A stretch of DNA of 64,000 bases, from NCBI GenBank assembly GCA_039621445.1, contig CP154954.1, positions 45,859,847 through 45,923,846 on the forward strand. Direction: 5' to 3'. Positions within the stretch are counted from its first letter, which is position 1. Each line of letters starts with the position of its first letter. The position numbers and the translations under genes were made by a program. The notes below the pieces were generated by a model. That model saw nothing but the letters and a program-made list of their open reading frames with translations. It was not told where the DNA came from and did no database searches. Positions 1-64,000 of this stretch are shown one piece after another. Source of the stretch: Euglena gracilis (taxonomy: Eukaryota).

Positions 1-7
1 CCCTCTG

Positions 8-998
8 CAGGGTTTCCCACTGATTCGTACACGAATAAGTACGAATAAGTACGAATTGCCGAGATCTGCCAAAAAAACGAATAAGTACGAATAAGTACGA
101 ATAAGTACGAATAAGTACGAATGAAAAATTCCCCAGTTACGAATAAGCACAAATTGCCAAATAGAAAAAGGTACAATTTTCTACACTATTGCACTGAGTT
201 GAAGGGCCCTCACACTTCTCTGTATGTGATGCATAGCTTACGCTGCAGGACGCCTCATGTCCTCTTTTCCCTCCGAAAATGATTTTTAGGTTTGCCCATC
301 AACAATTAGACCATCCATCCATCAGGGGACTCATCCGAAAGTATATATCTGTACATGGCAGTGTGAAAGAGGGGAGTAGTTTGCACCGGTCAGTGGACAG
401 AGTGTATACCACACACATTGCGAGCATAAGGAAATCCTTGAGCGGGAAGAAAGTGTGGCACTCACAATTGAATTGAATTGCCCTGGTCTGAACGGTTTTT
501 CAGTTTGGCAGGACTGATTGATGTCAAAAACCGCCAACATATGTCATCTAACCTTCGGCAAGCAGCCGTTGGCATGTTTTGCAATGGTGACTGCAAAGAA
601 CGCTTTGCACACCATTGAACAAGCTGCCCGTTTCATCTTGAGTATTTGTTCGTGCATGGCATGCTGGACAACATCAGTCGCAAAGAAGGAATGTGTTTTT
701 CCTGTAATGCTTTGTATTTTTTCTCACAGCGATTTTTTTCACAAATTTCGCCAGCATGAGTTCGTCATTTAGATAGTTTCTCAAGTGAGTGACCTGTTTT
801 CCTTGCTTTTCCCAATTTCAGAACGTTGAAGATGTGCCCAAGGAAGCATACCAGTGGTCACCTATTGCTATACATGGCCCTTTTTTGAAGTACGAACAAG
901 TACAAATAAGTACGAATAAGTACGAACAAGTACAAATAAGTACGAATAAGTACGAATGGGCAAGGGAGTCCCCAAGTACAAATCAGTGGGAATCCCTG
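8..998 (+). mobile_element. Non-autonomous hAT-like DNA transposon (deletion derivative) with 7-bp TSD
   Basis: 23-bp TIRs CAGGGTTTCCCACTGATTCGTAC (8-30) / GTACAAATCAGTGGGAATCCCTG (976-998), 2 mismatches; direct repeat CCCTCTG at 1-7 and 999-1005; GTACGAATAA tandem subterminal repeats at both ends. Confidence 0.85.
279..700 (+). pseudogene. Decayed hAT/CGGBP1-like transposase fragment
   Basis: LDHPSIRGLIRKYISVHGSV...RVYTTHIASIRKSLSGKKVW resembles, from memory, the CGGBP1/hAT segment (DHPAVRAFLSRHVKNGGSI) preceding the W-x-x-x-D-E-x-T-D motif; frameshift and stops follow; lies inside the 8-998 element. Confidence 0.55.
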
Positions 999-1135
999 CC
1001 CTCTGGCAGCCTTTTAGCAATGTTACATTATGAAACATTTTTCGGATGGGGAAATGTGTTTCAAGGTTTTAAAAAACATTTCCATGTATACACCTATTGT
1101 ACATAATATATATTTCAGCCCTTGGCTGGAAGATA

Positions 1136-2208
1136 CAGTCAGTTCAAAAAGTCATGACCCAAGCTGGTTCAAAAAGTCATGATTCCTGAAAATTCAAAAA
1201 AAATTGTTCTCTTCCTTGCTAGACCCCTATGTCAGGCAATGGGTTGGCAGTGGTGGAGGAGGTACCTGGATGCTCTGTGTGTGCCACCCTGCAGACGCAC
1301 TGCTGCGCTGTGCACGCCCGTGAGGTCCTTTTGACGCTGTGCCAAGCACTCAGTGTTCTCCTCAAAATGCCAGAATCGCTCGGTGCAGCACATATGGGGA
1401 TACACCGCAACCAAGGTGGTCAGCTCGGCGGTGGTCTCAAAATTGTGAGGAGGCACAGGCGGTCGAATTTATCGCCACAGTCCGCAGGATCTGATTATGG
1501 TTTGGTTCGGTTTGGTTCGATTTGTATTTATGGCTATGGTCCTTGGGTCGGGGGTTGTGATGATAACAGATGGGGAGGTTTGATGGATTTATTTGCTTAT
1601 TTTTGGTGCACGGTGCCTAATGGAAGCAGTTCAAAAGAAATGGTTTGTTCTCCTCTGCTGTCCGCTTCTTTTAGAACGCAAATACCATTGTTAAATTTTT
1701 CTATTCGCTTCCATTGGGCACTGTGCACCAAAAATAAGCAAATAAATCCATCAAATTTCCCCATCTGTTATCATCACAACCCCCGACCCAAGGACCATAG
1801 CCATAAATACAAGCCGAATCAAACCGAACCAAACCATAATCGGATCCTGCGGACTGTGGCGATAAATTCGACCGCCTGTGCCTCCTCACAATTTTGAGAC
1901 CACCGCCGAGCTGACCACCTTGGTTGCGGTGTATCCCCATGTGTGCTGCACCGAGCGATTCTGGCATTTTGAGGAGAACACTGAGTGCTTGGCACAGCGT
2001 CAAAAGGACCTCACGGGCGTGCACAGCGCAGCAGTGCAGGGGTGCAGTCTGCAGGGTGGCACATACAGAGCATCCAGGTACCTCCTCCACCACTGCCAAC
2101 CCATTGCCTGACATAGGGGTCTAGCAAGGAAGAGAACAATTTTTTTTGAAATTTTCAGGAGTCATGACTTTTTGAACCAGCTTGGGTCAGGACTTTTTGA
2201 ACTGACTG
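1136..2208. mobile_element. Foldback Tc1/mariner-pogo-like non-autonomous element with about 490-bp TIRs
   Basis: 1136-~1625 is the near-perfect reverse complement of ~1706-2208; ends CAGTCAG...CTGACTG flanked by TA on both sides. Confidence 0.9.
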
Positions 2209-2280
2209 TATATTATGTACAATGTGGATACATGTCATGTTCAAGTTGAGGGTGCACCGAATTGTGTTTTGCCTCAGAGT

Positions 2281-2601
2281 TAGAGCCAGGGTTAGGGTTT
2301 TGGTTATTGTAAGGATTAGGGTTAGGGTCAGGTGTTTTCGGCCAAAATTTGACTTGGGTTTAGGCTAAAGTCAGGCTTAAAGTTGGGCCCAAATTTGGGC
2401 CTAACTTGGTCCAAAAACTGCCTCAGAACGGAAATGTGAATCCTAACCCTAACCCTTCTCCTGGAGTTAACACCTATCTTGACCGAAAATGGTGGTGAAA
2501 ACGGCGAAGCTGACACCCACCAATGTGCTCATACAAGTGGGACCCCCACCCCAGGTCATACCACTGGGACCCCCCCCCGCTGGGAGGTCCCACAGGTTGC
2601 C
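2281..2601. mobile_element. Degenerate palindromic element with telomere-like arms
   Basis: TTAGGG-like run (2281-2330), central palindrome AAGTTGGGCCCAAATTTGGGCCTAACTT, CCCTAA-like run (2441-2475), right end ...GGTCCCACAGGTTGCC like the 36017 and 38461 elements; left end not found. Confidence 0.45.
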
Positions 2602-2704
2602 ATATATGTTGTATTATATAAACATGTACATTATATTACACATACATGGATGGATATTGATCTGGATGTATGATATAGATACGTCTATAAAATCCTCATA
2701 CATT

Positions 2705-2761
2705 ATATATGTATATATGTATATGTATATGTATGTGTATATGTATATGTATATATGTATG

Positions 2762-2837
<76 letters not shown>

Positions 2838-2850
2838 CGTGTATATGAAT
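2705..2850. repeat. (TATATG)n microsatellite
   Basis: Direct reading. Confidence 0.95.
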
Positions 2851-4301
2851 ATGCATATGTGCAACATATATGTGCAATTTTTATGTGCAATGTTTTTTTT
2901 TAAGTATATGTGAATATGTGCTCATATTTTACAGTATATGTGTGTATGCATATATTCTTTTGTGTGTATATTAACCCCTAAATAGAAAACCCTCCAGGCT
3001 TTATGATTGGATGGGATGTTAAGGCCCTCAGGGTGGGCTTTGTATTGGGGGGGGGCAGCTTATATTTGGGTGACAACTGAAATCAGTTTAAAATTTATAG
3101 GTATAAAATATTTGACTGCACTTGAAGACCACCGATGGTCAAAGAGGCCATCAAAAAAAGTGTGATTTTTCCCACTTCTCAATTTTACCAAAAGCACCAT
3201 TTTTTTGCCCCAAATGGAGCATTTTTTTAAAAAAAATAATTGTAATTTTGATGCATTTTTTTGATTTTTTTTTGCTTTGAATGGCACCATTGGTGGGTTT
3301 TACACTAGGGGGAGGGTGTTTTTATATTTGTGTGGTAAAACCAAACGTCTTGGTTGGGGCTTTATATACAGGGGGGGGGACGCCAATGCGTCAAAATATT
3401 GTCAGGTTTTGGTCTCGGGGAAAAATCGGGCGAGGAATTTTCCATTATTGAAGAAATTTTCCAGCGAATATTAAAAAATCATCAGGACAAAAAAATGCAA
3501 AAAAAAACGATCGCACAAGAAATTTGCCAAATCGAAAAGCGCAAAAAACCTCAAAAAATTGCAGTATTTTTATTCAAAATGAAAATTTGCCCTGAGGGAG
3601 CCGAAAATTTTATCCAAGTCCTCTGAAGCAGGAAGTGCACAACCGGGGGAGCTTGTAAAGGATTTTGCATACAAATTGCAATTTTGGAGTTCCCCCCCTT
3701 TTTTTGCGTCGCTTTTTTGAAGGGTCCGTGTTGCATTCCCCCCTTTTTTTAATATATTTGGGGGGTTGTAATAACATTTGACCATATGCAGAATTTCGGG
3801 AATCTTTTGCAAGGTACATTTCCCATTCACATTTTCAGTCATCTTGTCTCTGAACCTTTATGAATTCCCGTGAAATTCCTCTCCTCTATCCAGTTGAGTG
3901 CGGTTCATTTTTGTTCAGTGGATTTGATAAATTGCTAAATTGGGGAATTAGATTTCAAGCACGAAGTTTTTTGTCAACTGAAAAAATGACCTTCCGTGTG
4001 TGAAAAGTGATTAAATCCCCCCACATACACACAGAATGGGGCCACACTGTGCCCTGATAAGGTTAAAAAAAAATTTATTTTCCAATTTTTGACGCTTTTG
4101 GTGTATTGACTTCATGGCCTTGATGCACAACTTTTAACACATTTCAACGTGGTGGGGTTTCCGGTGGGGTTTCTGGGCAAAGCCTGGACACCTCCAGAGT
4201 GGATTTGTTGTGCCCTTCTTTTGTTTTATTTTTGGTGAGAATTGGGTATTTTTTTGTGATGGGGCTTTTCGTTTAGTCCACCTTTTTTTTTGGTGGCCCA
4301 G

Positions 4302-7300
4302 GCTGACTTGATGAAGGCGTACCGGGTTGCGTTAGAAGAGCGCCGCCAGTTCCTCAAGGAAATCAGTGTCGTGGAGCAGGATCTTACTGAGGATGATTTC
4401 TTGGATCTGCAGCAAGGTCAAAACCCCCTTCCCAAGTGTCACCCCACCCAGAGTTTATAGTCCCCCTTCCCAAATGATTTTACAGTGCCCTTAACTCGTG
4501 CCCAAATGTCTTTGCAGGAGGGAAGGCCGAAAGAGATTCGCCCAAAATAATTTTGCCCCCCTTTGACAAAAAAGGGAGGAAATGCGGCAAATCGATCCAT
4601 CAATGGGGTAGGGTGTGATTTGCCCCAATAACTTTGCAGGGGTAGGGGCCAAAAATATCGGTCCACTAATTTTGCAGGGGGCAAAATCATTTGGGAGGTT
4701 GGTTTTTTTTGGACCGGATTCAAGATCCGCATGGGGCAGCCTTACGTTTGGCAGGGGTTTGTGTTTTGTGTGGCAAAATCAAATTTTCCGCGACCAACAC
4801 AAACATAACCCCCACAAATAGCCTGGCGGGGTGCCAAAATTTCTGGAACCATCTCTTTCACCTCCCCCCGCCAGGTTATTTGGGCATTATTTCAGGGCAG
4901 GGAGATATTCCGGTCCGGAATAAACCGGAATAAACCGGAATAGCGAAAACCGGAATAAACCGGAATTACCTGGAATAACTGGAATAAAAGTGCCAGCCAA
5001 TGGCTTGAAAATTCTGCAAGACACAAAGGCAATGATGGTGAAGTTTGACATCTTTTCAGGTTTCAAAACCACAAGAGCAACAAAAGAGCGCAAGCGTAGC
5101 ACAATCGGCACTTGATGTCAGGAGCACACCTTTACTTTGCCTGTTTCTCCCCCTGGTTGAATGCATTTTTTGTTTGGATTTTATCCCCACTTGTGGGGCT
5201 GCACTTAGTGAATGTTTGCCCCTGAGTTCTTTCCAAAGGAATATGAATTGGGTCGATATCAACGCTCAACGCTGATTTTTTGGGGCAGGGATCCCATTGG
5301 ACAAAGCGAATCATCCTTCAATCAGGGGGCAATGACACTCTTAGGCGGCCTAACTCGCACTTAAGGTTTTGATTTTTGCGTTGTGCAACGTTGCACTCTG
5401 TTAGAAACCCGGTGACCGGTCAAACCCACCCTTTTGGCCCTCTGGTTCCGCGGGGACCCTGCACGGTGGCACGTGCATCATTTGCAGTTGTTGGGACCCA
5501 GGACACAGGCCCCTTTGGTGTTTTTAAGCCTGTGCTCCATTTTAAAAGGTTCAAAACCCCTGGTTTGAACGCCGGGACATGTGAATTTTCCCAAAAAGGG
5601 CCAACACCCCTGTTGTGTCTCCCTCATTTTTGAAGCCTTAGACTGTGTTCCCATGATGGTGCAGCACAGGCCAGGTGACTTTTGGGCCATTTTGTTGGTT
5701 TTTTTTTAGGCTCTGTGATCTGTCCGTGAAGGTTTGCCTGCTGAGGTGTCCGCTTCGGCACAACAGCTAATTTGGAATTTTAATAATTGTATTTCTATTG
5801 TGCCGTGGCGCAATATAACTCTTACATTTTCATTCTACACGAGCGTGCCCAATTTGCGGATGCGCAACGAAACCATATTTTTATTGCGCAAGTGCGCAAT
5901 GATCCCCCACATTTAGAATTACAAAAAATTAGAAACATTGTGCCAAAGCGCAATGTGTTTTGTTTTTTGTAATGAAAAAAAAATGGTGTGCCACGGCGCA
6001 ACTGCGCAATGGAGTTCCCTCGTTTCATTACCCGGCGCTTTGGGGTCATGCACACTGGTCCCGTGAACCGTGTGCCTGGACAACGTGGAGTTCCAACTCG
6101 TTATTTCCGTCCCCAGGCCCTAGGGGTGTAGGGAGACACTAATTCGGATTGTCCTGAACCTCAGGCCTCGGTGTTCGAAAACAGAACTTTTTTGCAACAT
6201 TGCGTGCCGGCGCAATTATACACTTTCAAAGCTAATTGCGAGTTAGGCCGCCTAAGACATTCGGCGGGACATTTTTGTGAAGAAAATGATAGCACTGCCT
6301 CAAGAGAAAACCTCGAGCGCCAATTTTCATCGGCTTGTTTTTCTGGAAAAGGCCGGGGTCTGCTGTGGTGTGCAGACCCGCACCACCAAGTGCAAAGTGA
6401 CCACTTGGCGGGGCGGGGCAACCAAGGAATGCATCCCTATTCCTGAAGCCCGGGTGAGAGCCTCGGCCAAGTTGTACTTCAAAAAACTCCTAAGTCCATT
6501 CAGACAGAAATTGACCGGAATAAACTGGAATAAACCGGAATAAGACCCCGGAATTAAATTTTCGGCCGATCTCCCTGCCCCTGATTATTTTCAGTTGTAA
6601 GGATTTTTGCCTTAAAAGGGGGGTTTACTGGAACCATATTTTTTTGGCTTGCCCCCCGCCAGTTTGCCAGCGGCAAGGGCCCCTCCAGGTTATTAGGGGG
6701 GGGGGTGTTTTCTAATACAGTTTTACCCCAGTTAGCCCAAATTTCGCCATTTTCAAACAAAATTCCGGCAGGTGACCATTTTTGGACCAAAGCTGTCAAA
6801 TTCATGGCCTAAACTGTGGACTCCTGGTGAGGGAGGGGCTCTTCTATCCACATCCTGCTCTTGTAATGGCACTCTAATGTTTGGGCTGTTATGCTGTGTT
6901 ATCTCCCCCGAAGGGGGCGGGAAACATTCCAAACATCCCCACCCCTTTTCCTGATATATCTGTGATTGGGTTTCCAGAACCGTGATCCCCCCGGTTCTTT
7001 TGGACGTGGCAATTGGCTGGTGTTTTTTTTTTCTTTCCTCGGAAAAATCCTGCTTTTGACGTTTTATGGCAATGTACAACCTTGCTCCCACATTTGTTCC
7101 CATATTCTCCAGAGCTGGGAAAAGCATCGCTGAACAAACAGACTAGTTGTTTTGTTTCAAGGGGACGACCAATTTGTTGTGTTATTTTTTTTTGTGCGTT
7201 CTTTGACCATTTTTGATGTTTTGGATTTTCCTGCATTTTTTTGTGTATTGCTGGGAGATGAAGCATTTTTGTGCCGATTTTAAAGATCGTATTTTTTGGA

Positions 7301-10300
7301 AGAAGCAGCTCTACAACTTGAAGGAAACAGGAAATTGCTTTTTTGTAACCTCAACCTCCCAGAAATGCATGCAGTTGCTTCTTTTTTTGTGTGTTTTTTC
7401 TCTTTCGTAGTTTTTTTTTGGCTCAATTTTTGTTTGGAAAAATGGGAGGCAGAAGTTTGGGAATTACCCAAATTTTTATCTTGTAATGGGCAACCTCAAA
7501 GACAATTCAGTTTTTGGGTTACAATGACGTTCCTGGTTGTGAGGAATGCCGCATTTATGATCCTCCATGTCGCCTGCAGCTGCCGACATCTGGTGGCGAC
7601 ATCCACACACCCCGTCCCAATGCTTTCAGGGTTCTGCGAACTCGACGTGCGAAATTGTGGGCGCATTTCGGTGGATGAACTTGCTGCAGCAGGCGAGGTG
7701 TGGGTTTTTCTTGGCATGGAATTAAGCCTGTTTGTGCCGAGCGTATTTCTCAACATTTCGGCACACATTCAACGTGTGCATGATCCAATGAGTTCTATTC
7801 CAGCAGCCATGATGGAAAGTGTATTTGTTGTCAGTGTGCCTCTAAAGAAGTATTTTTTTTGGCTCACAACCACCGCGGAACAATTATTGCAACCGATTTA
7901 CTGCGACAGACTTCTTGTTGTGCCCGTCTGCACCGCACCAACTTTTGAAATGTGCACCACAACTGCCGCTCAATTTTTTTTATTTGCTGCTTTTCACTTT
8001 GCATTTTTATGCATTTGTTCGGGAGGGCGAGGGTGCTACTGTGGTGTTCTTTGTGTTTTGACAAGAGCCCAGGTGGGAACCTGGGCTGGGAAAATAGCTG
8101 CGGGCTGGAAAACAGGTCCTGGTTGGACCCCCCCTGAGGGGGTGCGACTGGCAGCTGGGCTTAGTCAGCCAGCCAGGCTGCAGATCTGCCCCTGAGGGGT
8201 CCGCTTAAATAAAATTGGGGCTGGACCCCCCAAAAAAATACTGTGCGCAATGTGCCGCATTTTTTTTGCAAAATAGTATTTTTGAGGGGGGGTTTGGGTT
8301 TTCATCTCCAAAATTTGGCTGAAAATTCCAAACAACCAATTTACCTAAAATTGGACTTTTTTGCTTATTTTCGGGGTCCAACTGGGTCCAACTGGCTGAC
8401 AATGATCACTGCGGAAAACACTTGTGCTGCGACTGCCGTGAAAAAAAATTGTGTCAAATGTTTCGTGCCACCTCCGCTTCAGCAATAAATTATTGCCGTT
8501 GCGGAAAATCCACTGACCACGATAAATTTTTGTGCCGTGACACCTGCGCAAAAAATTGCAAATATTTCAAAGTTCTCTGAGGCATTTTTATGGTTTTTTA
8601 AGGGGGTTTCAAAGGTTTCTACAGGGTTTTAAAGTTTTTTCTCTAAGAATTCTGCTCAAATTTGAAATTCCATGGATGGTCCAAGGGCGCTCTGGGCATC
8701 GAACAGGGTCCAAAATAAATAATATTTGGGCCCCCATTGTTTGAGTTTGGGTGGATAGACACTGTCCCAGCGATGCCAGCTGGTTTTTGCCGAGGTTTTG
8801 CCACTTCATCTTTTCTCAGTTGAAGAAAGATTTTGTCCGAGTTATTTCTTAAGCCTTTTTTAATGCTTTTAAAGGGTTTTAAGGTCTTAAAAAAAATAAG
8901 CGTGCTCAGCGCACACGACACGCGTGGTCGTATGGTGGAAAGGTGTGGCTTTGCTTGTGGTTGGGGGACGTTCTGCTCCTTTCTGCCGCGCAGGAGATTG
9001 CGGGGCGGACTTTCACGGTGGAGATGTTCCGTGCCGCCGCCCGCTCCCGGGACGACTCCGTCAGCCTGGCGGAGGTGATCGCAGTGCTGTTCCCCCACTT
9101 CTCCCCGCACCTCATCGACCTCTTCCTGCGCATGGCGGGGAACGAGCCCCCCCACCCCGACTACCCCCCGCCGCCTCAAGTACCACCCTTCTGCCTCCTT
9201 TCTGTCGTGCACCAATCATTCAATTATCTTCAACCCAAATCAAGCGATTCAATTTTATTATTTAGCAAAGAATAATATAAAATCAGTTGATTTTTTAAAA
9301 AATCAATTGATAATTGTTGATTGTTCATTGTTAAATTTATTTTCTCATATGCGGCTTTTCATCCCAAATTGTTGTCATCTGTGGGTGGAGCCGGCTTGTT
9401 GCAGCCCAGAGGAACGGTTGTTCATGATAAGGCCAAAGCCGGAGGCCGTGGTGCACCGCGGGATTTGTGTGACCTGTGGAGACAAACGGGGGGCTGTTGG
9501 TTCACAGGAAGTGGCCCAGCCGCTGGAAGAGTTCCAGATCAACCCGGCGGCCATTATGCTGTCGCGCGAGGAGTTCCTGGCCCTCCGGATGGGCTACGAG
9601 AAAGTGGTCCGTGGTGCCGGGGCTGCAGTTTGGAGGGCAACACATCAACTGCAATAGAAGGCGATGCCTTTTACCAGGAAGCACATTTTCTCTGAATATT
9701 TCTGCAATTTTTTTGTGATGAGGGTTTCTTCTCTCATGGTGAGACTATATATGTTTCATAGTTTGTTTTCAGATTTTTATGCAGGTTTTGCAGAGTATTT
9801 TTTGCTGTCTGTTATTTGTTTGCGCATTTCACCCACCCTCTGTCTTTGATTTATCCGATCAGTTCCAATCTGTGCGCTGCAATTGTGGCACCCTGCCCTT
9901 CGCCCAGTGGTGCTGCATCCCCCTCCCACTGCACGGTATCGCTTGCGGCTGCCAGCGTTGGTTGCGGCTGGGGAAACCATAGCTGGCAATCGCTTCACCC
10001 GAAAGATTCTCAGGCCCTCCCCACTTGGATCTTCCTGATTTCTGAAGGTTGGGACGGAGGGGGAGGGGAGGTGGGTGGGTCCCCCCGGGGGGGGGGGGGC
10101 GAGTGGGTACCCTTGCAAAAGGTTTTTCTTGTTTCCTTTTGCGCACAAAGTTCCAGACAAATAAGTTTTCGAACCCCTAAATTAACCCCAAAGTGGTTTC
10201 CCACCGAGCCCCCCCCCCCCCCGCCAGCCGGGGTGGGTGGGTGATCGGGACGGGGAACCTCACCAGTATCGGTGGTTTTTAGGATCCGGGGCATATTCCG

Positions 10301-10439
10301 CCCCTGCACCCGCATCCACAGGGAGAGGAGATGGAGAGGGAGTGAGCTGTTTCAAAGTTGACGTATATGATGTATTTTTTAGCAGATACTTGGTGTGTGT
10401 GCATACGCGCGTGCGTGCATGTGCGTGCGTGCGCGCGCA

Positions 10440-10470
<31 letters not shown>

Positions 10471-10476
10471 GGGTGG

Positions 10477-10507
<31 letters not shown>

Positions 10508-10548
10508 CCCGCGCGCGTGTGCATCTCTCTCTCTCTGTGTGTGTGTGT

Positions 10549-10590
<42 letters not shown>

Positions 10591-13511
10591 GACGGTCTTC
10601 ACGGGATGGGGATAATTATTTTTCCTTGGGCTTATGCAGCCAAACATGCAATTGGGCCTTGGCATGTCGTCTTGCACAACTGCGCAAATTCCCCACTTCT
10701 CGAGATTTTGGTTGGGTTTTTGAACTGCTGGTGACACGCCACATTGCCCCCATTGTTCGGGGGTGAAGCCTGGGGGGAAAGACAAAATATTGGTGTTTTT
10801 GGTCCTCTGATGACACCAAGAATGGCACCAATTTTCTTTCCCACAGGTTTTATCCCCAGGAAATGAGAAATTACCCAACCCCCTGATCTTGTCCGCCCAC
10901 ATTTCCTGAGTGGCAACCAGATATATATATTTTAGGTTTGGGTCAGGCTGAATTCCTCCCCCCTCCGGAGGGGGATTTTCTCTTTTTTCGGTGCGAAGCG
11001 CCGAAATGATCTGTCGGACCCAAAATTGACCCCAAAAGTGGTTCCCCCAGCCCCCCCCCCCCCCCCGGGGGGAGGGGAGAGGGACAGGTGAACCAGCATC
11101 AGATTGTGCTCTGGAGGTCTGAGGTCGGGTGACAGATCCTCCGCCTTACAAGGAGCCTTTTCACACACCTTTACTGGTAGAAATGGACTGTCAGATAACT
11201 CCATTTCTGGTGGCTGGGGGATGAGACTGCAGCAGGACCCCCGGACCCCATTCCTGGGGGGGGGGCAGCCAGCACCTTTCTTTACAGCCAGCAGTTTTGT
11301 TTGTTCAGCCGGTCGACTTCACTTGTTCTTTTGAGTGTCTCATTTGTCCAGTCACGCAAAGTGGACCACTTGAATAGTTCGTTTGTGCAGTCGTGCAGAG
11401 CAGAGCGCAAACACAGCATCCATGAAGTCGACGTGTTGTGCAGCATTAAATAAAGCGAGCCAAGGCTTCACAGTATGTTTTCCCTTGTACATGTCAGATG
11501 ATCAGATGATTTGATGACTTGTTGCTGCTTTTTTTAAAAAAAAACGGGGGATGGTCGAAGGATGCCGGAACTCTCTGATGTTGATCTGTTTTGCTCAGCA
11601 ATGTCCATTTACCATTTTTCCTGTTTATTTTCAGGTGAACGTGCTGGAACGGCAGATTTTTTCCCCACGTTTTCTTTTCTTGGGCCGCCCTGTGTGTATT
11701 GTGTGTTTGTGTCTTTTCGTGTATGTATGTGTGGGTGTGTCTGTCTGTCTGTCTGTGTGTGAATGGGTGGGTAGCGGATGGGTTTGGTTCTTTGTGGTTC
11801 AGCGCCACCTCCCTTTCGAGGAAAGCCCACCCCCGGGTGGCCTGCTGCCGTTTGCCGAAACACTCGTCCAGCACGGCCACAACGGCGCCATCTCGTTCTT
11901 GGACATCCTGCGTGCCTGGATGCCCTCCGTCCCGGAGCAGGTCCGCCTTCCTTTCTCTCCGTCCCCCTTCCCTCCTCTGGCCCATATCCGACAACAAGCT
12001 CCCCCGGCTCCAAAACAGGAATTCGGACGTCCCGCCTGTCAGCAATCCCCCTTCGCTTTCTCTGCGGCGCTGTGCTTTGAGACAGACGGCCGGTCGGCCG
12101 GCAACCGCTCTGCAGACCCCAGTTAAGGCCAGCCCCACTTTCGGACTTCACCCACGAAAGTCGGGGTCCGGCGCCGAAGAAACACAGCGGGGTTATCCCC
12201 CTCCCCCTGGCGCAGGTGCTGCGGGCCCACCTCGCGAGTGCGGACGCCGCGGCAGACCGCCCCCCGACGCCGGAGCCGGCCACCCCCGCCCCGGAGGTGG
12301 CGGAGCCCCGGGTGCGGGTCCCCTACGCGGAGGGGGAGCTGCACCTCACCCTGCCGATGTTCCGCCTCACGCACCTGCTGGAGCAGCCCGGGCACCCGGC
12401 GGCTGCTGTGGGGGTGTCATCGTTTTTGGGAACTCCCGGGGTTGGGGGTCAGGTGGCACCGCTGTGTCCTGCGGAATGCACGTCCTGCCTTGGAGGACAG
12501 GTCGCAGGGTCACAGGGTGAGGTTGTGGGGTTACTATGCCTCTCTGTGGAGGCAGGGCCGCATGGACCAGCCGCACATGGCTGGAGGGCGGATGGCGGGT
12601 GGTGCCACCACGCGGTACCACTGCTTTAGGCTGCTGCAGGGCCTCGACCTCGCCGGCGTCTTCGTCCCCGCGCTAATGGACCCCACCAAGGTGCATATCT
12701 ATTTGCCTCGGCTGTGGAGCCGTCGAGCCAAGGTTGCACCTTTGCCCCACGTTGAAGGAATGTTATGCATCGGTCCCAGTTTGTCTCAGCTTGGCAACCA
12801 GTTCTAACACAAGACCAGGCAATTTTCTGAATGTCATTTTTTTTTATTCAGTTTCAAAAATATACTGGAAATATATGAGTATAGTAGAAATTTTATGAAT
12901 ATAATCAGAAACTGTGTATGATGTAATTTTCCGTTCAGAGAATTGTTGAATGCTGGGGACAGGCTGTTTTTTAAGGTGGTGCCGACCCCCCTGGGGGGGG
13001 GGGTGCCTGCCTGGCAGGCACTCCAAGGCACTCCCGATCCGACCCCCCTCCGGGGGGGGGGGGGCACACGGCCAAAAGTGCCCAGACCAGACCGCACAGA
13101 CCCCAATGGCGCCGGGGAGCCAAAAAAATGGCTTATTTTCAAAGGAATGTGCCTGGGCGCAGGCCAAAATCCGACGGGGGGTAGTACCTGCCTGGGCAGG
13201 CACCCCAAGGCACACAGGACCCCCCCTCCCCCCCGGGGTTGGTAAAAAAAACTGCCTGGCCAGGGAAAGGTTGCAGCAGCAGCTCGTCATCGTCACTGGA
13301 GTCGCCCAGCCATCGCCAACGGTCTTGCCATCCCTTGCCCCACCAGGTGTTCCGGGACTTCATCACATGTCCGCGGCGGCACCGCCAGCCCAAGCCGTCC
13401 GCCGACCCCGTCGCCCACATCCACATCAAGACGAACGTCCCCGCCGTGAGCAAAGTGATGTACCGCTTCCTGGTGGAGGGCTACGCCCGGGGCCGGCTGC
13501 GCCTCTGGTGA
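4302..13511 (+). CDS. Multi-exon EF-hand-like repeat protein, 5'-partial (start not identified)
   Basis: Predicted exons 4302-4416, 7630-7697, 8994-9179, 9508-~9610, ~9876-9906, 9957-~10012, ~10312-10362, 11635-~11650, 11803-11940, 12216-~12391, 12630-12690, 13347-13511 (TGA). Phase-consistent joins give LTEDDFLDLQQGFCELDVRNCGRISVDELAAAGEEIAGRTF (EF-hand loop), a second copy GYEKVVRCNCGTLPFAQLVAAGETIAGNRF, and HGHNGAISFLDIL. The middle exons are uncertain. Confidence 0.7.
4893..6583. mobile_element. hAT-like non-autonomous element with 7-bp TSD
   Basis: TIR CAGGGCAGGGAGAT / ATCTCCCTGCCCCTG; ATTATTT duplicated at 4886-4892 and 6584-6590; CCGGAATAAA tandem subterminal repeats at both ends. Confidence 0.8.
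10395..10587. repeat. (GT)n/(GC)n compound microsatellite
   Basis: Direct reading. Confidence 0.9.
12960..13258. mobile_element. CAG...CTG MITE (hAT-like)
   Basis: CAGGCTGTTTTTTA / TAAAAAAAACTGCCTG ends; flanks GCTGGGGA / GCCAGGGA (6/8); internal GTGCCTGCCTGG..CACTCCCGATCC core recurs at ~19790, ~24780 and (reverse) ~43500. Confidence 0.65.
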
Positions 13512-14798
13512 GCCATGGCCGGCACGCCGGCACACCGGCACGCCCGCACCCTGACTGCCACCCTATGGGTCCGCACGTTTCGGCGACCACTTGAACGATG
13601 TGTGCCCGCAGAAGCCGTTGAGCGGCTCGTCTGCTTGGGTCAGCAGACAGCCCCCCAGCCAACTATGGGTACAACGCCCCCATCAACTCGGAGATTGTGG
13701 GCAGGCGTCTCTTCTTTGAGGCCGGGATGGTTGAGCACCAGATGTCATGCACGAGGCTTTTTCTGGCGAAATGAATGGAATGAAGCCTGATCGCAGGCTG
13801 CACGAAGTGGAAACCAGGGCCGTCTCCACCGCTGGAACCTGGTGTGTGGTAGATCATGTATTGCATAATATGAGCTAATTGCCTGCTGTTTCTTCTCTCC
13901 AGAAGAGTGAATCGGCAGCCCCACAATTTGGTAACCCCCCCCCCCCCGAATGACACCCCCTGGGTTATTATTTTTTTCGGCCGAAGTCCCTGTTTATTTG
14001 GGGGGGGGTTCTTTTTTTTGAATTTCGAGATTTTTCGAAAATCCTGAGACCCAAGATATCACCCAAAACCACCCTTTTTAGTTATTTTTTGAGTATTTTT
14101 TCCCGCAAAAATTAGGTTTTTTTTTGTAGGTCAGATGATCCACAAAACCCATTTTTTTGTCATTTATTCCTGTGAATTCCTGTTTTCAACCACATTTTTT
14201 TCAGGCAAAAATCGATTTCGGCGGCCTAAAATTATGGGAGGTATTATTTTTTTGGTCGGACCCCAAGGGGGGGTATTAATTGGAGGAGGGTTTGTGCAGT
14301 CCAGATGTTTTCCACCGTGAGGCACAAGGCACCCCAATAAGAGGAGAGAGGGCAAGGCCCAAATATTTCCCACGGCCGGTGTAACGCCAATGATTTTTTC
14401 TCACGTGTCACAGTGGCGGCCAAAAAATAAATCTTTCCACACGCTTGCTGTGATCCATACACGACCACATTCTTACTTGAAATTTGCATGGGTTCGTTTT
14501 TAACCCCATCCCCCCAAATCCTGCAACCACTGCGCCCACTTCCCAACCTGTGACGCTGGTAATCTCCGCTCAGGCCCAGAGGGGTATCCACCCGGCTGGA
14601 ACGGATTCAACGCGATGGACCACGCCCCTGGAGCCCACATCTCTCAGCCAGGCCTGGCCATCGGCAAACATAAACCATAAAACCATAAAAACAGCCAACG
14701 TAAAAACACAAAGGGGGTGGGGAAATCAGATCGCTTTTCGACCCCCTCCCCTCAAAACTGACAAGGCTCATTTTCTTTATTTGGTTCAAGAGCCAGCC

Positions 14799-14894
14799 GA
14801 ATTTGAAAAAACATGTGAAATATGTTGGAAGAACCCTGATTTTCTCAAGAAAATCAGGGTTCTTCCAACATATTTCACATGTATTTTCAAATTC
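14799..14894. repeat. Near-perfect 96-bp palindrome
   Basis: GAATTTGAAAAAACATGTGAAATATGTTGGAAGAACCCTGATTTTC mirrored around a very short loop (one mismatch). Confidence 0.9.
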
Positions 14895-16539
14895 CCGAAA
14901 ACTGCTATATCATGCCCTGCCTTTGGATGCGGGAAAGGGGCATACGAACATGACAGGAACGCCGCAGGCCGTGCACACGTTATGGCCAGGCCTGCCGGCA
15001 ATACTACAGCAGTGATGGCTACCTTGTTCTTCTGCTGGCGGCCGCCCAGTGCATCCCAGGGAAGGGGAACGTTGTTACACCAGTCCGCCAACCCCACCTG
15101 AATGTTTTTGTCTTTCCTGCGGACTATGCAGCCTCAAATACACGTTCACAATACACATAGAAACTCATGTGCACAGATGCACACACCATAGACAACCAGA
15201 TGTCCCACACATGCCCTAACTTCCTCCCTAATTTCCTCTTGGTGCACTGCATGCTGAGAGTTTCTTCAGCGCGGGCTTCGGCGTGTCGGCCTGGCTGGTG
15301 ACCCACGGCTTTGGGGCGGACTGGCACATCCAGGCAACGATTCACCATCAAAAGGCCGCTTTGTGACCGATTGACAACGGCAGAGATTCTCTGATTTCTT
15401 TTCTCATCCATGTCTCCCCTTCCCCTTCCTCACCATGTCTGCGCTGTGTGTTTCAGTTTGATGTTCTCGTCTCCCGTTTCTCTTTGGGTTTGTGCCTGCT
15501 GGCATCCTGAGGGAGAGTTTTGTTGGACGTTTTCTGTCCGATGATGTCGAAAGAGTGTTGGAGGTGTGGGTGGGCCCGTGTTCACCCGGCAGCCTCATCT
15601 GTCACCTTCTCCCCAGACCTGGGCGTCGCTTAAGCCGAAGTGAACCCCATCCCCCACAGGGGGAGGGGTCCAGCCAGCCAGGAGCTTTTATCCCAGCCTC
15701 GGACCCTCCTCCCCCCCATCGACAAGTTTTATTTCCTGCCGCCATTTGGGCAGCTGGACGGTGACGGATTTTTTTTCGAATCTGCAAAAATGGGCAAAGC
15801 CTGGCAAAAGGGAGCCAGATTTAGGCTGGCCAAGGCAAATTTTGAGTCGAAAATGACTTTTTTTTTGCATAATTGGTTGTTTTTTTTTGCAGTTTCGATT
15901 TTTTTCCCAGCAAGTCAGCTTTGGAACCAGGCCAGCTTTGGAAGCCAGCAGCTTTTTTTCCAGCCAGCACAATTTTTCCAGCCTCTGAGCAGTCTGGGAA
16001 GGGTGGCGGTTCAGGAACCCCAATCCTTGGAATGGACCATAAGGGAGAACAACAAATATAATGACTGGTCGATTTTTATTTCGCTGTGGGACAGTTTAAC
16101 TCCCCAGCATGCTGAAAAGCATTGTGCTTTCACCTTATAGCCCAGGCGAGGTCGGCCGAAGTCGCCCAGGTGACCTAGACCTAGAATATTTTGGCCTCTG
16201 GGACGAGCCTGGGGGCACAGTGTCAATTATCCTGCAATCAGGATTTGCCTCGCTGTGTCTGTTGGTTGTGTTTGCGCACCCATCCTCTGGGGAGGGGGGA
16301 TGGCACCCACCCATTTTCAGGTGACTTTCTTCTGGAAATGACTTTTAGGACTTTAGTAAAAATTTGCCCCGGTGCATGTGATTGAAATAAACTTTCACCA
16401 ATTCCAGGCACACTGATGATAAATGACGGAGGGGGGTGCACATAAATCAAACTGCTTGCTGATGCTTTACAACGTGGTGGAACCTTGCCCTTGTCTGTCT
16501 GCACAATCTTTATCTCCCGTTCTGCCAGAAAAAAAACAG

Positions 16540-17303
16540 CGTTTTGTACACTTTTCCCACTGTTCGACTTTGCCGTTTTCGGGGGGTGGGGGGGGTCAAA
16601 AAATCGATGTTTTCAAAATTTCTCGAAAATGATGCAAAATCAAAGGAAATGTCCGGACACCTAAATTGAAGCCCTTGGAACGCTCTATCTACTGGGATTT
16701 TGGTTTCCCCGCAGCTCACCGCCTAGCCCGAGATACGGCCGTTTTTCGGCCAATTTAGGCCATTTTAGGCCATTTTGTACACTTTTTCCACTGTTCGACT
16801 TAGCCGTTTTCGGCCAAAAAAGTCGAAAAAAAATCGAAATTTTTTTTGCCCGAAACGATGTTTTTTGGCCTCCCGGACCCGGAAAAACTGTTTTTGAGCC
16901 GAAAACGAGCGTTTTTCGACCCGCCGGCGCTCCGTTTTGGCCCGCCGACCCATTGACTTTGGGTCAAAACCGGGTCAAAAAAGTCGAAAAAAACTGAAAA
17001 ATTTTTTTTTGCCCGAAACGATATTGTTTGGCCTCCCGGACCCAGAAAAACTGTTTTGAGCCGAAAACGAGCGTTTTTCGGGCCGCCGGGCCCCCGGGCC
17101 GCTGGGCCCCCGGGCTGCCGGGCCGCTGGCCGGGCCGCCGGGTCGCCGGGCTGCCGGGCCGCCAGGCCGCTGGCCGGGCCGCCGGGCCGGGGTCAATGAA
17201 GGGGTGGGGGCGCGCTTATAAAGAGCTCAGCACTATTCAAAACCTGGTCAATGAAGGGGTGGGTGCGCGCTTATTAAGAGCTCAGCACTATTCAAAACCT
17301 GGT
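16540..17303 (+). mobile_element. 5'-truncated copy of satellite-bearing module (same family as 44217-47155 and 47549-52056)
   Basis: Contains the GGAAATGTCCGGA...CCCGAGATACGGCC block, about two 163-bp units, GGGCCGCC repeats and a tandemly duplicated terminus ...AAGAGCTCAGCACTATTCAAAACCTGGT. Confidence 0.75.
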
Positions 17304-17734
17304 CCGACCCCCCCCCCCCGTGTCGGGAGGGGGGTCCGACCCACCCCCCCTCAAGGCTTCCCATCCATCCCTGCTCCCACTCCAAGCGGGTATTTTGGGA
17401 TCTGATATGCATCGGCCCAAACCCACACAAAACCCCCCGAAGTTGCTGAATTTTTTTTAAACTAGAAAAATAATTCCATCCCTTTGCCTGACCGAAACCA
17501 ACCGAGTATTTTGTGTTGTGCAAGTGTGTACAGTGCTGACGGAGAAATCCCCCAACCAGCAGCATAGGCTCACCTCAGTTCCATCGTCCTGGTTGTGCTT
17601 CCCCAGAATCACCACCATGGCATCGTTGCAACACCACCGGGGTGTGTTCACTCATTTGTGTTTTTCACGCGGTACCCGCATCGTTCCCCCAGATTGCCCG
17701 CACCATGTAGCGGTCGAGTTATTCACAGGCGGTA

Positions 17735-20700
17735 ATGGCACGGGCGGTGTTCCGGTGCCAGTTGGGGGACGCGATGGTGCTGAAGCGCCTCATCCAGGCC
17801 GTCCGCGAGATTGTGGTTGAGGCGAATTTCGACTGCACGGCGAACGGATTGCAGGTGCAGGTATTTTATCCTTCCACGGGTAAATTGACGATTGTTTTGC
17901 TGCCCAAGGATGCGTACCAGGATTTTGATTGCATATCTCGTGCTTACAGCGATCTTACGGGAGAATCAAAAAATGATCCTGGACGAGGCATTGCAAATGC
18001 TTGTTTTTGAGTCACCGAACACTTCTTTAATTCCATTTCTTTATCAAGATATTTTTGAAAAAATTGATTTTTTGACCCAGAGCAGGGATTTTTTTTAAGT
18101 TTGGACCCCCGGGGGGGGGGAGGGGGGGTAGGGTGGGTGGGTCCGCCGACCCCCTCCCCCCCCCGGGGGGGGGTCCCCCCCAGAGGGGGGTGGGATATAC
18201 TTTTCGGCGCCGCAGGCGCCGAAAAAATTCTATTTTTAGCACTTTTCGCAATTTTTCGGCCATTTTTTGTGGGTCCCCCGGGACCCCCTCCCCCCCCCCC
18301 GGCCCCCCCCCAGGGGGGTGGGTGGGTGGGGGGGACCCCCCCTCCCCCCGGTCTTAAAAAAACCCCTGACCCAGAGATTCTGTGCTTAGGCTCCACCCAT
18401 TAAACCCAAATTGAACAGTCTTTCTGTTTCGACACGTATGCACATGCACGCACGCACGTGCGCACGCACACACGCACACGCCATAAATTACTTTCAGGCT
18501 TATTTTATTTAAAGTTTAATGCTCTATGGCCTGAAAGTCTTGCCTTTGGGGAGTGTGGCTCAGCCATCACATTTGCTTATGCGAGAGTGACAGTGGTACA
18601 ATCTGGGCTCTCCTCTCATTGCCGTTCTCATTGACTTGCTTTCTTGCTGCAATGATTGATTTTATAGTTTTCTGAACATTGCAAAAAATTAAAAAGAATT
18701 TTCTTTGATTTCAAGAACCCTGTGTTATGCAGCCATATTTTTGCTGCTGCTGACATGGACGACCACATGGGTTGTTTGAAAAATATTTGCCACACATTTA
18801 TGCCTTGTTGATTGCTGGGTTGTGATTGTTAATTGTGGTTGGCTTTGACCCCCCCCCAATAGTGCATGAGACCGCGCCTGTTTATTTTGATGGGTTACTA
18901 GACCTCAAAGGGGAGCCCAGGATCAGCGCGGCAACCGAGCGCGGTGGGACCAAAAAGTCGGAGAGTCGGACCTGGGATTGCATTTCGCAGGTGTTGAAAA
19001 ACACCTGGTGTAGTGGTGTAGTGGGGTAGTGGTGGTGTGGTGCTGTAGGGGCCTTTCTGTGTATTGGGGGGGTTCTTAACTTAAAAAAAAAATCCCGTCC
19101 CTTCCTGGACTCCGGCAGGGACCCACAAATCCCTTAAGGGACCCACGCACACTACCACCCCCTCTACCAGCCCTTCCCCCCCCCCCTGTGATCCAATCTG
19201 AAAAAAATTCCTGGTCTGTATACAACTGTACCAACAGTTTTGTTTGTACCAGTAGCCACCACATCTGTTCCAGTGTATCCAGTTCCAGCTGCAGGGCATT
19301 TGCACCGGTAGCTGGTCATTTGTGGTTGCTTTTGCTCTTCTGCAAACTTTCGGTACTTCTGGCACTTTTGGTGTTTTTGGCTGTGTTAAAGTTTTAGGCC
19401 ATTTCTCATTCTTTTGATCAAATGTGGCCCATTTTTGGCGACTTTACGCAGATGCGGTGAGAAAAAAGGCCAAAAAGAGGCCAAAAATTGCCAAAAACAG
19501 CTGAAAGTGGACTAAATGGAAAAGTGGCCAAAAGCTGCAAAAAAAATAGATCAACAGTAGTCACCAAAAAAAAATATTAAAAAACAGGCAGGAATAATCA
19601 AAACAGCCGAAATGGCCAAAGGTTGCATATGTTTTCAGTCGATTGGTGATTCTGCTTGTTTGGAAAACCTGATGGTGGCAAATCAAGAATGATGCCTTGT
19701 TGCAGGCATGCACTTTTTTTTTGAAGAATGTCGGTTTTAACCCAAGGCAGGTTTTCGAGACTCTGAAATCACCACCCTGAGGGGGGGGGGTTGCCTGCTG
19801 AGCAGGCCTTCAAAGACACTCAGATCCCCACAGGGGGAGGGGGGGCACATAGCCCTCGGCGCTTGGGCACTTGGCCAAGAGATCAAGGATTAGTGGCCTG
19901 GGGGGCCTGAGTATGCTGAGTTTGACGACTGTCTCAGAGTGCCCTGGAGTTCCTGGGCAGGGACCCCCCTGGGCTTAATGCCTGCCTGGTTGTGGGCAAA
20001 AAGTGCCAAAACTGGCTTTTTTCTGGGCTTCCAGCGCCAAAGGCGCCGGAAGTGCCCTGTTTGGCTCGGGGTGGCTTCCACTTTTTTTCTGCTGTGCCAA
20101 CAGGACCCCCGCCCCCTCCGCAGGCGATGGACACAACCCACACCTGCCTCATGGTGCTGGACCTCCAGGGCGGTGGCTTCCAGCGCTTCGAGTGCCACGC
20201 GTACCTCTCCCTGGGGCTCCACATCGAGCACCTGCGGAAACTCCTTGAGCCCATCACCCCCGCCCTCGCCCCTCCCTGTGGCTGAACAATGTGGAGGGGG
20301 ATTTAGACCCCCCCCTTCCACGGGTGCCATTTTCAGGCCAAATTTTTTCTTTGCACGGCCCTGTGGGGGTGGGCGGGTGCTGTGTACTGCACAGGGTTTG
20401 CGTGGATTGTATTGCCACCAATAGGTGGGTGGGGGGGAGGGCGAGGCTGTGGCTGCTCTGCCACCCTCACCGTGGAGGAGCCGCGGGAGCAGCTGGACAT
20501 CCGCATCGAGGCTGGCCGTGGGCAGGGGGTTATTATTTTTAAGGTATAAATTTCCAAAAAAAATCAATTTTTGAAAACATTTTTTTTAGGTCTTTTAAGG
20601 TTTTTTAAGGCAATCTGGCCAAAAATTATACAGCCCTTTTCTACGTTATTTTTAAAGGTTTCAAAAACCACTTAAAAAACACCCCCTGGTGGTGGGGGAC

Positions 20701-23700
20701 CCCCGATGGTGGAGTGGACGCTGCACCTCATCGACATCGACGCGGAGCACATGTCCCTGCCGGAGGAGGAGGCCGCAGAGGGCAAGGTGTACACTCCCCC
20801 GACTGAATGCTGTTGTGCAGGGCCCCCAACGCGGCAGAGAGGGAAGGGAGAGTCCAAGGCGGTGTGGCCGCAGCTGCTGGCACTGTCCCATGTCCCACTC
20901 GACCTTCACTTTTCTTTTTTTTTGCTCCTCGATCTTGCGAGTTTCCGTGGCTCCCTGCAGGCCACCTTCAGCATGGCCTCGGACGAGCTGTTCCGCCCCC
21001 GGGGATGCCCTGCATTTGGGGTGCCCCGGAGCATGTGTGTGCATTTCGCAGGGGTTTGGCGGCTGGCATGGGTTTGAAAGCTGCAGGGACATTTGAATTT
21101 AAATTCAACACCAGACATTGTCGGGGTTCAATGAAAGAAATGTATGGCATATGTTCTAGTAGATTTTTATTGTGTTTGTTTCATCAAGAATTGAGTTCAG
21201 TGATGCTCACCAAATTGTCAAATATGATTTGTTTGCAAAATTTTGCTCTCAAAAGCGTGAAAGCATGAGTTGAAAATGAAGTGTTTTCTTCACCATTTTT
21301 GCATCACATTATTTTTCACAAACATTCGTTTATGAATATTAGGAATGCCTGGACAGGACAAAATCAAGACATCCTTGAGCTCACTTGTTACCAGAAAATA
21401 ATCCACCACAACATCCGTTTGTTTGGAGGACCAGTTCGACGGTCACAAATGTGGTGTGACCTTCGTTTGCCAGGGTTTGGGCAGCTACCGCAGCGCCCCT
21501 CCGCCGGCTCATCTGCTCCGCATTTTCTGACTTGGCCGACACTGTCACCCTTGGCGGCAACCCTCTTGGGACAGCTCACCTTTTACCAAGGGGTTTCCGG
21601 GTGTGTGACTGTGGGGGGGCTTCTTGATTTCCCTCATTTTCTCGGTGAACACCAAATTTTACCTGGTCCCCTGAAGGTGGTTGTCACCCCCCTCCCCGGC
21701 TCGGGGTAAACCCCCCATTTAAACTGACCCCCCTTCTAAACCGACCTACCCTTCCAAACTGACCCATTACAGAATTTCAACAAAAAAAAATAAACCGACC
21801 CATGGCAAGTTGGATGACAAACATGCACAACATAATGGAAGCCGCCAACGGAAAGAGCGTCCATGCTCATTGAATTGTTAGCGTTGATGGCCCAAAATTA
21901 GGATTTTACACCCAAAATTAGGCATTTGCTTCCAAATTTTGGAGTTTGCGCCTCAAATTGGGCATTTTCCTCCGAAAATTTGGTATTGAAACCCAAAAAA
22001 AATACAAAATGAGGCATTTGCAACCTAAAATATGAAGTTTGCACCCAAAATTAGGCAGTTTGCCACCAAAAATTGGATATTACACCCAAAATTCAGCATT
22101 TGCCCCCGAAAATTAAGAATTTCCATCCCAAATTAGGCATTTGTCACTCAAAGTTAGGAATTGGCTGATCAAATTGGGCATTTGCCAATTGAAATTGCCT
22201 TGCTAACTTCAACCCGCTTCCATCACGCCGTTGGCCAGCCGTGTGCTCCCCCTGAAACCGACCCCGTCTAAACCGACCCCCTCCAGGATTTCCGCCAACC
22301 CAAGTCCTAAACCGACGGGTCGGTTTAAATGGGGGGGGGTTTATATCTGGACCAGGGGGCGATGGCAGAAGGTGGAAGCCTCCATCCATCCCCTCCCACT
22401 CATTCTGTGGTGACAGTTTATGGGAATCCGCATGGCCAAGCAACATTCTTCCCCGCCATTGCCCCCCCTCCGCCCGGCGATAGGGCTGCCCCGCCCGATC
22501 TGACGCAGCGGTCCGTGGCGTTCATCCCCGCCTGGCGTCCTGCCCCGCGAGGCGCGCGCGCGCACGTGTGTGTGTGGGTGTGTGTGTGGGTGTGTGGGTG
22601 GGTGTGTGGGTGTGTGTGTGGGTGGGTGGGTGTGTGGGTGTGTGTGTGTGTGTGTGTCTGTGTGAGGCGGGGACGGGAAAGGAGGGGCAGGGCCCCGGCG
22701 GCGTGACCAACACGGTGGACCCGGAGCGGGGCGTGGTGCCGGGCAGCAGCAGCGGCTCCGTCACTCTCGTGTTCCGACCCTGCCCGGCCCGGGCAGACCC
22801 CCAGAGACTCCCGCCTCAGATTGGCCACAGTTGGGTTGTCTGCCCTGATAGCAGCTGAGTGCCAGGGTTCGATGGGTGGCGCTTGGGGAGGTGTACCTTT
22901 TTTATTTTTTTTTAAAAAAAACGGTCGTCCGAAGCCACATCAATGTCACAAGATTAGACAGATTCACCTTCAGAAAGCAGATGATCCCAGAAGTCTGCTT
23001 TTTTTGCTCAAAAAGTTGAGTGATTTTTCTGAATCTTAAAGTTATGCAAGGAAATTGGATTTTTTTTACAGCCAGGGAAATTGGACAATCAATTCACATT
23101 GAAGTCCTTGGGCGATTGGCAAGGAGAGGACCCGCGAATTTCCATGGTCCCTCCCTTGAACCCCCTGAGAGGGTTGCATAAAAGAATCGGCGAGAGTTAC
23201 AAACATTGGTTTGGGAAAAGAAACCGTTCAACGCGATGTGGACACCATTCTTTAAGAGAGGCCACAAAATTTGACTCAGGCTCAAAGGAAGGTTCTGAAA
23301 CGCACACGTGAAGGCTCTGCTGCCGTGCCAGCGGATGCAGAATCGGACGCTGCACGCCTGGAAGGGACACCGGCTTTCAGCCACCCCGCCCCAGCCGACG
23401 TGCACTACTTTGTGCACCCGTGCATCCTTCTGGTCCATCTGCTGGAATGAAATCGACGGCAACAAAGAGGGGGGGGCGTCCATATGCCAGCCAACGCACA
23501 GTGTGCCGCACACCGTGCACACTTTGCACACCGTCCGCCCTTTGATTGCTTTGACTTCTTTGACTGAAAAAAAATGGAGATTTAAACTCGATTTTTCCGA
23601 CATATTTTTTTTGCTGTGGATTGATTTTTCGTTGTTTTTTTCCTTCAAAAAACCTGACACTGAAAGACGCACGGTGTGTGCACGATGTGCAGCACGGTGT

Positions 23701-25336
23701 GCACGGTGTGCATCGGCATCCTGTACTGTGTTAAGATAAAATAGGGGATGGACCTGCACATCCAGTTATGGTATCGATATATCCCGCATAATTTTTGGAT
23801 GTCAGTCAGGAGCTCCGAAAGCCAGAAAAAAACAGGCAAAAGTTTGGGTTATTTTGGCTAAACTCTCTGAGAGCCAGGCGGTCCATAAGGGATGGACCAC
23901 CCCTTAAATAACCTGGGAATTGAACAGGGTCAAAAATTAAAAGGTCGAGAAACACATTTTTTGACGTTTGGGTTGATGGGCGATGGTACAAAGATGCCAA
24001 AAATCACCCCCCCCCTGAAATCGTCCCGTTTTTGCCAGAATATTGCCATTTTTGGATCGTTTTTCCAGTGGATTTTCATTAAATGTGCTGGGACAGGAAA
24101 TTTTTTTTATTAAGGACTGCCCTGCTGAGAGCTTTGAAAGGTTTCAGGTGGAGGTTGTGACTCATTGAGGGGAAAGTCTATGCTACAACCCGTCAGTCAC
24201 TGAAGGGTGCGCATACAGATTCAGTGGCAAGCACACCTCGAAGGCTGTGGAGCCGAGAGTACACTCTGCCTGTTTTTCATTTGTTGCCCACATGAGTGCC
24301 GGGCCGCGGTGCCATGGAGAACATCCGACAAACATTCCGGCTGGCTTTCCTCCTTGCCATCTCTCGGTCCCGGACGGTGAGTTCCCGGGTCCATCTGCAG
24401 CTGACACCTCAGGCCACACCCCTGCCTGAATGTCCCCGTGAGGCTTTTTGACCCGCCCAGGTTGGGGTCAGGCTGTATTTTAGTCGGGTGCCGACTCCTG
24501 GAACACCCATTCGGTTACTCGGAGTAAGGCCCAATTTGGTCCATTTTTACATGGTAACCTGGGCTGACCTGGTAAATGTCCCCCGGAATGGTCGAATGCA
24601 CCCATCTAAATGTGCTCATTTCTTGCAACCAACATTCCCGCTGCATGTTTTTCTTACCATTAAATCACGACAATCATGAAACCAACGGGTCACCTGACTT
24701 TGGAGGCCTCCTGGAACACCCATTCGGTTACTCAGAGTAAGGCCCATTTTGGTCCATTTTTACATGGTAACCTGGGGGGGGGGGTGCCTGCCTGGGCAGG
24801 TACTCCAAGGCACTCCCGATCCGACCCCCACCCGGGGGGGGGGGGTAGGGCACATGGCCAAAAGTGCCCCAGCACAGACCCCGGCGCCGAAGGCGCCGGG
24901 GATCCAAAAATGGATATCCGACCCCCCAGTGGGGGGTTAGTGCCTGGCAAGTTTTGTCCGGGAATTTCCCTGCATCCTTCATTTGTCACGGATCGGGCTA
25001 AGATTTTCTCCCCGAAGGACTGATGTTTTGGGTTACAAGGCTGCTCAGTCACCATTGAAACTGGGCTGCAATGGCACGTGAATTTTCATTTAATGCCATC
25101 GACAGTGCGTCCCTCCCCCCTCTCTCTCATTCGTTGATGGCCGGCGGCGGCGGTCAACCCCAAGGGCCAACAGCGGTTGGCGACCACCACATCGGTGCGG
25201 GGGGGGGGGGGGCAATCCCAATACAGATCCCCACGGCGGCCGGGGGGTGGGTCCGGCCCCGCTGCTCGTGACGTACCCCCTGGGCCCCCTGGGCAGCCTT
25301 CAGTACTACGTCGCCGGCTCTGCCGGCCCGGAGTGA
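17735..25336 (+). CDS. PCNA: Divergent PCNA-family sliding clamp
   Basis: Exons 17735-17860 (MARAVFRCQLGDAMVLKRLIQAVREIVVEANFDCTANGLQVQ), 20124-20261 (AMDTTHTCLMVLDLQGGGFQRFECHAYLSLGLHIEHLRKLL), 20451-20519, 20694-20786 (LHLIDIDAEHMSLPEE, IDCL-like), 20961-~20994, ~21506-21552, 22497-~22523, ~22703-22790 (SGSVTL), possibly ~23310-23370, ~25048-25091 (VTIE..VNFH), 25146-~25199, ~25255-25336 (PLLVTYPLGPLGSLQYYVAG). Collinear with PCNA motifs QSMDSSH, DLDVEQLGIP and PLVVEY..MGHLKYYLAP. Confidence 0.88.
18083..18368. mobile_element. CAG...CTG MITE with perfect 8-bp TSD
   Basis: TIR CAGGGATTTTTTTTAAG / CTTAAAAAAACCCCTG; ACCCAGAG at 18075-18082 and 18369-18376. Confidence 0.9.
20262..20450 (+). 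other. Non-conventional (non GT-AG) intron in PCNA-like gene
   Basis: Y|R borders; +4..6 CTC pairs with -8..-6 GAG; stem CCTCGCCCCTCCC/GGGAGGGCGAGG; removal gives KLLEPITPGCSATL, the same length as PCNA KILKCAGNEDIITL. Confidence 0.8.
20520..20693 (+). other. Non-conventional intron that is itself a CAG...CTG MITE
   Basis: CGT|GGG-CAGGGGGTTATTATTTTTAAG...CTTAAAAAACACCCCCTG-GTGGT|GGG; in-frame join; flanks GCCGTGGG/GTGGTGGG (6/8). Confidence 0.85.
21707..22344. mobile_element. TIR element with internal tandem repeats of about 21-22 bp
   Basis: TAAACCCCCCATTTAAACTGACC / GGTCGGTTTAAATGGGGGGGGGTTTA; internal CACCCAAAATTAGGCATTTG-like array 21890-22190. Confidence 0.65.
24495..24776 (+). repeat. 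Direct duplication of about 68 bp
   Basis: CTCCTGGAACACCCATTCGGTTACTC..CATTTTTACATGGTAACCTGGG at ~24495-24563 and ~24708-24776. Confidence 0.85.
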
Positions 25337-26197
25337 TGCCGCGGCCCGAACCCCTCCCTTGTCCTGGCCCTGACGCTCTCCTGCAGTGCCCGAAGCACCC
25401 GCAGCCCAGGAAACATGGGGCAACTTACCTGCGGCTGATGACACCCGACACACATTGATGAAGGCAGCAAGGGTACGTTGTGTTTTCTGCCTCTTGGGGA
25501 AATCAGGCAGATTACCACATCATAATACAGTATCAATCTACATTTATAATTGAATTTATTGCACATATTACACCCACACAACAACCCCTCGAAGGAAAAA
25601 TTGGATGCGAAAAATAAGCACCACCATTCCCTGTTGAGCACTGCAAGAATGAAGCAAGGCTTCTGATGCATTTTTTTTTGGAAACAGGGGTGAGTTTCAT
25701 TGGGTTCACACTGACAGAAACAATGGTTCAGAAGCAAAATAAATAATGCAAGCAGCGGCCCACTTATTCCACGCCCACTGTGAAGAAGGGGGAGGGGGGA
25801 AAGCGGATTGCAACAAACATTGCAGGTTCAGAACAGTTAGGTTGCCCTTCATCGTGCCAAAGAATAACGGTGAAGAGCATGACAGGGTTGAAATTCACCT
25901 GCCCCCTCAAGGTTGGGTTTTGGGTTTTGGGTCCCCCCCAAAATTTTGTTTTTTTGGGTACTCCCCCAAAAACACCAAAAATTTGCATTTTTGGGACGCC
26001 CTCTTGGAAAAAATTAACCCCATAACCCCTGACCACCTAAAAAAGGCCGATTTTGGCCAAGAAAAGCCATTTTTTTCAAAATTTTCTGTGCCTGCAACGC
26101 AAAAAAGTATCTCTCACCCCCCTCTGGGCCCCCGGGGGGGGGTCCAGCCGGACCCACCCCAACCCCCCCCCGGGGGTGCAGCCTTAAATAATCCCTG

Positions 26198-26270
26198 GGG
26201 CTGCTGCCGGAATCGAACCACCGACCCCCCGTGTGCAAAGCAGGATTCCTGTCCAACACGTCTAAAAGGA
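26198..26270 (-). pseudogene. tRNA-derived (Ala-TGC-like) pseudogene/SINE head
   Basis: Reverse strand has B-box GGTTCGATTCC and TTGCA anticodon loop, but stems are degenerate. Confidence 0.4.
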
Positions 26271-26299
26271 TGGAAGCGCACCGGGGGGGGGGGGCAGTG

Positions 26300-26880
26300 C
26301 TTATACAAGGCCGGTGTTAATACTCCGGGGGGGGGATGGTACAAAAAAATTGTGGATTCTGATAAGGGGTGATCGTTGGAATCCAGACTATTATTTTCGG
26401 AGGAAAAATGATGCCCTCCAGAATTGTGGCCTCTGATTGGGGGGGGGGCAGGGGGGTGTGATCATTGTAAACCCTCCCCCCAAATAGTGCCCCCCCAAAT
26501 AATACCTCCCCCCCTCGGGGTCTGACTTCGGCCGCTGAAATAATACCCCCCCCCCCCGGTTTCGGGCCGAAGGCCCGGATTTTTGACCTGAAAATGTAGG
26601 TAAAAATCACAATCTCTGACAACTAAGTACAAAAAAAAATCGATTTTTCTGGATCATCTGGCCTCCAAAAAAAATGCTAAATTTCATGGGAAAGTACAAA
26701 AAATGACCCCAAAGGGGAGTTTTGGCGCTATTTTTGCTCCTACAGAACTTCGAAAAATTTCGAAAATTTTTGGGAAATAACACCCCCCCAAATAATACCC
26801 CCCCCCCAAATAATACCCCCCCTCCTCGGGCCGGGACTTCGGGCGAAAAATAATACCCTGGGGGTATTATTTGGGGGGGT
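26300..26880. mobile_element. AATAATACCCCCCC-repeat MITE family (related pieces ~13930-14290, ~36920-37150)
   Basis: Recurrent CCCCCAAATAATACCCCC / GGGGTATTATTTGGGG motifs in both orientations; 26580-26770 resembles 14020-14230 in reverse. Confidence 0.5.
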
Positions 26881-28833
26881 TTACATCTCTCGAACAGAAA
26901 ATTGCACTTTGGGGCATTTTGAAAGGCTTTGTTGCCCCAATTTCAGGATCCAAAATTGTATTAACTAAACTAACTGGGTGGGGGAAGGTCGGACCATTGA
27001 AGGAAAAAAAGCCAGAAAGCCTTTCAAGCAGGCGGGGAGTGTTCAGGACAACTCTGAGCGACAGCCCCTTTGTGACTTTGCGGATGTCGACCATTGTTTC
27101 CTGTGGTTTTCGCTCATCATCAATGGAGACCCAAGAATTTGATTTTTGGGTACCCCCCCAAAAATTTTGGGCCGATTTTGGGACCCCCCCCAAAAAATAC
27201 AAAAACAAAACCCAACCTTGGCCCCCTAAACATGCAAACTACATTCTTACAAATTCCATCCATTCACTCACTTGTGAACTCGTTCCGTATTATTAAATGA
27301 TAATCTCCCCTTTGATCATTTATAATTATTTTGACCCTTGCCCTTTCAGGTGGAGTTTGCCAAGTGTGTATCATTAGTGTCATCCGGCGTGGCTCAGCAT
27401 ATTTTGCCCAGTATCTCGCTCTTTTTTTTGCCTCCCGTCCCTGAAAATTTTGCCCACCTTAAGTAATATGATTTTCCACCCAGTCCCAAAACTCTCCTCC
27501 TCGGCATTTATTTTTCCCCACGAAATTTTGTTTGCCGATGTCTTTTCACTTTGTGAAATGTTCAAAGTTTTTTCGGGGTTGTGGCAGAAGGCGAAGGACT
27601 CATTCTCTTCCAGCGTTGTTCTGTTCCAGTTTTTTGGGGGGAAGGCTGGCAAAAAAATTGGCATTATGACATTATGACATTACGACATTATGGAGGATCA
27701 TTTCCTTGGGCAGTGTCAGAACATGGTGGTAGATACGTAACGGGGCAGGAAACTGCTAACCACAGTGGCTGCCAGGGGAATTTTGCTGTAACCCCCCCAA
27801 AAGCCCCCCCCCAAACATAAAGCCCCCCCCCCCCCAGGGGATTTGGTTTGCCGCCCAAATATGAAGCCCCCCCCCCCCCGAGGTGGAGCCAAACGATGGC
27901 GCCATTCAGGAAAAAAGTTGAAAATTTTTGGGTGGATTCAACTTTTTTTTTCACCACATATGCACCATTTTGGATAATATTTGCACATTTTTGGAAAAAT
28001 GGGAGGTGCACAATGAAAATTTGGCTAAAATTGGTATGAAGGTCACAGAGGCCATCAAAAAAGTTTGACCCCCCCCAAGTATAAAGCTCCCTGAGGGTCT
28101 TGAAATCCCGTCCAAATGTCAAGCCAGGCCAATAGTGGGGGGGGGGTTAGGTTTTGGGGAAGGTTGCGGTAAAAAGCGACTGCTAATTGCGTTATTCACA
28201 CTGTTGACACCCAGTCATTGGGATATTTCTCAAGGAGGGAGTCAAAGTATTGCGGAAGTAGGGGTTTTAGGTATGGTTGGAAAGTGCTTTCGCAGCGCAT
28301 TTGTGGCATACTGTCAGCACAGCTGGAGAAGAAAGATTGGTGAAACAAATGGAGCCATGGACATACAATCATTTTGACACTGACCGACACCCCCCCCCCC
28401 CCCGGGGGTGGGTGACTGGTTTTTAGAGTGACTGACTGGTTATTGACCCAGACCCCCTCCACTGCAGAGGGGGGGGGGGGCAAAAAAAACTCTAAAGTGA
28501 CCTTGCACCTAAGGCGCTGGTAAAAAGTTTGACTTTTTCCCCATTTCTAGTCAAATATCTCTTGGATTCCAGAGTGGCCGACCCCCCGGGGGGGGGGGGG
28601 TAGTGGCTGACTGGTTTTCTGAAAACAGTTAGTGACTGGATTTTGGAGGAGTGGAAGTGACCCCCCAGTGGGGTCAGTAAAAAAAACATCTGGCCATCAA
28701 TGTGTCAAAGGGAGACCTACCAACCGTTGCCAAAACAGTGTTGCTTGTCCATCACCAGCCCACTCTCTTCCACTCCCTGCACGTCCGTTGTGCGGTGGCG
28801 TGAGCGGGCGGTTGCCACTGGGGGAGCACGTCC

Positions 28834-31800
28834 ATGCCCTACACTCCCCACCTTAGACCCCATGTGGGCCCGGCCCAGAGCCCCGCCTCCCTCGGGCCTG
28901 CCCTGACCCCGGCGGATGGCCTACCCCCCGGCTGGCCGGCTGAACGGGCCGCTGTTCAGTGACAGCCAGCCCTTGCCCTGGCGAGCCTCGGCACTGAGGT
29001 AAAGAATTTCAAGGTTGGACTATTTTGCTTCAGTGCTTCAGGCAACCACACAACCACAGGATTCCATTCTGTTGGCCACCTTTTGAGTGCAAACATTGAA
29101 TTGAGACTTCCTTTCCAGTGAGACAAGAATGTACAAACATCTGACCACGCTGCCACAAAACAACTCTTTCCCCAGGACCCGGAGGAGATTGGGGGCTCCG
29201 TCCCCACCCACGGGCCGGTGGATGGGAGGTCACCGAACTTCGCCAAGTATACCATGTTAAGGAAATTGCCAAAATTTTCTGGACGGTAAAATGAAATGGC
29301 ATTATTCATGAGGTGAAACGTTACTTTTGCTTTGTGGAGGTGCCCGAGGTTTTTCAACTGCAACAAAAATTTTAGCCATTTAGCCATCTTTGCCGTTAGT
29401 CAGACGTCAGCTTTTTTGTGTTCCTTTGCACAATTGTTCAAAGAACAAGCCAACTATGTGTTAAGTGCAAGCGGCTACCTAAGGTTTTGTCTCTGCCCAC
29501 TCCCCCCCCCAGCAGCATTTTTCCAGCTGTGTTCGGCCATGTGAAGTTGGCTTAGGGAGCCGGGCGGGCCAGGTGTCCACCGTCCGCAAGGAGGCCCCGG
29601 CCGTCCACCGGGGATGGGCCCCGGGGGCCAGTGGACTGCTGGCCGAGGGCTGCGGCAGACCAGGACACCTCCCATCGCCGGCCCTCCAGCGCGGACTCCG
29701 TCGGTCTGTCCCCGGCCTGAGTGGCGGCAGCGGCAGACCCAGCTGGACTGCCGAACCATTTAGACTATTTGGAGGCTGGATCGACGCCCCAATCGACTAA
29801 TTTCATTCTTGTCCGATGCTGCAGTCGAGCCATGCCAACTTTGTGCAATCATGTCTGTGTCTCTTGTCTGACGATGAAAGGGACCATATGTAGCTAGGAA
29901 GTTACACAGGATGGTGGCCCTTGCGAACAGGATGGGCTCGTGAGCCCGTTTCCGGTGAATACCCATTCATAATACAACACAATTTCCAGTATTTTTTGAT
30001 ACTTTTGAGGACTTTGTGAAAATTTAGCTAAGAAAATCATTTTCTGAAGAATGATGTAGGTGCCTGGGTCAAGCTCAAGGAGGACACAAAATAACTGTAA
30101 TAGCCCGGAATGGCCAAATAATGCCGGTGCTTGGAGGAGAGTAATTATTACCTCTTGTCCATGTTTGTGACACGGGTGTTTTTCAGGTGTGCCAGCGACA
30201 CCTTTAAGCAGCGCCTGTCCCACTGGTCCGGGCCGGTTTGTTTCCACCCCCTTCCCTTCTGGCTTGCTGCCCGGAGGGCCTTCTGGAAGCGGCCTCCCCC
30301 AGCCCGGGATCGAGAAGCGGCTGGAGCAGGCGCGGGCCACGGTGGAGCGGGCGGAGCAGCGGGCGCTGGAGGCGATGATCGACCGGGATGCTGCCCTGAC
30401 GTCCCTCAAGGCCGGCCGCGCCAGCCGGTCCTTCTTCCAGGGCGAGGAGGTGTGTGCCTGGCAGTGCCAGGCCAGGCCGGAGGGGTGTTCGGGGTGCCAG
30501 CGCACGGTGTTTGGCACATCATCGACATTGTACAGAGTGTGCGTCTTTTATTTCCTGAATGCCTTCAGAAAATTCTTTTTTTTTCAAGCCCAAGACTTCC
30601 AAACCAGGCATTTTTAAGGAAAAACATTTTAAAGCATGTTATGGCGTTTTTTTCAAGGCTTTTTAAGGCATTTTTAGAGCTTTTTAAGGTGCCGTGGTTT
30701 AAGGGCTGTCCAGGCATCGAACCGATGTTTTTGATTTTGCACACGGTCCAAAATCAAAAAGTCAACAATAAACCTTCTTTTGTTTTGGATGGATAGACAA
30801 TGTTCCAGCGATGACAAAAATAAATTTTTACCCCCCCCCCGAGTTGGGCTGATTTTGCCGAGATTTTGTGGTTTCACTTTTGTTCAATGAGAGAAAATTT
30901 TGCTGGTCCATTTTTTTTGGCATTTTCAGGCATTTAAGGCATTTTGGCCCCAAATTTTGAGCATTTTAAGTTTAAAAAAATTTTTTTAGAACAGACACCA
31001 TAAAAATTGTATTGCCTGTTCCAAACCTGTATAGATGGCCCTCAAATGTTCATCTCATTGAAGTTGCGGGAGATGAGAAAACCAAGGTTGTCAACAGAGG
31101 GGATGCAATTTGCATAATTTATATTTTGTTCGGTATCCAGAATCTTCAAAGGTCGCGTTTTTTTGCATAATTTTGAAAGAATATGAGAAATTATTGTTTT
31201 GTGTTCGACCAGAATACCCAGACATCCTGAAGCTGCACATTCCACTTTTTGCACCTTCGTTTGTTGCATTTTTGCATCGCATATTTTGAGCAGGGGATAT
31301 GCACATTTTTTTGCGTTTTCGCACATAAATTTCAGTACACTTTTTTGTTTTTCTCATTGTTTGGGAACTTTTTTTTGTGATTTCCTCAGTTTTTGTGTTT
31401 TTTTGCCCATTTTTTTTGTGATTTCTTGCACTTTCTGAATTTTCCGAATTTTTGAAAATGACATTGTTCTGTGATTTATTTCGATGTTTCAGGGGTTTGC
31501 AGGTTGGTGGTGATGCAACTGTGGACATGAATGGGTTTGCACCTCGCAGCTTTCCCCGGAGTCGGAGCTGGAACGGCTCCGCACGGCGCTGCAACAAAAG
31601 ACCAGCCGCCTCGCTGAGGTCGAGGCCGCTCTGCGCCAGCTGGAAACGGAGCGCCGGGGTTGGCTGCAGAAGCGGGTGTGTCACCCCCCCCCCCCAAGTT
31701 GCTTGCTGGGCTCATCCTACGAACAAATGCAGGCATCCATCCCTTCATAAGCACATATACGGGCTCATACGCACATATGACGCACATATGCAGTGTGTAA

Positions 31801-34800
31801 AGAAATACAATATTTTTATACCAAAATTTCGAGATTCCGAAATAATTGGGAAGTATTATGAAAGTAATTTTGTTGGAATGATTTTTATGGATTTTGGTTG
31901 TTTGGGATGATTCGGCTGACGAAAGACGACTTTTAGCTTTTTTTTTATAACGTTTTCCCCAAAGGGATTTGTTTTTTGACAGACGATTAGACACAGAAAC
32001 ATATTGGCACATCATCACATATATTGCAAGGATTCCCACAAGTTCGTGCCACGAATAATCATGAATAATCACAAACCGGCACAAATTTGGTGATTTTCCA
32101 AAATCACGAATTTGCACGAATGACCACAAACAACCCTGAATAATGAGCGAGCTTTTCTCTCTTTTATAAATCTGTTCCTCTGAATGTCCATCCATTTGAT
32201 CGTCTGTCCCGGATCAATTTCCCTTAAAGGAAAACAAACATGGACAAGAGGTGATAATTACTCTCCTCCAAGCACCGGCATTATTGGCCATTCCGGGCTA
32301 TTTTTGTATCAGCTTTGAATTACAGTTATCTTGTGTCCTCCTTGAGCTTGACCGAGGCACCTACATCATCCTTCAGAAAATGATTTTCTTAGCTAAATTT
32401 TCACAAAGTCCTCAAAAATATCAAAAAATACTGGAAAATTGTGTTGTATTGCGAATGGGTATTGTTGTTTTGTGCAGGAAATAGGAAAACCCAGGCGCTT
32501 TTTAGGTAGCGCAAATAATCACAAATCAGAATTAAGGGCCGCCAGCACGAATTTGTGGGAATCCCTGTACATTGTTCTTTTCCAATACCAGGGCAGTTTT
32601 GGCTCGAATTGCAAAGCCGGAAGCCCCCCCCCCCCCGGGCCGGCAGGACCAGTTGGAGAAGGCCCTGGAGGAGCACCGCCAGGCCCAGCAGGGGACCGTC
32701 TCCGTGGCGGAGTTCCAGGCGATGCAGCCCGGGCCGCCCCCTCCCACCTCCCCCCCCCCCCCGGGTGGGTCCCGCTGGCGACGCAGGGGGGGGGGAGGCC
32801 CGTTGCCGGCTCAGCTGTCACAGGCCTGGGGCGAGAGGGACCTGGCCCGGGCCGGGTCCCCATCGGCCCTTTGGCGAGAGTTACACTCTTTCAAGGACGG
32901 ATCTTGCCCTTTTTTTGCGTCCCTGGAGTTTCAATCCGTTTCTTTCAGTCAGTCTACAGGAGATATTTGAGAAGAAAGGGGTTGGTGACCTCAACAAAGA
33001 AGAACAAGAACTGAACTGAAGAAAGAGCCGTGAGAGTGTTTCTCTTTCTTGCCCATGGGTGGCCCAGCGTTAGCTGCCTTGGAAACGGAGACAGCAGCCC
33101 GCCATACTCTTCAGGCAGAATACGTGTGTCCTCTCAATCTGTGTCTCTGTGTGCTTTGACAATCCCACACATTACAGCAAGACGTGAAAGAAAATGTATA
33201 GAAACAGCACCAAAGGGTGTTTGTCGGTGGAGGTAGTGTGATGTCTTAAAAATATCAGTGCATATGTTTCGGTTTCTGTGCAACAGCACCTCTCGCGGGA
33301 ATGATTCCAGTGATTTCAGGGCACCGCATCATTTCATTGTCGCCATCGTCATCGCCGTTGGCATTTTGCACAATGTTTCCCATGTTTTGTTCACTCACGG
33401 AGCGTTGATGCACTCCTCCTCCCAGGACTTGTCGCATGGGAGGGTGTGGGGCTTCAACGGGTGCAGTTTGCTTGGCCTCCCAATGCCGGCCGTCCCAGGC
33501 GGCCCTGCAGCACGCTTTGGAGGAGCTGCAGCGAGGGGCTCAGCGGCCGGGGCAGTCGGTGGAGACGGCGGAGATTAAAGTGATCCCTCCCCCGGAGCAG
33601 GTGCTTTAACCCCCCCCCAATATTGTGCACCATGATAATTGCGAAAACCAGTACGTGTGCACCTGGAGGGCCTGGAACATCCTCCCTGGAAAGTTTTACA
33701 CCCAAAAAATTATAGCCATGAACACAATCCATCTTTTTTTTGGCGGCCAAGTTCAACAGTACCTCCCCTTCCCTTTGTCCAAGACACACCGTGTCGTTGA
33801 CACCCCCCCCCATGTCAACGGCACTTTTCCAGAACACTAACTGACGTCATTCAATTGCAACCAAAAATTGCATGATAATTGTGGTTTCTCCAATTTCAAT
33901 TTTTTCAAAGAAAAGTGACACCAATTTGAAACAGTCTTTGATGATCAAATGAACTGCAGGCCACCTATGCCAGATGTGTTTGTCAAAAGTTTCGCCACTG
34001 GTGGCGTGTTTTTTTGCCAAATTGTTTTATTTGGCCACCGTAAGTTCATGATATAAATTGCTATGTTTTCGTCAATTTTTTGGTCCTGCAATGTATTAGT
34101 CAACTGAAATGGTATCTGAATCTGAAAAATTGTGAACCTTTTCACCCATCTTCATTATTCCCAATCCTCTTTAATTGTGATTTCAAGCAAACACATGAAG
34201 TTTTCTTGATCCGTTTGCTTGAAATCACAATTAAAGAGGATTGGGAATAGTGAAGAGTAGGTGAAAGGGATGTGGTTCGCAATTTTGTGTTGCTGTCCTG
34301 ATAATTGCACACACCTGTCCCCGTTTTGATGTGTCGTTTAACCCCCGGGGGAAGGTATGCTGACAAAGGGGCCTGAAATTTTGTTTCTAGAAAGTGCAGA
34401 CCTCTCTGTATGGAACACGTGTGTGTTTTCTTTTATGTGCAAAGTACATAAATTTGTACTTTGGTAAATAAATAAATAATAATAATAATAATATATAAAT
34501 TTGTATTTAAAGTACATATATATGTGTGTGTGTGTGGCGAGTGTTAAGGTTAGTACCCCCGGGGGGGTTCTAAACTTGACATCAGGTTGGGCAGGGGTTA
34601 GGGTTGAGGATAGGGTTAGGGTTAGGGTTAGGGTTAGGGTTAGGGTTAGGGTTAGGGTTAGGGTAACCCTTGCCCAACCTGGTGTCAAGTTTAGTACCCC
34701 CCCGGGGGTACTAAATTTAACACTTGCCATATATAAAAATGTGTGTATACATACACGTTTTTATGGAAATGTGTATGCATGTATGGATGTGGATATGTAT

Positions 34801-37800
34801 GTCATGTATGTATGTATGTATGTATGTGTGTATGCATGTATGTATGCATGTATGTATGCAGGCATATATGTATGTATGTATACATGTATGCATGTATGTA
34901 TGTATGCATGCATGTATGTATGCATGTATGTATGTGTGTATATGTATGTATGTATGTATGCATGCATGGATGTATGTATGTATGTATGTATGTATGTATG
35001 TATGTATGTATGTATGTATGTATGTATGTATGTATGTATGTATGTATGTATGTATGTATGTATGTATGTATGTATGTACGTCTGTATAGATCAATACACC
35101 CATCTTCCCTGCCCTCCCCTCCCGGGCAGGCTGGTGGGCTGCAGCAGCTGCAGGAGGCGCTGCAGCGCGAGGCGGCTCGCTGTGCGGAGCTGCGGGAGCG
35201 GCTGGCGGCCGCGCAGGCATCGAGCACACTGGCCGAGGAGAGCCTCGCCAAGGAGCGTGAGGCCTGGAAGCGCAGTCAGGTTGAGAAGTGTAAAAATATT
35301 TCCTTTCTCAACAATCCCTGGCCTCGTGTTGCCCAAAATTATGAAACACACAAAAAACAGGGTTGATACAAGATTTTTTAAAGCATTTCTAGTTCGTCTT
35401 TATCAATTTCCGCGCACCTACGTGTTTTTAAAGGGTAATAATTTTTATTGCACCTTCGCTTTGCATCATACAGCCCCCCCCCCCCATTCAGTTATGTTTA
35501 CAAAACCCCAAGACCCATTATACTCCCCCTCATTTCTAGCCCGCTTCCCCCAAATTTCCAGCGCTCTGCCCCGCGAATTTTCGAGGTGGGCTACACCTGA
35601 TGCAGCATTCGGCCCCCTCCAGTTGGTCCCGCCGCTGGTCTTTTCTGTTCCGGGCCACGCTCTGCCTCTTCCGCCGAACTGTGTTCTCCCCCGCCCCCCT
35701 GCGCCACAGGAGGCGATGCAGCAGCAGCTGCAACAGGCGCTGCGGCAGGGCGGGCAGTGGGCCGGGGCGGACGAGCAGCTGCGGGCGATGAAGGCGGAGC
35801 TGGCGCTGCGGGAGGAGGAGTTCGAGAAGAAGCGGGACGCCTGGCTGTGGGCCAAGGTGTGGGGCGGCCGGGCGCCAGGCCGCCTGTCCCACTGGAGGGC
35901 TCCTTTCGCCCGTCCGACGGAGCTGCTCTTGCCCAGGCTTCCCGCTTGCTCACACCTGGAGTGGTGGAGTAAGTCGACAGGAGTTCGAGTGCTCAAATTG
36001 ATGCATAGGAATATTCGGCAGACCCACACCATAGGGCCCCGGGCCCACCAGTGTGGGGAGAAGTATACTTATGGTGTAGGGTTGGGGTGTCAAAATTTGA
36101 TCAATTTTATTTATGTCAAATTCAGGCCTAAATTGAGGCCTAAATTTTGTCAATGTCGTCCTAAAAATATTACCTAAGTTTTGGCTTGACCCGAAAATCG
36201 TTACCCTAACCCTACACCATAAATACTCTCCTCCCATGCCACTGTGCCCAGTGCCCTACGGTATGGGGCTGCCAAATATTCATCCATTTTCACCGTGCAT
36301 GTATCTGGCCCTTTTTGATCCCTGTTTTTGAAAACTTTCTGACGGAAGTTTTTCGGTCCACCCCAGCTTCGCCGGGCTGCAAAATTTCATTGCCACTCGA
36401 CCCTGCCAGGGGGGGGGGTCTTCTGGCAGCCTGGCAGCCTGGCTGGGAGCTGCTGGCTGGCTGGCTGGAGAAAGGTGTTGGCTGGCTGGACCCAGGGTGC
36501 GATATAACGCAATGTCCAAATATCAGTGGGCATAGACGCTTTTGCCAGCCCTGGATTGGAGAGGATCCCAAAATGCCGGAGGGTTTGCGGGGTTTAGGTG
36601 GGGGGGGCCCCCCCCCCCCCCCCGGACCGGAGGGGAGTCCAGACCCCCCCCCCTGCCAAGGGGGTCCGGACCGACCCCGGGGGGTACCCGGGACCCCCCA
36701 AAAAGGTGATTTTTTTCCTTCTGGCGCTATCCACCGAATTTTTTTCCGTTTCTGACAATTTTTTACCCAAAAGGCCCGAAATGGTACTTTTGGTCCTTCT
36801 TGGGAGGCCGAAAATCTGTGATCCCCAGTGGCCACTCCAATGCAACATAACAAAGCGCGACATAGTTATGTTTACACATATGTAACAAAACAACATATGC
36901 AGCACAAGGGATTCTTTTAAACCCCCCCCCCAAATAACACCCCCCCCCCCGGTGTGTTATTTGGGCACCCGAACTGGGGCCCCAGGGGGGGGGTGTTATT
37001 TGGGGGGGGTGTTATTTTTACATGGAAAACCAAAGGAAAACAGGGGGGATGTGTTATTTGGGCGCTCGAAATCGGCCCCCGAGGGGGGGTGTGTTATTGG
37101 GGGGGGGTGTTATTTGGGGGGGGGGTGTTATTTGGGGGGGGTTTACCCCCCCCTATGTCCAACGACCCCCCTATGTCCAATGACCGCCCCCCCCGGTCAG
37201 AGGACACCTTTTCGGAGGTTTGACCAAATTTTTGGTCCCGGCGCGAAGCGCCGGGACGAAAAATTTTGCCCAAAAATTGCCCAAAAATTTGGCCAAAATG
37301 CCATTCTTGACACTTTTTGGACAAAAATTTGTCAAAATTGCCCAAAATTTTCGGCGCAAAGCGCCGGAAGGGAAAATTTGGGCATTTTTGGGTGGGTAGG
37401 GACCTGGGCACCCACCAACTTTCTTTTGACCCCATGTCCAACGACCACCCCCCCGGTCAGAGGACACCTTTTTGGTCATTACCCTATGTCCAACGACCAC
37501 CCCCCCCGGTCAGAGGACAGAGGTTACCGGTCATTGGGCATAGGGGGGGGGGGGGTATTTTGGGGCCCTCCGAACAGTTGCACACAAAAGGAATTGAAAA
37601 TCGGTCGACGAACCACCGACTAGTCGATAGGGTAACTGGCTATGCGATCAACTAGTGGATCGACTAGCCATACCCCCCTCCCCCATTGTAAGCCATTGAG
37701 CGGGGGGGGGGGGGGGCTGGAAAAAGGCTGCTGGCTGACTGGATTCAGGCATTATTTTTAAGGCAATTTTTTAAAAAAAAAATGTTTTTAAAGTCATTTT

Positions 37801-40800
37801 GAGAATTTTTAAGGCGTCTTCCAAGGGCAGTCAAAGAGCCATCCAGGCATCGAACCAACCAGGTTGAAAATCAAAAAGTTCAAAAACCAATTTTTTTTGA
37901 GTTCTGGTTGGATTGACAATGTTCCAGCAATACCAGAAATTATTATTTTACCCGGAGTTGACTTTTTTTATGAGGGTTTTCAAATTGTTTTTTGCTCGAA
38001 ATTCGAAAAAAAATTCCGGACAAATTTTAAGTTTTTTTTGAGGTTTTCAAAGGCGTTGTGGAAATTTTTTTTCAATTTTTTCAAAATTTTTTACGGTTTT
38101 TAAAGTGCCTTAAAAAATATTGCCTGGCTGGACCCCCTGGGGGAATTTTTTCCCGAAGCAACCCCCTGATGACGAGTATGAACTCGCAGGCACACAGATA
38201 TAGGGGTGTCCAACTGCGGCCCCAGGCTGATTCTCTGCGTGGATCACAGGCACATCCCCAGAGGGGCAGCAGTACAATACATACAACCCAACCCAACCCA
38301 ACCCAACACAACACAACACAACACAACACAACACAACACAACACAATATCCATCCACCTGTGCATCCACCCCTTTGTTTTGTGAGGTTCATCGTCGGTTC
38401 CGTCCCCAATTAAACTCCCAAACAAAAACCCCGAATCAAATAGAATTGGGATAAAATTATGGCAAGGCTAATTTACTGGGCCCCCCCCCGGGGGGGGTCC
38501 CAGTAGTTTAACCTGGGGGCGGGGGTCCCGCTTCTTTCACCAACTCCAAATTTGGGTTTTCGCGCCCCGGCGCGCCGCATTTCCGTCCATTGAGGGGGTA
38601 GGGCTGGGGTTAGGGTTTGGATTGGGGTTAGGGTAACGATTTTAGGAAAAAAGTTAGGCCGAAATCGGGTCGAAATTCATCATTAAAAGTGTCTCGGAAA
38701 TTCGGCCGAAATCCGGCCGAAATCCGGCCCCACTGCCTGATTTCCCCTCACCCTCACCCTAACCCGAATCCTAACCCTAACCCCTGACCCTAACCCGAAC
38801 CTTCACCCTAACCCTAATCCGGAAAATAACCCCGAACCCACTCCGTCTTCAAAAAAAATTTTCGCCGGGGCCCCGATTTCCCTGGGAAAAGATGGGGGGG
38901 TCCAAGTAGTTTCACCTGGGCGGCCGAAGTCCCCGGTAGGTACAACTACTGGGACCCCCCCCGGGGGGGGGGCCCAGTAAATTAGCCTTGCCAAAATTAT
39001 TTCCCATCTTGCCAACAGAATTGGTTGCAGCGATATTTGAACAGAGCAGACAATTTCTGGCAATCAAACAGTTTTGATGACATAAAACCTGAGCCTCTGA
39101 GCTGCCCCCCCAGGGGGGGTTGGTATGTGATGCCCTCTGACACATTGCTTTGGCCAGCAAGGCCGTCCTTGCTGCCGCCCACCACCACGTTTCGCCGCGG
39201 AGCCCCCCCCCCCCCCCAATCCGCAGGCCAACTCCCAGGCCACGCTGGCCGCGGACCGGCAGACGCTGACGACGGAGCAGGAGGCGCTGGGGCAGGAGGT
39301 GGCGATGCTGACGGTGGCCCTGACGGAGCTGCAGCGGGAGCGGGAGACGCTGCAGGAGCACTACGTCCAGCTGCAGGGGGAGAAGGTGGGTGGGCGTGGT
39401 CCGGCTCCGAGCCCGGTCCGATCAGTGGCTGCGCCGAGACGTCCGGCGGCTTGCCCCGGTGGAAAGGCCGTGTGATGCAAATGTTGGATTTGGGTTATGG
39501 CGCTTGTGTGGTTGGCGCTTGGTGAGGACAGTACCCCCGCCATTTCTTTCTGTTTCCATCTCCCCCCATTTATTTCTCCCAACCATTTACCAAGCATTGT
39601 GTTGCAGGGGAGGGCCACGCAGAAGTCACAGCCTGGCAGTACGAGTGCGTCTCATTCATTGATTGCGTGGCTCGAGGCAGATGCCCGGGCCATCCCGGCT
39701 CTGTCCTCCCTGGCTGCTGTCCCGCTCGCAGGCGGTGATGCAGCAACAGCTGCAGCAGGCGTTGCTGCAGGGGGCCGGGCAGTGGGCCAACGCGGACGAG
39801 CAGCTGAAGGCGCTGAAGGCGGAGCTGGAGCTGCGGCTGGAGGAGTTCGAGAAGAGGCGGGACACGTGGCTATGGGCCAAGGTTTGGGATTGTGGCTTCT
39901 GTTGCCAAAGAGAAACCACACCTCGAAGCAGGCTTTTGCTTCAGGACACCAGGGGTCCAATAGCTGTCCACTTTTACTGGCCACAGGAGAAGAGCCACTA
40001 GCTGGACCCCCTCTCCCTGGCAGCAAAACTGGCTGATGGATTTCATGTCCCCAGTGACCGGCGCAAAGCGCGATTCTGTTGACCCTGAAAACATGTCGAA
40101 ATGTTTTTGTCTGTTACCAAAAGAGTTTTCCAGTTTTGCACCTCAACAAAGAACAGCCTGAAACTACCAAGGAATGACTCTATGGTCCGCGGCACACTGA
40201 CACGCATTGTTTTCCGATCAGGCCGACTCCGAAGCCACACTGGCTGCAGACCGACAGACGCTGATGACCGGGGGTTTTCTTCAGCGGAGGGAACCCTGAC
40301 CCCCCAAAGTGCACAATGATCTAATTATGCAGTGCCCTAATGAGTGCGCACCCCCCCCCAAGGGTCCGAATTACCTCCCCAAAAAGTGCGCACCCTCCAA
40401 AGGAGAAATCGCTGTCACACAATTCTCAGAATTGTCCTTCTCAAACCAAATAGTCCAAGCCCAAATTTGACACATGATCATTTGACTCACTGCTTGGCAT
40501 CACAAGAAGGGGAAAAACTGAAACAGAGTGGTGGAATATCACTTATTTTGTGCTTTGCTCTAATAAGTGCGCGGTGCCCCAATGGGTGGCCCAATAAGTG
40601 GGATCCGAAACTATGTCCTTAAAACGGGGGGTTACCCAGGGGGGGGGGGTTCAGCCAGCACCTTTTTTCCAGCCAGCACCTCCCAGCTGGGCTGCAGACC
40701 CCTGAGTCCGCTGAAATAAAGTTGGGGATGGACCGAAAATTTTTTTGGTGCTCTGCACCGAAAATTTTAGGAAAGGGGGTCAAAAGTGGCCAAAAAATGG

Positions 40801-43800
40801 CATTTTGGGTGGTCTTCACCACCTATTTTTGCCAATTTCAGCTGGATGCTTTTTGGGGCATTTTTTGGGTACCTGTTGGGTCCAGCTCCCAGCTCCAGCC
40901 AGCACCTTTTTTCTGGCCGGCACCTTTTTCGGCCCACAGGACCCCTCCGGGGGTCCTCAAAAAAACCCCTGCTCAGGGCCTTTTTTTTTCCAGCCAGCAG
41001 CTGCCAGCCAGCTGCAGACCCTCCCCAAGGGCCTGGTGAAATAAAGTTGGGCGAAGATATTTCCGATGCAAACACCAGTCAAGAAAAGCATTTCGATGTG
41101 AATTTTTGGGGTTTTGGTCTCAAATTTCTTGGTTGAAAAATCCCAACCCTGCCGGATTTGGGCTTGTTTGCCCCTTTTTTTTTACACCATGCTTAAGGTG
41201 CGTCCAACCCCACCCCTGGGGGGCGGGATGACTGGCTGGTTTTGGCTCCAGCAGGCACCCTGAGGGGCGGTCACCAGGAATGGTCGAAAGTTCCCACCCG
41301 GCGGAATTTTTTCAGGGGGTTGGCCAATGTCCATTGATTTTGAGCCATTTTGGCCCGAGTGGTCAAAGTGACTGACCCCCAGCGCGGGGAGGGGGGGGAG
41401 TGGATGACTAGATTTTGAACATGGAAGGTGACTCCCCGTGGACCAGAAATCGTCCAGCTGCCAGCTGGCTGGACCCCCCTCCCCAGGGAGTCATGCCAAC
41501 TCCTTTTTTCCAGCCGGGGGGCTGCTGGACCCCTCCCCCCCCCCCCCGGGTCGTTGATAAAACTCCTGATGATGACAGAGCAGGAGGCGCTGGCAAAGGA
41601 GGTGGAGGTGTTAGCCCAGGCCCTGGAGGAGTATGAGAACGAGAAGGACATGCTGAGGGAACAGAAGATGAAGCTGAACCACGAGAAGGTGTGTGAATTT
41701 TTTGCTTCCTTTTTTTTCGTGGGTTACAAATTTACACCAAGAGGTGTAATTTGTAACCCCCCAATTAAAAAATTATTGATTGGGCACCCGACGCCGAAAG
41801 CTGGGGAGTTATTTGGTTGGGGGGTTTCAAATTCCGAAATTTGAGGACTTTGAAAATAACCATGATTGCCAGTTCCTCCAAGCTTTTTTATGGTTCATTT
41901 TCATATTTCATGCCTTTCTGTATATCTTCATTTTTTTGATGCAGAGTGTCACCATCCCCTCTCGCAGCCCCCACACCCCCCACATTTTTCCAATGCAATA
42001 CCCAATGAATGCATTTTTCAATGCAAGGCAATTTGAGGTTTGAGATCGTTCCATTCAGAAAAGCATCGTTGAGGTTTTGCATGATAAACTCAACTTTTGC
42101 AGACGGCATTCCTGATGAAGTTTGTGACACACCTTCCTGGTCATTGCGGTGATTAACAATTTTTGGTTTGCTTCCCCACCTCCGGTCCAGGCTTTTTTTT
42201 GAAGAAAATTGCACTCCCAGGGGGGGGGGGTGCTATGGGAAGGTCGGGGAGCAGACATTCATTTAGTGTGGTACACCAAGGTTGTCACTTTGTGGTTCAT
42301 TGTGGACACCAAATTTTTTTTTGTGGTTCACGCATGGACACCAAAAAAATTTTGTGGTTCACCTGTGGACACCAAGGATTTTTTTGTGGTTCACCTTTGC
42401 ACACCAAAAAAATGTTTTTGGTTCATATGTGGACACCAAACATTTGGGTCAAAAAATCAAAAAAATCGATTTTCTAAATTTCTTGAAAATGGTGGGGAGT
42501 CAAAGGAAATGTCCAGAGACCTGAATTGAAGCCCTTTGATGCCCTATCTAAGGGTATTTTGATTTCCCCGCAACTCCCCGCCCAGCCCGAGTTACGGCCA
42601 TTTTTCGGCCAATTTGGGCCATTTTGAACAGTTTTGGCTTGTTTTGACTTGGCCGTTTTCGGCCATGTTTCGGTTGAAAAGGTCGAAAAATTTCGAAGAA
42701 AATCGAAAAAAAAAATTGCCCAGAACAATGTTTCTCGGACCTGGAAGAACTGTTTTGAGCCGAGAATGGGCGTTTTTCGCCCCCCGCCCCCCCCCCCCTG
42801 TTTTTGGCTCGGAACCCATGCATTTGGGTGCAAATTTTTATATTGAGCCTCAAGGGGTTCCTAAAATACACACCCGGCGCAGAGCGGGGGGGGGTGGGAG
42901 GACCCCCCCTTCCGAAACTTGGGGGTGAGGGACCAGGTTTGAATAGTGTTGAGACCTTAATGGGACTTGCACGTCATGGACGGCCGAAAAGACCAGCATT
43001 GCAAATTTCGCATAAATTATGGTTTACAAATTACACACCTGCAATTTACGGTTATTTACAGTAATTTTTGAAAGGTTAAGGCGTCAGCGACCCCCTCCCA
43101 TACCCCCTACACCCCTTTGCTTCGCTTTTTTCGACTTTTTTTGACCCAGAAACTGAGAAGATTCAACCACCGAAAACTGGAGGTTGGAGGGGGGTCCCCC
43201 CCAAGATTCCCATACAAGCCTGGGGGTGTGATTCGCTGCTACGGATTGAGCCGGAGCCAAGGTCCACAATTTGGCTAAGGTGTCTCAAGATCAATCTGCT
43301 TTCAGTTGTAAAACTTGGTTTTTTTCAATCCTCAATCAAGTTTTGTGGGCAACAAATTTTTTTGTGGACACCAAATTTTTTTGTGGTTCACATGTGGACA
43401 CCAAAATTTTTTTGTGGTTCATACGTCTTTTGTGAACCACATTAAATGACTAGGGAAGCAGGGGAGTAGGGGAGCAGGGCATTTTCGATCCCTGCAGGGG
43501 GGGGGGTCGGGTTTTGGAGTGGGCAGTGCTGGCACACCCCCGGACCGAAGGCGCCAGGTCGCGAAAAAGGCCATTTTCAAACGAAGTTTGGCTGGGTCGC
43601 AGGCACCGGGGTTCAGAACCCCCCCCCACCCAGGGTGCCTGCTCTGGGCACCCCATAGCACATGGCACACCCCAGGGTTCATTACCAGAGGCCTGCTATG
43701 GCCGTTGGGGGGATTCCCCATCTGCAGGTGTTTCGGCTGCCAAATACTCCTGTGTCCACTCCTAACAAAGGCCACACCTCCCTATGGAGGGCCGCAGTTC

Positions 43801-46800
43801 TCAGTGGCGCACCTGGCGGGTGGAAAGGGGGGGGTCAGTATGGACCCTGGTCAGCCCAGCACCCCCCCCCCGCAGTGCCCCCTCCCCCCAGGCCCGGCTG
43901 CGGCAGCTGGAGGTGGCGATGACGGCGGAGCGGGAGCGGTATAAGGCGTGGGACGCGAAGCTGGTGGCCCGGCAGGCGGCCCTGGAGGAGGCCCGGGCCA
44001 AGCACCGGCGGCTGCGGGAGGAGCTGGACCGGCAGATCGAGGAGTGGAAGAAGGCGAAGGTCCTTTCTGGACGGTTGGCATTTCTGGGCATCGGGGAACC
44101 CCAGGGTTTGATATCAGGAGGGTGTATGGGTTAGTGGAGGGGGTGTGTCCCCCTCCCAGGGATGGATGGGAAGCCCTTCGAGTTAATTGAAGGTAAGGGT
44201 GTTAGGGGGGGGTCCGCTGAGCTCTGTCCCTTTATGGGGTAAGATGCGAAGCTTACCACCGGCGAAACCCCCCCCCTCGCCCCCCCCCCCCCCCCCCCCC
44301 CCGGGTCGGGGCCACCTCGGGAACCGACGGATTATCACCATGATCCCGGCCCGGTTCCCGGATTATTTTTTTTCAGTCGCAAGCGACTGGATTCCTAGTT
44401 TCCGAATCACCCGGAGTTGACCCCCAACTCCCCGCCAGGCCGAGTTATTCACGCGTGAAGGGGTCCAAACTGGGTAGGATTTACCCGCCCCCCCCCTGGA
44501 TAAGCCCCCCCCCCCCTTTGGACTCTGCCATTTCGGCCAAAAAATATCAATTTTCAAAATATCTCCAAAATGAAGCAAAATCAAAGGAAATGTCCCGAGA
44601 CCTAATTTGAAGCCCTTGGAATGCCCCATCTACTGGTATTTTGATTTCCCCGCAACTCCCCGCCTAGCCCGAGATACGGCCGTTTTTGGCCCAGATGGCC
44701 GTTTTGTACACTTTTCCCACTGTTCGACTTAGCCATTTTCAGCCAAAATTCGGCCAAAAATCAATAGTTTCAAAATTTTTCCAAAATGAAGCAAAATCAA
44801 AGGAAATGTCCGGAGACCTAATTTCAAGCCCTTGGAACACTCCATCTACCGGTATTTTGATTTCCCCACAACTGTTCGTGTAGCCCGAGATACGGCTGTT
44901 TTTCAGCCGATTCTGGCCATTTTGTACACTTTTTCCACTGGTGGATTTAGCCGTTTTCGGCCAAAAAAGGCGAAAAAATATCGAAAAATTTTTTTTTACC
45001 CAAAACCATGCTTCTTGGCCTCCCGGACCCGCAAAAAGGGTTTTCGAGCCGAAAAAGGGCGTTTTTCGACCATCATGGCCATCATGACCATCATGACCCG
45101 TGATGGCCATCATGACCCATGATGGCCATCATGACCCATGATGCCAATCATGGGTCATGATGCCCATCATGACCCATGATGCCCATCATGACCCATGATG
45201 GCCATCATGACCCATGATGGCCATCATGACCCATGATGGCCATCATGACCCATGATGGCCATCTTGACCCATGATGCCAATCATGGGTCATGATGCCCAT
45301 CATAACCCATGATGCCCATCATCACCCATGATGCCCATCATGACCGAGGATGGCCATCATGGGTCAAAAACGTCGAAAAAAAATCGAAATATTTTTTTTG
45401 CCCGAAACGATGTTTTTTGGCCTCCCGGACCTAGAAAAACTGTTTTTGAGCCGAAAACGAGAGTTTTTCGACATGCCAGTGCCCCGTTTTGGGCCGCCAA
45501 CCCATTTACTTCGGGCCAAAACCGGATCAAAAAAGTCGAAAAAAATCGAAAAAAAATTTTCGCCCAAAACGATGTTTTTTGGCCTCCCGGACCCAGAAAA
45601 ACCGTTTTTGAGCCGAAAATGAGCGTTTTTCGACCCGCCGGCGCCCCGTTTTGGGCCGCCAACCCATTGACTTTGGGTCAAAGCAAGGTCAAAAAAGTCG
45701 AAAAAATCGAAAAAAAATTTTGCCCAAAACGATGTTTTTTGGCCTCCCGGACCCAGAAAAACTGTTTTTGCGCCGAAAATGAGCGTTTTTCGACCCGCCA
45801 GCGCCCCGTTTTGGGCCGCCAACCCTAACCCTAACCCTAACCCTAACCCAAACCCTAACCCTGACTTCGGGCCAAAACCGGGTCAAAAAAGTCGAGAAAA
45901 ATCGAAAAAAAATTTTTGCCCAAAACGATGTTTTTTGGCCTCCCGGACCCAGAAAAACCGTTTTTGAGCCGAAAATGAGCGTTTTTCGACCCGCCGGCGC
46001 CTCGTTTTGGGCCGCCAACCCATTGACTTTGGGTCAAAACAAGCAAGGTCAAAAAAGTCGAAAAAAATCGGAAATTTTTTTTTGCCCAAAACGATGTTTT
46101 TTGACCTCCCGGACCTAGAAAAACTGTTTTTGAGCCGAAAACGAGAGTTTTTCGACATGCCAGTGCCCCGTTTTGGGCCGCCAACCCATTGACTTTGGGT
46201 CAAAACAAGGTCAAAAAAGTCGAAAAAATCGAAAAAAAATTTTTGCCCAAAACGATGTTTTTTGGCCTCCCGGACCCAGAAAAACTGTTTTTGCGCCGAA
46301 AATGGGCGTTTTTCGACCCGCCAGCGCCCCGTTTTGGGCCGCCAACCCTAACCCCAACCCAAACCCTAACCCCTGACTTCGGGCCAAAACCGGGTCAAAA
46401 AAGTCGAGAAAAATCGAAAAAAAAAATTTTGCCCAAAACGATGTTTTTTGGCCTCCCGGACCCAGAAAAACCGTTTTTGAGCCGAAAATGAGCGTTTTTC
46501 GACCCGCCGGCGCCTCGTTTTGGGCCGCCAACCCATTGACTTTGGGTCAAAACAAGGTCAAAAAAGTCGAAAAAAATCGAAAAAATTTTTTTTGCCCAAA
46601 ACGATGTTTTTTGGCCTCCCGGACTCAGAAAAACCGTTTTTGAGCCGAAAATGAGCGTTTTTCGACCCGCCAGCGCCCCGTTTTGGGCCGCCGACCCAGT
46701 GACTTTGGGTCAAACCCGGGTCAAAACAGTCGAAAAAAGTCGAAAATTTTTTTTTGCCCAAAACGATGTTTTTGGGCCTCCCGGACCCAGAAAAACTGTT

Positions 46801-49800
46801 TTGAGCCGAGAACGAGCGTTTTTCGACCCGCCAGCGCCCCGTTTTGGCCCGCCGACCCCGTTTCAAAAAAATCGAAAAAAATCCAAAAAAAATTTTGCCC
46901 AAAACGATGTTTTTTGGCCTCCCGGACCCAGAAAAACTGCTTTGATCCGAAAACGAGCGTTTTTCGGGCCGCCGGGCCGCCGGCCGGGACGCCGGCCGGA
47001 CCGCCGGGCCGCTGGGCCACCGGGCCGCCGGCCGGACCGCCGGGCTGCCGGGCCGCCGGGCCGCCGGGCCGCCGGGCCGTCGGGCCGCCGCGCCGGGGGT
47101 CAATGAAGGGGTGGGGGCGCGCTTATAAAGAGCTCAGCACTATTCAAAACCTGGTCCCGAACACCCCCCCCCCCCCTAGGGGGGTAAGGGGTGGGGGGGG
47201 TCCGGACCCCCCCCGGGATGGCGGGAGGGGGGTCCGGACACCCCGCCCCCCCCCCCTTGACAGGTGCCAAAAATAGCAGAAAATTTTCTTCCGGCGCTGC
47301 GCGCCGGAAAATGAGCAAAAACACCCCTTTTTTGTTGACTTTTGGACATGTTGCCCTTTTTTTGATGTGTTGGTGTTTTCCCCCAAAAAATTGTTCAAAA
47401 AAATTCAAAAAACGAGCATTTTTGGATCGACTATCAAAGAAAAATCAGGGGTTTTTGACCGATTTTGACCCGATTTCCGGCCCTTTGCCCGTCCATGAAA
47501 TCGAAAATTTTTCGGCCCCCCCTCAGTTTCGAGGTAGGAGGGGGGGGTCGCTGAGCTCTTATCCCTTTATGGGTAAGAGCGAAGCTTACCACCGTCGAAA
47601 TCCCCCCCCTCGGCCCCCCCCCCCCCCCCCCCCCCCCCCCCGGGTCGGGGCCACCTGGAGAACCGACGGATTATCACCATGATCCCGGCCCGGTTCCCGA
47701 AATTTTTTTTTTCAGTCACGAGCGACTGGATTCCTAGTTTCCGAATCACCTGGGTTTGACCCCCAACTCCCCGCCAGGCCCGAGTTATTCACGCGCGAAG
47801 GGGTCCAAACTCGGTAGGATTTACCCGCCCCCCCTGGATGAGCCCCCCCCCCCTCAAAATGTCAATTTTCAAAATATCTCCAAAATGAAGCCAAACCAAA
47901 GGAAATGTCCGGAGACCTAATTTGAAGCCCTTGGAACGCCCCATCTACCGGTATTTTGATTTCCCCGCAACTCCCCGCCTAGCCCGAGATACGGCCGTTT
48001 TCGGCGCAGACGGCCGTTTTGTACACTTTTCCCTCTGTTCGACTTAGCCGTTTTCGGGGGGTGGGGGGTCAAAAAATCGATGTTTTCAAAATTTCTCCAA
48101 AATGATGCAAAATCAAAGGAAATGTCCGGAGACCTGAATTGAAGCCCTTGGAACGCTCTATCTACCGGTATTTTGATTTCCCCGCAACTCCCCGCCCAGC
48201 CCGAGATACGGGCGTTTTTTGGCCAATTTGGGCCATTTCTGGCCATTCTCATACAGAAAAACGATCAGTGCGGGTTCGAACCCACGCCCCCGTAGAGGAC
48301 CAGCATTTGCAGCTGGTGTCTTTAGCCACTTGACCAACTGACCGATGACTAATGTACTCATTGCAAGCGTTTTTCGACCCGCCGCGCCCCGTTTTGGGAA
48401 CGATGTTTTTTGGCCTCCCGGACCCGGAAAAACTGTTTTCGAGCCGAAAACGAGCGTTTTTCGACCCGCCGGCGCCCCGTTTTGGGCCGCCGACCCATTG
48501 ACTTTGGGTCAAAACCGGGTCAAAAAAGTCGAAAAAAATCGAAAAAATTTTTTTCGCCCAAAACGATGCTTTTTGGCCTCCCGGACCTGGAAAAACTGTT
48601 TTCGAGCCGAAAACGAGCGTTTTTCGACCCGCCGGTGCCCCGTTTTGGGCCGCCGACCCATTGACTTTGGCTCAAAACCGGGTCAAAAAAGTCGAAAAAA
48701 ATCGAAAAAATTTTTTTTGCCCGAAACGATGTTTTTTGGCCTCCTGGACCCAGAAAAACTGCTTTTGAGCCGAAGACGAGCGTTTTTCGCCCCACCGGTG
48801 CCCCGTTTTGGGCCGCTGACCCATTGACTTTGGGTCAAAACCGGGTCAAAAAAGTCGAAAAAAATCGAAAAAATTTTTTTTTGCCCGAAACGATGTTTTT
48901 TGGCCTCCCGGACCCGGAAAAACTGTTTTTGAGCCGAAAACGAGCGTTTTTCGACCCGCCGGCGCCCCGTTCTGGGCCGCCGACCCATTGACTTTGGGTC
49001 AAAACCGGGTCAAAAAAGTTGAAAAAAATCGAAAAAATTTTTTTTGCCCGAAACGATGTTTTTTGGCCTCCCGGAACCGGAAAAACTGTTTTTGAGCCGA
49101 AAACGAGCGTTTTTCGACCCGCCGGCGCCCCGTTCTGGGCCGCCGACCCATTGACTATGGGTCAAAACCGGGTCAAAAAAGTCGAAAAAAAATCAAAAAA
49201 TTTTTTTTGCCCGAAACGATGTTTTTTGGCCTCCCGGCCCCGGAAAAACTGTTTTTGAGCCGGAAACGAGCGTTTTTCGACCCGCCGGGGCCCCGCTTTG
49301 GGCCGCTGACCCATTGACTTTGGGTCAAAACCGGGTCCAAAAAGTCGAAAAAAATCGAAAAAAATTTTTTTGCCCGAAACGATGTTTTTTGGCCTCCCGG
49401 CCCCAGAAAAACTGTTTTTGAGCCGAAAACGAGCGTTTTTCGACCCGCCGGCGCCCCGTTTTGGGCCGCCGACCCATTGACTTTGGGTCAAAACCGGGTC
49501 CAAAAAGTCGAAAAAAATCGAAAAAAATTTTTTGCCCGAAACGATGTTTTTTTGCCTCCCGGACCCAAAAAAACTGTTTCTAAGCCGAAAACGAGCGTTT
49601 TTCGACCCGCCGGCGCCCCGTTTTGCGCCGCCGACCCATTGACTTTGGTTCAAAACCGGGTCAAAAAAGTAGGAAAAAAATCGGAAAAAACCCCCCACAC
49701 CCCCCCACACCCCCCCACACCCCCCCCCCCCACCCCCCCACCACCCCCCCACCCCCCCCCCCCCCCCCACACCCCCACACACCCCCCCACTCCCCCCACC

Positions 49801-52800
49801 CCCCCCACACCCCCCACATGTCACGTGACCTTTTTTTATTTTTATTTTTGTTCTTATGTTTATTTTTTTATTTTTTTCATTTCTCTTTTCATTCTTTTAT
49901 TTTTGGCATTTCTGCAAAAGAACCCGATGGTATTTCATTGTGGCCAAAAAGATTTTGTGAGGTTATTTGACGGAGTAGGGTCAGGGTTACGATTCTTGTC
50001 CAAACAGCAGAATATTTCCCGCTCAACGTTGTTAGATTGGTCTCAACAAGGTACACCCCCACACCCCCCCCCACTCCCCCACACCCCCCCCACACCCCCC
50101 ACACCCCCCCACCCCCCCCACACACCCCCCCCCACACCCCCCCCACACCCCCCCACACCCCCCCCCACACCCACGTGACCTTTTTTATTTTTTTTTTTTT
50201 TTTATGTTTATTTTTTATTTTTTTTTCATTTCTCTTTTCATTCTTTTATTTTTGGCATTTCTGCAAAAGAACCCGATGGTGTTTCATTGTGGCCAAAAAG
50301 ATTTTGTGATGTTATTTGAAGGAGTAGGGTTAGGGTTACAATCCTTGTCCAAACAGCAGAATATTTCCCGCTCAACGTTGTTAGATTGGTCTCTACAAGG
50401 TACCACCCCCCACACCCCCCCACACCCCCCACACCCCCCCCACACACCCCCCACACCCCCCCACACCCCCCACACCCCCACACCCCCCCACACCCCCCAC
50501 CCCCCCACACCCCCCCACCCCCCCACTCCCACACCCCCACTCCCCCCCACCCCCCCACCCCCACCCCCCCACACCCCCCCACCCCCACCCCCCCACACCC
50601 CCACCCCCCCACACACACCCACACCCCCACACACACCCACACCCCCACACACACCCACACCCCCACACACCCCCCACACCCCCCCCCTGTCACATCATTT
50701 CACGTGACCCTTTTCATTTTTATTTTTCTTTTTATGTTTATTTTTTTTTTTTTTTATTTCTCTTTTCATTCTTTTATTTTTGGGATTTCTGCAAAAGAAC
50801 CCGATGGTGTTTCATTGTGGCCAAAAAGATTTTGTGAGGTTATTTGAAGGAGTAGGGTCAGGGTTACGATTCTTGTCCAAACAGCAGAATATTTCCCGCT
50901 CAACGTTGTTAGATTGGTCTCTACAAGGTACACCACACACACACACACCCACACCCCCCCACCCACCCCCACCCCCCCACACCCCCACACCCCCACCCAC
51001 ACACCCCCCCACACCCCCCACACACCCCCTCACACCCCCCACACCCCCCACATGTCATATCATTTCACGTGACGTTTTTTTAATTTTATTTCTTTTTTGT
51101 TTATTTTTTATTTTTTTCATTTCTCTTTTCATTGTTTTATTTTTGGCATTTCTGCTAAGGCTGCTTCGAACATTCGAATATTCGACGAATATTCGAATGT
51201 TTCAAAATAATCGAACGTTCGAATGTTGTGAAATATATTGTCGAATATTCGTGCAATATTCGACCGGAAAATTTTTTGTTTCCATTGGTGTGATTTCCTT
51301 CATTGCATATTAGTAATGCAAAAAGATTCTCCCTGTATGCATTAGTATTTTTCCCTTCAGACGACATGTGTCAGAGAGGCGCATAGCTCAGTGGTAGAGC
51401 ACTCGCCTTACAATCTATTGGTCGTGGGTTCGATTCCCTCAAAAATGAATTTTTGGTTTGAAATGACATATGCTTCTATGTATGTTTTAATTCAGCAAAA
51501 ATATACACAGTGGGGATCGAACCCACAACCGCTACCTTGTGAACCGAGTGCTCTACCACTGAGCTACGTGTATACTGACTGCACAATTCGCTTAGAGAGC
51601 ATTTAGGGCTCAGGAGGCAAGTTAAAAAAAAACGAAAACCCTGAATTAATGTGAAATGTTTCCACCAAAATGTTTTATATTCGTCTCTGCCGAAGTGATA
51701 TCTGATTTCAACAGCATAGTCTTTGACCACTCAGGCAATTGGTCCATGGTAGCTAATGGTTGGAAATGGCTAAAAGCCGTCGTTGACCAACCCGCCAGAG
51801 CCCCGTTTTGAGCCGCCAACCCATTGACTTTGGGTCAAACCCGGGTCAAAAAAGTCGAAAAAAATTGAAAAAAATTTTGGGGCCCGAAACGATTCGCTGG
51901 GACGCCGGGCCGCTGGCCGGCCCGCCGGGCCGCCGGCCCGCCGCTGGCCGGGCCGGGCCGGGCCGGGCCGGGCCGCCGCCGGCCGGGCCGGGCCGGGCCG
52001 GACCGTCGGTGGTGGGGGTGCGCTTATCAAGAGCTCAGCACTATTCAACACCTGGTCTGACCCACCCCCCCCCCCCCATGTCGGGAGGGGGGTCCGACCC
52101 CCCCCCTCAAGGCTTCCCATCCATCCCTGCCCCCTCCTGGACCGGAGGGGGTCCAACCCCTCCACCTGCCATTATATCGAACCGTGGGTCACCTCGCTCG
52201 TTATATACCCCTCCTCCACCTGGAGCCATTCAGGACATGCAAAGGAAAGCAATAGATGCCGGTGACGAATTTTTTTTGCTTTAAACCCCCCTGAAACTAT
52301 TGTCGTTAATATTTATGTGACTAACCGTCGTCAAAACATCATTTTTGACATTTATTTTTCGAGAATTGGGCTTTTGGTGGTTTTGGGGGAATTTTCAGGG
52401 ATAGGATATTCACCAACTTTTCTTCATCTTATACCCCCCCCCCCTGCAAAACCCACCAAATCTGATCTTATAAGCTGGGAGGGAGTTATGATGGGGTTAT
52501 CCAGGCCTGCAGAAGTGTTGAAAGAAAAGTGGGTGTGGTTAGGTAGATTATTTGCCACAATCGCTAGGCTTTATCTGGCAGCTTTCCTGCAGCTTCCCCA
52601 CATTTCACTTTTTCTTTTCACTCTCTCGGCATCGCACTCCCCCACATTTCTGCTTTTCATTGTTGTATTCCTGCACGCACATCAGTGGTGTTTTTTTTTA
52701 TTGACTGGTGTTTGGGAAACCCCCGAAGTGTTTCCCCCCCACCCAGCACAGCATCCAATGAGAAGGCATTGCCTTTTCAAAAATTGCGAACTCCCTCCGT

Positions 52801-53979
52801 ATGCCAGTGCCCACTCGGCCCAATTCCTCGCAGGCCGATGCCCAGGCCGCGGCCCAGGCCGGGCTGGGCCGGGCCGTGGCCGCCCCCGCCGCCGACCCGG
52901 GCCGGGGGGCGGGGCCGGACGGCGGCGGGGACCTCGCCCAGCAGCGGGCCCAGCTGGAGGAGGAGCGGGCGCAGCTGCAGCGAGCGCGGGCGGAGTGGGA
53001 CCAGCAGCGGGAGGAGTGGCGGCGGGCCAAAGTGTGCGCCGTGGGGGGCTTTGGCACCGTGGGGTCTCAGGAATGGTGCGCCGAGGGGGCGGCTGGATGG
53101 CACTCCTATCGGACAAAATGGCCACCCGGACGGTGCTGGGCATGCAAGTTCTCCTTTTGGTCAGCCCTGTGCCGGCTCCTGCGCTGTTCTGGAAGCACAG
53201 CGCCTTTATGCATACCATTTGGTTCCTGACGGCATCCATCCTTCACTCCTTGCAGCCCCTGCCACCCCAACCCTCACGCAGGAAACCCGGGACCGGGCAG
53301 AAGCTGAGTTGATGGCAAAGAGGGAATCGCTCCTTCATTTCAGTGCGATGAAGGTTGCCTGTATTGCTGTGCAGAATGCCGTGTTGTTTTGCGGGAATTT
53401 TATTTTCGTTTTGGGGAATTATTTGTGTTACGGAGTTGAAGCCCCGCATTTCTTTTCCTTTTCTTCTCCTTCTTCTTCTTCTTCTTCTCCTTCTTCTGTT
53501 TCTTCTTCTTCTTCCTTCTTAATTGATTTCTGGGCGGCAATCTGTCTCTGGGGTTGGTTTCTTTGGGTTGTGTCCGTCTCAAGTGGTCCCTGGAGGTTGC
53601 AGCCTCGGTTTCTTTAGTACCCATCTGCCCCTCCCTCTGTGGCTGTCCACAGGCTGCATCGGATGTGCAGCGTCTGGAGGAATGGAGCAGCCGTCTTCAC
53701 ACGACCCAGCAGGTTTGCCGGAGCTTTACCTGTGTTGGGGGGAGGGCAACAAAATTGTTGCTCCATTCCATTGATATTGGCTGGTGGTGTGTTGGCCTGC
53801 ACGTTATTGCTGTACGCATTGTGCCTGCCCTCGCATTGCTGGTGTTTTTGTTCTTGCAGGAGCTGTGGGACATGGAGCTCCGGATGATGAACGCTCGCAT
53901 CCCTGGTGCACTTGCAGTAAGCCCCCAGTTCATGCCGGGTAACCTCCTGGCCATGCAGCTCCCGTTCGCAAGAACCTGA
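28834..53979 (+). CDS. Large coiled-coil protein of unknown function with duplicated exon pairs
   Basis: Predicted exons 28834-28929, 28975-28998, 29176-~29228, ~29574-29750, ~30188-30449, 31550-31675, 32647-32726, 32808-~32855, 33499-33579, 35130-35279, 35710-35856, 39227-39385, 39732-39881, 40222-40265, 41574-41688, 43892-44059, 52834-53031, 53282-53353, 53653-53712, 53860-53979 (TGA). Mostly phase-0 AG/GT exons encoding E/Q/R/L/A heptad-rich helices. The 5' exons are least certain. Confidence 0.8.
29958..30167 (+). repeat. Dispersed repeat of about 210 bp with an inverted copy at 32234-32463
   Basis: AATACCCATTC...TACCTCTTGTCCATGTTTG matches the reverse complement of 32234-32463 with a small indel. 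Confidence 0.9.
30605..31018. mobile_element. CAG...CTG MITE with perfect 8-bp TSD
   Basis: CAGGCATTTTTAAGG...TGCCTG; TTCCAAAC at 30597-30604 and 31019-31026; internal TCCAGGCATCGAA..AATCAAAAAGT..GACAATGTTCCAGC core shared with 37746-38126 and ~8580-8905. Confidence 0.85.
34536..34728. mobile_element. Hairpin element with a (TTAGGG)n loop
   Basis: Arms of about 65 bp, GGCGAGTGTTAAGGTTAGTACCCCC..GGGCAGGGGTTA / TAACCCTTGCCC..TACTAAATTTAACACTTGCC, enclosing about 11 telomere-type repeats. Confidence 0.85.
34770..35078. repeat. (TATG)n microsatellite
   Basis: Direct reading. Confidence 0.95.
36017..36273. mobile_element. GGCAG...CTGCC element, 8-bp TSD, telomere-like inner arms
   Basis: TIR GGCAGACCCACACCATAGGGC / GCCCTACGGTATGGGGCTGCC; GAATATTC/AAATATTC flanks; inner ATGGTGTAGGGTT / AACCCTACACCAT. 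Confidence 0.75.
37746..38126. mobile_element. CAG...CTG MITE
   Basis: CAGGCATTATTTTTAAGGCA / TGCCTTAAAAAATATTGCCTG; flanks ACTGGATT/GCTGGACC (5/8, all transitions). Confidence 0.75.
38461..38992. mobile_element. Merlin-like (GGCAA ends, 8-bp TSD) non-autonomous element carrying inverted telomeric repeats
   Basis: TIR of about 47 bp, GGCAAGGCTAATTTACTGGGCCCC..CCCAGTAGTT; TSD AAAATTAT at 38453-38460 and 38993-39000; TTAGGG-like 38597-38635, CCCTAA-like 38745-38820. Confidence 0.85.
40266..41573 (+). other. Non-conventional intron = TIR element with 8-bp TSD, splitting a duplicated exon
   Basis: AT|GAC-CGGGGGTTTTCTTCAGCG...CGTTGATAAAACTCCTG-ATGAT|G; TSD CTGATGAC/ATGATGAC (7/8); the spliced product (44+115=159 nt) equals the uninterrupted paralogous exon 39227-39385 (159 nt). 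Confidence 0.88.
42252..43450. mobile_element. hAT-like element (family of 56203-57046) with nested satellite-module fragment
   Basis: Left TIR CAGACATTCATTTAGTGTGGT, damaged right TIR ACCACATTAAATGA; GTGGACACCAAA subterminal repeats; nested 42450-42800 and an inverted module terminus at ~42931. Confidence 0.75.
45070..45362. repeat. 19-bp minisatellite CCCATGATGGCCATCATGA
   Basis: About 15 tandem units, each with the 16-bp palindrome CATGATGGCCATCATG or a variant. Confidence 0.92.
45362..46965 (+). repeat. 163-bp satellite array (about 10 units), two with CCCTAA insertions
   Basis: Unit GTCAAAAAAGTCGAAAAAAATCG..CCTCCCGGACC..GAGCGTTTTTCGACCCGCC..CCCATTGACTTTGG. Confidence 0.93.
48264..48342 (-). 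pseudogene. tRNA-Leu(CAA)-like pseudogene
   Basis: Reverse strand GTCAGTTGGTCAAGTGGCTAAAGACACCAGCTGCAAATGCTGGTCCTCTACGGGGGCGTGGGTTCGAACCCGCACTGAT: long variable arm, anticodon stem CCAGC/GCTGG, T-loop; U33 replaced and acceptor stem shortened. Confidence 0.65.
48368..49690 (+). repeat. 163-bp satellite array (about 8 units)
   Basis: A reference motif recurs at 48519, 48682, 48845, 49009 (period 163-164). Confidence 0.93.
49690..51155 (+). repeat. Tandem block: (CCCCACA)-rich tract plus conserved unit of about 230 bp, 3.5 copies
   Basis: CACGTGAC..GGCATTTCTGCAAAAGAACCCGATGGT..CAAGGTAC at 49822, 50172, 50701, truncated at 51067, separated by variable C-rich tracts. Confidence 0.9.
51377..51448 (+). 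pseudogene. tRNA-Val-like pseudogene/SINE head
   Basis: A-box TAGCTCAGTGGTAGAGC and B-box GGTTCGATTCC intact; TAC anticodon; stems broken. Confidence 0.55.
51502..51573 (-). pseudogene. tRNA-Val(CAC)-like pseudogene/SINE head
   Basis: Reverse strand ATACACGTAGCTCAGTGGTAGAGCACTCGGTTCACAAGGTAGCGGTTGTGGGTTCGATCCCCACTGTGTAT; acceptor and T stems pair, anticodon stem does not. Confidence 0.6.
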
Positions 53980-54648
53980 TTTGCATTCTGATGCAGGAAC
54001 CAGATAGTTGTTGGGAGGTGGTACCTGTTTCGGGTCGCCAGCATATTCTTTCATGAGGTCTTCTGTTGTGCATTGTTTTGAGGACTCACCGAGGGTGTTT
54101 AATTCAGGGGATTCCCCCCCCCCTTGGTTGTCCGATAATAAATCACTGCCAGAAAGTTTTGGTGCTTTTCTGGCACAACAAATCGTGCCGGCCGCAACAT
54201 TTTGTTTTTTTGCCAATTTCCGCCTAAATTTGTGGAGTGTCAGTGCCTGTTCAGATCAGTCCCAGAGATGCGTGCTGGACTCTGAATGCATCTCATGGGT
54301 TGCGTTTTTGGGAGTTTGACAACCTCAAAATCATGTCTTGCAGTCCAGTCCTGTCAACTTGCTGGGTGACCCCATTCAAAAGACGTGGTTCATTCAAAGA
54401 AGCACCCACAGTTTTAATGGTAATTCCCAAAACAATTCAAGTAAAATTTAATTCATCCAGAAAAAAAAATCAAAAGGTTTAGAATTCAAAATCAAATTCC
54501 AAAAAAAGCACCACCACCACCACCAAAAGTCAGTCAAGGCAAGGCCCCAGCCCAAGGCCCCGGTGCTGGAGCTGACGGTCTGCAATCACCGGCGGTCATA
54601 CAAATGTGCGGCCAAGTGGGGGTCGTCCTGGCCCCTCCAAGGAGGGTC

Positions 54649-55607
54649 ATGACCACCGCTGAACGTCCGTCCCAAATCAGGCGCATTCGCTCTTCCATTT
54701 TGGGGCATTTCCAGGCCCAGTATGTCAAAAGTGCTTTCCAACGCCCCCCCCAGCCTCACAAACAAAAAAATTGACACCCCGGACGTCCCAGCCCAGCCAC
54801 CGCGGGGGAGGGGCGTGCCGCCGATGCTGGAGCCGCCGTCGGCGTCCACGTCGTACGCGGTGTCGCCGCACAAGCGCCTGCCGCGGCGCGTGGCGGACTG
54901 GGAGCTGTTCCACGCCGTGGCCGTGGACTTGAACGTCCTCGTGGCGTTCCGCCGCGCGTTCATCAAGTCCGCCTGCTCGACCCCGCACTGTGCCATGTGC
55001 ACTATGCAACTGTGCAAGCGGTGGAACCATCGGCCGCTACATCACATATCCTCTAGGAGGAGGGGGAAAGAAGGCGTGACGAGGTGGGCGTTTGTGAAAA
55101 CCGTTGGCATTTGCCAGTTTGGATGAGGGACAGGCGGACAGACAGACAGATGGACGAACGGACGAACGAGGTTGGGGTGTTTGGTTGTTGATGGGACAGC
55201 TTTGTAAATGTAATTTGGGGTTTTCAAATTTCTCAAGTCCAAACTGGCAGTCATTCATGTAAATACATTGCATGCATTGGTAGATGTCAGCACGAGGTGT
55301 TATCGTCGCTGACCACAAAGAAACTCTCAGGTTTCATTCTGACGAATGCACAGAAGTGATCCTTCAGTGGTCTGGTTTTGCCAAAGCGCATTTGGAACGG
55401 GACAGCTCCCCCCCCCCACCCCAAAAATGCCCTGTCCCCTCAGGCTGGACCCGATGCACAGCGGGGTGCTGCTGCTCTCCCAGCTGCTCGCTCTTGGAGA
55501 GCTCCTGGCGCTGCCGGAGGCGACGCTGGGCCGCATCGCCGGCCTGGCCGTGCAGGTGGACAGCAGCCAGAGCGGCCGGTTGGACTTCTGGCAGCTGTTT
55601 GGTATCC

Positions 55608-55670
<63 letters not shown>

Positions 55671-58600
55671 GTGAAACGTCCATGTGTGTGTGCGTGCGTG
55701 TGTGTGGGTTTGACGTCCCCCACCTCGTATCTGCACGAAATTTTGCTGTCAAAAGGCCAAGCAGTTTCTGGGGCCAGAAACAAATATTTGGATCCGGCTC
55801 ATCAAATATCCATGGAGAATTTCTGTCACCCAACAGGGAGATTTACTCTTTGCAGCAGAAGTAAGCTCTGTTCTAATGTTGAGTGAAGGGTTGGCTGTTG
55901 GTCTTCCTTCACTCCAGCCTGTTCGTTTCCATTCTTCAGGTGTACGTCGAGTGTAACCTTCCTGGAGCTTCGCTTTTTGTTTCTTCTTTTTCCTTAAAGC
56001 CCCCAAAGCCTTCAAAGTGGTATTCTTGTATTGTGCACTGGAGGCTTTTTCTTGAAACCAGCCAAATTGCTTAGCAGAATGAATTTTAGACAGTGTCATT
56101 TCCACCAATCCCCCCATAGCCTGGCGGACCTTTGTCCCTGGCAGAAGGAGGTGATTGCAGTAACCTGACACCCCTTTTTAAGGCAAAATTCCTGAGCAGC
56201 ACCAGACATTCATTTAGTGTGGTACACCAAGGTTGTCATTTTGTGGTTCACTGTGGACACCACAAAAATTTTTGTGGTTCACCTGTGGACACCAAAACGA
56301 CATGACATTGGCGTAAAACCTGCAAAAAAACAGAGCAAATATGAAGCGGTTATCCGCTTCCTCAGGCTGACATAATACATTTTAATTATCTCATGCTGAC
56401 AAACTGCAAAAACCAGAATGAGGCTGACACTTACCCTTCTGAATGAAAAACTATACTGAATGTGGTCTTTCATTGAATGGTCAAGTTGAAGATCTGACAC
56501 CACAGCAAGTGGCTTTCCGGCTCCTACCTCAAAACAAAGCACATGGCATTGCCGGTTTTTCAGGCACTTTTTCAGGCACTGAGGCACTCAACTGACATCC
56601 CGCAATGCCCCACAACGCTCCCAATGTCCACAGCCATGCCAAAGCCCCACGATAATGTCGCGTGTTTCTGCTTGCATGAAGCGGAATTCCGCTTCATCGA
56701 CGCCAATACTTAACTTTTTGATGGTATCCTTGTTGGGTAAGTTGTCTATACAGCACGTCTGCTTGAGAACTCTCGATAGCAATCTGTCCAATTTCAACTG
56801 CCACGCTTCGTGGATTGAGCCGGGGCCAAGGCTCAGAATGTGGCTGAGGTGTCAATCCGCCTTTAGGTGCGAATTTTTTTTGATCCTCAATCAATTTTTG
56901 TGGACCACAAATTTTTTTGTGGACACCACAAAAATTTTTGTGGTTCATCTGTGGACACCAAAAAAAATTTTGTGGTTCACCTGTGGACACCAGAAAAAAA
57001 TTTGTGGTCCACACGTCTTTTGTGAACCACACTAAATGAATGTCTGAGCAGCACTAGAAACGATGCCCAGATAATTGGGCAGGGGGGAAGGTTCCGATAA
57101 CCTGAGGACAAAGAGGAGGAATCATTTTAGATGCTGCTCCAAGTTGTTCTTTTTAAAGCTGTGCACATTTTCCAAAAAAAAGAGATCTTTGAAGATTTTA
57201 ACTGCTTTCCACATTTCGCAGTTTTTGCCATTTAGGGAGGTTTCTCCCTAAAAATGGGCAATGCCTTGAAGATTTTTCTCAATCAGGCCTTTGCTCAAGG
57301 GTTCGCAGCACCTAGTCCAAATTTGGCCAGTGGGATTCTAATGGGGGATTCCTCTAGCAGGGCAAGCATTTTTTTCCCAGTGACCGGTGTGAAGCGCCGA
57401 AAATTTTTGGGACCTCAGAAATGGCCAAAAATACCCATTTTTTGGCCATTTTAGGAAATCTTTTGAACAAAATCAGCCCAAAAAAAACTGCATTAAAAAC
57501 CTCATTTCCACCTGACGCGCAACGCCAGAGGAAAAAAAAATAAAAAATTAAAAGTCCAGTCAGGGGACTCCCAGACCCCCTGGACCTGGGGGGGGGGGGA
57601 AGGGGTCTAGCTAGTCCACTGTTTCGCAAAATGGGTAGCCAGTGGACCCCCCACGGGTCTTTAGAAGTAACGGTATTTTCAGGATTTTTCAGTCCTACAG
57701 AGACTCCCACAAAATATGTCAAATCACCCAAAAATGCGGAAAACTCTGATTTTGATTAAATCTACCATCCCCCCCCCCTCAGTTAGTCACTCCCCCCCTA
57801 TTAGTCACCTTGGTCCCCAGGCAAAAACAATTTTTACGGAGGAAAATATTTTTCTTTGAAGAAAAAAAACGCCGAACGTGGCCGTCAGAATTTTTTGTTG
57901 GTTGCCATCCATGAAAAGTGCCCTGGAATGCCCAAAAACAACCTTGAAACCCAAGACTTGGGGTAGGGGGCAAACTTTGGGAATAAATTGCCCCCCCCCC
58001 GAGTTAGTCACCCCCCCCCTATTAGTACCCTTGGCCAAATTCCCCTCCCAAGTGACTAACTAGGGGGGGGGAACGGTAAATCAAATCACAATTAAATCAC
58101 AATTGAAAAAAAACTGAGTTTTGTCCATGTTTGGGGGATTGTGGCATCTTTTGTCGATCCCATGCATTTTTTACCCAGCTGGCCCAGCACCTCTGCCATG
58201 CTCAACAGCTTGCATTGCAATGGGATGGCCACAGAAGCATCCAATAAACTTAACTTTGGAGAATGGGAAGGGAGTCCGTCAACCCAGTGCCACCAAGGTT
58301 CCTATTTCTCGGTGTGCTTGCAGCAACCGCCCAACGAACCACTTCACCCCCCACACCGAGGGGTGGTACGCAGAAGCAGGGGCAAACTATGGGCGAAGCC
58401 CCAACTCTGGCCGCCTTCGACTTCGCCTCGTGGATGCAATTCGTGACGCAGTCGCCGTACCACTGGCCTCCCCGGCCTCGGCCGCGGGCGGCGCTGACCG
58501 CGGCCCCCGCCCCGGACACCCCCGCCAGTCCCCCGCCACGGCCCACCCCCTCGGCCCCTTTCGGAGCCGCTCCCCACCCCCTGTGAGTCCCCCCTGGGAC

Positions 58601-61600
58601 TCCCCACGCAGCTCCACCTGCCTCGGAGAGGCGGCACCGGCTCGGCACAAAGCCCAAGCTTGGGTGAGGATGACGGGGAATGTCTCTGCAATGTCTCCGC
58701 ACAGAGAATGGGAACAGAATGTCGGAGGATTATTTTGGCAACGCAACTACTACTTGGGGGAGTAGTAAACCGCACTGGGTCTTCAGCCAACCAGGATTGG
58801 ACCCCCCCCCCATTTTCCCCTTAGAAATGGTGGACATCAGAAACTTTTTTGCATGGGTGGGGATAAGCCGGGGATGGGTAAGGGTTCGGGTTAGGATTTG
58901 GATTATGGTACCCCCCAAATCCCCCCCCCCCCCCGTTGCTTAAATTTGGTTTTCAGCCGATCTGTCCAAAGGGTTGCATAAATTAGCTGATTAGGTTTTT
59001 ACTGAGTTGGCCGAAGGGTTGCTTAAATTTGGACTTTTCCCAATGAACGAAGGAGCTGGCACATTTTTTTATTATGAAAATGCTTGCCTTTGAAGCCAAA
59101 AGGTGAAGAATGTTTGGAAACGTGGGTGGTTTTGTTGGTGTTGGTTAGATTGGATGGCAGCCCGAAACTACTGGGCCCCGGCAGTAGTTTCGGGCTGCCG
59201 ATTGGATATTTTTCAGGTGTTTGCTAAAAATTGAATTTTGCTTTGCTCCTCAAGGGACTGTTTAAATTTGGGCGTTGGTCGGTTTGGCCCCAAAGGTTGC
59301 TTAAATTTGGGGGTTGCTTTATTTTGGGGTTGGGGTTAGGGTTCGGGAATTTTCAGGGAGTTTGGCATGCTTTGGGCCGCATTTCGGACTACCTACTGGA
59401 TCCACTGCCAAACCCCCCAAGGGGGACTCAGAAGTGCAACAAAGCTGATCTTTTATCTTATCCCAAATGACACCCATGAAGTCTTCATGGGTGTCATTTT
59501 AGGGAACCCACCCCAATGGGCCTCAGATGTGCACAATCGCCAAAAACTTCATTGTTTCAGCATCAATAAAAAGGTGGCCGACTCTTCAGCCGTTTGTGCG
59601 ATTCCTATTTCTTATTAGAATTCTCGTCACTGCTCTCTGATGATTTCTGTTTGTTCCCTCTGCTATCCCTCAAATTTAGATATATTAATGTGTTGGAGTG
59701 AGCTGGAATTGGGGATGTAGCAAATGGAGTTGGCTGGCTGGATGCGAACTGCGCTTCTCCGCACCTTTCAATGCGCTGTGCCCCCAAACCCGCTGTGCCG
59801 AGGCCCCAACTGAAGGCGGTGCATTCTCCACCAGGGCTGGAAACCTTCCGTCCTGGGTGGTGGGCCCCCAAGGCATCTGTTCCAGTTCTCTGGGGGCACA
59901 TTTTTACGGAAAAAATTGCTTCGACACATTGGCTCCGGAGGAAATTTCTGTGGGTGGGTGTGTTCTGATCTCACAACTCCTGCAGTTGCCTGCGGCACCC
60001 AAAGCAATCCCCGTGCATTCAATTACTCCCGGTGCATTACTTCCGTTTTCGCCCGATGAAGATCGTTTTTTTCTGGTTCTGGAGCACCCAGTTTGGGAGT
60101 CAGATCAGGGTATAGTAGCTGCTATTTGGCCCTTGGCTGCCTTTGATGCGTCCCGCCGTTTAGGTCCCAGGTAGATTGCCGCCACAACGGTGCACGGAGG
60201 GTGCATACAGTGGAGCGAGCAACAATAGCGTTGGGCCGCCTCTCGGCAATCTTGTGAAGCACTCTTTGCATCTGATGGTCTCCGGGCCAAGGCAGAGGGA
60301 CACCAGCAGGTGGTGGGCAGTTATGAAACCCCCCCGAATTTCATCGTTTTCCTTATTTTCACATTCACATTGCACCTTCTCTTGGGTTTCTGTTCCTACT
60401 CGCAATTTTAAACAGCCCATTTCCAGGTGTACAGGCAACATTGTGTACACAGGTGCCTGTACACAGGTGTACAGGCAACATTGTGTACATCCAACGTTGT
60501 TTGCTTATGAGAGCCATTGGAGTTGGGAAATTCAAATACTAGAGCAAGCGCTGGTGGAGTTACCTGGGGAGGGGAATTGGGCGTGGTAGATAAATTGGAT
60601 GGCATCCACACATATATCCATACAATATCCATATAATTGGATGGCATAAATATGAATATGTTTGGTAATTTCCGACTACGTACTCCCACCACAGGCACTG
60701 GGGGGTGCCAAGTTGGTTGGAACCACTGGCTTAGGGAGAATGGTGCAAACAGTTGATCCACTCGCCCCTTGGGAGAGGATTTTCACAACTGGCCACGCGT
60801 ACAATACACTCTGCCTCATCCACGTAAAGTTGTTTCAAATTTTTTTGTGGATGCTAAATTCTGCACCTTGCGAAACTGTCATTACAAAGGTCACTCGTTT
60901 TTCTTGATTCTTTCTCCTGCCACAGCTGCGAGACTTACAAAAGTCTTAGGCGGTGCGAATTGCCCAAATTTTCTGCCATTTTCTAAGAAAGTCCGCCCCG
61001 CAATAGTTTAGCTGCTTATTTTGACAGCCCACTTTCAAAAAGGGGGTTCTTTGCAACGGTTCAAAATTTTCCGATTTTGTCCCGGAGGACTTTTGTAGGT
61101 TCATAATTTGGGAAGGAGGGGTTGTCAGAAAAGGGCATTTTTGGGCTGTTTCTCACAAGCTACAGAAAATGGGGTGCCACTCAAGTTCTGGTTCCCAGAA
61201 AACTGAAAAAAAAAATATGCCGTGTGAAGATTTATGGTGCCACTCGGTCCCACTCCCTCCAGTCTTAAAAGAAATCCCTGGTCCTGGCCCGAGTTCGCAG
61301 CGAAATTGGTTTGCCTTTTGGAACAACCTCGCTTCAGGCAGACCCTCGGGCTTGCCGCCACCTCAGATGTTTTGTCCTCACGGCCCGGTTCCCTGCCTCG
61401 TCGCAGGGTTCCTCCCTCGTGCGTTTGTATTTGGTCTTGTGACCTTGCCTGGGTGAGCCCTGCCTGGCAAGATCGGACCTGTTTGGACCTGTGACCTCCA
61501 GCTGACCACGCAGCTCAGCCCCCCCCCCCCCTGGATTGTGAATATCCTTTCCCGCGTTACCGTTTTCAATTTCCCCCACACCTCCTCCAATGGCACATTC

Positions 61601-61616
61601 ACAACCTTGCAATCGC

Positions 61617-61654
<38 letters not shown>

Positions 61655-62286
61655 CGTGCGTGCGTGCGTGCGTGCGTGCGTGTTGATGATGGTGATGCTG
61701 ATGTGCCAGACTCGCACAAATGATCTTATCAAAAGTTGGCCCCATTGCTGCAAAAGTGGACGTTGTTTATCTCAAGTTATCTTTCATGGCCCAGTTCGCC
61801 ATTGGCTCCTGTTTGGAGATTCGGGTCTGAAGTTGATTTTCTTCATGAATAGTATATTATCGCTCATCGGGTCTGCGAACAGGGCAAAAGCATTATAAAA
61901 CGGCGTTTAAAACAAAAAAGCTGATTTCACGTGAAGATTTCAGTCTTTTGCGAGGTTGTCGCATGTCGCCACCAAGCACCTATGAAATGACTGGGCTTGA
62001 CTGGGCGTGACTGGGTCTGGGGCTCTGGATGACCACAGGTGCTGGGTCACCAACCTGGGACTTGCGTCCCTGATCACCATTGCCAATTTTTTTGCCATAT
62101 GGGATATGACTGTTGTCGCTTCTGGTCTCAGTTGCCGTTCCATTTTTTGGGTCGAGGTCCATTCTTTGGGCCGGCCTTGCTGCCGGGGCGGGCCGCCCAT
62201 GTCGCACATCGAGGCGCTTTTGGCCCGGACTGCCTCCGACCTCAACCACCGGGCGTGGCGGCCGTGCTTCGAGGCCGTCAGCAAAG
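54649..62286 (+). CDS. EF-hand protein, multi-exon, 3'-incomplete
   Basis: Exons ~54820-54966 and 55444-55609 join (AA|G) to AFRRAFIKLDPMHSGVLLLSQL...VQVDSSQSGRLDFWQLF (EF-hand pair); further candidate exons 55940-~55963, ~58404-58582, ~60190-60220 (HGGCIQWSE), ~62195-62286. Start and end uncertain. Confidence 0.6.
55610..55667. repeat. (GT)n microsatellite starting at a splice donor
   Basis: CAG|GTGTGT... Confidence 0.95.
56203..57046. mobile_element. hAT-like non-autonomous element, perfect 21-bp TIR and 8-bp TSD
   Basis: CAGACATTCATTTAGTGTGGT / ACCACACTAAATGAATGTCTG; AGCAGCAC at 56195-56202 and 57047-57054. Confidence 0.92.
57765..58076. mobile_element. TA-flanked MITE (Tc1/mariner-pogo-like)
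   Basis: TA|CCATCCCCCCCCCCCTCAGTTAGTCAC ... GTGACTAACTAGGGGGGGGGAACGG|TA. Confidence 0.7.
59156..59199. mobile_element. 44-bp minimal TIR element with perfect 8-bp TSD
   Basis: GGCAGCCCGAAACTACTG-GGCCCCGG-CAGTAGTTTCGGGCTGCC; GATTGGAT at 59148-59155 and 59200-59207. Confidence 0.88.
60424..60489 (+). repeat. Short tandem duplication CAGGTGTACAGGCAACATTGTGTACA x2
   Basis: Direct reading. Confidence 0.85.
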
Positions 62287-64000
62287 GTGCCCCTGCCCCC
62301 CCCCCCCTCCCAGTCCTCTCTCGCACGGCACCGAAGTGGGCGACCTGGGGGGCACTTTCCCACAATGAAAAAATATTCACTCACTGATTTTTTGAATACC
62401 AGTCCCCCACTCTTCTCCCCTGAGGGCCGGTCACTCTGGCCAGGCACCTGGGCAGGCAAAGTTAAGCCCAAAAATATGTCCCTCTTTTTTTGGCGTCTCA
62501 AAAATGGATGACCTGAACACCTGCTGTCCTAGGAACAGAATAAGCCCCCCAAGCCCATAATAAAAACAAGCCACCTGGGCCCTTCTCAGGTGCTAACCAC
62601 CCCTCATTTTACAGGTGTTAAGCCCCCCATCTGCCCCCCTCAGGTGCCCCCTCTTGATTAGCCCCCCCCCCCCCAGGTGTCATTTACTTGTATCGCTTCA
62701 ATATGGGCAATTATTGGATAGCCTCACCCCAGATCTAAATTGTTTGTGCTATCAATTACTTACGACATGTTTGCCACCAGTTTTTTCTGGGGTGTGTGAT
62801 TCTAACTCCGGTAAACAGAAATGAGCAAGAGAAGGCACAGAGCAGGCTTCTGTTTTAGCAACTCAGAGCCCCTGGGAGGAGGGGAGGGAGTGAGTTCTGG
62901 CGGGGGTTGGGGTGTTAAAAAGAAGCCCAGCGCAGAGCTGGAGCTCTGCCATCCCGTTCTGTCAAGCTCCCGCATGTTGTTTATTCAGATCTTTTTTCAG
63001 ATTTTTTTTTGTATGGCAGAACTTTAATTTATAATGTTGATGCCTGGGGGGGTGGTGAACCTGAGCCCCATGGATATTTGGGGCTTAACCCATTGTCCTG
63101 TGAATTTTTCCTCTGGTTCGGTCAGTTGGTCAAAAAATTTTCGAGCCCAAACCAACTCCCAAAGAGGGTCACCCTAGCTGCCTTCCCTACCCCCCTTGGG
63201 GATTGGCGGTGCTTGCCAAGCCACCTCCACCCAGATACTAAAACACCTTTGACATTCAGTTCAATGCGCACATTCTTTCCGTATAGCTGTGCATTTTTTC
63301 TGCGGCCCCAAATGCCAGAGATTCATCCTACACAATTTTTGGGAAGAAGCCTGCCCTCAATTAGTGTCGCCCCTCAGGCCACATTGAGCCCGTGATGAAC
63401 CTTCTGGCCGACAAATCAGAACGACTGGTGCTTCTCCCTTTGTTTTCATCTTCTCTTCTCTCGTGGCTCTTCATTTCTGAAATTTTTTTTCGAGAGTGTG
63501 TCCAATTGAAACCGTTGGGGTTCATTCATGGGTGTCCCTTCATTTGTTACGCGCTTGAACTCCGTTCAGTTCGTTTGCCAGCCAGGTTTCTTTTCAACTC
63601 GAAAGGCCCTGCAGGTATCGTCCTTTCGGGTGTCTCTCACTTGACTGTCTGCCACCTTCCCACTTGCCAGATCGTTGGCATTGGTTTTGTCTTAGGAAGG
63701 TTCTTCTTCCTCAAAAGGCGCTGCGACTTGCAGGGAGTTGCCTTAATTTGAAGGCACACACTTTGAGATGGCTCCGGTATTTGCAATGAGCCAGGGCAAA
63801 GTCTGGCAAATGCTGGCAGCAGGTTTCTTTCTTTTTAAGGTCCGGGGGGGGGGGCTCCACCCAGCCCGGCGTGGGACCCCGTGGGAGGGACCCCCCAAAT
63901 TGGGCCGTCTCAGGGCATTTCCCAAAAGAAAATTGCCAAAGCCCACACCCGGGCCCCTGGCCCAGGACGCTCCCCATGGATTTTCGAAAGCTGAATCATC

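Follow-up and report, generated by a model that had tools for sequence, protein, structure and literature searches.

Euglenid nonconventional introns are described as having non-GT-AG borders, CAG at +4 to +6, CTG at -8 to -6, ends that pair with each other, a purine as the next base and precise removal from mRNA (available text of PMC12501133 and PMC11282704). The corresponding splicing code, in which 3 nt precede CAG and 5 nt separate CTG from a purine, was tested by knock-in, and in one Euglena genome 72% of the introns were reported to be nonconventional, with their origin called unclear (PMC12501133, available text). Slidable introns (84% of all introns) were set aside when the motifs were derived in that work. 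Intron 3 of the PCNA-like gene analyzed here shares all of the listed properties and is itself slidable, i.e. it belongs to the class that was set aside. It differs from the described introns by its AT-rich interior, by sharing an end motif and subterminal repeats with TSD-flanked repeats nearby, and by a putative 6/8 remnant of an 8-bp target duplication.

An origin of nonconventional introns from MITEs has been proposed since 2013 (PMC3935182) and again more recently (PMC12501133, PMC12621601, PMC11170887). As in the present case, the inverted ends of a MITE-like insertion would become the pairing ends of the intron (PMC3935182). In the portions of these four papers that were available, inverted and TSD-like repeats serve as the argument and no repeat family with free copies is named. 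To this, the present case adds a defined end motif as well as free copies flanked by perfect 8-bp TSDs, and the sum 3 + 5 = 8. In the full texts searched, with supplements and subscription journals outside the search, no literature was found that names a repeat family as source of nonconventional introns or links the spacers to TSD length; such a report may be in print.

The introners of Micromonas, Aureococcus, Polarella, Amoebophrya, and Fritillaria are likewise exon-inserted DNA transposons that are removed as the element plus part of the TSD, but their removal is treated as spliceosomal, canonical or with altered tolerance (PMC11282704, available text), whereas intron 3 follows the nonconventional code. 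Intron 3 also resembles maize Ds, in that a hAT-type element would be removed from a transcript in both cases. Ds uses cryptic spliceosomal sites and its removal is imprecise. Ds (hAT) was reportedly described by Giroux and colleagues in 1994 as acting as an intron.

The TIRs of hAT elements follow the consensus YARNG. The hallmark of the superfamily is an 8-bp TSD combined with short TIRs, and the TIRs of the hAT MITE Mar of Drosophila start with CAG(G/A)GG (PMC3517528, available text). The present case is similar to Mar in TSD length, short TIRs of this type, AT-richness, and lack of coding capacity. Merlin elements with 8-bp TSDs and TIRs that start with GG have been reported in E. gracilis (PMC8101967, available text). 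They agree with the present elements in TSD length, but CAGG directly follows the duplication here.

Removal of intron 3 from the PCNA-like transcript

The window, i.e. the whole stretch of 64,000 nt that was analyzed, contains a PCNA-like gene whose product differs at one residue from P0001 (EG_transcript_22509), a public Euglena transcript protein. Judged by its closest transcript match, the window, which is Euglena nuclear DNA, probably belongs to E. gracilis. The following parts of the gene, all on the plus strand, were assigned:

17735..17860, plus strand: exon 1 (ATG ... GTGCAG); Pfam PCNA_N, E 7e-8, profile positions 2-38; corresponds to P0001 residues 1-42
17861..20123, plus strand: intron 1, conventional GT..AG, 2263 nt; contains the MITE 18083-18368
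20124..20261, plus strand: exon 2; Pfam PCNA_N, E 2e-6, profile positions 39-80; 98% identity to P0001
20262..20450, plus strand: intron 2, nonconventional, 189 nt; gcc-CTCGCCCCTCCC...GGGAGGGCGAG-gctgt/G; RNA joint; 10/12 stem pairs
20451..20519, plus strand: exon 3 (GCSATLTVEEPREQLDIRIEAGR); RNA contigs, P0001
20520..20693, plus strand: intron 3, nonconventional, 174 nt; separates CGT (R) from GGG (G) in phase 0; 3-nt/5-nt register
20694..20786, plus strand: exon 4 (GGPPMVEWTLHLIDIDAEHMSLPEEEAAEGK); RNA contigs, P0001
20787..20960, plus strand: intron 4, conventional GT..AG, 174 nt; RNA joint
20996..21509, plus strand: intron 5, nonconventional, 514 nt (CC..CT); RNA joint

Intron 1 is supported by the loose end of an RNA contig before 20120, which matches 17831-17854 exactly; GCAG fits both sides.

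RNA and DNA reads and contigs were mapped to window positions 18000-34900. The set X21 consists of raw RNA-seq reads and X20 is a DNA-like run; X1 and X2 are RNA by guess only. Intron 3 is an RNA-confirmed nonconventional intron: the joint 20517>20692, which skips 174 nt, was present in one contig of X1, one contig of X2 and six raw X21 reads with six different starts. The RNA contig that is devoid of intron 3 is also devoid of the adjoining conventional intron. In the DNA-like run X20, no contig carried this joint or any of the other three joints of the gene, and the contig spanning 20509-20923 (depth 33.5) was unspliced, i.e. the site was filled.

The cut slides over 5 nt, giving six registers (20518-20691 through 20523-20696) among which the RNA cannot choose. 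The register 20520-20693 reads ggg-CAG...CTG-gtggt/G, with 10/12 stem positions paired beside CAG and CTG and with a purine, G at 20694, opening exon 4. Thus, the 174-nt intron with N3-CAG...CTG-N5 geometry that had been read from the letters in the preliminary description is borne out. The junction CGT/GGG named there is compatible with the joint, with the exact register among the six left unfixed by RNA, and the range 20512-20696 given there places the locus correctly but takes in flanks, the intron proper being 20520-20693. A GT at 20518 combined with an AG acceptor is not seen; the six registers end in TG, GG, GT, TG, GG, and GG, none of them in AG. In the minimum free energy fold the intron ends pair with each other, and the total folding energy is ordinary (z 0.88).

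Removal of the intron restores the PCNA frame, as had been claimed. Exon 3 ends with ...IEAGR and exon 4 starts with GGPPMVEW; P0001 (...IEAGRGGPPMVEW...) reads EAGR/GGPPMVEW uninterrupted at the site, and both P0001 and P0002 are gapless over it. If the intron were retained, translation would continue as ...EAGRGQGVIIFKV and reach a stop 10 codons after entering it.

Intron 3 and the repeat elements of the window

The skipped piece consists of a 166-nt AT-rich element plus 8 nt. Its features are:

20523..20688, no strand assigned: MITE-like body, 166 nt, 28% G+C, non-coding; 5' end CAGGGGGTTATTATTTTTAAGG, 3' end CTTAAAAAACACCCCCTG
20515..20522, no strand assigned: putative 8-bp TSD, left copy GCCGTGGG; first 5 nt exonic, last 3 nt intronic
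20689..20696, no strand assigned: putative TSD, right copy GTGGTGGG; first 5 nt intronic, last 3 nt exonic
20537..20610, plus strand: subterminal motif TTTTAAGG, present three times (first bases at 20537, 20593, and 20603)

In the window the order is thus GCCGTGGG, CAGGGGGTTATTATTTTTAAGG ... CTTAAAAAACACCCCCTG, GTGGTGGG, and the intron ends and flanks quoted earlier are present as written. The inverted ends of the element, CAGGGGGT...ACCCCCTG, match at 11/14 ungapped TIR positions, the first 8 bp perfectly, and start with CAGGG. The G-rich flanks agree at 6/8 positions (empirical p 0.010 in the window, 0.023 among G+C-rich 8-mer pairs). As had been noted, both differences are confined to the five intronic nucleotides of the right copy, where they occupy positions 2-3; by our own arithmetic, the chance of this placement is about 0.36. 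The pattern is consistent with decay of the intronic part of the TSD under relaxed selection but, with two differences only, proves nothing.

The related repeat elements, none with an assigned strand, are:

30605..31018: MITE, AT-rich type; TSD TTCCAAAC, 8/8; located within an RNA-supported conventional intron (30450-31549) of the adjacent gene
37746..38126: MITE, AT-rich type; flanks ACTGGATT/GCTGGACC, 5/8
18083..18368: MITE carrying the common end motif; interior G+C-rich (67% G+C); TSD ACCCAGAG, 8/8; in the RNA-supported PCNA intron 1
12960..13258: another member of the G+C-rich type, CAGGCTGTTTTTTAAGG...AAAAAAACTGCCTG; flanks 6/8

The two MITEs at 18083 and 30605 indeed have perfect 8-bp TSDs and lie within conventional introns (17861-20123 and 30450-31549), as first described. 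Perfect 8/8 TSDs were found at 18083, 30605, and 56203, with target sequences that are all different. An 87-nt core is common to 30605 and 37746 (78% identity, E 1e-11) and also occurs at about 8578. Another repeat of the window is located at 34970-35078.

The end motif CAGG-N2-9-T5-8-AAG occurs nine times in the window, compared to a mean of 0.26 and a maximum of 2 in 200 dinucleotide shuffles. Eight of the nine sites are element ends, namely at 12960, 18083 (both), 20523 (both), 30605, and 37746 (both). The {2,9} spacer of the motif was widened to admit the 5' end of intron 3 itself; its 3' end also fits a stricter {2,5} version, which was derived from the other elements. Similarly, 10 of the 16 occurrences of TTTTAAGG in the window fall into four elements that make up 2% of it, and the intron 3 element holds three, compared to 0.16-0.20 in shuffles of the element.

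Inside the element, the similarity to 30605 and 37746 is real but modest. The 3' subterminal 90 nt (TIR excluded) align to the same block of 30605 with 58 identities in 94 columns (62%; z 4.5, 0/1000 shuffles as good) and to that of 37746 with z 3.2 (5/1000 shuffles as good); the 5' subterminal block shows weak similarity, with z values of 2.2 and 1.3. The highest-scoring BLAST block is 61 nt away from the 3' end of the intron 3 element and 62 nt away from that of 30605. BLAST matches of intron 3 to its relatives are AT-rich, with E values of about 7e-4; of 19 natural AT-rich control windows, two reached the score of intron 3 against 30605 and none its score against 37746. The 87-nt core is absent from the intron 3 element. 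Membership in the MITE family, as proposed in the preliminary description, is thus backed by ends and subterminal blocks (about 62-78% identity; 30605, 37746) and not by this core. The resemblance of the intron ends to the MITEs at 18083, 30605, and 37746 holds for the end motif at all three, but what 18083-18368 has in common with intron 3 is limited to some 17 nt at either end, and, as its interior is G+C-rich, it represents a different subfamily.

BLAST revealed no near-identical copy of the intron 3 element in the 64,000-nt window. The X20 contig runs through the whole intron at single-copy depth, which speaks against a family of identical copies at the 31-mer level. A 25-nt piece of intron 3 had 0 matches in metagenomes. 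Eleven metagenome loci retrieved with a degenerate 22-nt core pattern have 54-59% G+C and none of the family motifs, and were rejected as unrelated. The AT-rich region around 3072-3320 reached a high control score but appears to be plain low-complexity sequence and was not accepted as a family member. A tRNA-derived nature of the shared core received no support; with Rfam and ARAGORN, tRNA genes at around 48.3 and 51.5 kb were the only matches.

Judged by only two characters, TSD length and the first TIR bases, the elements may be called hAT-like. TSDs are 8/8 at 18083 and 30605, which carry the same end motif, and the length skipped at intron 3 equals the element plus 8; furthermore, the CAGGG start of the intron 3 element is comparable to CAG(G/A)GG of Mar (PMC3517528, available text). 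Neither a transposase nor an autonomous partner was seen in the window, where 17 ORFs are at least 220 aa long; the 10 of these that were scanned gave no Pfam match.

Seven nonconventional introns were seen by RNA in 18000-34900. A 3-nt/5-nt frame is possible for all seven, six are followed by a purine, and the stem pairs at 10 or 11 of 12 positions in four introns and at 6-7 of 12 in three. The family ends are found in intron 3 only (1/7); in the remaining nonconventional introns the stems are G+C-rich and the family motifs are absent. The 8-nt flanks of the other six agree at 2-5/8 positions, those of four conventional introns at 3-4/8. As the identity is no higher in the nonconventional introns, a general TSD signal is not shown here.

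Origin of intron 3

Intron 3 was very probably derived from a hAT-like MITE, and we consider the following three-step history to be likely. A short, non-autonomous hAT-like transposon with the inverted ends CAGG...TTTTTAAGG would have inserted into a coding exon of the PCNA-like gene, duplicating an 8-bp target. The nonconventional-intron machinery would have recognized the terminal stem CAG...CTG and cut 3 nt before its start and 5 nt beyond its end, so that the element plus exactly 8 nt were removed and the original frame (...AGR/GGPP...) was restored. The insertion would have been tolerated from the start and persisted as intron 3, while the copy later diverged from its relatives and the intronic part of the duplication drifted. 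The removal of a TIR-bearing element plus 8 nt is precise at the RNA level and the element carries the MITE end motif, which supports the MITE-to-intron route suggested earlier for this site, although no close copy was found in the window; the transposition event itself, the hAT assignment, and splicing from the time of insertion, we infer from these marks.

Alternatively, the likeness might have arisen without descent. Intron 3 would then be an ordinary nonconventional intron with a stem required by splicing, and the T-rich AAG motif and the flank match would be due to chance. Some natural AT-rich controls do align locally to the MITEs with equal scores, 1-2% of random pairs agree at 6/8 flank positions, and there is no close copy, the DNA depth being that of a single copy. 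However, both ends carry a motif that is expected 0.26 times per window and whose sites are element ends in 8/9 cases, three TTTTAAGG stand against about 0.2 expected, the anchored subterminal block reaches z 4.5, and the other nonconventional introns of this region have G+C-rich stems without these motifs. Chance resemblance is thus regarded as improbable.

The direction might also be reversed, with the repeats having spread as introns, e.g. by circular intron RNA being reverse-spliced or reverse-transcribed into new sites, and the MITEs being intron copies. Nonconventional introns are reportedly released as full-length circles (PMC11282704, available text), and the copies at 18083 and 30605 sit in transcribed introns. 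An inserted intron would, however, bring along its old 3-nt and 5-nt spacers and produce no duplication of the new target, whereas three elements with perfect 8/8 duplications of three different sequences bear the mark of a staggered DNA cut, which leaves this course of events very improbable.

Finally, it is very unlikely that no splicing takes place and that the joined RNA is transcribed from an element-free allele or paralogue: the RNA contigs are a few percent off the window (658 of 918 mapped X1 records are 95-99% alike) and one residue differs from P0001, but X20 shows the filled site and 0 contigs with any of the gene's four joints, even if contigs can miss rare variants, and the same RNA contig also lacks the neighbouring conventional intron.

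With descent from a hAT-like MITE as the preferred reading, intron 3 is a concrete case of the MITE-origin hypothesis that is already in print. The most interesting lead is that 3 + 5 = 8 equals the TSD length. Tentatively, and with somewhat more doubt than confidence, we suggest that the 3-nt/5-nt spacer rule may be the RNA-level mirror of the 8-bp TSD. hAT-like CAG...CTG elements would then be spliceable on insertion, in either orientation, as the element plus 8 nt and with the frame exactly kept; most nonconventional introns might be decayed copies, and the slidable ones younger copies whose duplications still match. The locus offers an RNA-verified intron with transposon marks in an expressed replication-clamp-like gene, a searchable end motif, and a numerical link, and thereby makes the MITE-origin hypothesis countable genome-wide and open to knock-in.

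Removal of intron 3 from the PCNA-like transcript

A PCNA-like protein is encoded at 17.7-25.3 kb on the plus strand. Its first two exons are recognized by Pfam:

17735-17860, +, exon 1 (PCNA_N, profile positions 2-38, E 7e-8)
20124-20261, +, exon 2 (PCNA_N, profile positions 39-80, E 2e-6)

The public Euglena transcript protein P0001 (source name EG_transcript_22509; 277 aa, both PCNA domains) aligns with eleven exon pieces in the window and shows 98% identity across exon 2. Its source name and the types of intron described below indicate a Euglena nuclear genome, probably that of E. gracilis.

Four sequencing runs (the contig sets X1 and X2, the DNA-like run X20, and the raw RNA-seq run X21) were mapped on 18000-34900. 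The joint 20517>20692, which skips 174 nt and, owing to GTGGG at either side, is slidable by 5 nt, was found in one X1 contig and one X2 contig (the RNA status of these two sets is a guess), and in six raw X21 reads with six different start places. X20 behaves as DNA, with introns covered and 0 of the 11 splice joints of this gene and its neighbour present. The joint 20517>20692 was not found in X20, the contig of which across 20509-20923 is unspliced at a depth of 33.5. P0001 reads ...DIRIEAGRGGPPMVEWTLHL... across the intron 3 site, and the related protein P0002 (85% identical to P0001) has no gap there. In a conceptual reading, retention of the intron stops the frame after ...EAGRGQGVIIFKV. 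The precise nonconventional intron of the preliminary description is thereby confirmed. An AG end is absent from all six registers that the joint allows; therefore, splicing from the GT at 20518 to an AG acceptor, the outcome named there as contrary, does not occur.

Anatomy of intron 3 and the splicing code

The skipped 174 nt comprise a 166-nt element (20523-20688, 28% G+C) and 8 further nt. The element starts with CAGGGGGTTATTATTTTTAAGG and ends with CTTAAAAAACACCCCCTG; its inverted repeat is perfect over the first 8 bp, with 11/14 ungapped matches. The flanking 8-mers, GCCGTGGG and GTGGTGGG, are identical at 6 of 8 positions, and a match this good or better has an empirical probability of 0.010 in the window and 0.023 among G+C-rich pairs. 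In the register 20520-20693, the intron reads ggg-CAG...CTG-gtggt, followed by G, and pairs 10 of 12 stem positions, versus 1-7 in the remaining five registers. In PMC12501133, knock-in experiments revealed that CAG and CTG are essential, with a 3-nt spacer before CAG and 5 nt preferred after CTG, and the next exon begins with a purine. The register 20520-20693 fits this code, and the N3-CAG...CTG-N5 geometry described earlier holds. The mRNA then retains 5 nt from the start of the left duplicate and 3 nt from the end of the right one. Both flank differences fall in the right copy, among its 5 intronic nt, which agrees with the suggested decay where selection is relaxed, though the chance of such placement is about 0.36.

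Five further introns of this gene at 21553-25255 (about 944, 173, 526, 938, and 843 nt) were placed by alignment to P0001 only; none has a GT-AG solution in this placement. A well-paired register with 3 nt before and 5 nt after the stem was inferred from the protein alignment, not from RNA joints, for four of the five. Intron 8 carries CAG...CTG in this register, and a GT/GGGT microsatellite lies at about 22540-22680 within intron 7.

Repeat elements of the window and their probable kinship with intron 3

A scan that required terminal inverted repeats (TIRs) matching at 10/14 or more and flanks matching at 6/8 or more gave 8 CAG...CTG pairs in the window versus 1.5 in shuffles. The three elements to which intron 3 had been likened are real, and further copies and one element of another family were found:

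18083-18368, element with G/C-run interior, target-site duplication (TSD) 8/8
30605-31018, AT-rich element, TSD 8/8
37746-38126, AT-rich element, flanks 5/8
12960-13258, copy of the G/C-run-interior subfamily, like 18083-18368, added by the scan, flanks 6/8
63820-64000, copy or fragment of the same subfamily, no matching CTG end before the window end at 64000
26082-26197, -, copy or fragment of the same subfamily, 68% identity to the first 143 nt of 18083
about 8578-8903, degenerate copy of the AT-rich subfamily, core GGCATCGAAC ... GGATAGACA.TGT.CCAGCGATG common to 30605 and 37746, ends mutated (GAGGCATTTTTATGG...), no recognisable TSD
56203-57046, different and very clean element added by the scan, TIR 14/14, TSD 8/8

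The last element (844 nt) belongs to a different family, with an inverted end CAGACATTCATTTA... that is perfect over 14 bp, an 8-bp TSD AGCAGCAC without mismatch, and repeated TTTTTGTGGTTCACCTGTGGACACCA-like subterminal units. Given its CAG...CTG ends and 8-bp TSD, it fits the nonconventional-intron frame, except that the would-be exon begins with a pyrimidine.

On both strands of the window, nine matches to the strict end motif CAGG-N2-9-T5-8-AAG were counted, whereas 200 shuffles gave 0.26 on average and never more than 2. Eight of these matches are element ends (12960, 30605, and both ends of 18083, 20523, and 37746); the one left over, at 63820, marks the start of a further copy of the G+C-rich type. 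The N2-9 spacer was widened to take in the 5' end of intron 3; its 3' end also passes with the narrower spacer seen in the other elements.

The word TTTTAAGG occurs 16 times in the window, 10 of them within four elements that together span 2% of it, and three times in intron 3 versus about 0.2 expected from the intron's own composition. With the TIR excluded and the alignment anchored so that distances to the 3' end were equal, the 90-nt subterminal block of intron 3 shares 58 identities over 94 columns with that of 30605 (z 4.5, 0/1000 shuffles as good) and reaches z 3.2 with 37746 (5/1000 shuffles). When compared with one another, the accepted relatives 30605 and 37746 reach only z 0.9 in this block. 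Unanchored local scores between intron 3 and its relatives (z 3.6-4.8) were equalled by some natural AT-rich controls, and similarity in the 5' subterminal block is weak. Intron 3 lacks the 87-nt core common to 30605, 37746, and the degenerate copy at about 8578-8903, and shares the ends alone with 18083, 12960, and 63820, the interiors of which are G/C runs. The single-copy depth of the X20 contig across intron 3 argues against any near-identical copies. The interpretation in the preliminary description is largely right but goes too far on family membership; intron 3 fits best as a relative of the AT-rich subfamily that is old, short, and without the core, not as a recent copy.

Summed word depth in X20 was about 277,000 for 18000-18563 and about 1.4 million for 24204-24767, versus about 30-45 for single-copy contigs; in the genome, both segments are either present in very many copies or of low complexity (G/C runs). 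Many short matches about 163 nt apart at 45.5-49.5 kb suggest a tandem array. The G+C skew is strongly negative (-0.39) at 50-52 kb. A short-word repeat (34970-35078) lies inside the 561-aa open frame 34492-36177, for which no Pfam match was found. Two tRNA genes lie in the stretch 44.5-52 kb:

48261-48344, -, tRNA-Leu
51501-51574, -, tRNA-Cys

Other nonconventional introns and a proposed route of origin

The 3-nt/5-nt frame can accommodate all seven nonconventional introns with RNA joints in 18000-34900. Four of them pair 10 or 11 of 12 stem positions and three pair 6-7 of 12, with triplets including CTC..GAG, CGG..CCG, and CTG..CAG; a purine follows six, and C follows intron 20996-21509. The family's ends occur on PCNA-like intron 3 alone (1/7). 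The flanks of the other six agree at 2-5/8, no better than those around four conventional introns (3-4/8). If transposon-derived, these introns are too decayed to show their origin, or stem from other families.

RNA joints of the neighbouring gene (28964-33498, +) define nonconventional introns of 694, 594, 81, and 222 nt and conventional ones of 1100, 971, and 375 nt. The 81-nt intron has 86% G+C and pairs 11/12 stem positions. A 231-nt alignment (88% identity) links 29958-30168 with 32234-32463 (-), in a nonconventional and a conventional intron of this gene; the repeat has no CAG/CTG ends and is hence of another kind.

Duplications of 8 bp at three unlike target sequences indicate staggered-cut DNA transposition. 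Judged by sequence features, 8-bp TSDs and short TIRs starting with CAGGG appear hAT-like: the hAT MITE Mar has the TIR CAG(G/A)GG and 8-bp TSDs (PMC3517528). Merlin elements, reported in E. gracilis, also have 8-bp TSDs, but their TIRs begin with GG (PMC8101967). A transposon probably inserted into the PCNA-like gene. The splicing code would then cut out 3 nt, the element, and 5 nt, and hence exactly the sequence added by the insertion, which would explain how an insertion in either orientation could be tolerated at once in this expressed gene. The excising machinery is described as unknown in PMC12501133.

A MITE origin of nonconventional introns was proposed in 2013 (PMC3935182). It is restated, still hypothetically, in a review of 2024, where TSD-like repeats are noted too (PMC11282704), and also in PMC11170887, PMC12621601, and PMC12501133, the last stating that origins remain unclear. 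Before deriving the motifs, PMC12501133 excluded those introns that are 'slidable' through direct repeats, which make up 84.4% of the total. Provisionally, searches of open-access main texts found no paper in which these introns are traced to a repeat family that has free, TSD-flanked copies, or in which the spacers of 3 and 5 nt are tied to the length of the TSD. Intron 3 is a concrete, RNA-verified instance of the known MITE-origin hypothesis; a new lead that can be tested comes from it, the relation of the spacers to the TSD length, 3 + 5 = 8.

Follow-up and report, generated by a model that had tools for sequence, protein, structure and literature searches.

One of two duplicated 159-nt exons in a coiled-coil protein gene of Euglena gracilis is interrupted by a 1308-nt nonconventional intron (intron 13), the ends of which resemble those of transposon-like elements found elsewhere in the same 64,000-nucleotide stretch of contig CP154954.1 (the window). 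We consider it probable, at roughly 0.7, that intron 13 is a non-autonomous DNA transposon which inserted into exon B and which is excised via a helix formed by its terminal inverted repeats (TIRs). The insertion event and its timing are both things we infer, with an exon-duplication-first order accounting for about 0.7 of that reading.

Exon duplication in a coiled-coil protein gene

The gene was delineated through tblastn with protein P0001 (source name EG_transcript_3498) and a junction solver, according to which a GT-AG option exists for 15/22 introns, with 7/22 being nonconventional. Matches between the exons and proteins with EG_transcript source names identify the DNA as nuclear, from E. 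gracilis or a very close relative.

28916..58493, + strand: coiled-coil protein gene, 23 coding exons and 22 introns
35710..35856, + strand: exon 9, paralogous to exon 11; forms the first half of a duplicated two-exon unit
39227..39385, + strand: exon A, uninterrupted 159-nt paralog, bordered by AG upstream and GT downstream
39266..39273, + strand: single-copy ("empty") site CTGACGAC in exon A, from the sequence and the alignment of exons A and B
39732..39881, + strand: exon 11, lying between exons A and B
40222..40265, + strand: 5' part of exon B, 44 nt long in the register set by the helix
40266..41573, + strand: 1308-nt nonconventional intron 13, missing from both P0001 and the RNA contigs
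41574..41688, + strand: exon B, 3' part, 115 nt

The first-pass annotation had described two duplicated 159-nt exons, one of them split, and its coordinates, lengths, and paralogy all hold. The two parts of exon B (44 + 115 = 159 nt) equal exon A in length and match it at 112/159 nt and 30/53 amino acids. Exons 9 and 11 are identical at 127/147 nt, with DNA homology around them extending over 35679-35863 vs 39699-39888 (82%); synonymous divergence (dS) is 0.24 for exons 9/11 and 0.53 for exons A/B. The empty site claimed for the paralog is likewise present, as a single copy; this is the only such site at hand and is paralogous, i.e., neither orthologous nor allelic.

Excision of intron 13 from transcripts

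The 1308-nt insert is a real nonconventional intron, as confirmed by several lines of transcript evidence. (i) P0001 reads ...ADRQTLMTEQEAL... across the exon B junction (...RQTLMTEQEAL...), with exactly 1308 nt gone from the transcript. (ii) A contig from RNA run X15 (record 9) passes from 39730-39879 to 42 nt in bin 40152-40337, then to 41570-41686 and 43890-44060; this leaves 42 + 117 nt for exon B, with the depth arithmetic giving an exact fit (7.82 x 42/186 = 1.77). (iii) Exactly 159 nt lie between the exons neighbouring exon B in a contig from run X16 (record 13). (iv) Raw RNA reads from run X21 have a depth of 0.09-0.84 within the intron (40710-41453) vs 0.6-13 in exon-holding bins. The junction evidence thus comprises contig pieces, depth arithmetic, and protein, the joint itself lying outside the 15 of 288 joints listed, among which there is also no circular joint of the kind expected from nonconventional introns, which leave as circular RNA once the conventional ones are out. 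The junction predicted at first pass, together with the restoration of an intact 159-nt exon upon removal of 1308 nt, is borne out by these data. So too is the lack of GT-AG borders, as GT/GC-AG ends occur in 0/10 of the protein-compatible registers (40262..40271). Since eight registers (starts 40262..40269) are nucleotide-equivalent, the exact RNA cut sites are positions that we infer.

Terminal helix and flanking repeats

40261..40268, + strand: left 8-mer copy CTGATGAC, 5 exon nt plus intron +1 to +3
40269..40286, + strand: left TIR CGGGGGTTTTCTTCAGCG, with helix arm 40269-40278
41527..41568, + strand: right terminal region, with helix arm 41559-41568 and terminus CGTTGATAAAACTCCTG at 41552-41568
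41569..41576, + strand: right 8-mer copy ATGATGAC, intron -5 to -1 plus 3 exon nt

In euglenid nonconventional introns, the published rule is for a helix starting at +4 and ending at -6 (PMC11282704, Fig. 3D legend; PMC12501133), with the 3-nt and 5-nt spacers around it having been found experimentally to be required (PMC12501133). Pairing of this kind had been proposed for the insert at first pass, and the compatible register (40266/41574) indeed contains it: as RNA, the termini form 10 contiguous pairs, two of them G-U, joining +4..+13 with -15..-6. In this precise +4/-6 register, helices with ≥10 pairs arise in 2.6e-4 of 200,000 random placements. As DNA, the termini match at 8/10 of the first ten bases and at 13/~18 when extended, in keeping with the imperfect TIRs annotated earlier. 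When the whole intron is folded to minimum energy, its 5' end pairs locally and not with the 3' end.

Intron 13 shares with the euglenid nonconventional introns described by Tessier, Milanowski, Guminska, and colleagues and in an E. agilis survey (PMC12501133) the lack of GT/GC-AG borders, the +4 to -6 helix with its 3- and 5-nt spacers, a border made slidable by a direct repeat, CTG at -8..-6, and GT-AG neighbours in the same gene. Unlike the typical case, it carries CGG rather than the usual CAG at +4..+6, with a G-U pair at +5, its repeat is of unusual length (an exact 7 nt, or 7/8 in all), and its termini can be related to named elements at other places in the window. The CAG/CTG motif is itself typical but weakly conserved, and not strictly defining.

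The 8-bp target-site duplication claimed at first pass is present as a repeat flush with the helix, but CTGATGAC and ATGATGAC are identical at only 7 of 8 positions. The left copy directly abuts the helix, and the sole mismatch, on the right, is at the base adjoining it. Chance would yield a 7/8 match at this fixed register with a probability of 3.8e-4 under uniform composition, or of 2.9e-3 when the match rate between unrelated intron ends of the window is used. It is very unlikely, in our estimation, that the insert is no transposon at all and that its flanking repeat stems from staggered-break repair with filler DNA or from chance. Short direct repeats do flank 84.4% of all E. agilis introns, conventional ones included (PMC12501133); against this, helix and repeat adjoin directly on the left and, save for one mismatch, on the right too, which is precisely the arrangement of four elements of the window that have perfect duplications. 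Such a non-transposon origin would attribute the pairing of the ends to selection for splicing, and any likeness to elements either to low complexity (G/C- and T-runs) or to elements having landed later in an existing intron.

Related TIR elements in the window

12960..13258, strand unassigned: 299-nt element, family of 18083-18368, flanks matching at 6/8
18083..18368, strand unassigned: 286-nt MITE-like element, terminal family of intron 13, in GT-AG intron 1 of the PCNA gene
40942..40990, + strand: internal tail-to-head junction of intron 13 (family right end to 40971, CT, family left end from 40974)

The window contains four TIR elements bounded by flush and perfect 8-bp duplications, elements with CAG...CTG ends among them. 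A stringent scan recovered 2 elements with exact 8-bp duplications, whereas 4 shifted controls and 5 Markov shuffles yielded none; duplication lengths >6 other than 8 were not obtained. A looser scan added elements 38461-38992 and 868-1091. In an unfiltered scan, 8-bp flanks were no commoner than in shifted controls.

Element 18083-18368 is bounded by a perfect duplication, ACCCAGAG, at 18075-18082 and 18369-18376. Together with 12960-13258, it shares terminal sequence with intron 13, most clearly at the intron 3' end, where the right ends of both elements show homology over ~40 nt (82% over 34 nt). Over 50 nt, the family right ends can be aligned at a mean column identity of 75% (alignment A4), and ten termini align to one consensus, CAGGGGTTTTTTTnAGG. 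With an nhmmer profile trained only on the 4 ends of these two elements, the second- and third-best non-training matches in the window were 40971-40942 (E 0.001) and the intron 3' end (E 0.0032). Such recovery of the 3' terminal 30-40 nt by a profile built from other elements speaks against a non-transposon origin. More favorable to that origin is the weakly family-like left end (40269), which the profile did not recover and which matches the family over only 10-13 nt, as is the frequency of the consensus 10-mer CAGGGGTTTT (≤1 mismatch), found 16 times in the window vs 16.4 expected; short-motif similarity alone is thus weak evidence. Among 64 family-like left/right end pairs, flanks matched at ≥6/8 in 4, for an estimated chance expectation of ~0.3.

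Summed depth in DNA run X1 reaches 9,895 at the intron 5' end vs roughly 55-215 in single-copy bins, which suggests that the intron sequence is repetitive; in contigs derived from other copies, 40301 is joined to 40652, and no long copy of intron 13 exists elsewhere in the window. Its interior is crowded with unrelated high-copy motifs, a further point in favor of a non-transposon origin. The intron is also composite and, at ~1300 nt, large for a MITE; it may hence have been inserted as a dimer or have grown by later insertions.

Assignment to a transposon superfamily

The hAT affinity suggested for intron 13 at first pass is a possible one: 8-bp duplications (perfect in the four elements, 7/8 in intron 13) and family ends of the CAG...CTG type are present, but no transposase was seen within the window. 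Merlin is the only superfamily with 8-bp duplications that we found documented in E. gracilis (PMC8101967). The organism and the length of the target-site duplication both fit the intron 13 family; however, Merlin TIRs, which come with 8-9-bp duplications, end in GG, whereas those of this family have CAG...CTG ends, and Merlin was rejected as a candidate on these grounds. Separately, element 38461-38992 better fits the published Merlin description (PMC8101967).

A second intron with family ends, and pooled introns

20520..20693, + strand: PCNA nonconventional intron 3, 174 nt (protein P0003)

The ends of PCNA intron 3, CAGGGGGTT.. and ..ACACCCCCTG at +4/-6, are of the intron 13 terminal type, and its 8-mers GCCGTGGG and GTGGTGGG match at 6/8 in the same register. 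This pairing of like ends with a like repeat argues against a non-transposon origin, as does rank: intron 13 and PCNA intron 3 hold the top two ranks in 8-mer identity among 15 nonconventional introns (P 0.0095). Family ends occur in these 2/15 nonconventional introns of the window, with the interiors of the two being unrelated, and the other 13 match at only 2-5/8. The first-pass annotation had anticipated a genome-wide excess of flanking duplications. Pooling the 15 window introns gave 54/120 in-register matches vs 40.7 on permutation (P 0.002), but shifting the register by -6 or -3 gives totals close behind (50 and 49), and the sample is small for a claim of genomic scope.

Gain or loss of the intron

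Instead of having been gained by exon B, the intron could be older than the exon duplication and have been precisely lost from exon A, either through cDNA recombination or through deletion between the 8-mers. Under such a scenario, which we regard as unlikely, a transposon origin could still hold, with the window recording a loss and not a gain. The dS values of 0.24 (exons 9/11) and 0.53 (A/B) are high enough for a 7/8 repeat to date back to the duplication; moreover, roughly one in four positions of the intron termini departs from the family consensus, so intron 13 is not young, and its 7-nt direct repeat would make a good substrate for precise deletion. Against such loss stand published surveys in which nonconventional introns were often seen to have been inserted at new, species-specific sites (PMC3935182, PMC6221363). 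Exon A also retains both of its flanking GT-AG introns, which means that cDNA-mediated loss must have taken one intron alone. Both dS and the 1/8 mismatch are compatible with gain or loss, and the one extra substitution at site position 5, needed under either order, is neutral.

Proposed origin and removal

In the reading we favor, a non-autonomous DNA transposon, from a family with TIR consensus CAGGGGTTTTTTTnAGG and 8-bp target-site duplications, would have entered exon B at target CTGATGAC, duplicating 8 bp. In the pre-mRNA, its inverted ends would pair over 10 bp (+4..+13 with -15..-6), this end helix serving as the published cis-signal of euglenid nonconventional splicing, with its 3-nt spacer before and 5-nt spacer after. 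As 3 + 5 = 8, splicing would take out the element together with exactly as many bases as one duplication comprises, giving back the original 159-nt exon. The introner-like reading proposed at first pass is thereby upheld with respect to the nonconventional intron, the helix, the flush repeat, and the related elements, and is less secure in its post-duplication gain and hAT components.

A MITE origin of nonconventional introns is a hypothesis already in print (PMC3935182, 2014; PMC11282704, 2024; PMC12501133), likewise invoking inverted-repeat ends, junction repeats resembling target-site duplications, and new positions. In their accessible text, these papers give neither an element family nor a duplication length, nor do they connect the 3 + 5 spacers with a duplication of 8 bp; the review (PMC11282704) contains none of the terms "8 bp," "hAT," and "Merlin," and the PNAS paper neither "hAT" nor "duplication." A named family, the 8-bp arithmetic, and a filled/empty pair were not found in the literature searched. 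Transposon origin is stated there as an open question (PMC6221363; PMC12501133). Introner elements of Micromonas, dinoflagellates, and others (PMC11282704) offer a parallel in which a TIR DNA transposon with a target-site duplication becomes an intron upon insertion, the duplication contributing to exact excision. However, introners are spliceosomal with GT/AG-type signals, whereas the signal of intron 13 is a TIR helix in the nonconventional pathway; introner copies are also numerous and near-identical, each making up a whole intron in a different gene, whereas those of the intron 13 family have diverged.

Nonconventional introns are frequently gained anew, whereas those of the conventional kind are either kept or lost (PMC6221363, PMC3935182), and nonconventional introns make up 71.8% of all E. 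agilis introns (PMC12501133). The intron 13 locus lends concrete support to the old idea of a transposon origin and yields checkable predictions, namely a terminal consensus, a duplication length of 8, and a register of -5..+3. Element 18083-18368 and PCNA intron 3 are natural substrates for the published knock-in assay. The locus also offers a reason for the required spacers being 3 and 5 nt. Ultimately, and more tentatively, the 3 + 5 geometry of nonconventional splicing may match the 8-bp duplication of CAG...CTG TIR transposons in general, such that RNA processing would precisely excise any exonic insertion of this kind; most of the nonconventional introns, which dominate Euglena genomes, might then be decayed insertions, with the pyrimidine|purine preference shared by their two junctions inherited from the duplicated target.

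Intron 13 as a Nonconventional Intron

The two paralogous exons lie within a single coiled-coil gene, the transcriptome protein of which, P0001 (805 aa; source name EG_transcript_3498), agrees with the window at 92-100% identity per exon. This level of agreement places the window in Euglena gracilis or in a closely related strain or species. Mapping of P0001 with a junction solver yielded 22 introns, for which a GT-AG option exists in 15 and in none of the following 7:

28916-58493, plus strand: coiled-coil protein gene, 30 kb, product P0001
28964-29657: intron with no GT-AG option
29714-30307: intron with no GT-AG option
32727-32807: intron with no GT-AG option
~32852-33073: intron with no GT-AG option
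40266-41573: intron with no GT-AG option (intron 13, 1308 nt)
53949-54822: intron with no GT-AG option
55960-58408: intron with no GT-AG option

As described in the first-pass annotation, two 159-nt exons are present, one uninterrupted (exon A, 39227-39385) and one split by intron 13 (exon B, 40222-40265 and 41574-41688), with identity at 112/159 nt and 30/53 aa. These are part of a larger duplicated unit, in which exon 9 and exon A correspond to exon 11 and exon B; matches were 82% (35679-35863 vs 39699-39888), 84% (39224-39273 vs 40219-40268), and 67% (39267-39392 vs 41570-41695), with no alignment between the intron interiors of the two units. At synonymous sites, exons 9 and 11 diverge by 0.24 and exons A and B by 0.53; the A/B value is even along the exon and so gives no hint of a conversion tract.

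The absence of GT-AG from the insert was upheld, with GT/GC-AG ends missing in 10 of 10 protein-compatible registers. Its proposed imperfect inverted ends do pair, 40269-40278 with 41559-41568, through 10 contiguous pairs (2 of them G-U); a helix of this type, with at least 10 pairs in exact register, arose in 2.6e-4 of 200,000 random placements. Directly adjoining the helix are the flanking repeats CTGATGAC (40261-40268) and ATGATGAC (41569-41576), identical at 7/8 positions, and the unfilled counterpart in exon A is CTGACGAC (39266-39273). A whole-intron fold did not use the terminal helix, and no Rfam families were found in 38800-44400.

The predicted splice junction is borne out by P0001, RNA contigs, and raw RNA read depth. 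Across the intron 13 site, P0001 reads ...ADRQTLMTEQEAL..., and of the sequencing runs placed on the window (X15 and X16, contigs presumed to be RNA; X21, raw RNA; X1, DNA), X15 contig record 9 comprises 39225-39383, 39730-39879, 42 letters, 41570-41686, and 43890-44060. These 42 letters are assigned to the bin 40152-40337 because its depth of 1.77 equals 7.82 x 42/186. In X16 record 13, the stretch separating 39730-39879 from 43890-44044 is exactly 159 letters long, and X21 depth is 0.09-0.84 in 40710-41453 compared to 0.6-13 in exon-holding bins. The joint of exon B was not among the joints listed (15 of 288), and the contig exon pieces are all offset by -2, since the exons end in AG and the introns end in AG. 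Owing to a 7-nt exact repeat (TGATGAC), eight cut registers (40262..40269) are equivalent, and thus the exact cut position is not placeable. Intron 13 is a genuine nonconventional intron.

Other introns of this gene display features of their own. The 81-nt nonconventional intron at 32727-32807, its length a multiple of 3, is open in frame, with end pairing over 6+9 positions and 8-mers identical at 5/8. Intron 15 (44060-52833; 8774 nt) is filled with tandem arrays, and telomere-like hexamer arrays occur in opposite orientation in introns 8 and 10:

45070-45361: array of 19-nt units, intron 15
45364-46973 and 48399-49690: arrays of 161-163-nt units, intron 15
49691-51049: C-rich array, intron 15
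34595-34664: telomere-like hexamer array, intron 8
38745-38817: telomere-like hexamer array, intron 10

Elements with 8-bp Duplications in the Window

A scan of the window for pairs of inverted ends immediately abutted by direct repeats revealed the following:

18083-18368: 286 nt; within PCNA intron 1 (GT-AG); ends CAGGG.TTTTTTT; perfect 8-bp duplication ACCCAGAG
56203-57046: 844 nt; 21/21 inverted repeat starting CAGAC; perfect 8-bp duplication AGCAGCAC; ~31-nt subterminal repeats
38461-38992: 532 nt; within intron 10 of the coiled-coil gene; long arms starting GG; perfect 8-bp duplication AAAATTAT
868-1091: 224 nt; 9/10 inverted ends; perfect 8-bp duplication ACCTATTG

The stringent scan returned 2 exact 8-bp cases, whereas four shifted controls and five Markov shuffles gave none, and it yielded no exact flanks of other lengths above 6. 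This signal emerged only after filtering, which took out flanks that were palindromic or of low complexity, tandem arrays, and the inner pairs within long inverted repeats; the unfiltered scan of inverted ends plus flanks gave no excess over shifted controls. The 844-nt element has a second copy in intron 14 (42252-~43449; left end exact, right end damaged), and the element is high-copy, with X1 summed depth over this repeat of 0.6-2.2 million against roughly 55-215 in single-copy bins; a metagenome scan with its 21-nt inverted repeat gave 0 matches. Separately, a long inverted repeat (1159-2185) carries a mirrored ORF in each arm (1235-1468, minus strand; 1866-2108, plus strand).

A second intron with the terminal type of intron 13 is located in the PCNA gene, where GT/GC-AG ends are missing from 8 of the 10 introns, which are nonconventional:

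17735-25303: PCNA gene, product P0003 (transcriptome protein EG_transcript_22509), 10 introns
PCNA intron 1: GT-AG, 2263 nt, host of the 286-nt element
20520-20693: PCNA intron 3, nonconventional, 174 nt, AT-rich interior

PCNA intron 3 has CAGGGGGTT at +4 and ACACCCCCTG finishing at -6, and its 8-mers, GCCGTGGG and GTGGTGGG, are identical at 6/8 positions in exactly the predicted register.

Probable Family Membership of Intron 13

An alignment of ten termini to one consensus, CAGGGGTTTTTTTnAGG, takes in the two ends each of intron 13, PCNA intron 3, 18083-18368, and 12960-13258, plus an inner right end (40971) and an inner left end (40974) of intron 13. From left to right, family termini read CAGGGGTTTTTTTnAGG...CCTnAAAAAAACCCCTG; the right ends have ~40 nt in common (mean column identity 75% over 50 columns), and that of intron 13 is 82% identical to 18336-18368 over 34 nt. 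When a terminal profile was trained solely on 18083-18368 and 12960-13258 (both ends of each), the top non-training match in the window was 42188, followed by 40971 (E 0.001) and the intron 13 3' end (41564-41535; E 0.0032); the left end (40269) was missed. The match at 42188-42230 and others at 26163-26197, 28661-28691, and 19177-19213 (E 3.8e-5 to 0.008) are possible unpaired CAGGGG-family ends. By itself, the consensus 10-mer is at chance level (16 vs 16.4 expected). A search of the minus-strand ORF flanking 12960-13258, for placement in a coding exon, found no protein. Intron 13 is very probably a decayed member of a family of terminal-inverted-repeat (TIR) elements with an 8-bp duplication.

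Internally, intron 13 is composite: its family ends run left (40269), right (40971), CT, left (40974), and right (41568). The original insert may therefore have been smaller than the present intron, or a dimer. X1 summed depth in its first bin (9,895 vs roughly 55-215 in single-copy bins), together with contigs from other genomic copies that link 40301 to 40652, indicates that the family is repeated and that a secondary piece of 350 nt lies within the intron. This piece, 40302-40651, looks like a different, very high-copy repeat. There is no long copy of intron 13 within the window (blastn matches all at most 40 nt), in which the originally proposed 18-mer and 17-mer termini (up to 3 mismatches) match only themselves.

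Assignment to the hAT superfamily is tentative, suggested only by the CAG...CTG ends and by the 8-bp length of the duplication. Merlin is a documented 8-bp family in E. gracilis with ends starting GG; this description, in the part of PMC8101967 drawn on here, fits 38461-38992 but does not fit the CAG...CTG family.

Flank Identity across Nonconventional Introns

The excess identity expected between the 8-nt flanks of nonconventional introns was examined within the window. Among all 15 such introns, 54/120 positions matched compared to 40.7 permuted (P 0.002), or 47/112 compared to 37.2 (P 0.0135) with intron 13 left out; register 0 was the highest among shifts -6 to +6, though shifts -6 (50) and -3 (49) came close. 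By 8-mer identity, the top two places go to the family-type introns (P 0.0095), and the remaining 13 have 2-5/8 matches.

Gain or Loss

Whether insertion preceded exon duplication is a matter on which synonymous divergence, set against 8-mer decay, gives no order; by the same divergence, the 7/8 repeat leaves room for an insertion dating back to the duplication itself. Frequent new insertions of nonconventional introns are a published pattern (PMC3935182 and PMC6221363, in the portions used), and it is on this one basis that we favour intron 13 having been gained, rather than lost from exon A.

Relation to Published Models

That a transposon origin had been proposed before is correct: a miniature-element (MITE) origin is put forward in the portion of PMC3935182 consulted. 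The sections used of the review PMC11282704 already contain TIR pairing (+4..6/-8..-6) and "TSD-like" repeats, and those of PMC12501133 report, by knock-in, that the helix motif requires spacers of 3 nt (donor side) and 5 nt (acceptor side), and that 84.4% of introns are slidable owing to direct repeats. Within these portions of PMC11282704, PMC3935182, and PMC12501133, we found no family name, duplication length, or 3+5 link; "8 bp," "hAT," and "Merlin" are missing from the review, and "hAT" and "duplication" from the PNAS text.

Under the proposed mechanism, the helix would be the transposon's inverted repeat; the 3 + 5 nt would therefore constitute one 8-bp duplication, and removal of the element along with these nucleotides would restore the target. 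The data on intron 13 and PCNA intron 3 fit this arithmetic. Intron 13 is a new, well-documented variant of the published MITE-origin hypothesis, to which it gives a testable mechanistic corollary.
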